Assembly: GCA_040218735.1 (NCBI GenBank)
Contig: JAVJQW010000008.1
Span: forward strand, 1-64,000
From: Deltaproteobacteria bacterium
Lineage (GTDB): Bacteria; Myxococcota; Kuafuiibacteriia; Kuafuiibacteriales; Kuafuiibacteriaceae
DNA: 64,000 bases
Direction of reading: 5' to 3'
Below the pieces are notes generated by a model. The model saw only the letters and a list, made by a program, of their open reading frames with translations, did no database searches and had not been told where the DNA came from. A program made the translations under genes and the position numbers. Below, piece after piece: positions 1 to 64,000 of this stretch; position 1 is the stretch's first letter, and every line of letters starts with the position of its first letter.

Positions 1-153
1 CGTCTCGTGCTCGTAGACGTAACCTTGTTTCCGGCGGATCCACAGGAATCCGTGTGGCTCGAATTCAGCATCGCACCTCAGGAAACTCAGTACGTCATAG
101 TGGTCGCCTTCAGCTCAGAGATGGAGATCAGCAGAATCGACGTGGAAAGCTAG
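1..153 (+). CDS. Partial (3' end) integron cassette ORF; C-terminus resembles DUF2004-like proteins
   Basis: Frame 1 is open from base 1 to TAG at 151-153 (RLVLVDVTLFPADPQESVWLEFSIAPQETQYVIVVAFSSEMEISRIDVES*), 33 bp upstream of attC1. Family resemblance is from memory only. Confidence 0.55.
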   Translation, partial: RLVLVDVTLFPADPQESVWLEFSIAPQETQYVIVVAFSSEMEISRIDVES

Positions 154-186
154 CACTCGACCAGCATGACCAGCAATAATGCGGCA

Positions 187-250
187 GCCCAACATGATGA
201 TGAAGACGGACAGGGGCTTCGCCCCTGCCGCTTATCATCGGGTGTTGGGC
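187..250 (+). mobile_element. Integron attC site 1
   Basis: GCCCAAC (RYYYAAC) at 187 and GTTGGGC (GTTRRRY) at 244-250. The internal imperfect stem gatgatgaagacggacaggggc-ttc-gcccctgccgcttatcatc has unpaired extra bases. Confidence 0.9.
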
Positions 251-346
251 AGACCAGCGGGGCTTATAGAAGATGTCATCTAGGCCGAGTCGAGTGCATA
301 CGGTACTCGAGTACTACGATGGGCCCCATGATCGATATGCCGTGCC
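251..346 (+). other. Gene-less (non-coding) integron cassette body, 96 bp
   Basis: Lies between attC1 and attC2, has no credible ORF and contains several palindromes. Confidence 0.65.
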
Positions 347-410
347 GGCTAACATGATGATGAAGACGGACAGGGGCTTCGCCCCTGCCGCTTATCATCG
401 GGTGTTAGGC
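347..410 (+). mobile_element. Integron attC site 2
   Basis: GGCTAAC...GTTAGGC; the interior is identical to attC1. Confidence 0.9.
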
Positions 411-471
411 ATTCGGGTTCGGGACCTCAAGCCAATCCGAAGCACTAAGTGATGCCGAGCACTTAACAGGC

Positions 472-501
472 TTGTCCGATGCCACTCCCAGGTGCGACAC
501 T
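472..501 (+). promoter_or_regulatory. Possible internal promoter of the TA cassette
   Basis: TTGTCC (472-477), 18-bp spacer, TGn-GACACT (496-501), 6 nt before the antitoxin GTG. TA cassettes are known to carry their own promoters. Confidence 0.3.
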
Positions 502-507
502 CCTTGC

Positions 508-732
508 GTGGGCAAAGCAGCCGTAGAGATCGACGCCCTCAGCAAGAACGAACGTCTTGAGCTCATCGAGCGGCTCTGGGACAGCCTGGACCAGGCGGAG
601 GATGTGTCGGTAACGGCAGCGCAGCGTCAGGAGCTTCGCCGGCGCGAGGACGCACTCGACGTTGGCGAGCTGCGAACGCTGCCCGCGGAGGACGTCCTCA
701 GCGCGATTCGATCTCGACGTGTTCCGCGTTGA
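508..732 (+). CDS. Putative addiction-module antitoxin (TIGR02574/Unstab_antitox-like)
   Basis: LSKNERLELIERLWDSL...QRQELRRR pattern; overlaps the downstream ParE-like gene; inside a cassette. Confidence 0.85.
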   Translation: MGKAAVEIDALSKNERLELIERLWDSLDQAEDVSVTAAQRQELRRREDALDVGELRTLPAEDVLSAIRSRRVPR

Positions 733-1014
733 AATCTCCGACATCGCCGCGCTCGAACTGACGGACGCGTTTGACTGGTATGAATCCCGTGAGGAGGGAC
801 TGGGTCAGCGGCTCCTCAACGAGTTCGACGCCGTTCTCGCGACACTTCACGAGCGGCCGCTGATGCATCGGATTGTCGAAGGAGCCACGCGCCGCGCCCT
901 GCTCGCAAGTTTCCCTATGGTGTCTTCTTCAAGGTCGTCGATGAAAAGGTGGTCATCACCTCCTTCTTCCACGCGAGCCGTGATCCTCATAGGAGACTGG
1001 ACCGCGAGCCCTGA
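719..1014 (+). pseudogene. RelE/ParE-family toxin, frameshifted near 904
   Basis: N-terminal half VFRVEISDIAALELTDAFDWYESREEGLG...RRALL continues in the -1 frame as KFPYGVFFKVVDEKVVITSFFHASRDP...* (TGA 1012-1014). Adding one base near 904 restores a typical ParE. Confidence 0.8.
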
Positions 1015-1027
1015 GATAGTGCGCGAT

Positions 1028-1089
1028 GCCTAACATAATGATGAAGACGGACAGGGGCTTCGCCCCGCAGCTTATCATCGGTGTTACGT
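1028..1089 (+). mobile_element. Integron attC site 3
   Basis: GCCTAAC...GTTACGT, close variant of attC1/2. Its R'' GCCTAAC is the exact reverse complement of the GTTAGGC that opens this cassette. Confidence 0.88.
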
Positions 1090-1104
1090 GGACTGGAGCG
1101 CACC

Positions 1105-1377
1105 GTGGAATCGATTCGATGGTTCGTGTTTGCGGTTGCAGCGTCGTTCTCTCTGCTTCTCATCATCGGCAACCCCGTCACGGCCTACCTTGCTACCCGC
1201 AGAGGTCGATCCTATTCCTGAGTGCCACTTCTCGGTGGCGCCTCCGGTGTCGCCGCCTGCCTCGCCTGCCCCTTAGTTGGTCTCTCGTGGTGGGCGTTGC
1301 TTCCGCTTGCACTCGATTTCTCGGTCCCCATGAGTATTGCCTCCGCCACAGCCGCGATGCTCCGGGCGTACGAATAG
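1105..1377 (+). pseudogene. Small membrane-protein cassette gene with an in-frame TGA at 1219-1221
   Basis: GGAG RBS then GTG at 1105: MESIRWFVFAVAASFSLLLIIGNPVTAYLATRRGRSYS*VPLLGGASGVAACLACPLVGLSWWALLPLALDFSVP...YE*. Hydrophobic reading continues across the stop. Confidence 0.6.
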
Positions 1378-1380
1378 CTA

Positions 1381-1447
1381 GTCCAACGAGGGAACCGCGC
1401 CGAGTCGCGCATGCGGTGCGCTGAGACCCCCGCGATGACCGTCAGGC
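1381..1447 (+). mobile_element. Possible degenerate terminal attC
   Basis: GTCCAAC 3 nt after the ORF stop and GTCAGGC (one mismatch to GTTRRRY) at 1441-1447, with a weak central hairpin. Not similar to attC1-3. Confidence 0.3.
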
Positions 1448-1665
1448 GCCGGCCCAGCAAAGCCGATCGACGGGAGGCATTGCCAATGTGAGCAACCGCG
1501 CTGATCCTTTACACGCGGCCGGGGTCATCCTTCACATACTGAACACCGTTGACTGAGCTGAAGTGCGATGCTCGCGCGCCGGAGATTCGACGCTCAAAGG
1601 ACTCGACCGCCCATCATTGCCCACCGCTAGGCTACCGCCCTTCGTTCCTGCATCATCCCCGCCGA

Positions 1666-2454
1666 ATGAAGTGGTTCCCGTTCGGCAAGAAGCACCCGCC
1701 CAAAGTCCCCGACGCCTGGGACTTCTATCCCTGCCAGGTCGACCATCACCCCGCGTCGATCTTCCTCAACCTCGCCTACGCGGACTTTGCTCCCATCGAA
1801 ACCCACCCCACGTTCCTGTGGATCGGCCTGCAGATCCTCGAACCCGACGACCACGGGATGGGGCACCGCGACGATGCCGAGAAGCTCCACGCCATCGAAG
1901 ACCGCATCGTCGAACGCGCCGAGAAGGCCGGGATGCTGTTCGTCGGGCGGCTCCGGAACAACGGCGACTGGCAACTCTCGTTCTACGGGACCGACGAACA
2001 CGAAGCCCAACTCGAACCGCTCGCCGCCGCGGGCCTCGGTGGAGAAACACGCGGCATCCACGTCGGCGCCAAACCCGATCCCGAATGGGGCTACTTCTCG
2101 GAGTTCCTCTTCCCGCCGGAAGAACGCGTGCAGTGGATGAAGAACCGCGACGTCGTCCTTCAACTCCAGCAACACGGCGACGTCCTCACCCAACCTCGGA
2201 CGATCGACCACTGCGTCGTGTTCCCGCCGGGCATCGACCCCGGCGAGTTCCTCGAGAACATTAAATCTAAAGGGTTCACGACCCACGACGTCGGCGACCC
2301 CAAGGGCGCCGAGCGCGTCTTCGAGCTCAGACGGGACGACCCCGTCGAGCTCGAACACATTCACGAGATCGCGATGCAGCTGTCCGAAGAGGTCGAAGCC
2401 GCCGGCGGGACCTACGACGGCTGGGGCTGCCCCGTCGTCACCGACGGGGACTGA
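1666..2454 (+). CDS. DUF695 + RraB-like domain protein
   Basis: WDFYPCQVD..PASIFLNL, DPEWGYF.EFL, R.IDH...F and C-terminal GGTYDGWGC. ATG at 1666 chosen as start. Confidence 0.75.
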   Translation: MKWFPFGKKHPPKVPDAWDFYPCQVDHHPASIFLNLAYADFAPIETHPTFLWIGLQILEPDDHGMGHRDDAEKLHAIEDRIVERAEKAGMLFVGRLRNNGDWQLSFYGTDEHEAQLEPLAAAGLGGETRGIHVGAKPDPEWGYFSEFLFPPEERVQWMKNRDVVLQLQQHGDVLTQPRTIDHCVVFPPGIDPGEFLENIKSKGFTTHDVGDPKGAERVFELRRDDPVELEHIHEIAMQLSEEVEAAGGTYDGWGCPVVTDGD

Positions 2455-2455
2455 A

Positions 2456-3373
2456 TCAGTAGCGCGGCACCGTGTTGTCGACCTGCTGCGACCACGCGTC
2501 GATACCACCCACCAGGTTGTAGACCTTCTTGAAGCCCTGGTTCAGGAAGTACGACGCCGCATTCTGCGCGCGCGGGCCGTGGTGGCAGTGGAAGACCAGC
2601 ACCGTGTCCTTGTCGAGACCCTCGATGTAGTTCTTCACACCGTCGTCGAGGAGCTTCGCACCCTCGATCTTCGCGACCTCCGCTTCCTGCGGCGTCCGCA
2701 CGTCGATCAGCTCGAACGCATCGCCGTTCTGCATCTTCAGCGCGAGCTCCTTCGCGTGCAACGGCTTCACCCGCGCCGGCTCGTTCGGATTCTCGATCTT
2801 GAACCCACCCGAGTCACCGTCCACGAAGTCGATCGACACACCGTTCGCACGCTGCGCCGTGCCCGCGTCGACCACGAACAACACACCGTTCGCCTCGACC
2901 TTCATGTCCCCAGGGCCGGGCGACACCAGGTCCAGACCCGGACGCCACGCCGCATCCACGATCAGACGCACCGCCTGCGCGCCGTTCTCCTGAAGCGCCC
3001 CCTTCAACGCCGCCGCCGCCGTGTCGCTCACCGTCAACGTCGGCGCCTCGACCTTCGGCTGCTCCTTGCCGAGCGCCTTGTGCAGGTCACCCGCCTCGAA
3101 CATCTGCGTGACGATGTCACAACCGCCGACGAACTCACCGTTGATGTAAAGCTGCGGAATCGTCGGCCAGTCCGAGAACTCCTTGATGCCCTGCCGAATC
3201 TCCGGGTCATCCAACACGTTCACCGTCTGGTAGTCGTCGATCACCTGGTCCAGCAGACCGACCACCTGCGCCGAGAAACCACACTGCGGCAGACGCCGGC
3301 GGCCCTTCATGAACAACACGACCGGGTTGGCCGCGATCGTCTCCGAGATCCTCTGCTTCGTCGCTTCGTTCAT
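2456..3373 (-). CDS. grxD: Monothiol glutaredoxin (Grx4, CGFS) fused to HesB/IscA-like and rhodanese domains
   Basis: PVVLFMKG...PQCGFS, WPTIPQLYINGEFVGGCD; central IDFVD..GGFKIENPN; C-terminal LIDVRTP.E...CHHGPR...NL.GGIDAWS. GAGGA RBS before ATG at 3373. Confidence 0.9.
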   Translation of the reverse strand: MNEATKQRISETIAANPVVLFMKGRRRLPQCGFSAQVVGLLDQVIDDYQTVNVLDDPEIRQGIKEFSDWPTIPQLYINGEFVGGCDIVTQMFEAGDLHKALGKEQPKVEAPTLTVSDTAAAALKGALQENGAQAVRLIVDAAWRPGLDLVSPGPGDMKVEANGVLFVVDAGTAQRANGVSIDFVDGDSGGFKIENPNEPARVKPLHAKELALKMQNGDAFELIDVRTPQEAEVAKIEGAKLLDDGVKNYIEGLDKDTVLVFHCHHGPRAQNAASYFLNQGFKKVYNLVGGIDAWSQQVDNTVPRY

Positions 3374-3383
3374 TGCTCTGTCC

Positions 3384-6236
<2,853 letters not shown>

Positions 6237-6405
6237 GGGCTGTCCTGCCGCAGGTGTTAGCGCTGCGCACGGGCGGGTACAAGGTGAAAGGTCGCCCGGG
6301 GCGGGATCTGCGTCTTAGGACGACACGGTGCGCCGTCCGACGACCCCGGCCGCCTTGACGCGGGGTCGGACCCCGCCGACGGTGCCCCCGGGAGGGCATC
6401 CAAAC

Positions 6406-6732
6406 ATGCACCGAATCATCAGTTGGGCCGTGTTCTGCCTCGCTTTCGTGGCGTTCACGGGGACATCCGCCTTCGCCGGGGACCCGGCGATCATCTGTAA
6501 ATCCGACAGTACGGGGGCCTGCAAGGGGCGCAAGTACTGCTGCTACAAGGGGAGCTCCTCGGACGGGGACAAGTACTGCAAGAACCTGGGCTGCAAACGC
6601 GGAGGGACGAGCTCGTGCCCGACCGCCGCGAACGTCAGCAGCTGCGGGACCCGCGACAAGGCCTCCGAGATGGACCTGCCGTGGTGCATCGATCCCGCGA
6701 TCGCGCGGACGTTGCCGCTGCCCGCCGAGTGA
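6406..6732 (+). CDS. Small secreted cysteine-rich protein
   Basis: GGAGG RBS and ATG at 6406; signal peptide ending AFA; 9 Cys in the mature part; Lys-rich. Confidence 0.75.
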   Translation: MHRIISWAVFCLAFVAFTGTSAFAGDPAIICKSDSTGACKGRKYCCYKGSSSDGDKYCKNLGCKRGGTSSCPTAANVSSCGTRDKASEMDLPWCIDPAIARTLPLPAE

Positions 6733-6780
6733 ACCCGCCCGGGGGCCGATCCCCGCCGCGCCCGCTGACGTACCCCTGAC

Positions 6781-7833
6781 ATGCGCGCTCGCTGCGCCGC
6801 CCCGATCCTGCTCTTCGCCTGCGCCGCAGGCACCGATCCGTCTCCGCCTCGGGCCGAGGAGGCCGTCGCGATCCACGGTCGACCCGGCGCGTTCGTCCTG
6901 GAGATCGAAGACGGGCGCATCGCCGCCCTCACGCCCACGGACTCGAAACCTCAGCGCCACCTCGTCCCCGCGTTCATCGACGCGCACGTACACCTGACCT
7001 ACGACCGCGAGGTCGTCCACGGCCTCGCCCCCGAAGACCACCAGCGCGACGACGCGCTCCTCGACGGAGGGATCGCCGCCGTCGTCGACCTCGCCGCGCC
7101 GATGCGCGCCCTCCCCCGCGACAACCGCGGACTGCGCGTGGTCGCCTCCGGGCCGATGCTCACCGCCATCGACGGCTACCCCACCAACGGGTGGGGCCAC
7201 GACGGGTACGGCCTGTTCGTCCGCACCGCCGACGAAGCCCCCGGGGCCGTCGACCGCCTCCACGACGCGGGGGCTCGGCTCGTGAAGATCCCGTTCGCCG
7301 GACGCCCCTACCTCGACGAAGCGACGCTCCGCGCGATCGTCGAACGCGCCCACGAACGCAAGATGCTCGTATTCGCGCACGCCCTCTCGGACGCCGAAGC
7401 GCGTTACGCCGGGATGCTCGGCGTCGACGTCCTCGCGCACACCCCCGTCGAGCCGCTCGACGACGAGACCGTGGAGGTCTGGAAGAACAAGGCCGTCGTC
7501 TCGACGCTCGGCGCGTTCGGCGGCACGACGAACGCCGTCGACAACCTGCGCCGCCTCGCCGCGGCCGGGGCGATCGTCCTGTACGGCACCGACCTCGGCA
7601 ACCGCCGCACCGACGGCATCGACGCCGCCGAGCTCGGGCTCCTCGCCGACGCCGGACTCGACACCGACGCGATCATCGACGCCGCCACCCGGCGCCCCGC
7701 CGAGCTGTTCGACCTCCAGCTCGGACGCCTCGAGGTCGGCGCGCCAGCCTCGTTCCTGGTGTTCGACGAGGCCCCCAGCACAGCTGAGCTCGGGCGACCG
7801 ACCGAGGTGTGGATCGACGGCGTCCGGCGCTAA
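6781..7833 (+). CDS. Amidohydrolase-family protein, possibly exported
   Basis: PAFIDAHVHL (HxH), LVKI, FAHA, LAH, YGTDLG, G.LEVGAPASFLV. Confidence 0.85.
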   Translation: MRARCAAPILLFACAAGTDPSPPRAEEAVAIHGRPGAFVLEIEDGRIAALTPTDSKPQRHLVPAFIDAHVHLTYDREVVHGLAPEDHQRDDALLDGGIAAVVDLAAPMRALPRDNRGLRVVASGPMLTAIDGYPTNGWGHDGYGLFVRTADEAPGAVDRLHDAGARLVKIPFAGRPYLDEATLRAIVERAHERKMLVFAHALSDAEARYAGMLGVDVLAHTPVEPLDDETVEVWKNKAVVSTLGAFGGTTNAVDNLRRLAAAGAIVLYGTDLGNRRTDGIDAAELGLLADAGLDTDAIIDAATRRPAELFDLQLGRLEVGAPASFLVFDEAPSTAELGRPTEVWIDGVRR

Positions 7834-7842
7834 CCTGCGCGC

Positions 7843-8778
7843 ATGAGGCCGCTCGTCGCCGCGCTGCTGCTCGCCGCCGCCTGCGGCGAAGCTCCGCTCG
7901 AAGCGGTCGTCGTGTCGTTCAACACCGGCACCACCGAGGGCCTCGCCCACGACAGCGGACCCGACGACGGCTACTCGAAGGAAGACGCGACCCGCTCCGA
8001 CACGTACTACGGCGACGGGCTCGCCTGGCCGCCCGCGATCGAGGCCGCGCGCGCATTCCTCGCCGAGGTTCAGCCGGACGTCGTCGGGATCCAGGAGATC
8101 TTCTACAGCCCGGACTGCGCGACGATCCCCCCGGAAGCACACGACCCCTTCGTGTGCACGGCGTGGTCCGTCGGCGACCCGACCGTCGCCAACGTCATCC
8201 TCGGCGCCGGCTACCGCGTCGCGTGTCACCGCGGGAAGCTCGACAAGTGCGTCGCCGTGAAGAAGTCCTTCGCGTCCATCGCCGGCTGCGACGAAGACTT
8301 CTGCGCCGAGGCGCTCGCGGGGGAGCCCAGCCCAGGCTGCGGGAGCGGCGCCCGCGTCGGCCTCGCCGAGCTCACCGTGGGTGACCGTCGCCTCGACGTC
8401 TGGCACGTGCACGGGACGTCCGGGTTCTCGGACGAGGACGTCGGGTGCCGCGCGGCGCAGTTCGAGCAGATCTTCGACGCGGTCGATCCCGCGACCCCCA
8501 CGATCGTGCTCGGCGACCTCAACACCGATCCCTTCCGACTCTTCGACGGCGACGACAGCGCCGCGGTCTTCCGACGCCGCGCCACCGCCGGGGACTTCAC
8601 ATTCCATTCGAGCGAAGGCGACCCGACCTACGCGGGCCTCTTCCAGATCGACCACGTCCTGTCGACGTTCGGTGCGGGCGGGTGTTGGTCCGCGGGGGTG
8701 ACGGAGGGTCGGCCCCGCGTCATCGAGGCGACCTACTTCGATCACCACCCGCTGGTGTGTTCGATCGCGGAGCGGTGA
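7843..8778 (+). CDS. Endonuclease/exonuclease/phosphatase-family lipoprotein
   Basis: Lipobox LAAAC; SFN, PDVVGIQE, LGDLN, IDHV, FDH motifs. Confidence 0.85.
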   Translation: MRPLVAALLLAAACGEAPLEAVVVSFNTGTTEGLAHDSGPDDGYSKEDATRSDTYYGDGLAWPPAIEAARAFLAEVQPDVVGIQEIFYSPDCATIPPEAHDPFVCTAWSVGDPTVANVILGAGYRVACHRGKLDKCVAVKKSFASIAGCDEDFCAEALAGEPSPGCGSGARVGLAELTVGDRRLDVWHVHGTSGFSDEDVGCRAAQFEQIFDAVDPATPTIVLGDLNTDPFRLFDGDDSAAVFRRRATAGDFTFHSSEGDPTYAGLFQIDHVLSTFGAGGCWSAGVTEGRPRVIEATYFDHHPLVCSIAER

Positions 8779-8790
8779 TTCGCGGCGCGG

Positions 8791-9546
8791 CTACATCGTG
8801 CCGCTGCCGAAGAGATCGATCTCGACTTCGCAGTCTTCGTCGCCGGTGCAGGTCGACAGCGTGAAGGAGGCCGTCTCCTGGATGTCCTCTACCTCCGGGA
8901 TGAACCGCGCGACGTAGCTGATCGTCTCGTTCGGGCCGATCGGGAACGTGTTGGTGCCGGAGATGGCGACGCCCGAGAACTCGACGCAGAAGGTGTTGAA
9001 CTCGTTGTCGGCGCACAGGTCGATGTTGAGCCCCGGGTCGAAGGTGACGGTGCCGCTCGTCGCCTCGCGGTTCGTGAAGGAGCTGACTTCGTCCTTCGTC
9101 GTTCCGAGCGGGACCATCCCGAAGTCGATCGACAAGTCGGAGACGCGCAACGTGGCGGGGGGCTGTGCCGTGCCGGTGACCTTCATCGTCACCGGGTCTC
9201 CGCCCTTCGGCGTGACGATGAGATCAATCGCCGAGTCACCCTCCCCGACCGGGTGATAGGTGACTTCGAGGAGCGAGCCCTCGCCCGCGGCGACCGAAGA
9301 AGGTGTGTACGAGAACTCGAACGTCAGCTGGTCGAGCGGGCGCATTTCGATGTCTTCGATCTCGAACGCGTCGCCGTTCAGGTTGGTGATCGTCGAGACC
9401 GCCTTGGAGGTGTTGCCGACCTCGACGACGCCGAAGCGAATCTCACCGGGCTCCATGAAGAGGCTCGGCGGATCGACCGAGTCGTCACCGCCTCCACACG
9501 CCGCGAGCGCAAACAAGCCGAGGGACGCTGTCCAACGAGACCGCAT
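8791..9546 (-). CDS. Lipoprotein with two Ig-like (choice-of-anchor D/ASH-like) domains
   Basis: LAAC lipobox; two F/DFG.V..G...T.N...F.P...L.G.G repeats. Confidence 0.7.
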   Translation of the reverse strand: MRSRWTASLGLFALAACGGGDDSVDPPSLFMEPGEIRFGVVEVGNTSKAVSTITNLNGDAFEIEDIEMRPLDQLTFEFSYTPSSVAAGEGSLLEVTYHPVGEGDSAIDLIVTPKGGDPVTMKVTGTAQPPATLRVSDLSIDFGMVPLGTTKDEVSSFTNREATSGTVTFDPGLNIDLCADNEFNTFCVEFSGVAISGTNTFPIGPNETISYVARFIPEVEDIQETASFTLSTCTGDEDCEVEIDLFGSGTM

Positions 9547-9607
9547 GGCCCCTACATACTTGACAGGCGCGGGGTACGGTCAACTTTGGCGACGATCACG
9601 TCCGAAT

Positions 9608-10147
9608 TCAGGGCGCCCACTTGGCGGCCATCCGCATGACCGAGGTGTCCGTGGCGTAGCTGCCGATCGCGGACTTCGCGACCCAGCGCACGTCGTGGGA
9701 CTCCTCGCTGACCACCGGCTGGGCGCCGGGCGGGGCGATGAAGGCGTACCGGACGTCGAAGTGGAAGTGCTCCGGCTCGGACTTTCGGGCGGGGATGGCG
9801 TGCACGTCGACGTCGAAGACCGCGCGGTCGAGCGGCTCGAGCGCCTCGATGCCCGACTCCTCGCGAGCCTCGCGCCACGCGACCGCGAGGACGTCCGACT
9901 CCCCGTCGGCGTGGCCGCCCGGCTGGAGCCAGAAGCCGAGCTTCTTGTGGTGGACGAGGAGCGCGTGGGTGCGGTCGTGGTCGAGGATCCAGGCGGAGCC
10001 GGTGATGTGCCCTTCGACCGTGCTGCGCTCGAAGCAGGCCGGCTCGCGGCGGACGAACTCAACGATCCGATCCAGGCTGCTTCGTTCGTGGGCGTCGAGG
10101 TCGCGGGTGGCGTGGCATTCGAGCGCGGCGAGCAGATCGGTCGACAT
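9608..10147 (-). CDS. NUDIX hydrolase
   Basis: GHITGSAW, WLQPGGHADGE...AWREAREESG Nudix box, H.HFDVRY. Confidence 0.9.
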   Translation of the reverse strand: MSTDLLAALECHATRDLDAHERSSLDRIVEFVRREPACFERSTVEGHITGSAWILDHDRTHALLVHHKKLGFWLQPGGHADGESDVLAVAWREAREESGIEALEPLDRAVFDVDVHAIPARKSEPEHFHFDVRYAFIAPPGAQPVVSEESHDVRWVAKSAIGSYATDTSVMRMAAKWAP

Positions 10148-10180
10148 GCCCGGGCGCATGGCACTCGCGGGCGGGATCGA

Positions 10181-10825
10181 TCAAGCGTCGGTGACGACCG
10201 CCATGGATCGGTCGTGGACCTTGGAGAGCAACGCCAGCGCGATCGCGGCGCCGACGAGCGCGAGGAACATGTCCCACTGCGCGTCCCAGACGTCGCCCTG
10301 GGAGCCGAGGAAGGCGTCACCGACGTCGGACGCGACGACGAGCGTGGTCCACCACTCGAGGAGCTCCCAGAACGCGCCGATCGCGAGGACGACGGAGAGC
10401 ACGAGGAAGACGAGCCAGCCGCCGCGGACGAGCGGGGTGTTCCTCAGCAGGACCTCGCGGATGATCAGCGACGGGAAGAAGCCGAGCGCGAGGTGGCCGA
10501 CGCGGTCGTAGTGGTTGCGCGACAGCTCGAAGGTGTCGCGCGCCCAGTTGCCGAGCGGGGTCTCCGCGTACGTGTAGATGCCGCCGTAGATCAGGATCAG
10601 CATGTGGAGGAACACGAACACGTAGACGATCCGGGACATCTTCGTGCGGCGGTAGGTCCCGATGAGCACGAAGACGCCGACGAGCCCCGGCCCGACCTCC
10701 AAGAGCCAGGAGAAACGGCCGGCGGGCGGATCGTAGACGGTCGCGAGGCAGATCAGCGTCAGCAGGGCCAACAACGCGATCGGGAGCCGTTCGAAGCCTT
10801 CGGGGACGGATTTGGCAGTCGCCAT
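10181..10825 (-). CDS. DUF2238 (YjdF-like) inner membrane protein
   Basis: WLLE, GG.YTYAETPLG, RNHYDRVGH, WELLEWW, FLGSQGDVWDAQWDM. Confidence 0.9.
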   Translation of the reverse strand: MATAKSVPEGFERLPIALLALLTLICLATVYDPPAGRFSWLLEVGPGLVGVFVLIGTYRRTKMSRIVYVFVFLHMLILIYGGIYTYAETPLGNWARDTFELSRNHYDRVGHLALGFFPSLIIREVLLRNTPLVRGGWLVFLVLSVVLAIGAFWELLEWWTTLVVASDVGDAFLGSQGDVWDAQWDMFLALVGAAIALALLSKVHDRSMAVVTDA

Positions 10826-10878
10826 CAGGGTGAAACTTAACCGAAAGTCGGACGATCCGCGGAGCGTCGTGTGTTGTG

Positions 10879-11349
10879 ATGGCGAAACCGATGGGTTGGT
10901 TGGCGCTGTTGTTCATCGTGGTTCCCGCGCTGGAGCTCGCGATCTTGATGAAGGTGGGCGCGCTGTTCGGCGTGCTGCCGACCTTCGGGTTGATCGTCGT
11001 CACCGGGATCGTCGGCGCGGCCCTCGCGAAGCGGCAGGGGCTGTCGGTCCTGACGCGGCTCCGGACGGACGCACAGACCGGCGCCTGGCCCGGGACGGCG
11101 ATCGCGGACGGCGCGATCATCGTCGTGGCCGGCGCGCTCCTCGTGACCCCGGGGATGCTCACCGACGTCGTGGGGTTCTCGCTGCTCGTGCCTCAGGTGC
11201 GGTCAGCGATCCGCGGTCACCTGCGGCGGCGCTTCGAGCAGGCCGTGGTCGAGGGGAGCGTGCAGACGTTCCACACGTATTCGGCGGGGCAGCAGAGCCC
11301 CCGAGCGTCCGGGCCGGTCATCGACGTCACGCCCCCGCCACGTTCCTGA
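10879..11349 (+). CDS. fxsA: FxsA-family membrane protein
   Basis: VPALELAIL..VG, T.IVG..LAK.QG, LLVTPG.LTD..G..LL.P. Confidence 0.88.
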   Translation: MAKPMGWLALLFIVVPALELAILMKVGALFGVLPTFGLIVVTGIVGAALAKRQGLSVLTRLRTDAQTGAWPGTAIADGAIIVVAGALLVTPGMLTDVVGFSLLVPQVRSAIRGHLRRRFEQAVVEGSVQTFHTYSAGQQSPRASGPVIDVTPPPRS

Positions 11350-11385
11350 GCCAAAGCGATCCAGTCCGGCGACGTACGACGACCC

Positions 11386-12582
11386 GTGGGGTATGGTTCG
11401 GACGCGGTGGGGATCCATCTCCTCGACAACACCGTGCAGAAGTACGACTGGGGATCGAGGACCGCGATCCCCGAGTTCCTCGGCGCGCCCAACCCGTCCC
11501 GCGAACCGTTCGCGGAGCTGTGGATCGGCGCGCACGACCGCGCGCCGTCGAAGGTGCTCCAGCAGGGGCGCCGGATCCCGCTGAACCGGCTGATCGCCGA
11601 AGACCCGACGCGCTGGCTGGGCCCGCGCATCGAGAAGCAGTTCGGGCGAATGCCGTTCCTCCTCAAGGTGCTCGCGGCGGCGGAGCCGCTCTCGATTCAG
11701 TGCCACCCGTCCGTCGCCCAGGCGCAGGCAGGCTTCGCGCTCGAGGAGTCCTCGGGCCTGCCGCGGACCGCGCGCACGCGTAACTACCGCGACGACAACC
11801 ACAAACCCGAGCTGATGTGCGCGCTCTCCACGTTCACGGCGCTCAAGGGCTTCCGCGCGCAAGACGTCATCGCCGCCGACCTCCGGCAGCTGCAGATCCC
11901 CGAGCTGACGGAGGCGGCCGAGCAGGTGAGCGTCGCGGCGATGTACCGGCACGTGATGGAGCTCCCGCTCGCGCGGAAGGAGACAATCGCGGCGCTCGCC
12001 GCGGAGCGGGCGCGCGCGCTGGAGGCGGATTCGTTTCAGTGGATCGCTCGGCTCGCCGAGATCCACCCGAAGGACATCGGGGTGCTCACGCCGGCGTTCC
12101 TGAACCTCGTCGAGCTGTCGCGCGACGAAGCGATCTACCTCGGTGCGGGCGAGCTGCACGCGTACCTCGGGGGCGTGGGTGTGGAGCTGATGGCGAACTC
12201 CGACAACGTCATCCGCGGAGGCCTCACGCAGAAACACGTCGACGTGGACGAGCTGCTGCGGATCCTCGACCCGCGCACCGGCGAGCCCGAAGTCCTCCAC
12301 GCGAAGTCACTCGCGCCGGGGCTCCGTACGTTCGAGACCCCCGCGCCGGACTTTGCGCTGTCGATCGTCGACCTCGCGGCCGACACGCCGCAGGACTTCA
12401 CGACGGACGGTATCGAGCTGGTGCTCGTGGCGGACGGGCACGCGACGTTCGTCCCCGAGGGCGGCGCGGCGGTGCAGGCGTCGAAGGGCGGCGCCGTGGT
12501 CGTCGCGGGCGCGGTGCCCGCGTACCACGTCGAAGGCAGCGCGCGGCTCTACCGGGCGCGCGGGCGCCCCACCGACGGGTAG
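11386..12582 (+). CDS. manA: Mannose-6-phosphate isomerase, class I
   Basis: YDWGS, AELWIGAH, PFLLKVL....LSIQCHP, YRDDNHKPE, HAYL.G..VELMANSDNVIRGGLT.KH.D. Start could also be GTG at 11407. Confidence 0.95.
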   Translation: MGYGSDAVGIHLLDNTVQKYDWGSRTAIPEFLGAPNPSREPFAELWIGAHDRAPSKVLQQGRRIPLNRLIAEDPTRWLGPRIEKQFGRMPFLLKVLAAAEPLSIQCHPSVAQAQAGFALEESSGLPRTARTRNYRDDNHKPELMCALSTFTALKGFRAQDVIAADLRQLQIPELTEAAEQVSVAAMYRHVMELPLARKETIAALAAERARALEADSFQWIARLAEIHPKDIGVLTPAFLNLVELSRDEAIYLGAGELHAYLGGVGVELMANSDNVIRGGLTQKHVDVDELLRILDPRTGEPEVLHAKSLAPGLRTFETPAPDFALSIVDLAADTPQDFTTDGIELVLVADGHATFVPEGGAAVQASKGGAVVVAGAVPAYHVEGSARLYRARGRPTDG

Positions 12583-13187
12583 ACCTCCGCGGTCCGTCGG
12601 TCCGGGACCGACGACGGCGCGACGGGCGCCTCCGGCTCTCCGAACCCCGCGAGGGCCGCGGCTTTGCGCTCGACATGCGGCGGGTGCGTCGCGCAGCCCT
12701 CCGGATCGTTGAGGCTGTCGATCCACGCGACGAGGTCCTCGCGGGTGAGCCCCAGACGACGCGCGACCTGCCCGGCGAAGTGATCCGCCTCCAACTCCAA
12801 CGCGCGGGACTCGACCGGGCTGGGCCGTTCGGCCCTGTCGAGGTGGCCGCGGGCGAAGTGGCCCAGCTCGTGCGCGATGGAGAGCAACACGGCCGGCGCG
12901 TCGGGGTCCGACTGCCAAACCGCCAGGAAGGTCGGGCGCAGCGTGATCACCGGGCGCCCCAACGGGGTGTTCTCGGGTCCCAGGATGCGTATCGACTCCG
13001 CCTGCGTAGGGCAGAGGTTCACGACCACGTCGACGCCCGCCGCCGCCACGACGCGGGCGACGCGCGCCTCGGCCCACTCGGGGAGCGGCATCGTCGGCAA
13101 CCCGCCGTGGGCCTGCGCCTCCTGGAGCGCGGCCATGAACTGCGCGACCTCGTCGATCTGCACGGTGAGGTTCTCGGTCCGAAGCAC
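12549..13187 (-). CDS. M48-like zinc metallopeptidase domain protein
   Basis: IAHELGH, ELEAD.FA, THPP..ER. Start uncertain; overlaps the manA 3' end. Confidence 0.65.
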   Translation of the reverse strand: MLRTENLTVQIDEVAQFMAALQEAQAHGGLPTMPLPEWAEARVARVVAAAGVDVVVNLCPTQAESIRILGPENTPLGRPVITLRPTFLAVWQSDPDAPAVLLSIAHELGHFARGHLDRAERPSPVESRALELEADHFAGQVARRLGLTREDLVAWIDSLNDPEGCATHPPHVERKAAALAGFGEPEAPVAPSSVPDRRTAEVYPSVGRPRAR

Positions 13188-13199
13188 CGAGACGGTGCG

Positions 13200-15260
13200 T
13201 CAGTCTCGGACGGCCTCGGGGGCCTGCCCCTGCCGCACGACGTAGCGGTAGCCGGTCTGCACCGCGAAGGTCTCGGTGGTGAGCTCCGCGTCCGGCCAGC
13301 GGACGGTGACGTCCGCGGTGCACGCGTCGCCGAGGCCGAAGTGCAGCACGAGGTCGTGCTGGATGCCGTAGTGCCCGTGGCCGCCGCCGACCTCCTGCAC
13401 CTGGCGACCGTCGGCCGTCTCGATCGTCACACGCGCGCCGATGGCGGCGCGGTTGGTGCCCTCCCCGCCTTCGAGGCGGAGCTGGACCCAGTTGCCGATG
13501 TGGCCGACGACGTTCTCGAAGAGGCGGACCTGCGCAGTGTCGTAGCAGGGGCTCGCGTCGTTGGCGCCGCACCGGGAGCGGGAGTGGCCGACGGCGAGGT
13601 CGAGATCACCGTCGCGATCGAAGTCGGCGACCGCGAGGCCGTGGCTGCGGTGGTGGTCGATGCCGAGCGTCGTGGGGACGCGTCGGAACGTGAGCGGGTC
13701 GACCTGTTGGAACAGCAGACCGTGGTTGCCGGGGTAGTCGGACGCGCCGACGTAGACGTCTTTGAAACCGTCGTTGTCGAAGTCGAAGATCGCCGCCGTC
13801 ATGTCGCCGTTGTCCCAGTTGGCGTCCGGGTTGTAGCGCTCGAGGCCCGTCTCCTGGAGTCCCGGGCGCGTGAACGTCGCATCGCCGTCGTTGATCAGCA
13901 GCTCGGAGCGATCCGCGTTGGTGCCCGCCCACCAGTGTGTGATCTCGGTGGTGAGCAGATCGATCGCGAGGTCGTTGTCGATGTCGGCGCAGACCGTTGT
14001 CCCGCTGTTGCCGCCGAGGCGGAACGCTTCGCGGTCGGACGTGTGGCGCCAGTTCTGTTGCGAGCAGCCGATGCGCGGCGGGTCGACCTCGTCGCAGCCC
14101 TCGGCGCTCGGGGACGACTCGCAGTAACAGCGCGCGAACTCGTTGTCGCGCCAGTCGAGGTTGTCGTCGTAGGCGTAGCCGCTCGCGACGGATTCGTTCG
14201 CGAAGCGCACCGTTCCGTCCAACGAACGCTCGCCGCGCCACAGGTGGTTGGGCGCGCGGCCGTAGGAGGCAGCGAGGAGCTCGGTGGTGCCGTCGTCGTT
14301 CAGGTCACACGCGGCGACGGACCACGCGCGGCTGTGTGCGAGGCCGGCGTTGATGTCTTCGGTGTTCGACCAATCGGCGGTGACGAGGCCGACGTCCGCG
14401 GTGACGTCCTGCATCCGGCCCTCGCCGACGTTCTTGTAGAGGAGGTCGTGCCGGAAGAGGACGGCCGAGCCCCCCGCCGGCGTGTAGTTGTGCTGGCCGA
14501 CGAAGAGGTCGAGGAGGCCGTCGCGGTCGTAGTCGACGAACGCGGCGCCGGCGACGATGTCGACGTCGTTGGCGCGGCGCAGCTCGGAGTCCTCCCAGCC
14601 GAGGACGAAGTGCCCGGTGCCGTCGTTGAACATCAGCTCGCTCGTCGCGCCCGGGAGCGCGCCGTCGATGCCGGTGCTCATGCCGGTGTAGACGTCGAGG
14701 TCACCGTCGTTGTCGACGTCGCCGAACGCGACCACCTCGCCGGGGCGGCCGAGCGCGTTGGGCTGTCGCGTGGCGCGGAGCTCGGAGGCGATCGTGATGT
14801 CCTCGAAGGTGCCGTCGCCGCGGTTCCTCAACAGCCACGTGCGGCGCACCCCGTCCGGGCCGAAGTCGTCGGAGCCGTTCCCGCCGCGGCGCACGAGGAG
14901 GTCCGGCCAGCCGTCGCCGTCGACGTCACCGACCGCGAGGCGTGTGCCCAACACGCCGAGATCGACGAGCCCCCAGTCCTCCGTCGCGTCGGTGAACGCG
15001 GGCGCGGGGTCGATCCACTTCACGCCGAGCTTGCAGCGATCCTCGAGCGGCGGGAGGCAGGCGCCCGCGCTGCACGTCTCCGTAGCGCCGCACACCGGTC
15101 CGCCCGCGCCGCAGTGACAGAGGCCGTCGGCCTCGCAAGTGCTCCCGGCCGCGCAGGTGACGGCGGCGCAAGGGTCGAGCGGCGTGATGACGTCGTCCTT
15201 CTCGGGCTCGGTGCAGGCCACGGCGAGGAGGAGGACGGCGAGGACGAAGGAGCGAGGCAC
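13200..15260 (-). CDS. CRTAC1-family FG-GAP/VCBS repeat lipoprotein with C-terminal ASPIC/UnbV domain
   Basis: Repeated D.D.DG..DL motifs; NRAAIGARV...LHFGLG....VRWP; LAVAC lipobox; N-terminal Cys-rich repeat. Confidence 0.9.
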   Translation of the reverse strand: MPRSFVLAVLLLAVACTEPEKDDVITPLDPCAAVTCAAGSTCEADGLCHCGAGGPVCGATETCSAGACLPPLEDRCKLGVKWIDPAPAFTDATEDWGLVDLGVLGTRLAVGDVDGDGWPDLLVRRGGNGSDDFGPDGVRRTWLLRNRGDGTFEDITIASELRATRQPNALGRPGEVVAFGDVDNDGDLDVYTGMSTGIDGALPGATSELMFNDGTGHFVLGWEDSELRRANDVDIVAGAAFVDYDRDGLLDLFVGQHNYTPAGGSAVLFRHDLLYKNVGEGRMQDVTADVGLVTADWSNTEDINAGLAHSRAWSVAACDLNDDGTTELLAASYGRAPNHLWRGERSLDGTVRFANESVASGYAYDDNLDWRDNEFARCYCESSPSAEGCDEVDPPRIGCSQQNWRHTSDREAFRLGGNSGTTVCADIDNDLAIDLLTTEITHWWAGTNADRSELLINDGDATFTRPGLQETGLERYNPDANWDNGDMTAAIFDFDNDGFKDVYVGASDYPGNHGLLFQQVDPLTFRRVPTTLGIDHHRSHGLAVADFDRDGDLDLAVGHSRSRCGANDASPCYDTAQVRLFENVVGHIGNWVQLRLEGGEGTNRAAIGARVTIETADGRQVQEVGGGHGHYGIQHDLVLHFGLGDACTADVTVRWPDAELTTETFAVQTGYRYVVRQGQAPEAVRD

Positions 15261-15280
15261 GACCACTTCTTCACAATATC

Positions 15281-15296
15281 TTGACCGATTGGTCAA
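15281..15296. promoter_or_regulatory. 16-bp palindromic operator candidate TTGACCGATTGGTCAA
   Basis: Near-perfect inverted repeat in the divergent intergenic region, ~20 bp from the CRTAC1-like start. Confidence 0.55.
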
Positions 15297-15458
15297 ACGA
15301 CAGCCGGCGGACCCCCCTCGACCGACAAGCCCGTGGACGGCGTTGTCGACGCCGTGGACGGCCCGAGGGCTCGAAGCGTCGGTTATCGCGCCGAATTCGC
15401 TGGCCTGCCGCGTGCACTACCCGAGGGCGGCCGCGAGGCCGGAAAGGAACGAAAGAAG

Positions 15459-15962
15459 ATGAAGAACCGCACCAACCTCTGGGCACGGATGCGCGCGCGT
15501 GTGGAGGCCGTCGGCCTTCGGCGTCTGCTCGCGGTCGGCCTCGGCGGCGGCGTCCTCGTGCTGGGGATCGACGCCGGGATCGCCCACTTCGCGGGGCGCG
15601 GCATGAAACACCTCGGGCAGCTGGTCCCGGTCGTCTTCGGACCCCTCGCCTTCTTCGCGATGTTGTTCGCGCTGAAGACGCGGGCGCACCGGGAGCGCTT
15701 CGACACCCTCGCGCGGGTCGTCGGCGCCCTCACCGCGGGGGTCGGGCTCCTGGGCACCGCCTTCCACGGCATCGCCTTCGCCCGGTACTTCGCGGAGGGG
15801 CCGGTCACGAATGACCTGGTGCAGATGGCGCTGATGCTCGCGCCGCCGCTGTTCGCCCCCGGCGCCTTCATCGGCCTCGGCGCGGTCCTCTTCGGGCTGG
15901 CGAGCCACAAGGTGACGGTGACGATGCGCCCGGTGCTTCTCGCCCCCGCACCGGCGTGCTAA
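15459..15962 (+). CDS. Hypothetical 4-TM membrane protein
   Basis: Four hydrophobic segments, GTAFH and APPLFAPGAF; RBS-like AGGA upstream. Confidence 0.7.
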   Translation: MKNRTNLWARMRARVEAVGLRRLLAVGLGGGVLVLGIDAGIAHFAGRGMKHLGQLVPVVFGPLAFFAMLFALKTRAHRERFDTLARVVGALTAGVGLLGTAFHGIAFARYFAEGPVTNDLVQMALMLAPPLFAPGAFIGLGAVLFGLASHKVTVTMRPVLLAPAPAC

Positions 15963-16004
15963 CGGAAGCGGCGCCGCCGTCAGGGCGGTTTTCGCGAGGT
16001 AGGT

Positions 16005-16829
16005 ATGGACGGTCACGGCCCCATCGGAATGTTCGACTCCGGCGTCGGCGGCCTGACCGTCCTCGGGCGCATCGCAGCCCAGCTCCCCGACGAACCGATC
16101 TTCTACATCGCGGACCAGGCCCACGTTCCGTACGGCGGACGACCGCTGTCCGAGATTCGCGAGCTGGCGACGAACCTCTCCAACACGCTGTTCGACCACG
16201 GCTGCAAGGCGCTCGTCATGGCGTGCAACATCTCGAGCGCGACGACGCTCGAGAGCGTCGCGTCCGCGTACCCGAAACACCCGGTGCTCGGGATGATCGA
16301 TCCCGGCGCCGCCGCCGCAGCGGTCGCCACCGACCACGGGCGCATCGGTGTCCTCGCGACGGCCGGCACGGTCGCGAGCCGCGCGTACCCCGACACGTTC
16401 GCTCGAATGGATTCCACGCTGCACGTCGCGCAGGTCGCGTGCCCGCAGTTCGTGCCGCTCGTGGAGCGCGGCGCGACGGACGGCGCCGAAGCCGAAGCCG
16501 CGTGCCGCCTGTACCTCGCGCCGCTCCTCGCGGAGCGCGTCGACACCATCGTGCTCGGCTGCACGCACTACCCGTACTTGCTGCCGATGCTGAAGCGCTG
16601 CGCGCCTGGCGTGACGTTCATCGATCCCGCGGTCTACGTGACGCGCCAGCTCGCGACGCAGCTCAGTCGCCGCGGGACACGCGCGACGGGCCCGCGCGGT
16701 CCGCACCGGTTGTTCACGACCGGCGATGTTTCGCGCTTCTCGGAGCAGCTGTCGACGATGCTGCCGGATGTCGACTACGTCGCGGCGCACCTGGAGCTTT
16801 CGATGGCGCCGCGCGCCGCCGCGTGCTGA
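16005..16829 (+). CDS. murI: Glutamate racemase
   Basis: IGMFDSGVGGLTV, PYG, ACN, LGCTHYP. Confidence 0.95.
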   Translation: MDGHGPIGMFDSGVGGLTVLGRIAAQLPDEPIFYIADQAHVPYGGRPLSEIRELATNLSNTLFDHGCKALVMACNISSATTLESVASAYPKHPVLGMIDPGAAAAAVATDHGRIGVLATAGTVASRAYPDTFARMDSTLHVAQVACPQFVPLVERGATDGAEAEAACRLYLAPLLAERVDTIVLGCTHYPYLLPMLKRCAPGVTFIDPAVYVTRQLATQLSRRGTRATGPRGPHRLFTTGDVSRFSEQLSTMLPDVDYVAAHLELSMAPRAAAC

Positions 16830-16830
16830 C

Positions 16831-17697
16831 GTGCACCCGATCGTCGCGTTCCTCGTTCACCTCCGGGTCCACTACCAGCTGTTCGTCCTGTCCGGCGGTT
16901 ATCTGCTCGGTGGGCTGTACGCCGAGCGACCGGCGTTGCCGTCCTTCGTGCTGCAGTTCTTCGTGGTGCACGTCCTGCTGAACGGCGGGGTCACGGCCTA
17001 CAACTCGTACTGGGACGACGACGACGGGCCGATCGGTGGCGTGGAGAACCCACCGAAGATGGCGCCGTGGATGCACCACGCGGCGATCGTCGTGCAGCTC
17101 GCGGGGCTCCCGTTCGCGTATCACGCGGGTCCGATCTTCTCGGGGCTGTACGTCCTGACGATGGTGTTGTCGGTCGCGTACAGCCGCAAGGGTCCGCGCT
17201 GGAAGGGGCACCCGATTCTCAGCCTCGTCGCGGTGGGGATCGGTACGGGGACGAACACGTTCTGGATGGGCGCGCTCGCGGCGGGGCGTTCGTTCGACGT
17301 GTGGCTGCTGATCGCGGGCGTCGGCGTCGCGCTGTTGTTGCTGAGCCTCTATCCGGTCTCGCAGGTCTTCCAGATCGAGGAGGACGAAGCAAACGGCGAC
17401 CGCACGTTCGCGGTCGCGTACGGGCTCGCGGGCGTGCGTCAGTGGTTCGGCGCCGCCTATACGTTTGGGCTCGCGCTGGTCGTCGCCACGCTCGTGCGCG
17501 TGCACGCGGAGATCGGGATCGCGGTGGGCGTGCTCGGCGCGATCGGCGGGCTCGTGGACGCGCGCTTGTTGTGGTCGCTGCGCGGTGAAGCGTCCGAGTA
17601 CCGTGCGGTGATGCGGTTGAAATACACCGCGTCGCTCTCGTTCGTAGTCGGCGTCGTCGCGGCGTTGGCGCTGGTGATCAGCAGCGGGGGCAGCTGA
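16831..17697 (+). CDS. UbiA-family prenyltransferase
   Basis: AYNSYWDDDDG, AYS...RWK..P, EEDEANGDRTFAV; multi-TM. GTG 1 nt after the murI stop. Confidence 0.85.
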   Translation: MHPIVAFLVHLRVHYQLFVLSGGYLLGGLYAERPALPSFVLQFFVVHVLLNGGVTAYNSYWDDDDGPIGGVENPPKMAPWMHHAAIVVQLAGLPFAYHAGPIFSGLYVLTMVLSVAYSRKGPRWKGHPILSLVAVGIGTGTNTFWMGALAAGRSFDVWLLIAGVGVALLLLSLYPVSQVFQIEEDEANGDRTFAVAYGLAGVRQWFGAAYTFGLALVVATLVRVHAEIGIAVGVLGAIGGLVDARLLWSLRGEASEYRAVMRLKYTASLSFVVGVVAALALVISSGGS

Positions 17698-18334
17698 AGC
17701 CGAAGGTGCGCTGCACCGGCCACGGCTCGCGGTCCGCCAACAGATCCTCCGCGCGGATCTGGACGCACCATTGCTCTTCGACGCGGTCGCGCGGGGCTGC
17801 GTTGAGGCGGAGCACGTCGACGCCGAGCACGAGGGTGTGGTTCGCGTCGCGGAGTAGGACGTCGCCGTCGGCCCAGCTCTCGACCGCGACTTCGTGAACG
17901 GCGGCGGGGAGCGCGAGCTCGACGGCGTGCCCGCACTTCGGGCGCATCGCGAGCTTCGGGGCCTCGGCCTTGCCTCCGCGCCAGCGGTGCACGGCGAGGT
18001 GGACGAGGAGCTTCGCGATGACGTGCGCCCAGTGCTCGCCGCCCGTCGGGCAGGCGCCCCCGTCCTTGCGATGAGAGAAGTATGGGCGCGGCGCGCGCCG
18101 CCCGGACTCGAGCTCGACGGGGCGGCCATCGACGAGCGGTCGGCCCTTGCGGTGCACCTTCGCGTCGCAGACCGGGCACACAAACGCGTCGCGTCGGCTC
18201 GCATCGCCGGGTTCGACGGGAACGGCGCGCGCGCGACCGTCCGGGCCGATCGCGAAGGCAAACGGCACGCGCCCCCGCTGCGGCGGCGCCACGGGCTCAC
18301 TCGCTCGGCCGAGCTCGAAGGAGAGCTGCCCCAT
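17678..18334 (-). CDS. CoiA-like zinc-finger protein
   Basis: FVCPVC...PYFSH...C...E...H..AK N-terminal CoiA-like pattern; C-terminal CPRC. Confidence 0.55.
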   Translation of the reverse strand: MGQLSFELGRASEPVAPPQRGRVPFAFAIGPDGRARAVPVEPGDASRRDAFVCPVCDAKVHRKGRPLVDGRPVELESGRRAPRPYFSHRKDGGACPTGGEHWAHVIAKLLVHLAVHRWRGGKAEAPKLAMRPKCGHAVELALPAAVHEVAVESWADGDVLLRDANHTLVLGVDVLRLNAAPRDRVEEQWCVQIRAEDLLADREPWPVQRTFGFSCPRC

Positions 18335-18403
18335 CCCCGGCCGACGATACCCCCTCGACCTTCGGGACAGCCAACGGATGACGGACCTGGGTGAAATCCG
18401 GTA

Positions 18404-21181
18404 GTGCTTCGTCCGTTGGGCCCCACCGGTGCCATCTTGCTCGTCGCGCTCGGCGCGACTCCGCCCGTCGAGGCCGCCATCGAGGCGATCCTGGAGGGTC
18501 CGGTGAGCCGCGCGCGCCGCGTGGAGCTGGGGGCAACGCAGGCGATCGTGGGCGTCGAAGTTCCCCAAGGAATTCCGCTCGACGATCTCCCGCCCGAGAT
18601 CGAGAACCGCTTCGAGGTCGTCACCGGGCTCCTCGCCGCGCGGCGCCCCGAGATCGACGCGGTGCACCTACTCGTCGCGCACCCGGGGGAGCCGCTCGCG
18701 CCACCGCCGGTGCGCCTCCCCAACCCGGACCGACGTCGTGTGTACGGCGCAAAGTCCGACCCGACGCGGTTCCCGTTCGGGCAGGCGCTCGCGGGGCGCG
18801 TCGTCGCGATCAGCGCCGGGCACGGGTACATCTACTACGACTCCCTCGGTCGCTACTCGACGCAGCGCGGAAACATTCAGTGGAACGGGTGCGGGTCGTG
18901 CCGCGGCATCGTCGAAGACTTCGAGACGCACGAGATCGTCGTGCGCCACCTCATCCCGTTGCTGGAGGGCGCGGGGGCACGCGTGATCATGGTGCGCGAC
19001 CGCGCCTACGCGTCGGACGGTCAGATCGTCGACGACGGCGACGCGAGCTACACCGAGGGCGGCACGTTCTCGGACGGGACGAGCGCGGGCGGCCACGGCG
19101 ACGACTATCGCGTCTCGGACGCCGACGGGGCCTCGGCGACGTTCTCGCTGATCGCACCCTCGAGCGGACGCCAGCACCTCTCGTTCTGGTTCGTCAGCGG
19201 TAGCAACCGCTACGACGCCGCGCGGCTGTGGGTCGAAGCGGACGGCGTTCGCCGCGACTACGTGCTCGACCTCGTCACCCACGGACAGCGCTGGGCGCCG
19301 ATCACGGATCTGATCGTCGAGGCCGGGACGCCGGTCGACGTCACCCTTGCGGCGCCCGCGACGCCGTCGGAGGGGTTCCTCATCGCCGACGCGGTCCGGC
19401 TCGGGAGCGGCACCCACTCCAGCGGCCACCCCTGGTGGCAGATGGGCGCGCAGCCGTTCGCCGTCTACCAGAACGCACCCGCGGACGTTCAGTCGCGCGG
19501 CGACGTGACCGCACGACCGCGGTACGCGGAGTACTACGGCGCCGACATCTACGTCGCGCTCCACAGCAACGCGTCCGGGCAACCCGACAGCACCGCGGCC
19601 GGCAGCGTCACCTACCGCTACAACTGCGGCACGTTCCCACAGCACGCCAACGATCCGCCCGCGACCGACTGCGACGACCCGGTGGGGAGCGATCGCCTTC
19701 AGGAGCTCGTGCACGGGTCCATGGTCGAAGCGATCGAAGCGGACTGGGACACCAACTGGCTCGACCGCGGCACGAAGGTCGCCAACTTCGGTGAGCTGCG
19801 TGAGCTCGACGGCATCCCCGGCGTGCTGATCGAGAGCGCCTTCCACGACAACGTCCAGCTGTCGGGCGGGTCGAGCCTACGCGTCACGGACAACCAGGCG
19901 CTGCACGACCCGCGGTGGCGGCGCGCCGCGGCGTTTGGCATCTACCGCGGCATCACCGAGTACTTCAGCCCCGGCGCTCCGCTCGTCGCCCCGCCGCCCG
20001 CGGACGTCGCGGTGCGACGCGTCGACGCGACGCGGGTGGAGGTGAGCTTCACCGCCGCGCCCAACGCCGACGCGCACCGCATCTACGTCGCGACCGACGG
20101 CCGGGTCTTCGACCACGGTCGCATCGCGATGCAGAGCCCCGCAATGCTCGAAGACCTCACGCCGGAGTCGATCGTCTCGGTCCGCGTCGCCGCGATCAAC
20201 GCGGCGGGCGAAGGGCTCCCCAGCCGCATCGTCGCCGCGCGTCCCTCGGCGCGGCGCGCGCAGCTCCTCCTCGTCGACGCGTTCGAACGCGAGGACGCCT
20301 GGGTGCAGGACGTCGACAACCGCCACGACACCCTCTTCTCCCACGCGCTCGCGTTGCAGTCGGTGGAGCACGCGTTCGACGGCGTCACGGAGGCGGCCCT
20401 CGCGGACGTCGACCTCGCCGCGTACGACGGCGTCGTCGTCGCGCTCGGACGCGAGTCGACCGAGCACGGCGTCCTCACTGCCGCGCTCCGCGATCGCATC
20501 CGCACGGCGAGTGTCGCGGTGTTCATGAGCGGCAGTGAGATCGGGTGGGCGCTCGACCAACGCGGCGATGAAGAATCGCGTGCGTTCCTCCTCGACACGT
20601 TCGGCGCGCGCTACGCCGCGGACGACGCCGGCTCCGCGACGGTTCAGGGTGCGAGCGGTTGGCTCACGACGCCTACGGCGGCGATCGCCACCGCACCCGG
20701 CGACGCGCTGCAGGTGTTTTCGTCCGACGTGCTCGCGCCCGAACCCGGCGCCGTCGCCGAGCTGCTCTACGACGACGGTACGAGCGTCGCCGCCGTGCGC
20801 TCGGGGAACAACGTCGCGATGGGCGTGGCGCTCGACAGCGTGGTCGACCCGACGCACCGCGCGTCGATCCTCGGCGGCTGGGCGACGAACGCGGTCGAGC
20901 TCGCGCCGATCACGCCGCCGCGCGACGGCGGTGTCGTGGCCGACGCGGGTGTCGTCGACGGCGGCGCACCCGACCGCGACGGTGGGACCGTGGTACGTGA
21001 CGCCGGCACGCCGGACGCGACGCCCTCGCCCGTACCGCTGGGTCAGGTTCGCGCCCTGGCGGAGGACCCGATCCGCGGCAGCTGCGGGTGCCAGACCCGC
21101 GGCGGGGACATGTCCGGGGCCTGGGGCCTACTTCTCCTGCTGGGGCTCTTGGCCCGGTCGGACAGAGATCCGAGGGCGTAA
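18404..21181 (+). CDS. N-acetylmuramoyl-L-alanine amidase with golvesin/Xly-like and FN3 domains and MYXO-CTERM tail
   Basis: ISAGHG, VALHSNA, VLIE.AFHDN, IADAVRL, VAAINAAGEG; C-terminal GSCGC...GLLLLLGLLAR. Confidence 0.85.
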   Translation: MLRPLGPTGAILLVALGATPPVEAAIEAILEGPVSRARRVELGATQAIVGVEVPQGIPLDDLPPEIENRFEVVTGLLAARRPEIDAVHLLVAHPGEPLAPPPVRLPNPDRRRVYGAKSDPTRFPFGQALAGRVVAISAGHGYIYYDSLGRYSTQRGNIQWNGCGSCRGIVEDFETHEIVVRHLIPLLEGAGARVIMVRDRAYASDGQIVDDGDASYTEGGTFSDGTSAGGHGDDYRVSDADGASATFSLIAPSSGRQHLSFWFVSGSNRYDAARLWVEADGVRRDYVLDLVTHGQRWAPITDLIVEAGTPVDVTLAAPATPSEGFLIADAVRLGSGTHSSGHPWWQMGAQPFAVYQNAPADVQSRGDVTARPRYAEYYGADIYVALHSNASGQPDSTAAGSVTYRYNCGTFPQHANDPPATDCDDPVGSDRLQELVHGSMVEAIEADWDTNWLDRGTKVANFGELRELDGIPGVLIESAFHDNVQLSGGSSLRVTDNQALHDPRWRRAAAFGIYRGITEYFSPGAPLVAPPPADVAVRRVDATRVEVSFTAAPNADAHRIYVATDGRVFDHGRIAMQSPAMLEDLTPESIVSVRVAAINAAGEGLPSRIVAARPSARRAQLLLVDAFEREDAWVQDVDNRHDTLFSHALALQSVEHAFDGVTEAALADVDLAAYDGVVVALGRESTEHGVLTAALRDRIRTASVAVFMSGSEIGWALDQRGDEESRAFLLDTFGARYAADDAGSATVQGASGWLTTPTAAIATAPGDALQVFSSDVLAPEPGAVAELLYDDGTSVAAVRSGNNVAMGVALDSVVDPTHRASILGGWATNAVELAPITPPRDGGVVADAGVVDGGAPDRDGGTVVRDAGTPDATPSPVPLGQVRALAEDPIRGSCGCQTRGGDMSGAWGLLLLLGLLARSDRDPRA

Positions 21182-21486
21182 CTTCCCGCTGGCCGCGGCC
21201 GCGGGAGCATGTTACGCGCACCGGTTTTTCGCCCGCATGAACACCCTGTCGAGATTTTGACAGTCAGGTGACAGATGCGTGCCCCCAATCGCACGAATCA
21301 CCGATCCCGCCCGGAGCTTTGCAAGCAGGCTTGCAGTGAAACGAAGGACTTACGGATCGCCGTCCACAGACCTGAATAACCTGTGAATTACGGTCCGGCG
21401 TGACGTTTCACGGACTTTCGAAGCGGTGCGTCATGGCTTCCGACCCGCCGGTCGTGATCCAGATCCCGTTCACCTGGGCCGAACAC

Positions 21487-23100
21487 CTAGTCGAGTTTGT
21501 GCCCGGCGCGCTCGAGCGCGCTCTTCATCATCACCTGGTCGACGGCCTTCAGATACGCCTCCTGCGGGGACACCTGCTTCCCCTTCACGAGGCTCATCAT
21601 GCTGTCGATCTGCGTCACCATGCCCTGCCCCTTGTTGGTCTGCATGATGGACGGGATCTGGAACGTCTTCCCCTCGCGGATCAGGTTCGAGATCGCGTTG
21701 TTCACGACCAAGATCTCCAGACACGCGACGCGGCCGCCGCCCATCTTCTTGCAGAGGGTCTGCGCGACGACGCCCTTGAGCGACTCCGACAGCATGACGC
21801 GGATCTGCGCCTGATGGTCCGTCGGGAACTGGTCGATGATGCGGTCGACCGTGCTGGGCGCCGTGTTGGTGTGGAGCGTCCCGAACACGAGGTGGCCGGT
21901 CTCCGCCGTCTCGATCGCGATGTGCACGGTCTCGAGGTCACGCATCTCGCCGACGAGCACGATGTCCGGGTCCTCACGGAGTGCAGCGCGGAGCGCCGCG
22001 GAGAACGACTCGGTGTGCGTGTGGACCTCGCGCTGGTTCACCAGACACTTGATCGACTGGTGCACGAACTCGACCGGGTCCTCGATCGTGATGATGTGAT
22101 CGCTGCGTGACTTGTTGATCAGGTCGACCATCGCCGCGAGCGTCGTCGACTTGCCGGAGCCCGTCGGGCCCGTCACGACGACCAACCCCTTCGGGAGCTC
22201 GCAGAACTTGTGGATGACCGGCGGCAACCCGAGCTGCTCCGCCGTGAGCACCTTGCTCGGAATCGTACGCATCACCGCGCCCACGCCGTTTCGGTCGCGG
22301 AACAGGTTCATGCGGAAACGCGCCACGTTCGGGATCTCGTGTGCGTAGTCGCTGTCGTGCGTCTCGTAGAACTTGCCGCGCGCCGCCTCGTTCGCGCACT
22401 CGATCATCCAGCGCTCGATCTGGTCGCTCGTCAGGCGCTCGTTCCACCCGGGGAGCACCTGGATGTCACCGTCCTTGCGGATCATCGGCGGCTGCCCGGT
22501 CGTCAGGTGGAGGTCGGAGCCTCCGTTCTGCACGAGCATGTTGAGGATCTTGTCGATCGACTTCGGTCCAACCGTGTGCGCCGCGATCTGCATCCGCTGC
22601 TGCGCGGGCGCCGCGGGCGCAGCGGCGATGGGCGCGGGCGCCGCCACCGGGACGGGCTCGACCGCCGCGACGGGCATCGGCTCCGGCTCCGCCTGCATGT
22701 GGCTCATGATGTCGATCGGCTGGTCGTCTTGCGGGTACTGGTTGTGCTCGATGAGCCCCTCCGGCTCCGGCTCCACGACCGCCGCCGCGGGCGCCGAGAA
22801 GCTGCCGTCGTCCGGGGACACGATCGCGGTCATACGATCCCCGGCCATCATCGTGCGGACGTGCACGCGGCCCGAAGGTGCGTCGTAGAAGAACTCCGAC
22901 TCCCCTCCACCGTCGATCGCGACGCCGTTCGCGATCGGCTGGACGAGCTTCAGGATCTGCTCGGTCCGGACCTCCTTGTCGAGGATGACCTTCTCGGTGC
23001 CCTGCACACGAATTCGGACGGGTGTACCCGTGCCGAACAGCAGGTGCTCCGCCTGCTTCTTGTGCATGGCCTCGATGAAACGATCGATTCGGTTCGCCAC
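21487..23100 (-). CDS. pilT: PilT/PilU-family type IV pilus ATPase with N-terminal extension
   Basis: SDLHL, VTGPTGSGKSTTL, TIEDPVE, LRAALREDPD..LVGEMRD, GHLVFGTLHT. Confidence 0.92.
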   Translation of the reverse strand: MANRIDRFIEAMHKKQAEHLLFGTGTPVRIRVQGTEKVILDKEVRTEQILKLVQPIANGVAIDGGGESEFFYDAPSGRVHVRTMMAGDRMTAIVSPDDGSFSAPAAAVVEPEPEGLIEHNQYPQDDQPIDIMSHMQAEPEPMPVAAVEPVPVAAPAPIAAAPAAPAQQRMQIAAHTVGPKSIDKILNMLVQNGGSDLHLTTGQPPMIRKDGDIQVLPGWNERLTSDQIERWMIECANEAARGKFYETHDSDYAHEIPNVARFRMNLFRDRNGVGAVMRTIPSKVLTAEQLGLPPVIHKFCELPKGLVVVTGPTGSGKSTTLAAMVDLINKSRSDHIITIEDPVEFVHQSIKCLVNQREVHTHTESFSAALRAALREDPDIVLVGEMRDLETVHIAIETAETGHLVFGTLHTNTAPSTVDRIIDQFPTDHQAQIRVMLSESLKGVVAQTLCKKMGGGRVACLEILVVNNAISNLIREGKTFQIPSIMQTNKGQGMVTQIDSMMSLVKGKQVSPQEAYLKAVDQVMMKSALERAGHKLD

Positions 23101-23128
23101 GTCGGTAAAGCGGTATATCAGGAGACTG

Positions 23129-24001
23129 ATGAAGGTTCACCTGGTCGACGGAACCTACGAGCTCTTCCGGGCGTACTACGGCGCTCCGGAGGCCACAGCG
23201 CCCGATGGGCGTGAAGTGGGAGCGACGCGCGCGCTGCTCGCGTCGTTCGTCGCGCTGCTGACGGCAGAGGGCGCAACCCACGTGGCCGTCGCTTTCGATC
23301 ACGTCATCGAATCGTTCCGCAACGACCTGTTCGACGGCTACAAGACCGGCGCCGGCATCGATCCGGCCCTCTACGGGCAATTCCACCTGGCCGAGCGGGC
23401 CACCGCAGCGCTCGGCATCACGGTGTGGTCGATGGTCGAGTTCGAGGCCGACGACGCCCTCGCCACCGGCGCGTACCGCTACGCCGACGACGAGCGCGTG
23501 GAGCAGGTCGTGCTGTGCTCGCCGGACAAGGATCTCGCGCAATGCGTCCGCGGCGACCGCGTCGTGCTCAACGACCGCCGCCGCAAGAAGATCTACGACG
23601 AGGCCGGCGTGCACGAAAAATACGGCGTCGCCCCCGCGTCGATCCCGGACTGGCTCGCGCTCGTTGGCGACGACGCCGACGGCATCCCCGGCATCCCGCG
23701 CTGGGGGGCGAAGTCGTCCGCCGCGGTGCTCGCCGACTATCCGCACCTCGATCAGATCCCGAAGCTCCCCGGCCAGTGGAAGAGCAAGGTGCGCGGCGCG
23801 ACGACGCTCGCCGCCAACCTCGACGAACGCCGCGACGACGCCCTGCTCTACCGCACCCTCGCCACACTCCGCACCGACGTCCCGCTGACCGAGTCCGTCG
23901 ACGACCTCGAGTGGCGCGGCGCCGACCGCGCGGCGTTCACGGCGCTCGCCGAAGAGCTGGGCGACGACAAGATCGTCGACCGCGTCCCCAAACTCACGTG
24001 A
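23129..24001 (+). CDS. 5'-3' exonuclease / flap endonuclease (PolA N-terminal-like)
   Basis: LVDG, AFD, FRN..F.GYK, FEADD.LA, DKDL.Q, ALVGD..DGIPGIP..G.K. AGGAG RBS. Confidence 0.92.
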   Translation: MKVHLVDGTYELFRAYYGAPEATAPDGREVGATRALLASFVALLTAEGATHVAVAFDHVIESFRNDLFDGYKTGAGIDPALYGQFHLAERATAALGITVWSMVEFEADDALATGAYRYADDERVEQVVLCSPDKDLAQCVRGDRVVLNDRRRKKIYDEAGVHEKYGVAPASIPDWLALVGDDADGIPGIPRWGAKSSAAVLADYPHLDQIPKLPGQWKSKVRGATTLAANLDERRDDALLYRTLATLRTDVPLTESVDDLEWRGADRAAFTALAEELGDDKIVDRVPKLT

Positions 24002-24051
24002 TGGCGCACAGGACTTTGCGAGCGGGCGCGGGGTCGGCCTATCGTCGATGG

Positions 24052-25242
24052 GTGCGCGCCTGGGTCGCCGTCGTCCTCCTCCTCGCATCGTCGGGGTGCA
24101 TCGGGTACCGCAGCGCGCTCGGCTTCCGCGCGCGCCGCGCCGTCCTCGAAGACGACGCCGCGCGGTTCGAAGACCTGATGGAAGAAGCCGCCGACACCAC
24201 GCCGGCCGGCCCGCTCGACAACCCGAAGCTCACCGTCCTCACCCACTTCCTCGACCTCGCGGGCGACCCGCTGTTCTTCCCGTACATCGAGGACTGGATG
24301 GCGAAGGGCTGGGTCAGCGACACCATGACCTGCGCGATCCACCGCGCGCGTTTCCGCTCCATGCGCGACAAGGATCCCGCGGAGGCGGACCGTGCCGCGC
24401 AGGTCTGCATCAAACGCGCGCGGCACGCCGCGACGGATCCCGAGCTGCAGTGGGAAGTCGATCGCTGCCTGGAGGAGGCGCCGTTCCTGGTCGACACCTC
24501 CACGACCGCGCTCGTCCCGTACCTCCGGATGGTCGCGGAGCCGACGGAGCCCGTGAAGTTCCGGTACGGGCTCCTCGACGGCATGACACGCGTCTACATC
24601 AGCAGCCCGTCGCGCATCGCGAGCAACGACTCCTCGCTCACGCGCGAGGAGGCCGCGGAGATCGCGCGCGGGCACGTCGACAAACAGGTCCAGCGGCTCG
24701 ACTTCATCATCGCGGCGGTCCGCCCCTACGTGAATGCAACCCTGCTTGCATCATCGACGGCGCGCGGCGTGCTGGAGGTGGAGAACGTGAGCGTCGCGCT
24801 CGGCAAGAGTTACATCGGCAAGTTCGCGACGAGCGACGACCCGTACGAGCGTGACGTCGCGTGGGCGTGGGTCCGCACCCAGAAGAACCGCAAGAAGGTG
24901 AACCGCATCGCCGCGCTCGGCCTCTACAACCGTGCGAAGGAGACCCGCAAGGACGTCTACTGGTACTTCTGCTCCCGCCGCGGCGGCGACGAAGCCGCGA
25001 AGTCCGGCGCCGGCGTGCTCGGCCCGCTCAACATGATCGAAGCGATCTCCATCCGCAGGAAGGAGGCGGTCGACGACGTCGAAGCGCTACGCGCCGAGGT
25101 CTGCGCCGACTACCCGACGATCGGCGGCCCCTACCCACTCGAAGCCACGGGACGCGGCACCGTCACCGCGTCGGTTGCGGAGGCGCTCGGCGAGGAGAAG
25201 ATCCGCACCAGCGTCCTCCTCCGCAAACGCGTCCTCGACTGA
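24052..25242 (+). CDS. Hypothetical lipoprotein
   Basis: Signal peptide with LASSGC lipobox; strong coding-like composition. Confidence 0.75.
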   Translation: MRAWVAVVLLLASSGCIGYRSALGFRARRAVLEDDAARFEDLMEEAADTTPAGPLDNPKLTVLTHFLDLAGDPLFFPYIEDWMAKGWVSDTMTCAIHRARFRSMRDKDPAEADRAAQVCIKRARHAATDPELQWEVDRCLEEAPFLVDTSTTALVPYLRMVAEPTEPVKFRYGLLDGMTRVYISSPSRIASNDSSLTREEAAEIARGHVDKQVQRLDFIIAAVRPYVNATLLASSTARGVLEVENVSVALGKSYIGKFATSDDPYERDVAWAWVRTQKNRKKVNRIAALGLYNRAKETRKDVYWYFCSRRGGDEAAKSGAGVLGPLNMIEAISIRRKEAVDDVEALRAEVCADYPTIGGPYPLEATGRGTVTASVAEALGEEKIRTSVLLRKRVLD

Positions 25243-25248
25243 CGCCGC

Positions 25249-27198
25249 TCACAGCTGCACGCCGTACACGAGCGACACCTCCGGCTCGCGGCGCCAGCGC
25301 TCCTGCACGACGTCGATGACCGGGCCCTCGAGTGACTCCACGTACTTGTCGACGAGCGCCTTCGCCGCGCCGGCGTCGCCGCGCGCCTTGATGCCGGCGA
25401 CGTGGGCCATCAGCGCTTCGATCGTCTTCGGCATCGCGTCGAGGTCGAGCTCCAAACAGCCACGGTCTTCGCCGTTGGCGGCGACCGCGTCGGCGTGCCA
25501 CTTCGCGACGCCGCGGTCGAGCCAGTAGCCGGTCTGGATCGCGGCGACGTAGCTGTACGTCTTGGGTTTGCCGTCCGCGTCCTTCAGCCCGCGCGCGATG
25601 TGGCCGAAGCCCCAGATCAGATCGCGAACGTGCGCCTGCCGCGCGCGCTCGGCGGCGATCAACGAACGCCCCGCCAACCAGTCCGCGAAGAAGTACGACG
25701 CGGTCTCGGCCTTCAGCTCTTCGAGCACACTCGCGAGCGCGCCGCCGAAGACCTCGTCGTCGACCTTCCCGTCCACGCGGTACTCGTGGGACGGCCCGAG
25801 GTTGTGCGCCGCCTCGTGCAGCACCGTGCTCATCGTCAGCGCGTCGGGATCCGGATCGAAGACCTTCGCCGTCGCCGGGCACAACACCGAGCGCGCCTGA
25901 CGTTCGTTCGCCGCGATGCTCTCCGGCGCCGTCAGCACGTTCATCATCGCGACGGTGCGGCCCCGCCCCTCGTTCGCGACCGGCCCCCAGTTCGGGAGGC
26001 TCTGACCGACCGTCGCCGAGAACGGCCGACGCGCGTCCCCCGCGTTGAGCACGATGTGGATGAAGTCGGGGAGGTCGAACGACACCTCGCGCGCGGCGTA
26101 CGGCGCCCCTGCGAGCTTCGCGAGCGCCGCCTCCATCTCGGACTTCACGGGATCGAGCCGCTCCTGCCACGCCCGCGCACCGGGATCGATCCGCGCGAAC
26201 GTCATGTGAAAGCCCGCCTTCACGCGGCACGGCTCGAAGTACGTCTCGTCCGGCCCGATGCGCAGGTACCACTTCGAGTTCGTTGCGTTCATCGCCGCCC
26301 ACGCCTCGTCCGCCGGCTCCCAGGCGTTGGTCCGGAACGCCGCCGCCGCCGCCTTCAGATACGCGACGAGCGCCGCCTCGTCCTCACCTTGCCGGCTCGC
26401 CGCCGTCTCCAACAGCGCCGCGACCGCTTGCATGTCCTCGGCGAACGCCTCCGAGTACGGGACGGCGACCAGCGCGCCGTCCACCTCGCGCACTGCGTGA
26501 AACTGATGCATCAGCTTCGCCGCATCGTCGCGCGCCGCAATTGTCTCGCAGAACTTCGGATCGTTCTTCTGAAGCGATTCGGGGTAGAGGCCGGAGATCT
26601 TCTCGGGCTTCGGCGTGATCGCCGTGCACGCCTCCACGTTCTCCGTGTCCGGCGCCGCACACCACGGGCCCTGGTTCCGGTGGAACAGCCGACGGCTCGC
26701 GGCGTCGTCCTCGCGGATCTTCGACGCCATCGAGAGCACGCCGTTCTGCCGTGCGAAGAGTCGTTCGATGAGCGCACCCGCCGCGAGCATGTCGCGGACG
26801 AACGCCTTGTCCTCGACCGGCGCGTCGCGCAGGTCCGTGCGAACGAGCGTCGCCCGGCTCTGCGACAGCTCACGGTGCACCGCCGCGAGGCGCGGATCCT
26901 TCGGGGTCTCGACTCCCGCTTCGATCCGGTCGAACGCCGCGCGGAAGCGCTCCGTGAAGCCATCGTCGGTCAGCCAGTCCTCCGGCTTCGCGTCGACGCC
27001 GGCCAGGAACACGACCTCGCTGCGATCGATCGTCCCATCATCGTCCGCGTACCAGTAGACCGGCACGTCCAGGAACACCGCGCCCGCGTTGAACGCGTTG
27101 CGCGACGCGTTCGTGTCCACGCCACGTGGCGCGGGCGACGCGGCGCTCTTGCAGCCGAAGCCGACGGTGAGGAGGAGCAGGAGGGTCCGATTCGTCAC
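25249..27198 (-). CDS. Peptidase M49 / dipeptidyl-peptidase III-like lipoprotein
   Basis: N.GPW, IGP.ETY, LPN, HEAAHNLG (HEXXH) and LEELKAE. Confidence 0.8.
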   Translation of the reverse strand: MTNRTLLLLLTVGFGCKSAASPAPRGVDTNASRNAFNAGAVFLDVPVYWYADDDGTIDRSEVVFLAGVDAKPEDWLTDDGFTERFRAAFDRIEAGVETPKDPRLAAVHRELSQSRATLVRTDLRDAPVEDKAFVRDMLAAGALIERLFARQNGVLSMASKIREDDAASRRLFHRNQGPWCAAPDTENVEACTAITPKPEKISGLYPESLQKNDPKFCETIAARDDAAKLMHQFHAVREVDGALVAVPYSEAFAEDMQAVAALLETAASRQGEDEAALVAYLKAAAAAFRTNAWEPADEAWAAMNATNSKWYLRIGPDETYFEPCRVKAGFHMTFARIDPGARAWQERLDPVKSEMEAALAKLAGAPYAAREVSFDLPDFIHIVLNAGDARRPFSATVGQSLPNWGPVANEGRGRTVAMMNVLTAPESIAANERQARSVLCPATAKVFDPDPDALTMSTVLHEAAHNLGPSHEYRVDGKVDDEVFGGALASVLEELKAETASYFFADWLAGRSLIAAERARQAHVRDLIWGFGHIARGLKDADGKPKTYSYVAAIQTGYWLDRGVAKWHADAVAANGEDRGCLELDLDAMPKTIEALMAHVAGIKARGDAGAAKALVDKYVESLEGPVIDVVQERWRREPEVSLVYGVQL

Positions 27199-27240
27199 GA
27201 CGCGGGACCCTAACCAGGCCCCGCGGACGCGGTGAAGCGC

Positions 27241-28128
27241 TTATTCTTCGGTCTCGCGTGTGGCGACCGGCGCTTCCTTGGTAGGGGCCCGGACCTCGTT
27301 CTTGTGTTTACCCAGGATGGTCAGCGCCGACGGGTTCACACACCCGTGGGTGATGGCCGGGCGATGGAAGCCCATGCGCGTCGCCGGGTCCTTCACCATC
27401 GCGTAGCGGAACGCGTCGAGCACGGTGACGACCTCACCGCGACCCTCGCGGAACGCCCGCCAGAACGCCCGCGGGAAGGACACCCCCGCCGAAGTCTCGT
27501 CCTCGGTGGCCGTGCTGATCGTGACGTAGTTGCACATCCGCTGCCCCGAGAACGCGCCCCAGTAACACTGATCGAAGAACACGATCCCGACCTCCGGGTG
27601 GATGCGCTCGAGCATCACCTGCAACTCACCTTGCGTGATCTCCTCGGACGGGTTGAGCATCAACGTCGACACACCGATGACCCCTGCCTGACCGTTGTCG
27701 GTCTCCACCGCCTCGACCCGGTTGCCGTGCCCGGTCACGTAGATCAGCAGTGTGTCGTGCGGCTCGACGATCTTCGCGAGCCGCTCGAACAACAGATCGA
27801 CCGCCGCGCGGCTCGTCACGTCCGTGAGCGGGAAGAACGGCGTCGTCCCCTCGGAGTCGAGCACGAACATGTTCTCGGCGCGGTACCCCTGCTCGAGCAG
27901 CACCTGGTACGCCATCGAGAGGTTGCCGCGGTGACGGAGCTCGGTGTTCGCGCCCAGAAGGACCGCGTAATGGTCGACCTTGCCGTTCGGGGCGTCTTCG
28001 ACCTGGTCGAGGCGCTCGACCATCAGGTCCGGCCCCGGCGGGATGAACTCGGAGCGTGTCGACGAGAGCAGGCTCGCACAACCCGCGGTCACCATGGGCA
28101 GCGTCAGTAGAGCCAGTCGTCGTTTCAT
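27241..28128 (-). CDS. Peptidase C13 (legumain/caspase-fold)-like lipoprotein
   Basis: YAVLL, RH, LLIYVTGHG and FFDQCY.G.F (His/Cys dyad); TAGC lipobox. Confidence 0.75.
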   Translation of the reverse strand: MKRRLALLTLPMVTAGCASLLSSTRSEFIPPGPDLMVERLDQVEDAPNGKVDHYAVLLGANTELRHRGNLSMAYQVLLEQGYRAENMFVLDSEGTTPFFPLTDVTSRAAVDLLFERLAKIVEPHDTLLIYVTGHGNRVEAVETDNGQAGVIGVSTLMLNPSEEITQGELQVMLERIHPEVGIVFFDQCYWGAFSGQRMCNYVTISTATEDETSAGVSFPRAFWRAFREGRGEVVTVLDAFRYAMVKDPATRMGFHRPAITHGCVNPSALTILGKHKNEVRAPTKEAPVATRETEE

Positions 28129-28235
28129 CTCGTCACACCTCGCGTCTTCTATTCATACACGCGCCGTCATCAGTTCGGCCACACGATCCAAATCGACGCA
28201 GTGCATCGGAACTTGAGACCGCTTAGAGTGAATCG

Positions 28236-28598
28236 TTGCTCAAGGTCTGTATCGAGTGTGGCACGCAGTACGAGCGCGACGCGCACTACTGCAATGTGTG
28301 TAAGAAGGAGTCGCTCGTCCCGTTCGAACCACCGCCCGAACCCGCGCCGCCGCGCACACCACTCGGCGAGGACCGCTACGCCGTCATCATCGCCGCCGTG
28401 ACCTGGTTCGCCGGTATCGGCTACCTCGTCGGCGAGCTGCGACCGCGTGAAGTGACCACGCTGCTCTACGGGTGGCTCACGATGACGATCATCACCCTCG
28501 TCGTGGGGATGATCGTGAAGAACGTGCGTGTGTTCGTCCTCTTCTCCGGAATCGGCCTGCTCTGCTGCGCGATCTACGTCATCGTTCGCAACACCTAG
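28236..28598 (+). CDS. Hypothetical zinc-ribbon membrane protein
   Basis: CIEC...CNVC followed by three hydrophobic segments. Confidence 0.7.
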   Translation: MLKVCIECGTQYERDAHYCNVCKKESLVPFEPPPEPAPPRTPLGEDRYAVIIAAVTWFAGIGYLVGELRPREVTTLLYGWLTMTIITLVVGMIVKNVRVFVLFSGIGLLCCAIYVIVRNT

Positions 28599-30061
28599 GG
28601 CGTCCGGGGACGGCAGACGTTGAAGTGCACGGGGCGGAGCGACGACCCCTCTTCGAGCTCGAACAACACGTCGACCTTGCAGCCCTGGTGCGCCGGGCAG
28701 TCGGCGTCCACCGAGCACGTGTTCGTGCACGTCCCCGTGTCGGGCGCACACAGGTAGGAGCGGCACTCGCGGCTCTCGGTACACGCTTCACCGAACGCCT
28801 TGTTGCCGTGGTTGTCCGACACGCAGGCCTTCACCATCTGCACCTCCCACTCGCGGCAGTTCGAGAAGCTGCCATCGACGCAGGTGCTGTAGTCGACCGG
28901 GACGCAGATCGATCCGATGTCGCAGTCGGTTGTCTTGTCACACAGCTCGGCGCACCGCGGGATGCTCGTGTTGCCGCCCGTGATGCAGACGCCCGTCGAG
29001 CAGTCCCCGCCGAAGTCACACGTGTCACCGACGTTGTGGCCGCGGTCGACGATGCACTGCGCCTCCCACTCCTCGAAGTCGACCTCGTTCCACCGACACG
29101 ACTGCGCGCCGCAGTCACTCTCGGCCGTGCAGCGCTCGATGCACTGACCGCCTTCGCAGAGATCGGACTGGCACTGGCTGTCGTTCGAGCACGACGCCCC
29201 CACCGCCCTATCGAACGAAGCCGAGAAGTGCACGCCGCTCACGCACAACGAAGCGCCGTCGTGCTGGTGGCACGTGAAGCCGCTCGGGCAGTCACTCGGC
29301 GCGCCGCACGAGCGCACGCACCGCTGTCCCTTGCCGGCGCCGAAGTCGAAACACAGGTCCGAAGCGCAGTCGCCGTCGCGCGCGCAGACCGCGTCGAGAT
29401 CGAGGAGCGCGGGCGCCGCGTCGCAGCGCCCGGTGCCCTCGTTGCAGATCATCGAGCCCGCGCAGCCCGCAATGACGCAACCGTCGACACACGCGTACGC
29501 GTCGCAGACGCGCGCGGGCGCGCCGCACTGGACGTCGCTCGTGCACTCCGGCTGCTCGACCTCGCAGCGCCCCGTACCGAGGTTGCACGTCTCGCCGAAG
29601 CCGCACCCCGCGACGCCGCAGCCGTCGACACAACCGGTGGCCGCGCAGATCGTCGAGGGCGGCGAACACTCGGAGTCCGACGCACACGCCGCGACGATCG
29701 GATCCGCGCAGAGGCCCTCCACGCAGATCGACGTCCCCGCACAGTGGACGTCGAGGTTGCACTGCGAGCAGACGCTGCGGTCGAGGTAGCAGTACGTGCC
29801 GTCGCCGCACTCGGCGTCGGCCGAGCACGAACGCGCCCCGTCGACACACTCGCCGTACAGCGCGCTGCAGCGCTGGTTGGCCGGGCACTCGAGGTCGTTC
29901 TCACACCGCTCCGCCGTGGCGGCGCCCGCCACGCACCGGCCCTCGAGGCACCGCTCGCCGTCCGAGCAGTCCGAGCCGAAGACGCAGCCCGCCCCCAGAT
30001 CCGAGGTCGGCTCCGGCGTGCAGGCGACGAGGAAGAGCAACGGCAACCAGCGCTTGGCCAT
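28595..30061 (-). CDS. Cysteine-rich repeat lipoprotein (myxobacterial type)
   Basis: LVAC lipobox; many C..D..C.....C.....C repeats; GGAG RBS before ATG at 30061. Confidence 0.85.
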   Translation of the reverse strand: MAKRWLPLLFLVACTPEPTSDLGAGCVFGSDCSDGERCLEGRCVAGAATAERCENDLECPANQRCSALYGECVDGARSCSADAECGDGTYCYLDRSVCSQCNLDVHCAGTSICVEGLCADPIVAACASDSECSPPSTICAATGCVDGCGVAGCGFGETCNLGTGRCEVEQPECTSDVQCGAPARVCDAYACVDGCVIAGCAGSMICNEGTGRCDAAPALLDLDAVCARDGDCASDLCFDFGAGKGQRCVRSCGAPSDCPSGFTCHQHDGASLCVSGVHFSASFDRAVGASCSNDSQCQSDLCEGGQCIERCTAESDCGAQSCRWNEVDFEEWEAQCIVDRGHNVGDTCDFGGDCSTGVCITGGNTSIPRCAELCDKTTDCDIGSICVPVDYSTCVDGSFSNCREWEVQMVKACVSDNHGNKAFGEACTESRECRSYLCAPDTGTCTNTCSVDADCPAHQGCKVDVLFELEEGSSLRPVHFNVCRPRTP

Positions 30062-30325
30062 GCTCCGCATCCTGCCGAGTCGATCTGGGGACTTACGACC
30101 CCGGCGGGTCCGGCGTGCGCTCGACCACCGTCCAGGAGTCGAGGTAGGACCGAGGCGGCCGCGCCGCACTGAACGCTTGGCGCTGGACCGACGGATCGCT
30201 CGTACGCACACACTCCGACACGTACCGACCCCGCGGGATGCAAGCACCCGACGAAACGAGCGATCATTTTCTTGGCATCGCGGGGGGGTTGCTCGGTCCG
30301 GATCCGCGATGGGGAGAAGCACGCC

Positions 30326-31564
30326 ATGAAACGAACGTGGACGGCGCTGACCGCGGTTGGGCTCCTGCTCGGCTGTAGCGGAGGCGAACGCAGCACGACA
30401 CCACCACCCGACACCCCGGCCTCGCCCGTGATCGTCGACGAAACCGCGCCTGCGAGCGCCTCGTTCTCGATCTCGGCGTCGATCCCGGCCGCCGGTGACA
30501 TCGACACGCTCGGCCGCACACAGGCCGGCACGCCGATCGTCGCCGCCCAAGACCGGGTCTACGAGCTCGTCGCGGGCGCCCTCGAGTGGCGCCCCCTCTT
30601 CGTCGACGGCGACGAGGTCTCGCTGAGCGACGTCACGGTCGTCTCGCCCCGCTTGGCCGGCGGCGCGTGGATCGCGGCCGGCGGACGGCTCTTCGTCCTG
30701 GACGGCCTGTACGTCCTCGCCACGCCGCTCGCGCTCGACGCCATTCACGCGATCGACGAGGTCGCGACCGGGCCCCTCGCGGGCCTGTGGATCGCGACCG
30801 AGGGCGGCCTGTACCGGCGCACCGACGAAAATCTCGAGACGTGGTCGTTCCCCGACGTCACGACGGTCACCGACGTGGCGATCGAACCGAATGGACGCTT
30901 CGGGCTCGTCGTCGCGGACGGCACGTACGCGACGTTGGAGTTGGAGGACGGCGAGGTCGTCACGGACGGCGGCGCCGTCGAGCTCGGCGCCGTGCGCCAG
31001 GTCGTCGCGAGCGCGGACGCGGTCTGGGCCGCCGGCGCCCAGGGGCTCATGCGCTTCGCCGTCGACGATCCGAAGCCCTACCGGCACTACACGCTCGGGG
31101 CCGACGCGGACCTCGTGGCCATCGCGGCCGACCCGGTGACGGGCACGCCGTGGGTGCGCACCGGCACGCAGCTGATGGAGGTCGACGGACCGACGATCCG
31201 CGCGTACGCGATGGCGTCGTCGACGGTGGATCACATCGTCGTCGACCACCTCGGGCACGTCTACGTCGCCGAGGGCGATACACTGAAACGAAACGGCGAC
31301 ATGCCTTCGGAGTCGGCGACGTCGTTCGAGCGCGACGTGATTCCGTGGATCCAGGCGAACTGCTCGCAGTGCCACAGCAACCAGACGCAGGACTTCGAGA
31401 CCTACGAAGTCTTCTCGGAGATCGCGGAGGACGCCCTCTCCCGCGTGCGCCGCGGCGACATGCCGCGCTGCACGGGCGGCGTCCTGTGCTCCCCGGAGCA
31501 GCGCCTGACGGCCGAACAATACGCAGTGATCGAGCAGTGGCTGCGCGATGGAAAGGGACAGTGA
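30326..31564 (+). CDS. Lipoprotein, beta-propeller-like body with C-terminal c-type cytochrome domain
   Basis: LLGC lipobox; SFERDVIPWIQANCSQCH...MP...IEQW (CxxCH plus distal Met). Confidence 0.75.
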   Translation: MKRTWTALTAVGLLLGCSGGERSTTPPPDTPASPVIVDETAPASASFSISASIPAAGDIDTLGRTQAGTPIVAAQDRVYELVAGALEWRPLFVDGDEVSLSDVTVVSPRLAGGAWIAAGGRLFVLDGLYVLATPLALDAIHAIDEVATGPLAGLWIATEGGLYRRTDENLETWSFPDVTTVTDVAIEPNGRFGLVVADGTYATLELEDGEVVTDGGAVELGAVRQVVASADAVWAAGAQGLMRFAVDDPKPYRHYTLGADADLVAIAADPVTGTPWVRTGTQLMEVDGPTIRAYAMASSTVDHIVVDHLGHVYVAEGDTLKRNGDMPSESATSFERDVIPWIQANCSQCHSNQTQDFETYEVFSEIAEDALSRVRRGDMPRCTGGVLCSPEQRLTAEQYAVIEQWLRDGKGQ

Positions 31565-31567
31565 GCA

Positions 31568-33244
31568 ATGCACAAACGTGAACTACTGACGTTTGCGCTG
31601 GTGACCGCCTTCTCGGCGAGCGCCTACGCACAGGACACCTGCGACGTCGCCGAGCCGATGGACGACACCCGGTTCTTCCGACGCATCTCCATCGACCTGC
31701 GCGGCACCGGTCCGAGCTTCGAGGAGATCAACGTGGTCAAGGACCGCGGCGGTATCGACGAAGAGCTCATCGACGCCATCCTCGAAAACGAGTCGTTCGT
31801 CGCGGCGATGCGCCCGTACCACGCGTCGCTGTTGTGGCCGAACATCGACGCGACCCCGATCGTGCCCGACACCCACGTGCTCTTCCCGCTGGAGATCACG
31901 CCCGGGAACCCGCCGGTCTACCTGTCGCCGGTGCGGTCCGTGTTCATGCGCGCGGTCGGCAACGGGGCGATCTTCGTCCCGTGCCTCGACGAGCCCGCGC
32001 AGTTCGACGGCAACGGCAACATCGTCGCGACGCCTCTGGAGGTCGGCGGCGAGACCGTCGCGATGCAGGAGGGCTGGGTCGAGGTCGAGCCGTACTGGGC
32101 GCCGGGCACCACGGTCCGCGTGTGTGGCTTCGACGCGCAGCCGAACGTCTCGGCGACGGTGTGCCCCGGTCCGGTGGAGCGGTATCCGTTCGTGGAGCCG
32201 ACCTGCAACCAGTTCCGCCAGTTCGCAAACGCGGTGCAGGCGCCGTTCGACGGCACGACGGTCGACTGCAACGGGCGGCAGGCGATCTTCGCGCCGAACT
32301 GCGGCTGCGGACCGAACCTGAACTACTGCCAGACGCAGGAGACGGGGGCGATCATCCGCGCGTCGCTGCTCGAACAAGAGCTGCGCGTCGTCGACGAAGT
32401 CATCCGCGAAGGGCGCCCGTACCACGAGGCACTCACGCAGAAGTCCGTCGACTTCAACGGGCCCATCGCCCACTACCTCGAGCACCAGGCCACGCTGTCG
32501 TTCGACCTCGAAGCCGCCGGCGACCCCGACGCGCCGCCGCCGCCGATCCCGTACTCGGACTTTCAGTGGATCCGCGTCGCGCGCACCGGCCGCCACGCCG
32601 GGGTGCTGACCACGCCCGGCTACCTGCTCCGGTTCACCACGTGGCGCGGTCGCGCGCACCGCTTCTACAACGCGTTCGAGTGCAGCTCGTTCATCCCGAA
32701 CGGACCGCTGCCCTCGCCGCAGGACCCTTGCTCGGACCACGAGGACCTCACGCAGCGCTGTGGTTGCGACGCGTGCCACGAGGCGCTCGAACCGATGGCC
32801 GCGCACTGGGGGCGCTTCTCGGAGTACGGGTTCAGGAACCTGACCGAGACGCAGTTCCCGAGGAACGGCCTGGGCAAGTGCTCGCCGCCGCTCGAGAGCG
32901 TGGACGCGCTGATCGACTGCTTCCGCCAGTACGAGCTGGAGCCGGTCGGTGAGGAGCAGGCCTACGCCGGGCAGCTCAACGCGTACGTGTTCCGCAGCGA
33001 CGACGAGGCGCGCGGCGTGGACGAAGGCCCGACGCGGCTCGTGCAGCAGTCACTCGACTCCGGGCGGTTGTCGTCGTGCACCGTGCAGAAGATGTGGTCG
33101 CACTTCATGCGGCGCGACCCGACGCAGGAAGAGTACGAGACGATCATCCCCGAGCTCATCGCGGGCTTCGAAGGCAGCGGCCACGACCTCAAGTCCGTCG
33201 TCAAAGCCATCGTGATGCACCCCGCCTACCGGAGGCAGCCATGA
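31568..33244 (+). CDS. Secreted DUF1549/DUF1588/DUF1585-like protein with CxxCH
   Basis: FFRRISIDLRG..P, HAGVLTTPGYL, RGRA, CDACH..LEP.A..W, DLK.VVKAIV..PAY. Confidence 0.75.
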   Translation: MHKRELLTFALVTAFSASAYAQDTCDVAEPMDDTRFFRRISIDLRGTGPSFEEINVVKDRGGIDEELIDAILENESFVAAMRPYHASLLWPNIDATPIVPDTHVLFPLEITPGNPPVYLSPVRSVFMRAVGNGAIFVPCLDEPAQFDGNGNIVATPLEVGGETVAMQEGWVEVEPYWAPGTTVRVCGFDAQPNVSATVCPGPVERYPFVEPTCNQFRQFANAVQAPFDGTTVDCNGRQAIFAPNCGCGPNLNYCQTQETGAIIRASLLEQELRVVDEVIREGRPYHEALTQKSVDFNGPIAHYLEHQATLSFDLEAAGDPDAPPPPIPYSDFQWIRVARTGRHAGVLTTPGYLLRFTTWRGRAHRFYNAFECSSFIPNGPLPSPQDPCSDHEDLTQRCGCDACHEALEPMAAHWGRFSEYGFRNLTETQFPRNGLGKCSPPLESVDALIDCFRQYELEPVGEEQAYAGQLNAYVFRSDDEARGVDEGPTRLVQQSLDSGRLSSCTVQKMWSHFMRRDPTQEEYETIIPELIAGFEGSGHDLKSVVKAIVMHPAYRRQP

Positions 33245-33882
33245 ACAAGAAGAACTTCCTGTGGGCCCTGCCCCTGTTGGTCGCCTGCGAGGCGACGCCG
33301 GAGCCGCCCCCCGTGGTGATTCCGACGCCCGACCCGAAGACCCCGGTGACGTCGACGGAGCAGCCGACGATGCCGGTCGACCACCCCGACCCCGTGGGGC
33401 TCGAGGTCGCGTCACGCGGGCCGCGACGCCTGTCGGTGGAGCAGCTGGAACGAACGTTGGAGCACATCGCGGATCTGCCGCTGGGCTCCATCGAGATCCC
33501 GGAGAACCTCGCGCTGACGATGGGGAAGCCGGACTTCCTCCGCGTCACGGAGGAGTCGCTCGACCCGTCGCCGCTGTACATGAAGTTCATCGTCGACCTC
33601 GGCGGCTTCTACTGCACCGGCATCGCCGACGCGGACCTGAACGCTCAGACCCCGCGCCCCGAGAACCAGCGGTTGATGAACCGCTACCCGGCGAGCGTCG
33701 ACGACGGGCTCGAGCACATGCTGCTGATGTTCACGGGCATCGAGGGTGAGGACGCCGCGCCGTACGTGGAGCGGTTGCGTCGTGCGTACGACGCCGGCGC
33801 GGCCAGCGCGCTTGGTGCGCGCGGCGGCTGGGAGGCGTCATGCCTCGCGCTGTTCACGTCCCCCGAGTTCCTCCTCTACTGA
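33241..33882 (+). CDS. Hypothetical lipoprotein of the DUF1501 cluster
   Basis: LVAC lipobox; PRRLS.EQL; C-terminal W..C.AL.TSPEFLLY; ATGA overlap with the upstream gene. Confidence 0.8.
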   Translation: MNKKNFLWALPLLVACEATPEPPPVVIPTPDPKTPVTSTEQPTMPVDHPDPVGLEVASRGPRRLSVEQLERTLEHIADLPLGSIEIPENLALTMGKPDFLRVTEESLDPSPLYMKFIVDLGGFYCTGIADADLNAQTPRPENQRLMNRYPASVDDGLEHMLLMFTGIEGEDAAPYVERLRRAYDAGAASALGARGGWEASCLALFTSPEFLLY

Positions 33883-33899
33883 AACGAACGGAGATCACC

Positions 33900-35279
33900 A
33901 TGACGAAACTACACTCGAGTCGCCGTGGATTCCTGAAGCAGGCCGCCTTCGGAGCGGGCGGCCTCCTGCTCGGCAGCTCGTTGTCGCGGCGCGCGCTCGC
34001 GCAGACCGGGATGGACGACCACCGCTTCGTGTTCGCCTACTTCGAAGGCGGCTGGGACATCCTGCTGGGCCTCGACCCGCGCGGGACGCAGACCAGCCCC
34101 GAGACCGATCTGATCGATCCGGGTTGGGGTGCGTTGCCGATGAACTACCGCAACCGCGGCATCCGCACGGAGGGCGCGCTGCGCGTCGGGCCGGCGATGG
34201 CGCCGGAGATGGTGCAGCACCTCCCGGACTGTTCGATCGTGAACGCGATCGGGATGGACACCGCGTCGCACGAAGTCGGGCGGCGGTACTTCATCACCGG
34301 GCGCTTCCCGCGCGGCATCGCGGCGGTGGGTTCCTCGACCGCGTCGGAGATCTCGGCGCAGCTCGCGGACGCGCAGCCCATCCCGAACATGTCGGCGGGT
34401 GTCGAGTCGTACGCGACGGGGCTCCCGGCGCACGCGACCGCGCTCAACGTGAACGGCCTGACGGACCTCGTCGTCGCGCTCACGCCGTTCGTGGAGATCG
34501 ACCCGACGGTGGTGTCCGCGATGCAGGCGTACCAGGACGAGGCCCCGGGGTGTGGTGCGCAGCGCCTCGACCGGAACGGGCTCGCGTCGCACCTGCTCCG
34601 CAACCAGAAGCGCGCGCGAACGTACATCGAGTCGCGGCTCGACTCGCTGTTCGATCTGGGCCGGCAGGACGCGGAGATGGAGACACTGCGACAGCGCTAC
34701 GGCATCGGCGGAGGCGACACGACGAACCCGAGCTCGCCGGAGATCCTCTCGTTCGTCGCGGGCCAGGCGCTCAAGAACGAGGTGAGCCGCGTGGTGTCGG
34801 TGCGCGTCGCGCAGAACCTCGACACCCACTCGAACTGGGCGGCGGACCAACCGTCGCGACAGGAGCGCGGGTGGCGGGCGTTGGCTTCGCTGATGACCGA
34901 CCTCAAGGCGACGCCGCTGCGCGACACGGGCAAGTCGATGTTCGACGTGACGACGTTCGTCGTCTTCTCGGAGTTCGGTCGCACGCCGCTGTTCAACAAC
35001 CTGCAGGGGCGTGACCACTTCCTCGGGAACTCGTGCCTCGTCGCGGGCCCCGGCATGAAGCGGAACACGACGATCGGTCAGAGCGCGGTGCGCGGCATGA
35101 TGCCGTACTCGACGGACCTCGACTCCGGCACGGGCGTCCCGTCGCCGACCGAAGCGCAGCTGTCGTCGGGGCGCGTGCAGACGCTGTCGCCGAAACACGT
35201 GCTTGCGACGGTGCTCGAGTCGGCCGGCCTGAACCACGAGTATCTGCGGACGGAGCCCATCCAGGCGCTCCTCACCTGA
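33900..35279 (+). CDS. DUF1501-family Tat-exported protein
   Basis: SRRGFLK Tat motif; F.GGWD...DP, DTH, SEFGRTP..N..GRDH. Confidence 0.88.
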   Translation: MTKLHSSRRGFLKQAAFGAGGLLLGSSLSRRALAQTGMDDHRFVFAYFEGGWDILLGLDPRGTQTSPETDLIDPGWGALPMNYRNRGIRTEGALRVGPAMAPEMVQHLPDCSIVNAIGMDTASHEVGRRYFITGRFPRGIAAVGSSTASEISAQLADAQPIPNMSAGVESYATGLPAHATALNVNGLTDLVVALTPFVEIDPTVVSAMQAYQDEAPGCGAQRLDRNGLASHLLRNQKRARTYIESRLDSLFDLGRQDAEMETLRQRYGIGGGDTTNPSSPEILSFVAGQALKNEVSRVVSVRVAQNLDTHSNWAADQPSRQERGWRALASLMTDLKATPLRDTGKSMFDVTTFVVFSEFGRTPLFNNLQGRDHFLGNSCLVAGPGMKRNTTIGQSAVRGMMPYSTDLDSGTGVPSPTEAQLSSGRVQTLSPKHVLATVLESAGLNHEYLRTEPIQALLT

Positions 35280-35375
35280 GCCAATGCGGACCACCCCGCG
35301 CGATAACGGTGCACCGTAACGGCGCGGCGGCGTGAACCCGCTGCGTCGCTCGGCCTGGCACGCGATTCGCTCTGA

Positions 35376-35960
35376 GTGCGCGGCGTGCGTCGCGTCCACA
35401 TCCTCCCCGGCCGACATCAACCACCCCACGACGATCACTTCGCGCTGATCCGGCACGCGCTCTCGCGCATCGAGGGCGCGCTGTACCTCGGGCTGATCGT
35501 CGACGTCCCCGGCGTCGAGTCGCGCACTCCGTTCGAGCGCGCCGGCAAGATCATGAACGCGCCGGACCGCGCCCCGTACTCGTTCGACGTGCGGCGCGAG
35601 ATGGTGGAGGCCGGCGTCGCGGAGTGCCTGCTCCCGGAGGAGAGCGCGCGGGTGCAGGTGGTCCCCCTCGTGCGTCCCGAGATCGCGTGGGATCTCGTGG
35701 AGGCGATCTTCCCGGAGCGTCGGGTGTGGATCGTGCCGGACGTCGGCGAGACCTTCGACGACCACAAGGCCGCGTTCTTCGCTTCGCGCGGTGACGAGGT
35801 CTTGCGCATCACCGCGCCGACCACCACCTGCGGCTGGACGGTCCGCAACCTGATCGCCGCGCGCGACGCGGGCGTCGCCCGGCACGTCCCTTCGTCGGTC
35901 GTATCGATCCTCGAGGGCCTGCACGGCCCTCATCACCCAGCAAAGGAGCAAGAGGCATGA
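35376..35960 (+). CDS. HIGH-type nucleotidyltransferase (NMNAT/cytidylyltransferase-like)
   Basis: PGRHQPPHDDH resembles GRFQP.H.GH; PYSFDVRREM; C-terminal G..VR..I......VP..V. Confidence 0.65.
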   Translation: MRGVRRVHILPGRHQPPHDDHFALIRHALSRIEGALYLGLIVDVPGVESRTPFERAGKIMNAPDRAPYSFDVRREMVEAGVAECLLPEESARVQVVPLVRPEIAWDLVEAIFPERRVWIVPDVGETFDDHKAAFFASRGDEVLRITAPTTTCGWTVRNLIAARDAGVARHVPSSVVSILEGLHGPHHPAKEQEA

Positions 35961-37069
35961 AACTCGGAGCAATGATCGTCGGCGTCCGCGGGGCGACCGC
36001 GAGCACGTTGATCGCCACCGCCATGGCGCCACGTGAAGGGGACGTGGCGAGGTATCTCGTTTCTCAGGAGCTGGACGTTCCGCCCGTGGATTCGATCCAG
36101 TGGGGCGGGTGGGACGTCCGCGACGAGACGTGGGAGGAGACGGTGCGTCGGCACGGCGTGCTCGGCGAGGACGCCGCGGAGCGCCTCGAGCGCGTGCACG
36201 TCTACGACGCCGTCGCGTTCGAGCGCGACCACGCGGTGGTGGCGGACGAGACGAAGCCGGCCGTGGAACGCGGCCCCGCGATCGTCGCGCGGCTGCGGGA
36301 CGACATTCGCGCGTTCCGCGCGGCGACAGGCGTGGACCGCGTCGTGGTCGTGCACCTCAGCACGCCCGCGATCCTCCCGGAGCGCGACGCATGGCCGCAG
36401 ACCGCGGAGGCGTTCCTCGAAGCGATCGACCGCACCGCGTTCGCGACCGCGCCGCCGTACTACACGGCGGCGGCGATCGAAGAAGGCGCCGCCGTCGTCG
36501 ACTACACCGCGAGCCCGACGCTGGAGATCCCGGGCCTGGTGGCGCTCGCCGAAGCGCGCGGCGTGCCGCTCGCAGGGCGCGACGGGAGCACCGGGCAGAC
36601 TCTGCTCAAGTCCGTGCTCGCGCAGATGTTCAAGACCCGGCGGCTGCGCGTGCGTGGCTGGTACAGCACGAACATCCTCGGCAACCACGACGGCCTGGTG
36701 CTCTCCGACGATCGCTTCGCCGACACCAAGCGCATCGACAAGACCGCGCTCCTCGAGGAGATCCTCGGCGAGCCGGTCGAGGCGCACCTCGTCGACATCC
36801 GGCACTACGGACCGGCCGGCGACGTGAAGGAAGCGTGGGACGCGGTCGATTTCGAGGGGTGGGGAGGTCTCGCGGGGACGCTGAGAATCAACTGGCGCGC
36901 GTGTGATTCACTCCTCGCGACCCCGGCGATCCTCGACCTCGTGCGGCTGACCGCGCGCGCCGCCGAACAGGGGCGCGCGGGTCTGCAAGTTCAGTTGTCG
37001 TCGTTCTTCAAGTACCCGCTGGGCACCAGCGAGCGCCGCTACCTGGAGCTGGCGAAGTGGCTCATCTAG
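35957..37069 (+). CDS. myo-Inositol-1-phosphate synthase-family protein
   Basis: G..GA.A.T, WGGWDV, P.AGRDG.TGQT.LK..LA, WYSTNILGN.DG, K.AWD..DF.G, DS.LA.P.ILDL, FFK.P. Confidence 0.88.
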   Translation: MKLGAMIVGVRGATASTLIATAMAPREGDVARYLVSQELDVPPVDSIQWGGWDVRDETWEETVRRHGVLGEDAAERLERVHVYDAVAFERDHAVVADETKPAVERGPAIVARLRDDIRAFRAATGVDRVVVVHLSTPAILPERDAWPQTAEAFLEAIDRTAFATAPPYYTAAAIEEGAAVVDYTASPTLEIPGLVALAEARGVPLAGRDGSTGQTLLKSVLAQMFKTRRLRVRGWYSTNILGNHDGLVLSDDRFADTKRIDKTALLEEILGEPVEAHLVDIRHYGPAGDVKEAWDAVDFEGWGGLAGTLRINWRACDSLLATPAILDLVRLTARAAEQGRAGLQVQLSSFFKYPLGTSERRYLELAKWLI

Positions 37070-37140
37070 TTCGGTAGCGAGGCTGCGCCTCGAACGCTCC
37101 AGGCTCGGCCGAAACGCAGTGCGGCGCATCCTCGCGCTGG

Positions 37141-37165
37141 CAGCCAACAGCGGGCAGCCGGCAGC
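37141..37165 (+). repeat. Heptamer tandem repeat (CAGCnnn x3.5), left arm
   Basis: cagccaa-cagcggg-cagccgg-cagc; inverted relative to 37569-37593. Confidence 0.6.
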
Positions 37166-37189
37166 TTTGTGCCACGACCGTTGCGCCAG

Positions 37190-37516
37190 CTATCCAGCGG
37201 GCTCGATGCGCCGACGGAACGTGTAGAGCATCCGGCTGATCTCGTCGATTTCGTCGGCGAGTTGTACTTGGTCGCGAGAGGCGACGTACCCGAGGTCCTT
37301 GGCGCACAGGAGGAGGTAGTCCGTCTCGCTCAATGAGCCCTCGGCAATGTTGAGGAAGCGCGCAAAGTCTTGATCGGTCCTGCGCTTGGAGCCCTCGGCG
37401 ATATTCGACGGCACCGAGACCGCTGCACGTCTCAGCTGGGATGTCAGACCGAAACGTTCGTCGTCGGGGAACGCCTTGGCCAGATGGTAGACCCGCAGGA
37501 CGAGCGCGTGGCTGCG
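37190..37516 (-). pseudogene. Four-helix-bundle protein (23S rRNA IVP/bAvd-like), 5'-truncated
   Basis: RSHALVLRVY..AKAFP.DERFGLTSQLRRAAVSVPSNIAEG..R....F.RFL.IA.GS.SE. In-frame TAG at 37535-37537, with no start codon between it and the first homologous codon. Confidence 0.8.
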
Positions 37517-37568
37517 AGCATCAGCTCGATCGGGCTATCGAATCAGCACGGATTGCGGTCTGAGCGAT

Positions 37569-37593
37569 CTGCCGGCTGCTGGCTGCGACCTGC
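37569..37593 (-). repeat. Heptamer tandem repeat (CTGCnnn x3.5), right arm
   Basis: ctgccgg-ctgctgg-ctgcgac-ctgc; the 11-mer ctgccggctgc is the exact reverse complement of gcagccggcag in the left arm. Confidence 0.6.
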
Positions 37594-37667
37594 AGGCCCC
37601 GGCGGTCAATCAGCGCAACGAGAGTCGGCCCTTTTCGTCACGGTTCTCTTGGAGCAAGACTCCTAGA

Positions 37668-38165
37668 CTAGCCGTCCATCTTCGCGTTGGCGGCGTCGAT
37701 CTTCTTCTCGAGCACGTCGAGCTCCGCCTCGAACTTCACTTCGAGCTCGGGCCAATGCGTACCGTCGGCGCGCTGCAGTGACTGCAGGTCGGCGCGCGCC
37801 GACTCGAGGGCCCGCTCGACTTCCTGCGCCTTCTGCGGAGCGGTCTTCGGGTCCTTGCGAACCTCCAACACCTTCCACTTCTGCTCGGCGTCGACGAAGC
37901 GCTCACGCAGCTTCTCCGTTCGGTTGCGCTGCACGTCGGTCTGCGCGACGGCCGGTACGTCGGGGCGCTTGGTCTCGATCTTCGGCGTGGGGGTCGGCGT
38001 GATCGGCGAGTCCTCGTCGTCGAGCGGAGCGTCGGGCACCGCGGTGGTCGTCGCGGGGCCCGGGAGCTGCGTGAGCGACTCGGTCTTGCTGGGTTGGTCC
38101 TTGCAGCCGACGAACAGCGCGCCGGCGGCAACGGTCGCGAGGGTGATCTGGATGATGCGTTTCAT
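37668..38165 (-). CDS. Hypothetical lipoprotein with coiled-coil C-terminus
   Basis: FVGC lipobox; GGAAGGA RBS. Confidence 0.75.
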   Translation of the reverse strand: MKRIIQITLATVAAGALFVGCKDQPSKTESLTQLPGPATTTAVPDAPLDDEDSPITPTPTPKIETKRPDVPAVAQTDVQRNRTEKLRERFVDAEQKWKVLEVRKDPKTAPQKAQEVERALESARADLQSLQRADGTHWPELEVKFEAELDVLEKKIDAANAKMDG

Positions 38166-38192
38166 AGTCGTGGGTCCTTCCTTCGGTTCTTC

Positions 38193-38777
38193 CTATTTGG
38201 CGTCGACGGCGACGACGTCGTCCTCGGCGACGCGCGACGGCGCGAAGACGCGGATCTGCACGTCGTGGCGTCCGGTCGAATCCTCCGCCGCCTTCGCGAC
38301 TTGGATTCGCGCCCCGGACACGCCCTCGGCGACGAGCCCTTCGACGACCGCGTCCGCGCGGCGTCGGGCGACGACGTCCTCGCGATCGGCGACCGCGTCG
38401 TCGGCGTGACCGACGACCACGACCTTCGCGAGGGGGTTCGCGCGGATGTGGTTCGCGGCGGTGGCGATGGTGGCGTCACCGACCGGGCCGACGGTCCACT
38501 GGCTCTCGGCGAACAACACGCGGTGAACGGTGGGCGCCTCGACCTGCACGTCACCGGCGACCGGGATCACCTGCCCTTCGGACGCGGGGACGCCGTCGAG
38601 CACCACGTCGGGGACCACGGCGTCTGCGGCGGCGTCCGCGGGGCGCCCTTCGTCGAGTGTGTAGGGGCCGACGGGTTCGGCGGGCTCAGCGGAGGCTTCG
38701 TTCGCCTCGGGCGCGGGGGCCGTCGATGCGCAGGCCGCGAACAGCGCGGCCAGCGGCCAGGTGGCGTAGTTCGTCAT
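38193..38777 (-). CDS. OmpA-like peptidoglycan-binding lipoprotein
   Basis: FAAC lipobox; VLF..., V.VVGHAD...RRADAV...LV..GV...RI. Confidence 0.75.
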   Translation of the reverse strand: MTNYATWPLAALFAACASTAPAPEANEASAEPAEPVGPYTLDEGRPADAAADAVVPDVVLDGVPASEGQVIPVAGDVQVEAPTVHRVLFAESQWTVGPVGDATIATAANHIRANPLAKVVVVGHADDAVADREDVVARRRADAVVEGLVAEGVSGARIQVAKAAEDSTGRHDVQIRVFAPSRVAEDDVVAVDAK

Positions 38778-38950
38778 GCGCTTGCGGTTCATGGGGCGAT
38801 GAAGAAGCAGGCTCCGTGCCACCGGCCCGTAGCGCCCTCACGGGGTCCAACCCCGATGCGCCGCGCCACGACTGTGACGCAATGCCCCAGCGCCGACCGG
38901 CGCCAACTGGCCGCCGAACACTCGACGCGGTAGCCTCGAAGTCAGGCGCC

Positions 38951-41900
38951 TTGGCAAAGCTCGAGCTCGGTCCCATCTCCGTCGAAGCGCTCATCGGCCG
39001 CGGCGGAATGGCGGACGTGTTCTCCGGAACCCACGTCCGGCAGAACACCCCGGTCGCCGTCAAGGTCATCACCGCGACCTACGCGATGGAGCCGATGTTC
39101 GCGCAGTGCTTCGAGAACGAAGTGCAGTCCGTCGCGCGTCTGCACCACCCGGGCATCGTGATGGTCTACGACTACGGTCGGATCCCGCACGACTTCGAGT
39201 TCACCCCCAAAATCAAGCTCGCGAAGGACAGCCCCTACCTGGTGATGGAGCACGCGCACCACGGCGCGCTCGACCGCGTGAAACACACGCTGAAGTGGTC
39301 GGCGCTCCGCGCATTGTTGCTCTCACTCCTCGACGCCCTCGCCCACGCCCACGCGCGCGGCGTCCTCCACCGCGACATCAAGCCGGGCAACATCCTCGTC
39401 TGCGGCGCGAACGAACCACGCCCCGGCATCAAACTCACCGACTTCGGCATCGCCCACGCGATGGAGCGCGAGGGCGTGCCCAGCGCCTCAGAGATCACCG
39501 GCGGCACGCCGTTGTTCATGGCGCCCGAACAGTTCGACGCCTCTTGGCGCGACTACGGTCCGTGGACCGATCTCTACGCGCTCGGATGCCTCACGTTCCT
39601 GTACGCGACGGGGCGCCCGCCGTTCGTCGGCGACCACCCGATGGCGCTCGCCGTCAGCCACCTGAGGAAGGCGCCGCCGCGTTTTCAACCGGAGCACGCG
39701 ATGCCCGTCGGCCTCGAAGCGTGGGTGCTTCGTTGCCTCGAGAAGGATCCGCGCGATCGTTTCCGCGTCGCCGCCGACGCCGCGTGGGCGTTGCGCGCGC
39801 TCGGCGAGCCGCGCGACGAGTCGGCACGAGAACGCGAGCCGAGTGTGCTGCGGGTGATCTCTGCTCCGGCCGCGCCGACCACGCCGAACGACGCGCCGCC
39901 CCCCGAGTCCGAGCTCTCCGAGCGCACGTACACCCTCGTCTGGGACAACGCGCTCGACCGCGACACCGAGGAGCTGCAGGACACGATCACCGACCTGCAG
40001 CTGGACCTCGACGAGACCTCCGGCTCCGAAGAGACCTCGAACGTCCCCGACGACATCCTCTCGTTCCTCGACGACACCGACGACGCCGACGCCACGGAGG
40101 CGGAGATCGTCCTCCGTCGCCCCGACCCGCTCCTCCCGACGACGCCGCCGCTGCCGACCAGCTGGCGACGCCCCACCCCCGACGGTCCGCCCGTTCACCT
40201 GATGGGCGCGGGCCTCGGGCTGTACGGCCTCCGCAGCATCCCGATGGTCGGGCGCGACCGCGAGCGTGATCTGCTGTGGCACGCGTTGCGCCTCGTCCGC
40301 GACGACGCCAGCGCACGCGCGGTGGTGCTCACCGGGCTCGCCGGCACCGGCAAGAGCCGACTCGTCGAGTGGATCGCGCAGCGCGCGGTGGAAGTCGGCA
40401 GCGCGACGGTGCTCCGCGCCACCCACGGTCCGCACGGCAGCCCGACCGAAGGGCTCCCACGGATGGTCGCGCGGTTCCTACGCTGCACCGACCTCGAGCG
40501 CCCCGCCGTGCTCGAACGCTCCGAAGAGGTGCTCCGCCGCCTGGGCGCGACGGACCCGTACGAGTGGCAGGTCCTCACCGAGCTGATCACCCCCGCGCCG
40601 CTCGTACCCGACGCGCCGCTCGACTCGAGCCCGGCGGCCCTCACCATCCCCGAGGGTCGCGAGCGTCACGCGATCGTGCTGCGGCTGATCGAACGCCTGA
40701 CCGAGGAGCGCCCGGTCATCCTCTGGCTCGACGACGTTCACTACTCCCCCGATGCGATCCAGTTCGCGCGCTTCGTGCTCAACGCCCAGAACAAACGGCG
40801 CCGCCCCGTGCTGCTCCTGCTCACCGCGCGCGAGGAGCTGCTCGTCGAACGCGCGCTGGAGGCCAAGCTCCTCGACAGCCTGTTGATGTCCCCGCGCGTC
40901 GGCAAGTTGGAGGTCGAGCCGCTGCCGCTGTCTTCGCACGAAGAGCTCGTCGAAGGGCTCCTCGGTCTCAACCGGCACGTCGCCCACCTCGTCGCTCAAC
41001 GGACCAACGGCAACCCGCAGTACGCGGTGCAGCTCGTCGGCGACTGGGTGCACCGCGGCGTGCTCACGCTCGGAGACTCCGGCTTCTCACTCGTCGACGG
41101 CGAGAGCACCGCGCTCCCCGCCGGGATGCACGAAGTCTGGACGAAGCGCGTCGAGCTGATCCTCGAACGACACGAGGCATCGCAGCGCACCGCGCTGGAG
41201 ATCGCGGCGATCCTCGGGCGCGACGTCGACCAGATCGAGTGGGAGGCCGCGTCGAAGAAGGCGGGTGTGAAGCCTTCGCCTGCGCTGATCGACGACCTCG
41301 CGACGCGGCGCCTCGCGCAGAAGACCGAGCTCGGCTTCTCGTTCTCACACAACATGCTGCGTGAGACGCTCGAACGCATCGCGCGCGAGCAGAAGCGCTA
41401 CGAAGGCCTGCACCAGCTCTGCGCGGAGATGTTGTACGAACGCTACGGCACCCTCACGCGCGGCATGGCGGAGCGCATCGGTCGTCACTACCTCGCCGGC
41501 GGCTGTTACAAGGACGCGCTGTCGCCGCTCCTGCGCGGCGCCAACGAACGCTTCGCCGCGAGTGAGTACCTCGAGACCGAGGAGCTGCTGCGCGACTACG
41601 AGCGCGCGCTCGAGGCGATCAACGTGCCGAAGGCCGACCCGCGGTGGAGCGACTGCTGGGTGCTCCGCGCGCGCGTCGCGACGGTGCACGGGCGCTTCGA
41701 GGAGGCGACGTCGTGGGCGACCCGCGCCGAGAACAACGCGCGGCGCTGGGACCGCACGCGGGTGGTCGCCGAGGCGCTCCGCGAGCGGGCGCAGATCGCG
41801 TACCACCGCGGCGAGCCGGAGGAGGCGTTGGATCTCTACCAGGGCGCGCGCAAGCTCTTCGAAGAGTTGGAAGACTCACGGGGTGTGGCGCGCTGCCAGA

Positions 41901-42646
41901 TCGGTACGGGCGACGTCCGTTATCGCCTCGGCAACTTGGCCGGCGCGGCGGACCGCTACCTCGACGCGCTGACGGTCGTCGGCTCGAGCTCGAACACCAT
42001 GGAGAGCGCGTCGGCGCTGTGGGGGCTCGGCTACGTCGCGCTGTGGCGGGGCCGGCCCGACCGCGCCCGCGGATTGTTCAATCGCCAGCGCCGCATCGCG
42101 GAGCGCACCGCAAATCGGCACGCCGTCGCGCGGTGCCTCAATGGCCTGGCCGAGGTGGCGCGCATCGAAGGCGAGCTCACCGAAGCGGATCGACTCTACG
42201 CCGAAGCGATCGAGATCTTCGACGCGGTGGGATCGCCCGAATCGCAGGTCGGTCAACTCAACCGCGGCCTGGTCCTCCTCGCGCGCGACGAAGCGGAAGA
42301 AGCGCGCAAGCTCATCGAAGGCGTGCGCCCGTCCCTCGAAGCGGCGCACGGGCGCGTGCGCCTCCTCCAGCTGCACGCGATGATGCTCCCGATCGAAGCG
42401 GCGATGGATGCGTGGACTGCGTACGACGCACACTTCGAGATCGTGAAGAACCTGCTCGAGGCGTCGCGGCTCGTCGACGGCGACGTGGCCTGGTCCATCC
42501 AGCTCGGCGCCGACGCCGCCCGCAAGGCCGGCCAAGTGGAGCGCGCGGTCGCCGGCTACCGCGTCACGGTGGGGATGTGGCGGACGCTGACCCGAGACCG
42601 CGAGCTCGCGCAGGCCGAGCAGGCCCTCGGCGCGCTGGGCGCCTAG
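38951..42646 (+). CDS. Ser/Thr protein kinase + P-loop ATPase (AAA_16/STAND-like) + TPR repeats
   Basis: GRGGMA.V, VAVK, HRDIKPGN, DFG, APE; GLAGTGKS; WLDDVH; GNP; helical repeats. TTG at 38951 inferred as start from alignment with the paralog. Confidence 0.9.
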   Translation: MAKLELGPISVEALIGRGGMADVFSGTHVRQNTPVAVKVITATYAMEPMFAQCFENEVQSVARLHHPGIVMVYDYGRIPHDFEFTPKIKLAKDSPYLVMEHAHHGALDRVKHTLKWSALRALLLSLLDALAHAHARGVLHRDIKPGNILVCGANEPRPGIKLTDFGIAHAMEREGVPSASEITGGTPLFMAPEQFDASWRDYGPWTDLYALGCLTFLYATGRPPFVGDHPMALAVSHLRKAPPRFQPEHAMPVGLEAWVLRCLEKDPRDRFRVAADAAWALRALGEPRDESAREREPSVLRVISAPAAPTTPNDAPPPESELSERTYTLVWDNALDRDTEELQDTITDLQLDLDETSGSEETSNVPDDILSFLDDTDDADATEAEIVLRRPDPLLPTTPPLPTSWRRPTPDGPPVHLMGAGLGLYGLRSIPMVGRDRERDLLWHALRLVRDDASARAVVLTGLAGTGKSRLVEWIAQRAVEVGSATVLRATHGPHGSPTEGLPRMVARFLRCTDLERPAVLERSEEVLRRLGATDPYEWQVLTELITPAPLVPDAPLDSSPAALTIPEGRERHAIVLRLIERLTEERPVILWLDDVHYSPDAIQFARFVLNAQNKRRRPVLLLLTAREELLVERALEAKLLDSLLMSPRVGKLEVEPLPLSSHEELVEGLLGLNRHVAHLVAQRTNGNPQYAVQLVGDWVHRGVLTLGDSGFSLVDGESTALPAGMHEVWTKRVELILERHEASQRTALEIAAILGRDVDQIEWEAASKKAGVKPSPALIDDLATRRLAQKTELGFSFSHNMLRETLERIAREQKRYEGLHQLCAEMLYERYGTLTRGMAERIGRHYLAGGCYKDALSPLLRGANERFAASEYLETEELLRDYERALEAINVPKADPRWSDCWVLRARVATVHGRFEEATSWATRAENNARRWDRTRVVAEALRERAQIAYHRGEPEEALDLYQGARKLFEELEDSRGVARCQIGTGDVRYRLGNLAGAADRYLDALTVVGSSSNTMESASALWGLGYVALWRGRPDRARGLFNRQRRIAERTANRHAVARCLNGLAEVARIEGELTEADRLYAEAIEIFDAVGSPESQVGQLNRGLVLLARDEAEEARKLIEGVRPSLEAAHGRVRLLQLHAMMLPIEAAMDAWTAYDAHFEIVKNLLEASRLVDGDVAWSIQLGADAARKAGQVERAVAGYRVTVGMWRTLTRDRELAQAEQALGALGA

Positions 42647-42704
42647 GGGGCCGGCCGATCGTCGGGTCGTATCGAACCGCCTGGTCTCGTAGGATCGCGA
42701 ATCG

Positions 42705-45700
42705 GTGAGCCCCCGTCCCATACCCTTGGGCCCGTTCGAGCTGCTGAGCCCGCTCGGACGCGGCGGCATGGCGATCGTCTGGGAGGGCGTCCACCGCGGC
42801 CAGGGCGTCCCGGTCGCGGTCAAGGTCATCACCAGCTCCCGGGCGCGACAGCAGCGTTTCCGGCGGGCGTTCGGGAGTGAGGTGCAGGCGGTCGCGAGCC
42901 TGGAGCACCCCGGCATCGTGATGGTCCTCGACCACGGCGAAGTCACCAAGGAGGCCCAGGACGCCTCCGAGGGGAAGCTCATGGCCGGGTCGCCGTACCT
43001 CGCGATGGAGCTCGCGAGCTGGGGCTCGCTCGACAAGGTCCACACGCCGCTGCGCTGGGACGACCTCGTCCGCACGCTCCTCGGCCTCCTCGACGCGCTC
43101 GCCCACGCACACGCGCGCGGCGTGATCCACCGCGACCTCAAGCCGGGCAACGTCCTGATGTCCGCGCCGACCGACGTGCGCCCCGGCCTCAAGCTCACCG
43201 ACTTCGGCATCGCCCACGCGCTCGACCACGAGGTGCGCGAGGGCGACGAGAGTAGCGGCACGCCGCACTTCATGGCGCCCGAGCAGTTCATGGGCGCGTG
43301 GCGCGACTACGGACCGTGGACCGATCTGTACGCGGTCGGCTGCCTGTCGTGTGTCCTCGCGTCGGGCAAGCTCCCGTTCTCCGGCGACAGCGCCGTGCAG
43401 CTCGCGTACGCCCACCTCAACCGGCCGCCGCCGGATCTCGAAGGCGCCCCCGAGCCGTTCGTGAACTGGGTTCATCGCCTCATGCAGAAGGACCCGCGCG
43501 ACCGTTATCGCCACGCCGCCGACGCGGGTTGGGCGCTCATGCGCATCTCGGACAAGCTCGCGAAGAAGAAGAAGCTCCGCGGGCTCTCCGCCGTCCCGGA
43601 CAGCCCGATGCGCTTCGTGCCCACCGAAGTGACGGAGGCCGCGAAGGAAGACACCCCGCCGGACCTCCCCACCGAGCTCGAGCCGAACGTCGATCTCGAA
43701 GACGGCACCGCCGTGGAGCTCAGCGTCGCGGCGGTGCGAAACCTCGGCGCCGCGATCCCCACGCACGACGTCAACCCGTTGCCGCCCGTGACGATCGTCG
43801 GCGACGAAGGCGAGCTCGCGACGGTCATGGGTCACACCCGCGCCGGCCTCACGCTGCCGTGGGTCGGCGAGCAAGGCTTCACGCCCGCGAGCGGAATGAC
43901 CCCAGCGTCCGTCCGCCCCTTGTCGATCGGAGAGGTGCGCGCTCCGCCGCTCGCGCCGCGCGACCTCCCGCCCCTGCCGCGCACCTGGCGACGTGAGCAG
44001 AACGTACGGGTCTCGATGCCGCTCGTCGGCGCGGGTCTCGGCCTCTACGGCCTGCGCGCGATCCCGATGGTCGACCGCGACGAAGAACGCGACACCATCT
44101 GGTCGACGCTCCGCACCGTGCGCGAAGAACGCACCGCGCGCGCGATCGTCCTGCGCGGCGCGGCCGGCAACGGGAAGAGCCGCGTGGTCGAGTGGATGAC
44201 CCAGCGCGCCAACGAGGTCGGGAGCGCGCACGTGCTCAAGGCCGTGCACGGCCCGATCGCCGGACCGCTCGACGGCATCGCGCGCATGGTGGCGCGACAC
44301 CTCCGCTGCGCCGATCTCCCGCGCGACAAGATCTTCGAGCGCACGAAGAAGCTCCTCACGGAGGACGGCATCAGCGACGAGTACGAGTGGGCGGCGCTCA
44401 CGGAGCTGATGAGCCCGGCGATGACGCTCGACCCGCAGACGCAGCAGCGCCACGTGCGGTTCTCGAACCGCGCGGAGCAGCACGTCCTCGTGCGTCGTTT
44501 GCTGGAGCGGCTCGCGAAGAAACGCCCGGTCATCGTGTGGCTGGAGGACGTGCAGTGGGGGAGCGACGCCGTGAACTTCGCCGCGCACATGCTCCGCGCG
44601 CAGGCGCAGTCGCCGAGCTCCGTCCTGCTGCTGCTGACCGTGCGCGACGAAGCGCTCGAGGAGCGCCCGCTCGAGACCAAGACCGTCGCGGATCTCGCGG
44701 CGCTCCCCGGGTGCTCGTCGGTGCAGATCGCGCCGCTGTCCAAGCTCGACCAGGAGCGGTTGGTGAGCGAGCTGCTCGTGCTCGACGGAGAGCTGGCGTC
44801 GCAGGTCGCGGACCGCACCGACGGCAACCCTCTGTTTGCGATCCAGCTCGTGGGCGACTGGGTGCAGCGCGGCGTGTTGGAGGTCGCGGAGTCGGGTTTC
44901 GTGCTCCAGCGGGGCGAGGACGCGCAGCTCCCCGACGACATCCACCAGCTGTGGACGCGCCGGATCAACCGCGTGCTCGGCGGTCAACCCAAGGCGTCGC
45001 GCCTCGCGTTGGAGGTCGCCGCGACGTTGGGGCACGAGGTCGAGGCCGACGAGTGGCAAGCGACGGTCGCGGAGTACGGCGAGCAGATCCCGCCGCTGCT
45101 CCTGATCCTCTTGATCGAGCACCGCCTCGCCGTGAGCGAGGGTGAGGCGTGGTCGTTCGCGCACGGGATGCTGCGCGAGAGCATGGAGCGCTCGGCGAAG
45201 GAGCGGGGGCGCCTCCAGGAGCACCACCGCGCGTGTGCGCGCATGCTCGAGGCCCGCTACGGCGCGCGCGCGCCGGGGGTGCCGGAGCGCCTCGGCCGAC
45301 ACTACCTCGCAGCGCGGGAACACGTACGGGCGCTCGGCCCGTTGCTCGAGGGCGCCCGCGCGCGCTTCGCCACGAGTGAGTTCGCGGAGGCGCTCGCGTT
45401 GATCAAGTTGCGTGAGGAAGCGCTCGAACACCTGCAGGCGCCCGAGGACGACGTGCGCTGGGGTGAGTGTTGGATCCTGCGCGCCCGCATCAACACGGTG
45501 CAGGGGCACTTCGACGCCGCGCAGCGCTGGGCGGAGCGCGCGGAGCGACAGGCGCAGCGTTGGAACTGGCAAGACATCCTGCCGCTCGCGCTCGAACGGT
45601 TGGCGCACGTCGCCCACGAGCGCGGCGATCAGAAGGTCTCGATCGATCGCTTCGAAGCGGCCAAGGCCTTGTTCGAGCGCAACGAAGACCACCACGGAAT

Positions 45701-46457
45701 CGCCGCGTGCATCCTCGGAGTCGGCGAGGCGGTGTATCGGTTCGGCGATCTGGAGCGCGCGGAGCGTTACTACGAGCAGGCGCTCTCACGCTTCGAAGCG
45801 CTGGACGACGCGGGCTCCATCGCAGAGTGCCTGGAGGGCCTCGGCTTCGTCGCGCTGTGGCGCGGCGACGTGGAGGAGGCGGCGAGCCTCTTCGCGCGAG
45901 ACCTCGCGCTGCTCGAGTCGGCCGGTAACCGCCTGAAGCTCGCTCGCGCGGTGGGTGCGATGGGGGAGGCGGCGCGACAGGCCGGGCACCTCGACGAAGC
46001 GGAGCAACACTACCGGCGCGCGCTCGCGATCGACGAGGCGATCGGTTCGAGCTCGACGTGGTTGGACCGGCTCAACCTCGGGTTGGTGCTCCTCGCGCGC
46101 GGTGAGTTCGAGCAAGCGCACCAGATCATCGAAGCGGTGCGCGCGACGCTCGGCGAGCGCGGCGAGCCATCCCAGATGTGGGCGGTGCACTGTCAGCTGC
46201 TCCCGACGCTCGCGGAGAAGCGCGACTGGGACGCGTGGGACCAGCACTACCGCGAGGGAACCCGCCTGCTGAAGGCGCTGCGCCTCAAGGACGGCGACGC
46301 CGCCTGGCTCCTTGCCCTCGCCGGCGACCGCGCACGCCTCGCCGACGCCCCGGTGCGCGCGCGCCACGTCTACGAGCAAGCTCTCGCGCAGTGGCAGGCG
46401 TTGGGCCGCCCGGACAAGGTCGCCGAGGTCGAAGAGGCGATCGCCTCACTCGGCTAA
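42705..46457 (+). CDS. Ser/Thr protein kinase + P-loop ATPase + TPR repeats (tandem paralog)
   Basis: HRDLKPGN, DFG, APE; GAAGNGKS; WLEDVQW; GNPLF; TPR-like repeats. Confidence 0.92.
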   Translation: MSPRPIPLGPFELLSPLGRGGMAIVWEGVHRGQGVPVAVKVITSSRARQQRFRRAFGSEVQAVASLEHPGIVMVLDHGEVTKEAQDASEGKLMAGSPYLAMELASWGSLDKVHTPLRWDDLVRTLLGLLDALAHAHARGVIHRDLKPGNVLMSAPTDVRPGLKLTDFGIAHALDHEVREGDESSGTPHFMAPEQFMGAWRDYGPWTDLYAVGCLSCVLASGKLPFSGDSAVQLAYAHLNRPPPDLEGAPEPFVNWVHRLMQKDPRDRYRHAADAGWALMRISDKLAKKKKLRGLSAVPDSPMRFVPTEVTEAAKEDTPPDLPTELEPNVDLEDGTAVELSVAAVRNLGAAIPTHDVNPLPPVTIVGDEGELATVMGHTRAGLTLPWVGEQGFTPASGMTPASVRPLSIGEVRAPPLAPRDLPPLPRTWRREQNVRVSMPLVGAGLGLYGLRAIPMVDRDEERDTIWSTLRTVREERTARAIVLRGAAGNGKSRVVEWMTQRANEVGSAHVLKAVHGPIAGPLDGIARMVARHLRCADLPRDKIFERTKKLLTEDGISDEYEWAALTELMSPAMTLDPQTQQRHVRFSNRAEQHVLVRRLLERLAKKRPVIVWLEDVQWGSDAVNFAAHMLRAQAQSPSSVLLLLTVRDEALEERPLETKTVADLAALPGCSSVQIAPLSKLDQERLVSELLVLDGELASQVADRTDGNPLFAIQLVGDWVQRGVLEVAESGFVLQRGEDAQLPDDIHQLWTRRINRVLGGQPKASRLALEVAATLGHEVEADEWQATVAEYGEQIPPLLLILLIEHRLAVSEGEAWSFAHGMLRESMERSAKERGRLQEHHRACARMLEARYGARAPGVPERLGRHYLAAREHVRALGPLLEGARARFATSEFAEALALIKLREEALEHLQAPEDDVRWGECWILRARINTVQGHFDAAQRWAERAERQAQRWNWQDILPLALERLAHVAHERGDQKVSIDRFEAAKALFERNEDHHGIAACILGVGEAVYRFGDLERAERYYEQALSRFEALDDAGSIAECLEGLGFVALWRGDVEEAASLFARDLALLESAGNRLKLARAVGAMGEAARQAGHLDEAEQHYRRALAIDEAIGSSSTWLDRLNLGLVLLARGEFEQAHQIIEAVRATLGERGEPSQMWAVHCQLLPTLAEKRDWDAWDQHYREGTRLLKALRLKDGDAAWLLALAGDRARLADAPVRARHVYEQALAQWQALGRPDKVAEVEEAIASLG

Positions 46458-48520
46458 CGCGGCGGCGCGCGCGACGGCCACTGATACACCCCGCCCGCGT
46501 ACGTCGCCGCGACGACGCGACCACGGCCCACGGTGAGGTTCCACGGCAGCCACGAGGTCTCGAGGACCTCGACCAGCGTCGGGAGCGCCGGGTTCGAGAT
46601 GTCGACCACGGACACTCCGTCCAAGAGCGCGACGAAGAAGCGGTCGCCCGCGAGCGCGACCGGGCCTCCCGTGCGGTCGCTCCCGGCGGTCCATCGGCCG
46701 AGCGGCACCGGCGCGGCGGGCACGGAGATGTCGTAGACGTGCACGCCGTCCTCGCACGCGACCACGAGGCGGGTGCCCTCGATCGCGACACCCACGCCGG
46801 AGTCGCAGTCCGATGCGTACGCGACGAGCTGGATGTTCGTCGGGTCGGCCACGTCGTAGACGTAGAGCCCACCCGGCAGGCCGAGCGCGGACGCCGCGAC
46901 GAAGACGTGGGTTCCGCTGCCCTCGATGTCGCGCACGAACGCGCTCGGGTGTGAGCCGAGCTCCGTGGGCCCGTCGCGGCCGCCCGTCGAGAAGACCCGG
47001 ATCGAGCCGCCGTTGGTCCCCTCCCCCACCACGACGTACGGACCGGCGAACGTCAGCGCGGTCGGGTAGCCGGCGGTCGGCACCGTCGCGATGACGGTCG
47101 GGTTCGTCGCGTCCGAGATGTCGAAGGCCCACAGCCCCGTGAACCAGTCCGCGACGTAGGCGACGTCTCCGTCGACCACGACCTCCTCGAAGTCCGTGTC
47201 CAGCTCCCAGTGACGGCCGAGCAAGGTGAGGTCGTCCGCGCGCAGCACGCCGACGGCGCCAACCGCGCCGGGCGCAGTCTCGGTGACGGCGATGCGCTGG
47301 CCCCACGTCGTCGCGGAGTAGCAGTACGCACAAGGCCCGGTGTGGGTCTCGCCGAGGGAGGTCGCGCCCGACGTAATGTCGAACGCCTCGACCATGCCCT
47401 GGTAGTCGACGAACACCAGGCGGCCCGCCTCCGCGGCGCCGGCGGTGAGCGCCCAGATGCCGGTGCCGTACGACGGGCTCGCGACGATCGCCGCGGGGTT
47501 CGAGAGATCGAGCCGTCGCAGCTGACCGTCCGGGTTCAACCAGACGCCGTCTTCGTCCGCGGCGGAGGCGTAGATGGGTACGGCGGGGCTCGTGTACAGC
47601 CGCGTCAACGACGGGAGCGACGCGAGGTCCTCGACCGTCGCGCCGTTGTGACCTCGCGTCAGGAGCAGCCCGCCCGGGAGGAGCTCGCTCCCCACCACGC
47701 CGAGGTTGGCGCGCCCGAGGGACTCGAACGTCGTGGTGTCGAACGCCTCGACCGCACGTTGTCCGTTGAACGCATTCGACACCGCGAGCAGGCGGCTGCC
47801 GTGCACCCGCAGATCGACGACGTGGTACGTCTCGATCATCGACTGCACCACCGGCCGCGCCGGGTCGGCGAGGTCGAGGATGTAGATGCCGTGCTCTGCG
47901 TCCGAGACGTAGAGACGGGTCCCGTCGATCAACGTCGCGACGAGTCGCGAGTACGTCCCGTTGCCGAGGCGCATCACGCCGACCTCGACCGGGTGGCCGA
48001 TCGTCGACGTGTCGATGACGTGCAGGTGACTGTCCAACGAATCGACGGTGGTGACGTACGTGTAGTCGCCGTGCGGAGCGATCGCGCTGACCAACCCCGA
48101 GAGCGCTTCACTCTGACCGAGCCGCGCTGGCTGTTGTGTCACGTCCCAGATCGTCAGACGGGGCCCCACGCCGACGTACGCGAGCCCTTGGTACAGCTCG
48201 ACGGTCTCGGTGCGACCGCCCGCATGCTCGACGAGGATCGGGGGCTCGGGATCTTCGACGCCAGCGTCGCGGCCCCCGTCGTAGGGTTCGGTCCCGCCGT
48301 CCCGGAACCCTGCGTCGCGCGGCACGCTTGCGTCGGTGACGAAGCCCGCGTCACGTTCGGTCGCGGCGTCCATGGGTTCGAACCCCGCATCGCGGTGATG
48401 CGGGACGTGAGCGTCCGGTGTGCTCGGGTCGATGTCGGTGCCGCCGGGGCACCCGGTGAGTACGGTGAGCGCGATCGCAGCGATCACTGCGGAGGGATGG
48501 AGACGTCGCACGAGCATCAT
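46454..48520 (-). CDS. LVIVD-repeat beta-propeller lipoprotein
   Basis: LTGC lipobox; RDAG repeats; many YV.D...GL...DIS.P..P repeats. Confidence 0.85.
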   Translation of the reverse strand: MMLVRRLHPSAVIAAIALTVLTGCPGGTDIDPSTPDAHVPHHRDAGFEPMDAATERDAGFVTDASVPRDAGFRDGGTEPYDGGRDAGVEDPEPPILVEHAGGRTETVELYQGLAYVGVGPRLTIWDVTQQPARLGQSEALSGLVSAIAPHGDYTYVTTVDSLDSHLHVIDTSTIGHPVEVGVMRLGNGTYSRLVATLIDGTRLYVSDAEHGIYILDLADPARPVVQSMIETYHVVDLRVHGSRLLAVSNAFNGQRAVEAFDTTTFESLGRANLGVVGSELLPGGLLLTRGHNGATVEDLASLPSLTRLYTSPAVPIYASAADEDGVWLNPDGQLRRLDLSNPAAIVASPSYGTGIWALTAGAAEAGRLVFVDYQGMVEAFDITSGATSLGETHTGPCAYCYSATTWGQRIAVTETAPGAVGAVGVLRADDLTLLGRHWELDTDFEEVVVDGDVAYVADWFTGLWAFDISDATNPTVIATVPTAGYPTALTFAGPYVVVGEGTNGGSIRVFSTGGRDGPTELGSHPSAFVRDIEGSGTHVFVAASALGLPGGLYVYDVADPTNIQLVAYASDCDSGVGVAIEGTRLVVACEDGVHVYDISVPAAPVPLGRWTAGSDRTGGPVALAGDRFFVALLDGVSVVDISNPALPTLVEVLETSWLPWNLTVGRGRVVAATYAGGVYQWPSRAPPR

Positions 48521-48645
48521 GAGATGACCCTCGAACCAGCCTTTTCGATTTTCAGGGGAAGGAGTCACCCACGCCCCAGTGGCGTGGATGAAAAAAGCAT
48601 CTGCTCACATCCGAACGCTCGTCAACGAAGTTCGACGGCCCCGCG

Positions 48646-49848
48646 TCAGTTACCGGGACCGAGGCTGCGCAGACGTTCCTCGGCGTCGAGGCGTTCGTTC
48701 TCGTGCGCAATCTTTCCGGACACGACGCCGCCGCAACCCGGGCAAGTCTCTTCGCCACCGTCGAGGGCGTGCGCGCAGTTCGGGTCGGAGCACTTCGAAA
48801 CGTGCTGGCGGTACGCGAAGCGGGCGACCAGAGTCACGAAGACCGCGGCGCCCATGTACGCGACGATCCCCAGTTTCGGGAGCGCAACGAGACCGACCAC
48901 CGCCCCGATGCCACCGCACAACAACCACCCGGGTCGAAACGTCCGCTCGACGTGGAACACACGACGCCCGGCGACGGGCGCCACCTCCGGTTCGGGCTCG
49001 GGGTCCGGCAGGTCGAGGAGCGCCTGGGGCACGGACGTGATCGGGTCCAGCGCGCCCGGGTCGAACGGGTCGTTCCCCTCCGGCGGCGCGCTGACGGCGG
49101 CGCGCAGGGTGTCGTCGTCCTTCAACGAACGCAACGCCGCCGCGAACATCGCCGCCTGGGTGGTCTCCAGCTCGCCCTTCAGCCGACGCACCGCCGAGCC
49201 GTCCAACCCGCGTGCGTCGGCGTACGCGGCGAGCGCGAAGCTCATCGCCTGCGGCGGGAGGTACCCGAGCGAAGCGTGTGACCACTCCGTGTACGCCATG
49301 TAACCGACGAGCTCGCCGGAGCTTCGGTACAGGTAGCTCGCGTTCGTGCTGAGGAGGCCGAAGCCCAGATAAATCGTCGTGAGGTCCGTGAGGCGCTCCT
49401 CCTCCTCGGCGTCCTCCGACTCCAACCCGTGGTAGCAGCGAAAGGCGTGCGCGACCTCGTGCGCCATGGCGGCGACGAGGCGCTCTGCATCGCCGAGCAA
49501 CGTGACCTCGGCGCCGAAGTGACAGGTCGTGCCTTCGACCCCCGCGAACCAGGCCGCCGCGCCCGCGTGGTGCGACTGCGTCCCGGACGCCGTCGTCTCG
49601 ACGACCGGTTGCTCCCCGACGAACACCGCGATGCTCGGCTCCAGCTCGCCCAACCCCGCGAACCCGAGCAACCGACGCGCGAGCACGTACACCCCCGCGG
49701 CGTTCGGGGACCACGCGTCGACGAAGAAGGTGTCGTTCGGCAAGACGATCGCTGCGTCGAGGATTCGCTGCCGACCGCAGGCATCCACGAGATCTCGGAG
49801 TCGCTCGAGGATCCACGTGCGCTCGGCGGGCGTGGGGAGCTTCTGCAC
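48646..49848 (-). CDS. Hypothetical HEXXH metalloprotein with TM hairpin and C-terminal zinc ribbon
   Basis: MAHEVAH, EERLTDLTTIYLGFG, GYL; two TMs; CSDPNC...CPGC. Confidence 0.75.
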   Translation of the reverse strand: MQKLPTPAERTWILERLRDLVDACGRQRILDAAIVLPNDTFFVDAWSPNAAGVYVLARRLLGFAGLGELEPSIAVFVGEQPVVETTASGTQSHHAGAAAWFAGVEGTTCHFGAEVTLLGDAERLVAAMAHEVAHAFRCYHGLESEDAEEEERLTDLTTIYLGFGLLSTNASYLYRSSGELVGYMAYTEWSHASLGYLPPQAMSFALAAYADARGLDGSAVRRLKGELETTQAAMFAAALRSLKDDDTLRAAVSAPPEGNDPFDPGALDPITSVPQALLDLPDPEPEPEVAPVAGRRVFHVERTFRPGWLLCGGIGAVVGLVALPKLGIVAYMGAAVFVTLVARFAYRQHVSKCSDPNCAHALDGGEETCPGCGGVVSGKIAHENERLDAEERLRSLGPGN

Positions 49849-49858
49849 GAGCGCGAGC

Positions 49859-50809
49859 CTAAGCCGAGAACCCCGCCTTGCGAAGCGCGGAGCGCCCGCG
49901 TGCGCCGATCGGGTTGTCGTCGAGTCGGAGCGTGCACCGGCCGGGGTCGATCACGTTCGCGAGCGCCGTCGCGCCGCGGTCGCCGATGTCGGCGTCCGAG
50001 AGATCGAGCCGCCGCAACGCCTCGGCGGGCCCGGCGGCGAGCAACGCGTCGACGCCATCGTCGTCGATCGGATTGCTCGCGGCGACGAGGCTCTCGAGGT
50101 CGCCGAGCCGCGCGACCGCCGCGACGCTCGTCGTCGACGTGCTGGCCACGTTGAGGAGGCGCAGACCTCTACGGCCGGCGAGCGCCTCGACGCCCTCCGT
50201 CTGCAGCGGGTTGTCTTCGAGGTAGAGCGATCGAACCCCCGCGAGGTGCGGCGAGTCGCCGAGCGCACGCGCGCCGCGCGAACCGACGCCGTTCATCCGA
50301 ATGTTCAGCTCCACGACGGAGCGAAGGCTCGCCGTGTTCGCGACGAGCTCGGCGCCCGCGTCGCCGAGCTCGTTGATGCCGAGGTGCAGCTGCTCCAGCT
50401 CGGCGGCGAGCGGGCTGTCGAGGACCGGCGCGAGGCCGTCCGCGGTGAGTTGGTTGCAGCAGAGGTTGAGGTTCTTCAGCTGGGTGAGTGACTTCGAAGC
50501 CGCGAGGTGGGCAGCGCCCTCGTTCTGCAGGTCATTGTTGTAGAGGTAGAGAGTGCGCAGGGCGGAGAGTACCTGCGCCTCGGCCAGCGTTCGCGCCCCT
50601 GCCTCGCCGATTCGGTTCCAGCCGAGGACGAGGTGCCGCAGGCCGGGGCCGACGTTGTCGACGAGCGCGCGCACCGCGGCGTCGTCGAGGTCGCAGCGCA
50701 TGAGGCGGAGATCTTCGATGTCCCGGTTCGCCGGGTCCTTCAGTAGCGCCGCCACGGCGTCGGCGTCGAGCGCGCGGCCGATGACGCGCAGCGAGGTTCG
50801 TTCGGCCAT
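49859..50809 (-). CDS. Leucine-rich repeat protein (RI-like/GALA-type)
   Basis: Repeated L..L.L..N.IGD.GA..LA units. Confidence 0.9.
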   Translation of the reverse strand: MAERTSLRVIGRALDADAVAALLKDPANRDIEDLRLMRCDLDDAAVRALVDNVGPGLRHLVLGWNRIGEAGARTLAEAQVLSALRTLYLYNNDLQNEGAAHLAASKSLTQLKNLNLCCNQLTADGLAPVLDSPLAAELEQLHLGINELGDAGAELVANTASLRSVVELNIRMNGVGSRGARALGDSPHLAGVRSLYLEDNPLQTEGVEALAGRRGLRLLNVASTSTTSVAAVARLGDLESLVAASNPIDDDGVDALLAAGPAEALRRLDLSDADIGDRGATALANVIDPGRCTLRLDDNPIGARGRSALRKAGFSA

Positions 50810-50832
50810 GGGTCGAGTCTATACTGGATGGG
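50810..50832. promoter_or_regulatory. Candidate bidirectional leaderless promoter
   Basis: The 23-bp gap between divergent ATGs contains TATACT (+, 7 nt before ATG 50833) overlapping TAGACT (-, 6 nt before ATG 50809). No SD motif. Confidence 0.5.
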
Positions 50833-51729
50833 ATGAGCGAGTGGTGGGCGCTGACGGTCGAGGTCGAGGGAACACCGCGCGTGCTCCGCGCGCGGACCAG
50901 CCAACGCATCATGATCGGGCGAGCGCGGACGTGCCCGATACTCATCCCGGCGGCGACCGTCGCTCGCCAGCACGCCAGCCTGGACGTCGACGTCGACGGC
51001 CGTGTGTTCCTACAAGACCTCGGCTCCTCGAACGGCGTGTGGCTCGACGGCGAGAAGATCCTGCGCGCCGAGCTCCCGGTCGGCGCCGAGTTGATGCTCG
51101 GGCGCGGCGTCGTCCGCTTCGTCGGCGTCACGCCGGCCGACGCCCCGCAACGCTGGGTCCTGGGCGTGGAGCTCACCCGCGACGGTGAAGACGTCCGCGA
51201 GCGTTTCGAGCTCGGGCCGACCGACAGCGTGAAGGTCGGCGGCCCCCGCCCGGACGTCGCCCTCCGCCCCGACCGATGCACCGTTCTTCGCGTCGACGGA
51301 GGGGTCATCACCGTCGTCCGGCCCGAGGGCCAGCACACCCACGACCCGAACACCCCGCTCGACATCGACGGCACCGAGGTCTGGCTCACCGTCACCCCCG
51401 CCGTCCACGCTCGGCCGGTCACGACCGCGCCCCACGCGGAAGGGAGCGACGCCGCCTGGCGCATCCGCATCGGCGGCGCCGGCCTCACCCGCGAGTTCGA
51501 CGTCGCGACCCACGAGCGCGTCTTCATCGGCAGCGCCGACGAGTGCTCACTGGTCCTGCGCGACGCCAAGGTCGAGCCGTGCCACGCGACGGTCTCCGTC
51601 GACCACAAGGGCCGCCTGATCGTGGAAGAGCAAGCACGCGACCCCGCGATCCGCCGCACCCACACGGAGGACGCCGCGCTGATCGTCGGCCCGTTCGACC
51701 TCGAAGTGGGGATCGCTCGCCTGAGTTGA
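50833..51729 (+). CDS. FHA-domain protein (one clear and one degenerate FHA)
   Basis: IGR...C.I......VARQHA...L.DLGSSNGV; second IGS...C...L....V...HA. Confidence 0.85.
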   Translation: MSEWWALTVEVEGTPRVLRARTSQRIMIGRARTCPILIPAATVARQHASLDVDVDGRVFLQDLGSSNGVWLDGEKILRAELPVGAELMLGRGVVRFVGVTPADAPQRWVLGVELTRDGEDVRERFELGPTDSVKVGGPRPDVALRPDRCTVLRVDGGVITVVRPEGQHTHDPNTPLDIDGTEVWLTVTPAVHARPVTTAPHAEGSDAAWRIRIGGAGLTREFDVATHERVFIGSADECSLVLRDAKVEPCHATVSVDHKGRLIVEEQARDPAIRRTHTEDAALIVGPFDLEVGIARLS

Positions 51730-51735
51730 CGCGCG

Positions 51736-54700
51736 TCAGGTCGAGGTGCGGCCGCGGAAGGGAAGGACCAGATCGGGCTCGGGCTTCGAGGCGTCCCTGA
51801 GGCCGTGGATGAAGTAGAAGGCGCCCTGCTTCTTCGACGTGACGGAGTAGAAGCCGAGGCGCCCGAGCCCCGCGCAGAAGGCCTCGATGTCGTCGAAGTA
51901 GTTGGCCGGCTCCCAGATGTGGATCTGCCCGTCGACGTGCAGGCACCGGTGCGCTTCGCGGATGTAGTCCGTGAAGTTCGCGCCCATCAGCGAAAGGCAA
52001 AAGATCGCGACGTCGAGGCTCTCGTTGTCCTGCGGAACCGCCGCCAAGTCGCAGGCCTGGACGTGTTCGTTGACCGCCACGTGGTCGAAGCTGAAGACGC
52101 GGTGTTTGTCTTTCACCGCATCGGCGATGAGTGCCTCGCCACAGCCGAAGTCACCAATGTCGAACCCCTCGCGAAGGTTCAGCCAACGAATCTCCTCCTC
52201 GAACGGCACGACGTCCCAGCTCTTGCGAATCTCTTGGTACATCGTGTGGTAGTGCGCCCACTCCTCGGGGTTGATGCTCAGCCGATCGTGGGTCTTGTGA
52301 CTGGTGCTCGCGTACCACCGGTTGTTCATGACGCCGAAGTCACCGTACCTGCGCGTACGCTTCGCGACGTCGCCGGGCTCCCGGGAGAGCGGGACCTTGA
52401 TGAGCTTGCGTTCGATGGTCTCGAGCACCCCCGTTTCGAGCCGGTCGAGCCAACCCATGATGTCCTGCTGCGCTTGCGCCTCGGTCCTCAGGTTGCCTTC
52501 GGGCACGACACCATCCACCGCTGCGTCCGCGATCGACTTCTTGTACTCGAGGCGATGTAACTTGGACTCGCAGTACGACCAGCGCTCGCCGTTTACGTAC
52601 GCGTAGGTCACGGGGATGACGACCTTCACGCGCTCGAACTTGCTGCCCTGTCGCCAGAGCCTCGCACGGAGCTGCTCGTACTCCGCGTTGGTCCACGGCA
52701 GCGCGTTGAGGATCAGCTTCCCACAGACATGCTGTAACCCATCGACCCCGGTACTCACCCGGCTCGAAGCAATCAGAACGTCGACGTCTCCGTGCGGCTT
52801 CTTGAACTCATCGAGCGCAGAGTCATCGCTCTTGCCGGTGAACAACCCCGGGCGAAAGCCCGCAGCTTTCACCGCGTCCCAGATCTGACTCGCGATGCCG
52901 TCGACATAGTGCGTGTAGATGAGTGTCTTCGTGCCCGGTTCGAGCTGCTCGACGATCGTGGGGAGCCGGATGCTGGTCAGGACCCGCTCCATCTCCAGGA
53001 CGGTCCCGCGCCCGACCCGCCGGATGGCGTCGAGTCGGTCCGCGCAATCGATCTCGACCTTCTCCGTGTCGAGCTGGGTCGTGTAGTCCGGCTTCCAGCG
53101 CGTCCCCAGCGTGACGAAGCGCTGGTAGAGGCGCATGCAGTTCTGGACCGTAGCCTTCGTCTCCAGGTCTTCGTGTTTGTAGCCCGTGATCATCTCGACG
53201 AGGCTTCGCCCCTCCTGCAGCGTGTTGATGACCGGCGTGCCCGACATCCCGAGCACACAGAGCTCCGCGTTGCGTTTGCCGCCCTCCAAGACCAATGCTT
53301 GCACCAAGCGCTTGCGGCGACTCATCTGCTTCTCGTCCCGCTGTTTCGCGAAGTGGATCTCGTCGATGACCACGAAGTCCACGACGTGCCGCGCGATGAA
53401 GTCGACCAGCTTCGCCTCCGAATCGGGCTGCTGAAACTGCTCGAAGTTCATGATGAGGTAGCGGGGTGCATCCGAGAGGTCGTCGCCCCACGTCGGCTCC
53501 CAGGTCTTCGTTTCGACACGCGACACCGGGAAGGCGTTCTTCACCTCGCGCTCCCAGTTGCTGACGACGGCGTTCGGGCAGCAGATGACGGTGAGCGACG
53601 ACTCCGTGAGGCGCGTCGCGAGCACCGCGCTCAACGTCTTGCCCGCCCCCATCCCCGACCAGTTCCCGAAGCGTCGCTTCTCGGAGACGCTAACTGCGAC
53701 GTGCCGCTGCATGAGGTGTGGTGGACAGACGTCGTGTGCGGGCGTCGGGCGGAACGCGTAGCCTTCGGGCAGCGCCATCTTCTGCGCAGCGTCGAACTCG
53801 GTGAGGAAGCGGTCGCGCACGATCGTCGAGTACGCATCCCCCTCGAAGCTGCGGGCCTGCGCCTCGGCTTCTTCGGGGACGCGATAGGCGTGCCTCCATA
53901 ACTTCGCCTTGGCGCTGTCGAGGAGGAACTTCACCGTCTCCGCGTCCGCGTTCGCGACGAGTGTGCTGTCCAGCGCCGCCAGCGCGTCCCGCGTCTCCAC
54001 GACGGGGAGCCGGTAGATGTCGAGGGTGTCTCCAGGCTCCTCCGGCTCGACACTAGGCTGGTCTTCGATCGCCGCCGAGACGTCGATGTCCCCGTCGGAC
54101 TCGTAGGCGCTGTCCGGTGCGTCCGGCAGCGCGAAGGGGTCATCCGGCGGGGCCCCCGTCTTCTTCTTCTCGGCCGGTGGGTCCTGCAGCTCCAGGGTGA
54201 AGTCTTGGTTCGTGGCAAACTCATCGACGAGCGACGGTTCGTCACGTGAGAACTTCTCGAGCTCCTCGATCGGGAACCTGCCCGTAGTCAGCGCGCGCAC
54301 GAAGGCGGTCGATGCCCCTCCGCGTAGCGCACCCGCCTGCATGGCCAACGCGAACATCTCGCTCGGCGTGAGGACGTCGAGGTGTCCGAGGAGCGACTGA
54401 ACGAACGCTCGGATGCTGTCGAGCGTCCACGCTCCGTAACACTGCGGGCAGCGACTTCGAGAACGGGTGCGGCTACGGACGCCCGCGCGGAACTCGTGCC
54501 CCTTCGAGCAGAGCCACCACGCGCTCATCTTGTGGTCGGGGTCCACCTGTTCGGCGCTCAGGTCGCCGTTCTTGTGCGGATGCCACTCCGACGCGATTTC
54601 GGGAAACCGGGCCGCCAAGGAGTCACTGGCCAGCGCGCAGTGCGGGCAACCGTCGTCCGTGACCATCTGCAGAGGGCTCCTCCGGAAGCTGTGTCCTTCG

Positions 54701-55023
54701 TCGCAGACCCACCACACCGGCGCGTTGTGGCCCGCGTCGATCGCGGCCGGAGTCGTTTCGTTCTTGGCAGGGTGCCAGCGCTTCGCAAGCTGCGGATGGG
54801 TATCAGCGAGGCTCGCTCCTCCCAGCGCACACTGCGGGCAGGACGGATCCTTCGACATCATCCGCGGCTTGCGCTCGAACGAGTGCCCGTTCGGACACTT
54901 CCACCACACCGTTCGATAACTCTTGGCCTGGTGTGCGGAGGCGGGCTTTTCGTTCTTGGCTTCGTCCCAGAGCGCGAGCAGCGCGGGGACGTCCGAAATC
55001 ATGTCAGCCATCGTCGTCTTCAC
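51736..55023 (-). CDS. Multidomain protein: 3x zinc ribbon (DUF4379-like) + SF2 helicase/ATPase + Rrp8/nucleomethylin-like SAM methyltransferase
   Basis: Three WW.C..GH.F...CP.C repeats; GMGAGKT, DEIH, SGTP, GVDGLQ, Q...RLWRQG; C-terminal YH..Y...W...P, IGDFGCGEA.IA, V.SFD, ACD...VP..NESLDVAIFCLSLMG.N..DYIREA.R.L...G...I.E. Start may be ATG at 55011. Confidence 0.85.
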   Translation of the reverse strand: MKTTMADMISDVPALLALWDEAKNEKPASAHQAKSYRTVWWKCPNGHSFERKPRMMSKDPSCPQCALGGASLADTHPQLAKRWHPAKNETTPAAIDAGHNAPVWWVCDEGHSFRRSPLQMVTDDGCPHCALASDSLAARFPEIASEWHPHKNGDLSAEQVDPDHKMSAWWLCSKGHEFRAGVRSRTRSRSRCPQCYGAWTLDSIRAFVQSLLGHLDVLTPSEMFALAMQAGALRGGASTAFVRALTTGRFPIEELEKFSRDEPSLVDEFATNQDFTLELQDPPAEKKKTGAPPDDPFALPDAPDSAYESDGDIDVSAAIEDQPSVEPEEPGDTLDIYRLPVVETRDALAALDSTLVANADAETVKFLLDSAKAKLWRHAYRVPEEAEAQARSFEGDAYSTIVRDRFLTEFDAAQKMALPEGYAFRPTPAHDVCPPHLMQRHVAVSVSEKRRFGNWSGMGAGKTLSAVLATRLTESSLTVICCPNAVVSNWEREVKNAFPVSRVETKTWEPTWGDDLSDAPRYLIMNFEQFQQPDSEAKLVDFIARHVVDFVVIDEIHFAKQRDEKQMSRRKRLVQALVLEGGKRNAELCVLGMSGTPVINTLQEGRSLVEMITGYKHEDLETKATVQNCMRLYQRFVTLGTRWKPDYTTQLDTEKVEIDCADRLDAIRRVGRGTVLEMERVLTSIRLPTIVEQLEPGTKTLIYTHYVDGIASQIWDAVKAAGFRPGLFTGKSDDSALDEFKKPHGDVDVLIASSRVSTGVDGLQHVCGKLILNALPWTNAEYEQLRARLWRQGSKFERVKVVIPVTYAYVNGERWSYCESKLHRLEYKKSIADAAVDGVVPEGNLRTEAQAQQDIMGWLDRLETGVLETIERKLIKVPLSREPGDVAKRTRRYGDFGVMNNRWYASTSHKTHDRLSINPEEWAHYHTMYQEIRKSWDVVPFEEEIRWLNLREGFDIGDFGCGEALIADAVKDKHRVFSFDHVAVNEHVQACDLAAVPQDNESLDVAIFCLSLMGANFTDYIREAHRCLHVDGQIHIWEPANYFDDIEAFCAGLGRLGFYSVTSKKQGAFYFIHGLRDASKPEPDLVLPFRGRTST

Positions 55024-55035
55024 CCTCTGCGTTGG

Positions 55036-57906
55036 TCAGCGAGGACCGGGGAGCGGCGGCGGCTCGATGCAGTCCGTCGAGAACCACCGCGGGTCCTGGG
55101 GATCGAGCGCCTCGCCGTCGACCAACGGGAGCCCGGGACCCTGAATCGCCTCGCCGGCGGCCTCGTCCTCCGCGAGCGCGAGGTTCATCTCCAGGAGGAA
55201 CTCGGTCGCCTCCTGGTCCGCCGGCTTCCCGTAAGCGGCCTCTACCGCCGCGTCGAGCTTGGCCTGCGCGTCCTTGAGCGGATGAGGCCCCGCGACCTCG
55301 GCGGAGCGGTAGAGCTCGCGGAGCGACCAGCCGTTGGCGTCCATGAGCTCCCGGCGCGTCGCGCGGAGCTGCTGGGCGGCCTGCCCGACCGCGATGACGT
55401 CGTCGAGGGTGGGTTCCTGCGGCCAGGGGAAGGTCTTCCAGACCTTGGAGGTATAGCGAATGTCGCTCTTGAGTCGGCCACCCTTGGCTTTGGTCCAGGC
55501 CCAGTGCAGTGAGGACTGAATGATGCCGAAGCTGTAGTCATCCTCGTATGCGAAGAGTTGCAGTGTGTTCGTCGGAACGAACTTGGTGGAGATGAACGTG
55601 AAGATCGGGCGCGTCTGAGGACTCGCGCACACGACGTGACGAGCGTCGACGCCCCTTCGTCGCACGAACTCGAAGTATCGAGCGCTCGGATCGCGAGGCA
55701 TCCACCATCGACGAAGCCAACCTGCGTAGTGTTTGGTCGACTTGGGGTTCGATGCGCGCGCCTCGATCATCGGATAGACGTGCGCGCGCAGATGCCGCGC
55801 CGCGGTCGGACTCGCCGAGCGTGCAAGCTCCTCGGTCGAAGAGTCCGCCAACCATGCGCAGTACCCGGGTTGCGAGACCAGCTTGCCGCCGAGCATGTCG
55901 CCTCCGGTGGCGATGGGCCGCGCGACCCCGTCGTCTGCGGCCCCGCGAAGTGTCTCGCCCGTCACGACGAAGTCGGAGCTCCCGAGAATCACACCGAGCG
56001 CGGTCCCTTCGGCGTTCGAGCGGAGCGTTCGCGCGCCCTTCAGATCGGGCTGAATCCGTAGCTCCGGACCCACGGCATCGACCTCGTAGATTCGGTCGGC
56101 GACCTGAAGTCGGAAGGGCCCCTCTCGCGATTGCAGCGTCCAGTTGACGATGCTTACGTTCAGAACGGCGGCGCCGCCCCAAGCGCGAGAGGACACCGCA
56201 TCCGTGATGGTTCCGCCCGCGTTGACGATGTACTCGAGCGACATCTCGTTCGCACGACCGACTCGAATCCCGCTCGTTCCGATGAGTCCTGCGCGTCCAG
56301 TGTCAGCGAGGCGATCGTGCGCGCGCCGAAACCAGTGCGTACACAAGTCGACATTGATCGTGCCGTATCGCTCGCGAAGTCGTGCGAGGTACTCACGCCC
56401 CAACTCCTGTCGTGCCTTCTGTGATCCCAAGAACGGTGGGTTCCCGACGATCGCGTCCGCCTCCGGCCAATCCGTGAACAGAGCGTCGGCGCACACGATG
56501 TTCTCATCCAGGTTGTCCAGCGGCAGCGACGGATCCACCTCGATCGGGAACTGACCGAACTTCGCGAGCACCTCCTCCTTGCGCTGTTCGAAGGCGATCT
56601 TCTTGGCGATGTTGAGCGTCGTCTTCGCGAGCTCGACCGCGAACGGGTTGATGTCGATGCCGAAGAAGTTCGTCGTTTCGATGCGGGAGTCCCACGTCAC
56701 CGCTCCCTTGCCGCTCGTCGCCGACGGGAACGCCTCGTAGATCCGGACCAGCACCTCCGTCTCGAGGCGGTAGAGCTCGCGGAAGGCGACGTACAGGAAG
56801 TTGCCGCTCCCGCAGGCCGGATCGAGCACCCGGTACGTCCGCATGTCCTTGAGGATGGTCTTCAGCTGCTCGAGCGTCTTCGCCGCCCCGATGCGCTCGC
56901 GCCACGGCTCGACGATCGTCGGGCCGACGACGCTCATGATGTCGTCGCGCGCCGTGTAGTGCGCCCCCTGCGCGTGGCGCTCGGCGTCGTCCATCACGCC
57001 CTGGAACACACTCCCGAAGATGTGCGGATCCACGTGGATCCAGTTGGCCTCCGCCGCCTTCGTCAACGCCCGCAGCACGGCGTCGTTCAACGCCAGGTCC
57101 GTCGCGCCTTCGAAGAGCCCTCCGTTGAAGTACGGGATCGACTTCGATTCCTCGTCGCGCTCCGCGCGGGGGGTGTTCATCCATCTGAACAACTCGCCGA
57201 GCTTCGCCTCCGCGTCGCCGTCCACGCCCGCCTGATACAAGAGCGCCGTGAAGTACTCCTTGGGCAGCAGCCCGATGTCCTCGGCGAACATCGCGACGAT
57301 GCACCGCAGCGTGAATCGAATGGCGTCGTCCCGGCGCTCCGGGTTCTCGGCGGCGAGCGCGCGGTAGACGTGCGCCACGAGGTCGGCGACCTCCTTGCTG
57401 ACCTTGTCGACGTTGATGATCTTCGGCGTCGTCCCGGGGATCCAGTCCGGCGCAAAGAAGGGGAACGCTTCGCTGTACTTGGGCAGCTCGTCGAGCGCCA
57501 GCGTGAGTCGAGGGGCGTGCCGATCGTTCGCGAGATCGTAGAGCCGCACATCGCGCTGATTGGTCAGCACGACGTACTGCGGCTCGGCGTCCATCTGGAC
57601 GCAGGCCCGATACAGCTCCCCCCAAGCGAGGTCGAGCAGCAGTTCACGATCGACCACGTCGACGACCACCCGACGTTCGGACCCGTAGGCCGCGACCGTC
57701 CTCCTGGCCTTCTTGCCCGCAGCGACGATCCCGAACTCATGACGGAAGTCGAACGCACCGTCGTCGTCGACCAGCCCGAAACAACGAATCAGCCTCTCGG
57801 CGAACGTCGCCCCGGCGTTCCGCCCACGAATCCCCCCCGCAGCTTCGAGCGCGAAGCGCCTGAGCGCCATCTTCGTGCTGGCCGCCGGCTGTCGCCCCTC
57901 GTGCAT
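55036..57906 (-). CDS. MmeI/YeeA-like (Type IIL) N6-adenine DNA methyltransferase with degenerate N-terminal nuclease domain
   Basis: MFAED.GLL, PYFNGGLF, IFGS.FQ, GAHYT, LDPACGSGNFL (motif I), GNPPFLG (motif IV), FGI.QS..H..W, RYT....TFPWP, L..A...LD.AV..AYG. Start is ATG 57906 or 57870. Confidence 0.9.
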   Translation of the reverse strand: MHEGRQPAASTKMALRRFALEAAGGIRGRNAGATFAERLIRCFGLVDDDGAFDFRHEFGIVAAGKKARRTVAAYGSERRVVVDVVDRELLLDLAWGELYRACVQMDAEPQYVVLTNQRDVRLYDLANDRHAPRLTLALDELPKYSEAFPFFAPDWIPGTTPKIINVDKVSKEVADLVAHVYRALAAENPERRDDAIRFTLRCIVAMFAEDIGLLPKEYFTALLYQAGVDGDAEAKLGELFRWMNTPRAERDEESKSIPYFNGGLFEGATDLALNDAVLRALTKAAEANWIHVDPHIFGSVFQGVMDDAERHAQGAHYTARDDIMSVVGPTIVEPWRERIGAAKTLEQLKTILKDMRTYRVLDPACGSGNFLYVAFRELYRLETEVLVRIYEAFPSATSGKGAVTWDSRIETTNFFGIDINPFAVELAKTTLNIAKKIAFEQRKEEVLAKFGQFPIEVDPSLPLDNLDENIVCADALFTDWPEADAIVGNPPFLGSQKARQELGREYLARLRERYGTINVDLCTHWFRRAHDRLADTGRAGLIGTSGIRVGRANEMSLEYIVNAGGTITDAVSSRAWGGAAVLNVSIVNWTLQSREGPFRLQVADRIYEVDAVGPELRIQPDLKGARTLRSNAEGTALGVILGSSDFVVTGETLRGAADDGVARPIATGGDMLGGKLVSQPGYCAWLADSSTEELARSASPTAARHLRAHVYPMIEARASNPKSTKHYAGWLRRWWMPRDPSARYFEFVRRRGVDARHVVCASPQTRPIFTFISTKFVPTNTLQLFAYEDDYSFGIIQSSLHWAWTKAKGGRLKSDIRYTSKVWKTFPWPQEPTLDDVIAVGQAAQQLRATRRELMDANGWSLRELYRSAEVAGPHPLKDAQAKLDAAVEAAYGKPADQEATEFLLEMNLALAEDEAAGEAIQGPGLPLVDGEALDPQDPRWFSTDCIEPPPLPGPR

Positions 57907-57944
57907 CGCGCTGACATACACCAATGCGGAGCCCACATGGAGGC

Positions 57945-58511
57945 TCACCGCAGGCGCAGCATCAGCAGCACCACCGTCGCGCCCACCACCAGCAACGCCG
58001 CAACGATCAGCCACAGCGGCGGCCCCGCGTCCGCCGGCATCGCGATGGTCACCTCCTGCACCGCGTACGCGCGTTTGCACGACACGAGCACGACCTTCAC
58101 GCCGTACAGGTCCTCGTCGAGCGGGATCGCCTTGCGCACGACCTCCAGCGTTCGCTTCGACTCGGGCGGCACCAACGACTGCACCTCGGTGCGGAACGCG
58201 CGGCCGCCGCCGGCGAGTGTGCGCGCCGAGCGCGTGGGGAGCGCCTCGGGCCGAGTGTTCTCGATGTCCTCCAACGACGCGCCGAGGAACACCCCCAGCT
58301 CGGCCGCCGTGATCGCGACCGTCGCCGTGGAGCGCACGTCGACACGGACCGTGACGTCACGGCGCGTCGGTTTGCCTTGGAACATACGCGTCGCATAGCG
58401 CGCGGTGGCGCTCACGACTTCGAGTTGCTCGGTGCAGTCGGGCTCGGCCCACGCCGCGGACGGCGCGGACGGCGCGAGCACGAGCACCCAGGCGAGGTGA
58501 CGAATCAGCAC
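57945..58511 (-). CDS. Hypothetical exported protein with C-terminal membrane anchor
   Basis: N-terminal signal-like segment; C-terminal TM followed by RLR. Confidence 0.65.
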   Translation of the reverse strand: MLIRHLAWVLVLAPSAPSAAWAEPDCTEQLEVVSATARYATRMFQGKPTRRDVTVRVDVRSTATVAITAAELGVFLGASLEDIENTRPEALPTRSARTLAGGGRAFRTEVQSLVPPESKRTLEVVRKAIPLDEDLYGVKVVLVSCKRAYAVQEVTIAMPADAGPPLWLIVAALLVVGATVVLLMLRLR

Positions 58512-58528
58512 TCAGGCGAAGCGACGAA

Positions 58529-61500
58529 TCAGGGGAGGCACGCGACCGTGTAGGTCACGGTGATCACCGCGCCCGCCGGCGGGACCGCCGCGGCGCTGAA
58601 GATGATCGTGTTCGTCGTGTTGTCGTACTGCCAGTTCTGCTGGCCGCCCGCCGTCGTCATCGGGATCGCGTTGCCGTCGACGGTCACCGCCAACGTCACC
58701 GGGACCGGCGTCGACGACAGCGAGAACTGCCGGCGCAGACCGAACGAGTTCAGACCGATGTTCGACAGCGTCTGACCCCAGTTCGCCGCGCAGATCGACT
58801 CGACGACGCCACCGGTGTTGTTCGCCACGTTGATGTACCGCGGCGCGTACTCCGCGTTGCCACCCGGGCCGTTACACGACGGCGACTGCGTACCGACCAC
58901 CGAGCTCGCCGAGAACATCGCCGTGTTCGAGAAGCCCTTGATGTTGCGGAGGAAGTCCTCGTAGAACGCCTGCGTTCGCGACGACTGGTCGCGCTCGTCG
59001 CTCACGAAGATGACCGCGAGCGCCGCGTCGGTCCGCAAGAAACCCGCGTTCGCCGTGTTGATCAGCGGGTCGGACAGCGCGAGGTACGCCGCCTCCAGGC
59101 CGCGCTCCGTGCCGGAGCCGCTCGTCCCGAGCGACGTGTTCTGCTGGAACACCGTGTTTGCGTTCGGCGTCGACGGCGTGATGATCCGCGTCGACCCGAC
59201 GAAGGTCCCCGCCTCACCGCTCGACGTCACGTCCGTGGTCGTGACCGCGATCTGGTAGTCGATCATCTGCTGCTGCGCGAACGACAGGAACGCGCCGAGG
59301 TTCGAACCGAGGCTCGCCTGCTCCTGAGACATCGAGCAGCTGTTGTCGACAACGAACAGCACGTCGGCGCGCGGCGTCGGGAGCTGCTGGAACGTGTCCG
59401 TCACCGTCGGGTTGATCTGCCCCTCACCCTGCAGCGGCACCGCCGACGGGATCATCGAGTCCGAGTGCGAGATGAACAGCACCCCGGTGTCCGTGCCGAT
59501 GTCGGCCGGGTGGTACCGCAGCTGAATCGTCACCGAGCCACCGGCCGGCAGCTGCGCGGGCGTCGCGAACGGCGTGAGCTCGAACTCCGGCGACGTCGTC
59601 GGGTCGAGGTACACGTTGTTGATCGTGATGACCGAGCTGCCCGTGTTGTAGACCGTCACCGTCCGCACCGGCGAACGACACGTCACCGGCACCACCGCGA
59701 AGTCGATCGACGACGGCACGACGAGCACGTTGCTCTGCTGGCTCCCGCCGCTGACCGGCACCTGCACCGTCGGCTGACTCGGGTCGTCCGCGTCGAACTC
59801 CAGGAGGGTGTTGTGGAAGCCGTAGTCCGTCGGCGCGTAGGAGATCTCGAGCTGGTGCCGCCCACCGGACGCCACCGTGACCTGGCCGCCCTGCGCGCCC
59901 GCGTTCACCGAGAACTCGACCGCACCGCTCAGGCGAATGTTCTGCACGAGGCACGGCATCGCCCCGGCGTTGCGAATCTCGACCGGCAGCGTCGCCGTAC
60001 GACCGCGCTCCACGAGGCCGAACGTCAGCTGCGAAGGCGCGACGTTGATCGAGCACGTCGTCGGCACACCACCGACGCCCATGATCGGCACCGTGAGGTT
60101 CGGCTCGTCGCGATCGTCGGAGATGATCTCGATGTCCGCGCGGTCCGGCCCGGGGTCGATCGGGTTGTACGCGAGCTGCAGCTCCACGGAGCCGCCCGCC
60201 GTGATGGTCGTCGGGAACGCACCCGGCAGCCCGCCGGAGATCGAGATCTCCGACGAGGACGCGTTGATCAGGTTCATCGCGCTCACCGTGAGGGGCGTGT
60301 TGCCGGTGTTCTGGATCGACAGCGTCCGCATCGTGTTGCCCTCGACCGCCACCGTGCCGAAGTTCACGATCGGCGGGAACGCGACCACGTTCGGGCCGTT
60401 CGACGTCGCGGTGAGCGACACGTGACCGGTCGAGTCGCAGACCATCGCGTTCGGATCAGCGCACGCGTTCGTCACGACTTCGATGCGGCCGTTGTCCTCG
60501 CCGGGCGACGTACCGATGTAGCGCACGTCGACCGGGAACTCCTCGTTGGGCGCCAACGTGCGCGGGAGGATCTGCGACGGGATCGCCTCGTACTCCATCG
60601 TCGTCCCGCGCTCGAGCGCGACGCTCATGACCTCGAAGTCGTAGCTACCGATGTTCCGCACCACGAACTGACGTGTGACCGGCACACCCTCTTCCACCGC
60701 GCCGAAGTCGAGCGAAGCGGGGTCGAGCTCGAAGATCGGCTTCACACCCTCGCCGGTCAGCGTGACCGTCTGCTGGCACGTCGGGCAGTAGCTGACGTCC
60801 ATCTGGTTGGTGTGCATCCCCTCCTCGGGGGGCTGGTAGAAGACCTTGATCGTCAGCATCCCGTTGCCGGGGATGCTGCCCATGAAGGGCTGGTCGAACG
60901 GCGTCTCCTGGTTGTCGAGCGTGGTGGTCCCGAAGATCACCGACGTCTGGTTCATCGGCGGGATGGTCACCGGCTGCGCGAACTCGGTGCCGTTCGTCAT
61001 CGTGAGCTGGACTTCCTTGCGCGTGTCGACCGTGACCTGACCGAAGTCGATCGCCGTGGTGGAGAACGACACCTGCGGCGCGATGCCGGTACCGGACAGG
61101 TTCAGCGTCGTCGAGCCGCCCTGCGCGTTGTGCATGATGATCAGCGACGCGTTGAATTCACCCTCCGTCGCCGGCGTGAAGTCGATGCGGAACTCGCGGT
61201 CGCTGCCCTTCTCGACCAACCACGCACCGTTGTCCTCGGCGGGGTTCTCGAACAGCGGCGCGAACGGTGTGCCCTCGGGCTGCACGCGGGACATCTCGGT
61301 GCACGTGGGGAGCGTCGTGCCCTCGATGCAGATGCGCAGCCGATCACTACCGGCGTTCGCGACGCCGACGAAGAGCGTCTTCGTCGCACCGAGCGGCACC
61401 CGCTCGAACGCGACGTCCGTCAGCTCGACACGCATGTCCTCGGGGACCGTCGGATCGTAGAGGCTGATCTGCGGCGCGAGGCGGGTGATGGTGTCGCCAC

Positions 61501-61597
61501 CGCCGCACTCACAACCCGCCACTGCCATGGCGAAGCCCACGCCGAGCGTGAAGGTGAGGTTTCGATAGTTTGCGCGAGCCAGCTGGCGCTTGTTCAT
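58529..61597 (-). CDS. Large surface (lipo)protein with multiple Ig-like choice-of-anchor D repeats and a C-terminal VWA domain
   Basis: VAGCECG lipobox-like; about 6 repeats of DFG.V......N.G...L.....Y.P...G; DVLFVVDNSCSM (MIDAS), ERGLEA, FLR.DA.LAVIFVSDE.DQS. Confidence 0.88.
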   Translation of the reverse strand: MNKRQLARANYRNLTFTLGVGFAMAVAGCECGGGDTITRLAPQISLYDPTVPEDMRVELTDVAFERVPLGATKTLFVGVANAGSDRLRICIEGTTLPTCTEMSRVQPEGTPFAPLFENPAEDNGAWLVEKGSDREFRIDFTPATEGEFNASLIIMHNAQGGSTTLNLSGTGIAPQVSFSTTAIDFGQVTVDTRKEVQLTMTNGTEFAQPVTIPPMNQTSVIFGTTTLDNQETPFDQPFMGSIPGNGMLTIKVFYQPPEEGMHTNQMDVSYCPTCQQTVTLTGEGVKPIFELDPASLDFGAVEEGVPVTRQFVVRNIGSYDFEVMSVALERGTTMEYEAIPSQILPRTLAPNEEFPVDVRYIGTSPGEDNGRIEVVTNACADPNAMVCDSTGHVSLTATSNGPNVVAFPPIVNFGTVAVEGNTMRTLSIQNTGNTPLTVSAMNLINASSSEISISGGLPGAFPTTITAGGSVELQLAYNPIDPGPDRADIEIISDDRDEPNLTVPIMGVGGVPTTCSINVAPSQLTFGLVERGRTATLPVEIRNAGAMPCLVQNIRLSGAVEFSVNAGAQGGQVTVASGGRHQLEISYAPTDYGFHNTLLEFDADDPSQPTVQVPVSGGSQQSNVLVVPSSIDFAVVPVTCRSPVRTVTVYNTGSSVITINNVYLDPTTSPEFELTPFATPAQLPAGGSVTIQLRYHPADIGTDTGVLFISHSDSMIPSAVPLQGEGQINPTVTDTFQQLPTPRADVLFVVDNSCSMSQEQASLGSNLGAFLSFAQQQMIDYQIAVTTTDVTSSGEAGTFVGSTRIITPSTPNANTVFQQNTSLGTSGSGTERGLEAAYLALSDPLINTANAGFLRTDAALAVIFVSDERDQSSRTQAFYEDFLRNIKGFSNTAMFSASSVVGTQSPSCNGPGGNAEYAPRYINVANNTGGVVESICAANWGQTLSNIGLNSFGLRRQFSLSSTPVPVTLAVTVDGNAIPMTTAGGQQNWQYDNTTNTIIFSAAAVPPAGAVITVTYTVACLP

Positions 61598-61763
61598 CTT
61601 CGTCGTTCCCCAAACCCAGTCCGGCACGAGCGCCCCCTCTGGACGCACGGCCACACCCGATCGCCGTTCAGTGTGGGGTCCGACACACGCCGGGCCCATC
61701 CTACCGCTGACGGATGGGGCAGCCGCCTTTGGTTTCGGGAGGTTGCGAAACGAGACGTCCGTC

Positions 61764-62372
61764 TCACAGAGCCGAAAGCGCGCGCTCGGCGCTGGACCGT
61801 TCGTCGGGGGGCAACCGATCCCCCTCCAGCGCCGCCGCGAGCAGGGTCTTCGCCGGCGCGCGCTCGCCGTCGAACTTGTGCTCCATGCCCCGCAGGTACT
61901 TTGCGAGGGCGGCCGTGGCGGCGTCTTCGTGCTTCGTGAGGCCGTCGAGGATCGCGAGGTGTTGCGCCCGCGCCTTCGTCGCCTCCTTCGCGTTCCCGAT
62001 CTGGACGAACGCGCCGTGCAAGAGCCCTGCGGCCTGCGCCACCATCAGGTTCGGCGGCTGCGCGGAGGCGGCCCGCCGCAGCTCGAACACCGCCTGTTGA
62101 TGTTTGCCCTGCGTGAGCAACACCAACCCGAGCGACGTGCGCGCGAGGTGGCTCCACGTCTTCTGCTTCGCCTTCGCCGCGGCACGCAGGTGCACCTCGG
62201 CGCGGTCGAGCTGCTGCAGGTAGAGCGCCGTCAGCCCCAGCTCGTAACGCGCGCGCGCGCCCTCGGGGGTCTCGGGGAACGCCTCCGCGATCGCCAAACG
62301 TGTGGGGATCGGATCTTGGTTCGCCTTCAGGGCGCGGTCGAGGTCGCGGAGGAGCTCCTGCAGGGACGCCAT
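61764..62372 (-). CDS. TPR-like helical repeat protein
   Basis: ARYELG...A...L; A..SLG.VL..QGK..QA..EL repeats. Confidence 0.75.
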   Translation of the reverse strand: MASLQELLRDLDRALKANQDPIPTRLAIAEAFPETPEGARARYELGLTALYLQQLDRAEVHLRAAAKAKQKTWSHLARTSLGLVLLTQGKHQQAVFELRRAASAQPPNLMVAQAAGLLHGAFVQIGNAKEATKARAQHLAILDGLTKHEDAATAALAKYLRGMEHKFDGERAPAKTLLAAALEGDRLPPDERSSAERALSAL

Positions 62373-62418
62373 GGACGCCGCACTCGACCAAGTTTTCTCA
62401 GCCGGCGCAAGCTCGTGA

Positions 62419-64000
62419 CTACGGGCGCCCGAGGAGCCGTGAGACCGCGAGGCGCAGGTCGTCCACGGCCGTCGCCGCCGTCAGCAGCTCCACCGAGGGA
62501 TCCGGCGCCAACAGATCCGCCGTCTCCGCGCCGCCCACCAGCACGAAGCGCATGTGGGCCGTGTCCGGGTGCGCGCGACACAGTCGCACCAGCGATGCAC
62601 CGTCACGCCCACTCAGCGCGGCGTCGAGGACGGCGCCGACGTAACCGCGGTGCCGCAGCTTCTCCCACGCCGCGTGACCGTCCGCCGCCTCCTCGACGAC
62701 GTAGCCGTCGAACTCCAGCGCGTGGACGAGCGCGTCCGAGCGCACCGCGCCCGCGAGCAACACCCGCTTCGCGTCGGCGCGCGCCGGTGACAGGTCCAAG
62801 GCGCTGATCGTCTCGCGCAGGTGCTCGACGAACGCAGCGACGACGTCGGACCGCACGAACGGGCTGACCGTGTCCCTGAGCGACAACACCGCGCGACGCG
62901 GAGACACCCGCTCGCGATCCTGACGCGGGCGCGTCGCCGCGTAGAACACCTCGACGACGTGCGCGATCTCCGCGGCGACCGGGAGCGCCCCCGGGACGTC
63001 CTCGCCGGACGCCATCTGCTGAATCGCGCGCAGCACCTTCGCGAGCTCGGCCGGCACCACCGCCGCCATACTCTCTTCGAGCGGATCGACACGCAGACGA
63101 TCCGCGAGGTCGCGCATCGCGGCCGCCATCGACGCGAGGACTTCGGTGGGTTCGTCGGTCTTCAGCCGTCGCGCGACCGCGAGCGCCGCATCGGCCGGCG
63201 AGTCACCGTCGCCGTTCGGCTCGAACGGCTGCGTCATGGTCAGCACGCGCGAGCACATCTCGACGTAGGCCGACGCGATCGACTCCACGGACAACCGCGC
63301 CGCCACCGCACGATCACGATCCGTGGTGCCGCCGGGCTCGAGCCCCTGACTGGAGTCCCCCCGCGGGACGATCGAACCGGAGAGCGCCTCCGCGATCTCG
63401 GCGCACGAATCGAAACGCTCCGACGGATCCTTCGCGAGCATCTTCATGCACATCTGCGAGAGGATCGGGTTGACGTGCGGCTCGACCTCCTCGGGCGGCG
63501 CCGGCACGTGCGTCCGGATGGCGCGGACGAGCTCGTCGTCGTCGAGGCCCTTGAACGGACGCGTCCCGACGAGCATCTGGTACAGCAGCATCCCGAGCGC
63601 GAACTGATCCGACGAAGGCCCATACCCGTTGCCGTCGAGGTACTCGGGCGACAGCGCCATCGCGTTGCTCGCGAGCAGCGGGTGGGGGGCGTCGTCGACG
63701 CCGGCGGCGAGCGAGAGATCCAACAGCCGCACACGACCGTCCGGCGCGACGAGGACGTTCGACGGGCGCACATCGCAGTGCACGATGCCGCGCGCGTGCA
63801 GGTGAGCGAGCCCCTCCGCGACCGCGACGAGCACCCGGCGCACCTCGGACTGCGACATCATCGCGGACGTCCTCAGCCGCTGCGCGAGGGTCTCGCCCTC
63901 GGCGACTTCGTAGACCACGAAGTAGACGGACTCGTCGCGCCCCGCGTCGAACAACGTCGGGAGGTTCGGGTGCGAGACGACCGACGCGAGCCGCGCCTCG
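62419..64000 (-). CDS. Partial Ser/Thr kinase-like protein with C-terminal receiver-like domain
   Basis: Frame is open to the window end (EARLASVVSHPNLPTLFDAG); HCDVRPSN, LLDLS, SPE, SDQFALG; C-terminal LE..GY.V..A.DG..A...VLD..L...DG. Confidence 0.8.
   Translation of the reverse strand, partial: EARLASVVSHPNLPTLFDAGRDESVYFVVYEVAEGETLAQRLRTSAMMSQSEVRRVLVAVAEGLAHLHARGIVHCDVRPSNVLVAPDGRVRLLDLSLAAGVDDAPHPLLASNAMALSPEYLDGNGYGPSSDQFALGMLLYQMLVGTRPFKGLDDDELVRAIRTHVPAPPEEVEPHVNPILSQMCMKMLAKDPSERFDSCAEIAEALSGSIVPRGDSSQGLEPGGTTDRDRAVAARLSVESIASAYVEMCSRVLTMTQPFEPNGDGDSPADAALAVARRLKTDEPTEVLASMAAAMRDLADRLRVDPLEESMAAVVPAELAKVLRAIQQMASGEDVPGALPVAAEIAHVVEVFYAATRPRQDRERVSPRRAVLSLRDTVSPFVRSDVVAAFVEHLRETISALDLSPARADAKRVLLAGAVRSDALVHALEFDGYVVEEAADGHAAWEKLRHRGYVGAVLDAALSGRDGASLVRLCRAHPDTAHMRFVLVGGAETADLLAPDPSVELLTAATAVDDLRLAVSRLLGRP

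Follow-up and report, generated by a model that had tools for sequence, protein, structure and literature searches.

A Snf2-family motor carrying an Rrp8-type methyltransferase and its MmeI-like partner in a Polyangia clade: a candidate restriction-like cassette lacking a recognisable nuclease

A bacterial gene described here encodes a Snf2-type motor that terminates in a methyltransferase domain of the Rrp8/nucleomethylin family. In a clade of Polyangia, the gene follows a second gene on the same strand, which encodes an MmeI-like N6-adenine DNA methyltransferase with substitutions at its nuclease positions. Taken together, the composition and surroundings of the gene pair suggest a restriction-like defence system without a recognisable nuclease. 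The nuclease position of the cassette is empty, and its only extra catalytic part is the well-conserved Rrp8-type methyltransferase. To our knowledge, the only activity so far assigned to the Rrp8 family is that of a eukaryotic rRNA m1A enzyme. If the bacterial domain acts on DNA, it would be a DNA methyltransferase of a new kind and perhaps reveal an unfamiliar means of disabling foreign DNA, and the origin of RRP8/nucleomethylin could then be studied in a prokaryotic setting open to experiment. With its two genes, the cassette is compact enough for direct testing. Our literature search turned up no publication on Rrp8-type proteins of bacteria or on the gene pair, listings in supplementary files being possible, and the word Rrp8 does not occur in the text of PMC12839542 and PMC5512222.

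Gene and domain organization of the motor protein

The window referred to below is the whole stretch of DNA that was analysed, 64,000 nt of Deltaproteobacteria bacterium GCA_040218735.1 (contig JAVJQW010000008.1), and all coordinates are window positions. The motor-protein gene lies in a stop-free reading frame on the minus strand (51736..55023) that opens at a GTG at 55023. The database copy of the protein has 1091 residues and starts at the ATG at 55011. Its features are the following.

51736..55011, minus strand: motor-protein gene (1091 aa), encoding zinc ribbons, a helical region, a Snf2 ATPase and an Rrp8-type methyltransferase
54433..54966, minus strand: three tandem DUF4379 treble-clef zinc ribbons, residues ~20-197 (PF14311, E 3.5e-38, three matched stretches)
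53704..54432, minus strand: all-helical region, residues 198-273 and 337-440 (AF2 secondary structure and pLDDT)
52534..53703, minus strand: Snf2-type two-lobe ATPase core, residues 441-830 (Foldseek, family profile and invariant motifs)
52354..52533, minus strand: conserved linker from motor to methyltransferase, residues 831-890 (a 'link' module present family-wide)
51778..52344, minus strand: Rrp8/nucleomethylin-type SAM methyltransferase, residues 894-1082 (PF05148; 2ZFU by sequence and structure)

The AF2 model of the protein has a mean pLDDT of 87.2 and a pTM of 0.72. Each DUF4379 unit is modelled as a short helix and a two-strand hairpin. The helical region is divided by a disordered acidic linker (residues 274-336), terminates in the Q motif of the ATPase (M438, Q439) and corresponds to a 'mid' module kept in 62 of 72 long family representatives; no beta-rich nuclease-like fold was seen in this region of the model. 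The linker between motor and methyltransferase has a mean pairwise identity of 76% within the clade.

The ATPase belongs to the Snf2 family. All of its top Foldseek matches were Snf2-family proteins, namely Mot1, Chd1, Ino80 (TMt 0.71, rmsd 4.3), Snf2h, CSB and ISWI, and for the model of the motor protein as a whole the only top match outside that family was 2ZFU. A family profile matched Fft3, ISWI and CHD1L at 1e-10 to 1e-8, and the Walker A residues G459, G461 and K462 and the DExH residues D554 and E555 are invariant in the family. Pfam SNF2-rel_dom scored 22.7 bits for the window protein, slightly below its cut-off of 24.9, and 38.9 bits for the relative P0229. Walker A, DExH and Helicase_C lie within a single ORF with the methyltransferase, so that the helicase fusion claimed in a preliminary description of this DNA is real, with a motor of the Snf2 type. 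PADLOC and NCBIfam helicase models (DrmD, BrxHII, DpdE) matched weakly and below threshold, and AF2 modelling and Foldseek revealed no recognisable nuclease fold in the motor protein. Snf2-family ATPases are double-stranded DNA translocases that track duplex DNA. In other clades of the family the N-terminal extensions are likewise DNA-binding modules (Sigma70_r4, RNA_pol_A_CTD, HNH_repeat and DUF4379).

Identity of the C-terminal domain

The C-terminal domain is a genuine member of the Rrp8 family and not a generic class I methyltransferase. PF05148 (Methyltransf_8) matched residues 894-1082 at E 1.7e-44 and 152.7 bits (cut-off 27), over model positions 13-202 of 219. The generic Methyltransf_11 family, a placement that the preliminary description had set against its own, reached 14.8 bits on the same protein and stayed under its cut-off of 21.2; when the domain was searched alone, the two models gave 156.6 and 17.9 bits, respectively. 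In a phmmer search of PDB sequences the sole match for the domain was 2ZFU (E 1.6e-30, with an alignment spanning 2ZFU residues 10-196), which is human RRP8 deposited under the title 'Cerebral protein 1'. The Snf2-Rrp8 family profile matched the same entry at 1.2e-59. The superposition on nucleomethylin that had been proposed bore out the assignment: Foldseek aligned the model to 2zfu_B with a TMt of 0.87 and an rmsd of 1.4 A over 202 columns at 30% identity, and the N-terminal helices specific to the Rrp8 family are present in the domain and superposable on 2ZFU.

The order of Rrp8 motifs from which the domain was originally recognised is legible throughout in the translation (HYHTMYQEIRKSWDVVPFEEEIRWL, DFGCGEALIA, VFSFD, ACDLAAVPQDNESLDVAIFCLSLMGAN and EAHRCLHVDGQIHIWE), with the correction that the second Y and the W are separated by six residues, not four. 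The span first assigned to the domain (51760-52300) takes in most of it and falls short by about 45 nt at the N-terminal end. Eight residues (S908, Y925, H926, W936, G960, G962, D980 and D992) are invariant in 79 diverse family rows, over which the LSLMG-N stretch after motif IV is also conserved. Within the clade the Rrp8 domain has a mean pairwise identity of 70%, near the 74% of the motor, and is therefore under constraint. The glycines of SAM-binding motif I (DFGCGEA, with G960 and G962) are intact. G209 of yeast Rrp8 is required for SAM binding according to Peifer et al. (PMC3553958), and G960 or G962 would be its counterpart, judging by position in the motif rather than by an alignment to the yeast protein.

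The MmeI-like partner

The gene upstream of the motor gene encodes a protein with the complete MmeI-family domain set (methyltransferase, spacer, TRD and C-terminal domain), in which two of the three PD-ExK nuclease residues are replaced. Its features are as follows.

55036..57906, minus strand: MmeI-family N6-adenine DNA methyltransferase with helical spacer, TRD and C-terminal domain (Pfam, PADLOC and PDB)
57331..57867, minus strand: N-terminal domain of the partner, residues 72-250, MmeI-nuclease-related, two of three PD-ExK catalytic positions substituted
55411..56145, minus strand: TRD (specificity domain), residues 646-890, the most variable part of the partner family

Its translation probably begins at the ATG at 57906 or that at 57867 (the ORF is open up to 58080), and in the window 24 nt separate the partner from the motor gene. 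Pfam identified MmeI_Mtase (2.4e-36), MmeI_hel, MmeI_TRD and MmeI_C; PADLOC assigned REase_MTase_IIG (PDLC03599, 4.9e-221), and the match to MmeI itself (PDB 5HR4) was at 2.8e-48. The DPACGSGNF and NPPF motifs are present and are conserved in the relatives of the partner, so the m6A methyltransferase is predicted from its motifs to be intact. Among 27 partner rows, mean pairwise identity was 46% in the TRD, against 69% in the methyltransferase core and 74% in the spacer.

The nuclease-like domain presents a different picture. The nuclease residues of MmeI are D70, E80 and K82 (Morgan et al. 2009, PMC2731913). In our PD-ExK alignment the canonical relatives read D...E-M-K, whereas ten family rows have A, L, V or T at the D position, D or E at the E position and V or A at the K position, and the D...ExK pattern was absent from all 30 partner-family rows inspected. 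Pfam MmeI_N covered only positions 105-180 of 181 in the partner, compared with 2 or 16 to 180 in three canonical relatives, which keep the nuclease motif and have no adjacent helicase. Because the PD-ExK residues are substituted, the partner should not be classed as a Type IIL enzyme that works by itself, despite the name of the PADLOC model, and where databases label members of this MmeI subgroup 'Type IIG restriction enzyme', the nuclease part of the label is probably wrong. The acidic residue of E-x-K is retained, K70 and R136 are invariant and R137 and D177 are nearly so; with these residues kept, a residual or altered activity of the nuclease domain is possible. A complex prediction covering motor residues 1-830 and partner residues 72-240, run with no controls, gave a score of 0.00 and a mark of 0.32, values that favour neither binding nor its absence.

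Linkage and mobility of the pair in the Polyangia clade

The MmeI-like gene was found upstream and on the same strand at 34 of the 35 Polyangia-clade loci with at least 500 nt of upstream sequence, although at one of the 34 it is a 32-residue piece at a contig edge. The gap between the two genes is at most 35 nt at 25 of the linked loci. Where the pair is separated, the inserts are RhuM (two loci), a PIN/DUF433 pair (one locus) and ABC-3C components (two loci), and at one locus the motor gene is shortened ahead of ThiF and JAB genes. The inserted genes vary by locus, and the pair has no conserved nuclease gene next to it. We found no conserved third gene: a 188-aa upstream ORF (57945-58511) has no counterparts at other loci, nor do the genes flanking the cassette in the window have counterparts at the 43 related loci.

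A comparison of contigs with a genome of the same genus delimited one further feature.

46446..57942, no strand assigned: 11.5-kb segment missing at the matching place in the same-genus genome

The congener contig (C765, genome G108) matches window positions 44964-46445 and then, after 14 nt, positions 57943-58691. The missing segment holds the two-gene cassette together with four unrelated genes (LVIVD, unknown, LRR and FHA). The G+C content is 0.64-0.67 at the cassette and 0.69-0.72 in its surroundings, and the domain was found in only 4 of 401 genomes sampled across the phylum. With its hypervariable TRD, nested defence genes, low G+C and a segment absent from the congener, the pair resembles a mobile, restriction-modification-like cassette.

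Distribution and phylogeny of the broader family

Many bacterial phyla and some archaeal ones have the Snf2-Rrp8 core, which is also present on plasmids and in IMG/VR contigs; in most cases no conserved gene lies next to it. Among 80 diverse loci of the broad family, found with a 10-row alignment, none had an MmeI-like gene or any other conserved neighbour, and an MmeI link as a family-wide trait was therefore dropped. Three other Myxococcota copies also gave no MmeI-like match, one of them lying on a contig without upstream sequence. As the partner link is specific to the clade, the core family must work without a partner, and a defence reading cannot simply be generalised. The suggestion in the preliminary description of a conflict system is accordingly supported for this clade, with its MmeI-family operon, nested defence genes and patchy, indel-like distribution, but not for the family as a whole.

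Full-length plasmid copies number three (Crinalium pCRI9333.01 and two Rhodococcus plasmids), one of them near FtsK/SpoIIIE and SSB genes. Motor and methylase form a single ORF at 21 of 28 IMG/VR loci; the neighbours of two putatively viral contigs among these data included no viral hallmark, and no motor-plus-methylase copy was present in 50,697 phage records.

The eukaryotic rows came together in the unrooted trees as a single group on a long stem, attached among Snf2-fused prokaryotic rows by a join that was flagged as long-branch. The eukaryotes in these trees were four named animals and three helicase-less rows; fungi, plants and protists were left out, and no suitable outgroup was available. 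The further proposal that the domain is a progenitor of the eukaryotic enzyme does not follow, as stated, from unrooted trees with such a join and so few eukaryotes. A giant-virus link to eukaryotic Rrp8 was considered, since PF05148 occurs in a Nucleocytoviricota cluster of the Atlas, and was rejected: 23 IMG/VR rows grouped with Bacteroidota, Bdellovibrionota, Spirochaetota or Cyanobacteria and not with eukaryotes.

Proposed function and alternative explanations

Known motor-plus-methylase defence systems (Type I, Type III and ISP restriction-modification, DISARM and BREX-related systems) rely for their last step on a nuclease or on a debated effector. For the Polyangia cassette we consider it quite possible, short of probable, that an MmeI-like reader and a DNA-tracking Snf2-Rrp8 enzyme work together as a restriction-modification-like system. 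The MmeI-like protein would read a DNA motif and put m6A on host DNA. On unmarked, foreign DNA it would engage the motor protein, a physical coupling that is presumed here, and the motor would track along the duplex using ATP. The Rrp8-type domain, the only other catalytic part of the motor protein, might then methylate bases exposed by the motor and so act as effector or co-effector on the tracked DNA. The analogy to Rrp8 points to N1 of adenine as the target, and the resulting lesion would block replication and transcription, presumably of the invader. The methyltransferase would fill the place that a nuclease occupies in related motor-plus-methylase systems. A precedent for the gene arrangement comes from MmeI homologues without a nuclease motif that have a flanking helicase gene, as reported by Morgan et al. 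(2009, PMC2731913). Several considerations count against this explanation: a standalone DNA-damaging enzyme would need some control, which the analysis did not bring to light, and all relatives of the Rrp8 domain whose activity has been characterised act on rRNA rather than DNA (Peifer et al., PMC3553958). The restriction of the partner link to one clade, the sub-threshold helicase and SNF2-rel_dom scores and the polar and acidic residues kept in the nuclease-like domain weigh on the same side.

A more specific version, restriction by methylation, seems to us unlikely. Here a dead-nuclease m6A methylase would direct the Snf2 motor, and the Rrp8-type domain would write N1-methyladenine or another pair-breaking mark that stalls replication and transcription of the invader, with the corollary that RRP8/nucleomethylin would descend from prokaryotic motor-coupled methylases.

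Several other functions were weighed against the restriction-like reading. The one that survives best, and still a rather unlikely one, is a protective or epigenetic motor-methylase dyad, in which the Snf2-Rrp8 protein would processively methylate its own replicon, shielding it from restriction or setting a mark, and would merely travel with the MmeI-like gene in Polyangia. Such a role has been proposed for the SWI2/SNF2-adenine methylase dyad of phage P1 DarB and of polyvalent proteins from plasmids and phages. It is consistent with the full-length plasmid copies, with the single-ORF IMG/VR loci and with the lack of a partner in most family members. A Snf2-methylase dyad with an anti-restriction role is moreover widespread in mobile elements (Iyer et al. 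2017, PMC5512222), but in the dyad described there the methylase is an EcoKI/TaqI-like N6-adenine enzyme that precedes the helicase, whereas the domain considered here is Rrp8-type and follows it. N1-methyladenine would also upset base pairing in the element's own DNA, the 50,697 phage records hold no copy with motor and methylase, and the strict operon with a specificity-bearing, nuclease-motif-less methyltransferase, together with the nested defence genes, fits host defence better.

It is improbable, to a somewhat greater degree, that the enzyme is directed at RNA, with the Rrp8 domain methylating rRNA, tRNA or nascent RNA, either in an abortive-infection shutdown of translation upon sensing of foreign DNA or as an accessory modification of the ribosome. 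The characterised PF05148 members are all rRNA m1A methyltransferases (PMC3553958), the domain conserves both the N-terminal helices specific to Rrp8 and the residues of the active site, and the Atlas look-alikes include the rRNA m1A enzyme Bmt2 (score 0.79, a lead only). However, the motor is of the Snf2 type, the accessory modules bind DNA, the partner belongs to the DNA methyltransferases, and bacterial rRNA normally lacks m1A (Peifer et al., PMC3553958). The housekeeping form of this explanation, an rRNA enzyme of general use, was rejected on the patchy distribution (4 of 401 genomes of the phylum) and the indel relative to the congener.

BREX excludes phage without obvious cleavage. A comparable exclusion without base damage, in which the complex, by translocating or by acting as a roadblock, would keep unmarked DNA from being replicated or transcribed while the Rrp8 domain served as a SAM sensor or scaffold that licenses activity, would agree with a cassette without a recognisable nuclease and with the need of BREX defence and methylation for SAM as a cofactor (stated in the preprint 10.1101/2024.04.12.589305). 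We regard it as very unlikely, since conservation over the 79 rows exceeds the SAM pocket (Y925, H926, W936 and LSLMG-N) and is more than a sensor would be expected to need.

Conventional restriction, with cutting by the altered N-terminal domain of the partner at a non-canonical site or by an unlinked nuclease and with the Rrp8 domain as an accessory, is just as doubtful: the retained acidic and polar residues of that domain and the nuclease that related motor-plus-methylase systems normally have (PMC12839542; Morgan 2009, PMC2731913) speak for it, and against it stand the substitution of the catalytic D and K in 10 of 10 rows aligned, the lack of D...ExK in the 30 rows, the match of MmeI_N to the second half only and the lack of a conserved nuclease gene beside the pair at the 43 related loci.

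Comparison with known systems

The closest known systems include the B. subtilis YeeA/YeeB/YeeC group (PMC2731913), DISARM DrmMI with DrmD, and the BREX-related BR systems (PMC12839542). They share with the cassette an MmeI/PglX-like m6A methyltransferase-TRD without D70/E80/K82 beside an SF2/Snf2 helicase, and this methyltransferase-TRD is presumed to be the source of specificity and of self-marking. They also have a nuclease (the GIY-YIG protein YeeC, the PLD protein DrmC, or a REase/HKD part joined to the helicase) and often further core genes (DrmA/B, DUF499). All of these are absent here, and the helicase bears an Rrp8-type methyltransferase instead. Membership in DISARM class 1 was rejected: NCBIfam DrmD scored 22.9 bits against a cut-off of 610, the PADLOC DrmMI match was weaker than that of the Type IIG model, and no Pfam match to helicase, DUF1998 or PLD families was found in the six flanking genes scanned. 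BREX and BR were rejected as well, with NCBIfam PglX at no more than 40.9 bits against cut-offs of 400-900 and with PglZ, BrxC and DUF499 genes absent from the 11.5-kb segment.

The DarB-type dyad (phage P1 DarB and polyvalent proteins of plasmids and phages; PMC5512222) likewise combines a Snf2 translocase and a SAM methyltransferase in one polypeptide and occurs in mobile or conflict contexts. The methylase of DarB is EcoKI/TaqI-like and N-terminal, whereas the one described here belongs to PF05148 and is C-terminal; with family and position different, membership was rejected and the likeness is functional only. Type ISP enzymes (LlaGI and LlaBIII) also have a motor, an m6A methyltransferase and a TRD, with one DNA site and ATP-driven translocation. 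They are single polypeptides with an Mrr nuclease; the cassette consists of two polypeptides, has a second methyltransferase and lacks an active nuclease motif.

With eukaryotic RRP8/nucleomethylin, the enzyme of 25S/28S rRNA m1A, the domain has in common the profile, about 30% identity, the fold, DFGCGE, the acidic residues after strands 2 and 3, FCLSLMG-N and the N-terminal helices. In contrast to the eukaryotic protein with its nucleolar N-terminal region, the domain here sits at the C-terminal end of a Snf2 motor from prokaryotes that also bears zinc ribbons, and its genomic setting is that of a DNA-modification cassette.

Rrp8-type methyltransferase domain

The reading frame of the motor protein, which combines zinc ribbons, a helical module, a Snf2 motor and a C-terminal methyltransferase domain, lies on the minus strand at 51736..55023 and is open throughout in translation; the database copy has 1091 aa and starts at the ATG at 55011. 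The Rrp8 motifs listed in the preliminary description were legible in this translation, with one spacing slightly off, and Pfam recognized the domain as follows.

51778-52344, minus strand: PF05148 (Methyltransf_8) domain, residues 894-1082, E 1.7e-44

The domain scored 152.7 bits (cut-off 27 bits), whereas Methyltransf_11 reached 14.8 bits on the full motor protein, under its own cut-off; scored alone, the domain gave 156.6 versus 17.9 bits. Human RRP8 (2ZFU) was the sole PDB match in a sequence search (E 1.6e-30), and a profile from 67 diverse family members matched it at 1.2e-59. Using Foldseek against the PDB, 2ZFU chain B superposed on the modelled C-terminal domain with a TMt of 0.87, an rmsd of 1.4 A and 30% identity. 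The domain thus belongs with Rrp8/nucleomethylin rather than with generic Methyltransf_11 enzymes, as had been read from its motifs. Some bacterial proteins already carry the NCBI name 'RRP8 family class I SAM-dependent methyltransferase'.

Domain trees were built with FastTree from the 122 of 151 rows in which the domain spanned 165 aa or more, and with IQ-TREE in quick mode (LG+G4, unrooted) from 122 rows comprising the window, 7 helicase-less rows, 18 representatives and one row per full-domain locus. Four named animal RRP8 and three unnamed helicase-less rows share one long stem in both trees (SH-aLRT 100). Its point of attachment is a long Snf2-fused row (support 87), a connection flagged by the program as a long-branch join. 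The preliminary description had suggested a prokaryotic relative or progenitor of the eukaryotic enzyme; the former stands but the latter does not follow from unrooted trees in which the named eukaryotes are four animals. Prokaryotic phyla are mixed together in the domain trees, which points to frequent transfer.

Motor protein architecture

Further Pfam matches in the motor protein were three DUF4379 zinc ribbons, Helicase_C and, below threshold, SNF2/DEAD. The AlphaFold2 model, based on a 79-row family alignment (mean pLDDT 87.2, pTM 0.72), confined disorder to residues 1-4, 274-336 and 848-852 and placed an all-helical stretch between the zinc ribbons and the Snf2 motor; nothing in it was recognised as a nuclease-like fold. 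In the PDB, Foldseek matched the ATPase to the Snf2-family proteins Mot1, Chd1, Ino80, Snf2h, CSB and ISWI (Ino80: TMt 0.71, rmsd 4.3 A), and the 67-member profile matched Fft3, ISWI and CHD1L at 1e-10 to 1e-8. Walker A, DExH, methyltransferase motif I and several Rrp8-specific residues are invariant over the 79 family rows, and in the Polyangia motor family the Rrp8 domain and the motor are conserved to a similar degree (70% vs 74% mean pairwise identity).

MmeI-like partner and cassette linkage

The other gene of the cassette encodes an MmeI-like protein.

55036..about 57906, minus strand: MmeI-family partner gene, upstream of the motor gene with a 24-nt gap

The partner matches MmeI_Mtase, MmeI_hel, MmeI_TRD and MmeI_C in Pfam, the PADLOC Type IIG model (4.9e-221) and MmeI in the PDB (5HR4, 2.8e-48), and its SAM and NPPF motifs are both present and conserved. 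Its N-terminal domain matches Pfam MmeI_N at positions 105-180 only, whereas nearly the whole model is matched in three relatives that are more distant (37-40% identity) and have no adjoining helicase. The available text of Morgan et al. 2009 (PMC2731913) defines the catalytic residues of the MmeI nuclease as D70/E80/K82. In our alignment the corresponding D...E-M-K pattern is present in the three distant relatives, while the window's partner family has A/L/V/T at the D, D/E at the E and V/A at the K. Given the partial match and the substitutions of D and K, the partner is a methyltransferase and specificity subunit with a probably inactive nuclease domain. The specificity domain (TRD) is the most variable part of the partner family, with 46% mean pairwise identity versus 69-74% for methyltransferase and spacer.

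Nearly all of the 43 related loci found were titled myxobacterial (Polyangia-type) MAGs. The motor protein had a strong match in 41, and in 35 the sequence upstream of the motor gene extends for 500 nt or more; 34 of these 35 have an MmeI-like gene in that upstream position and in the same orientation, in one case only as a 32-residue piece at the contig edge. In the single exception the motor gene is represented by its last third alone. At 25 loci the two genes are separated by 35 nt or less. Where the pair is apart, the inserts are of the RhuM family (2 loci), PIN_10 with DUF433/HTH (1 locus) and the ABC-3C components CTD10/DUF2326 (2 loci). Genes nested between partner and motor genes lie at these loci of relatives:

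L040 6821-8005
L034 6941-8005
L008 5637-6987
L007 506-1600
L037 2080-5125

At a further locus (L163 8817-11432), the motor gene extends no further than its three zinc ribbons (205 aa), and the next genes are ThiF (E1-like) and Prok-JAB, which together are typical of ubiquitin-like conjugation defence modules. Four MAGs carry the MmeI-like gene or the whole cassette twice on different contigs (L003/L027, L012/L029, L031/L163, L007/L162), which could represent several specificities in one genome or a binning error. On one MAG contig (L002 4749-11291), a single open frame of 2181 codons crosses both genes, with the MmeI-like match split over two frames; either the assembly has a frameshift here or the two genes form a fusion.

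Genomic setting in the window

The cassette has a G+C of 0.64-0.67 versus 0.69-0.72 in its surroundings and lies in a segment with no counterpart at this position in a same-genus genome.

46446-57942: 11.5-kb segment holding the cassette, absent at the matching place in the same-genus genome

In that genome the stretches that match 44964-46445 and 57943-58691 are at most 14 nt apart. The segment encodes an LVIVD-repeat protein, a 400-aa unknown, an LRR protein, an FHA protein and the two-gene cassette, and may be composite, since the lowered G+C is restricted to its 52-58 kb part. The genes on either side are of ordinary myxobacterial kinds, and no counterparts were found at the other related loci. 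Among genes nearby, a tandem pair (38168-42646 and 42705-46457, plus strand) encodes giant proteins, 1492 and 1250 aa long, that are built alike from a Ser/Thr kinase, an AAA_16 ATPase and TPR/MalT-like repeats. A 1056-aa protein (58529-61699, minus strand) contains several Ig-like domains of ASH/HYDIN/Cep192 type together with DUF1573, families described mainly from cilia proteins of eukaryotes; its gene is followed by a 188-aa ORF (57945-58511) with hydrophobic termini and no family match.

Distribution of the Snf2-Rrp8 family

Searching the methyltransferase region with full-length candidates gave 580 clusters at E <= 0.001; among the 120 matches listed, PF05148 was present in all 120 and DUF4379 in 113. 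An exhaustive domain-only search reached 2550 representatives at E <= 0.001, of which 176 passed E <= 1e-30. Of the best 150, 72 were at least 800 aa long, and among these the same motor core was joined to the Rrp8 domain in 69, the helical module was present in 62 and zinc ribbons were present in 25. Other clades bear different N-terminal modules (Sigma70_r4, RNA_pol_A_CTD, HNH_repeat).

When loci were searched with a 10-row alignment as query, 80 were recovered; their sources include Bacteroidota, Cyanobacteriota, Chloroflexota, Planctomycetota, Verrucomicrobiota, Chlamydiota, Dependentiae, Acidobacteriota, Myxococcota, Nitrososphaerota and Thermoplasmatota. Full-length copies occur on three plasmids. 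Motor plus methylase were absent from the 50,697 phage genome records searched and present in 21 of 28 IMG/VR loci, on putatively viral AT-rich contigs of up to 501 kb. A strong match was found in 4 of 401 sampled genomes of the window's phylum and, at that threshold, in 0 of 14 control genomes.

The 501-kb IMG/VR contig (L144 1981-8918, G+C 0.26) has an 879-aa Snf2-Rrp8 gene with no N-terminal array of its own; immediately upstream of it is a row of five genes bearing INT_rpt (integrase repeat), DUF723 or DUF4379 modules, and the DNA-binding array seems to be separately encoded. Two other Myxococcota genomes encode members of 1559 and 1656 aa (L130 8488-13164, L131 7870-12837), relatives of which bear Sigma70_r4; the third-position G+C of these two genes is below that of adjoining genes, which suggests recent acquisition.

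Neither an MmeI-like neighbour (0/80; tblastn, E 1e-4) nor any other conserved neighbour (flanking ORF clustering) was found at the 80 diverse loci. An MmeI-like match was likewise missing for three more Myxococcota copies, whose N-termini are longer; one of these lies on a contig without upstream sequence. These results speak against extending a defence reading from the Polyangia clade to the whole family, and argue that the Snf2-Rrp8 core acts alone in most lineages, with the partner recruited in one clade.

Proposed mechanism and relation to known systems

We infer that the motor tracks DNA from its Snf2 fold, from the DNA-binding modules and from the partner being a DNA methyltransferase, and the operon statistics argue for coupling of the two proteins. 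Since the cassette combines a single ATPase with two methyltransferases and lacks an intact nuclease motif, we propose the Rrp8 domain as effector or co-effector, which would act on DNA without the partner's mark. By analogy with Rrp8 as described in the available text of PMC3553958, it may methylate adenine at N1.

The same pairing of motor and methylase could instead form a DarB-like protective dyad. An RNA-directed enzyme is a second alternative, at odds with the grounds for DNA just named. The Rrp8 domain might also be a SAM-sensing scaffold. Conventional cleavage would call for a non-canonical or unlinked nuclease. The AlkB demethylases encoded by plant RNA viruses suggest that methylation damage is an antiviral pressure elsewhere.

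Searches of main article texts found no literature on bacterial Rrp8-type proteins or this gene pair. Snf2-adenine methylase dyads with an N6-type methylase were described by Iyer et al. 2017 (PMC5512222), and N6-methylase plus Snf2 helicase-nuclease systems in a 2026 BREX survey (PMC12839542); 'Rrp8' is absent from the available text of both. The partner's loss of the nuclease motif is shared with MmeI homologues flanked by a helicase gene, as given in the available text of Morgan et al. (PMC2731913). Among known kinds, the cassette is closest to motor-methylase dyads and to MmeI homologues that lack the nuclease and come with a helicase; what sets it apart is an unexpected catalytic domain of Rrp8 type, whose mechanism here is only proposed.
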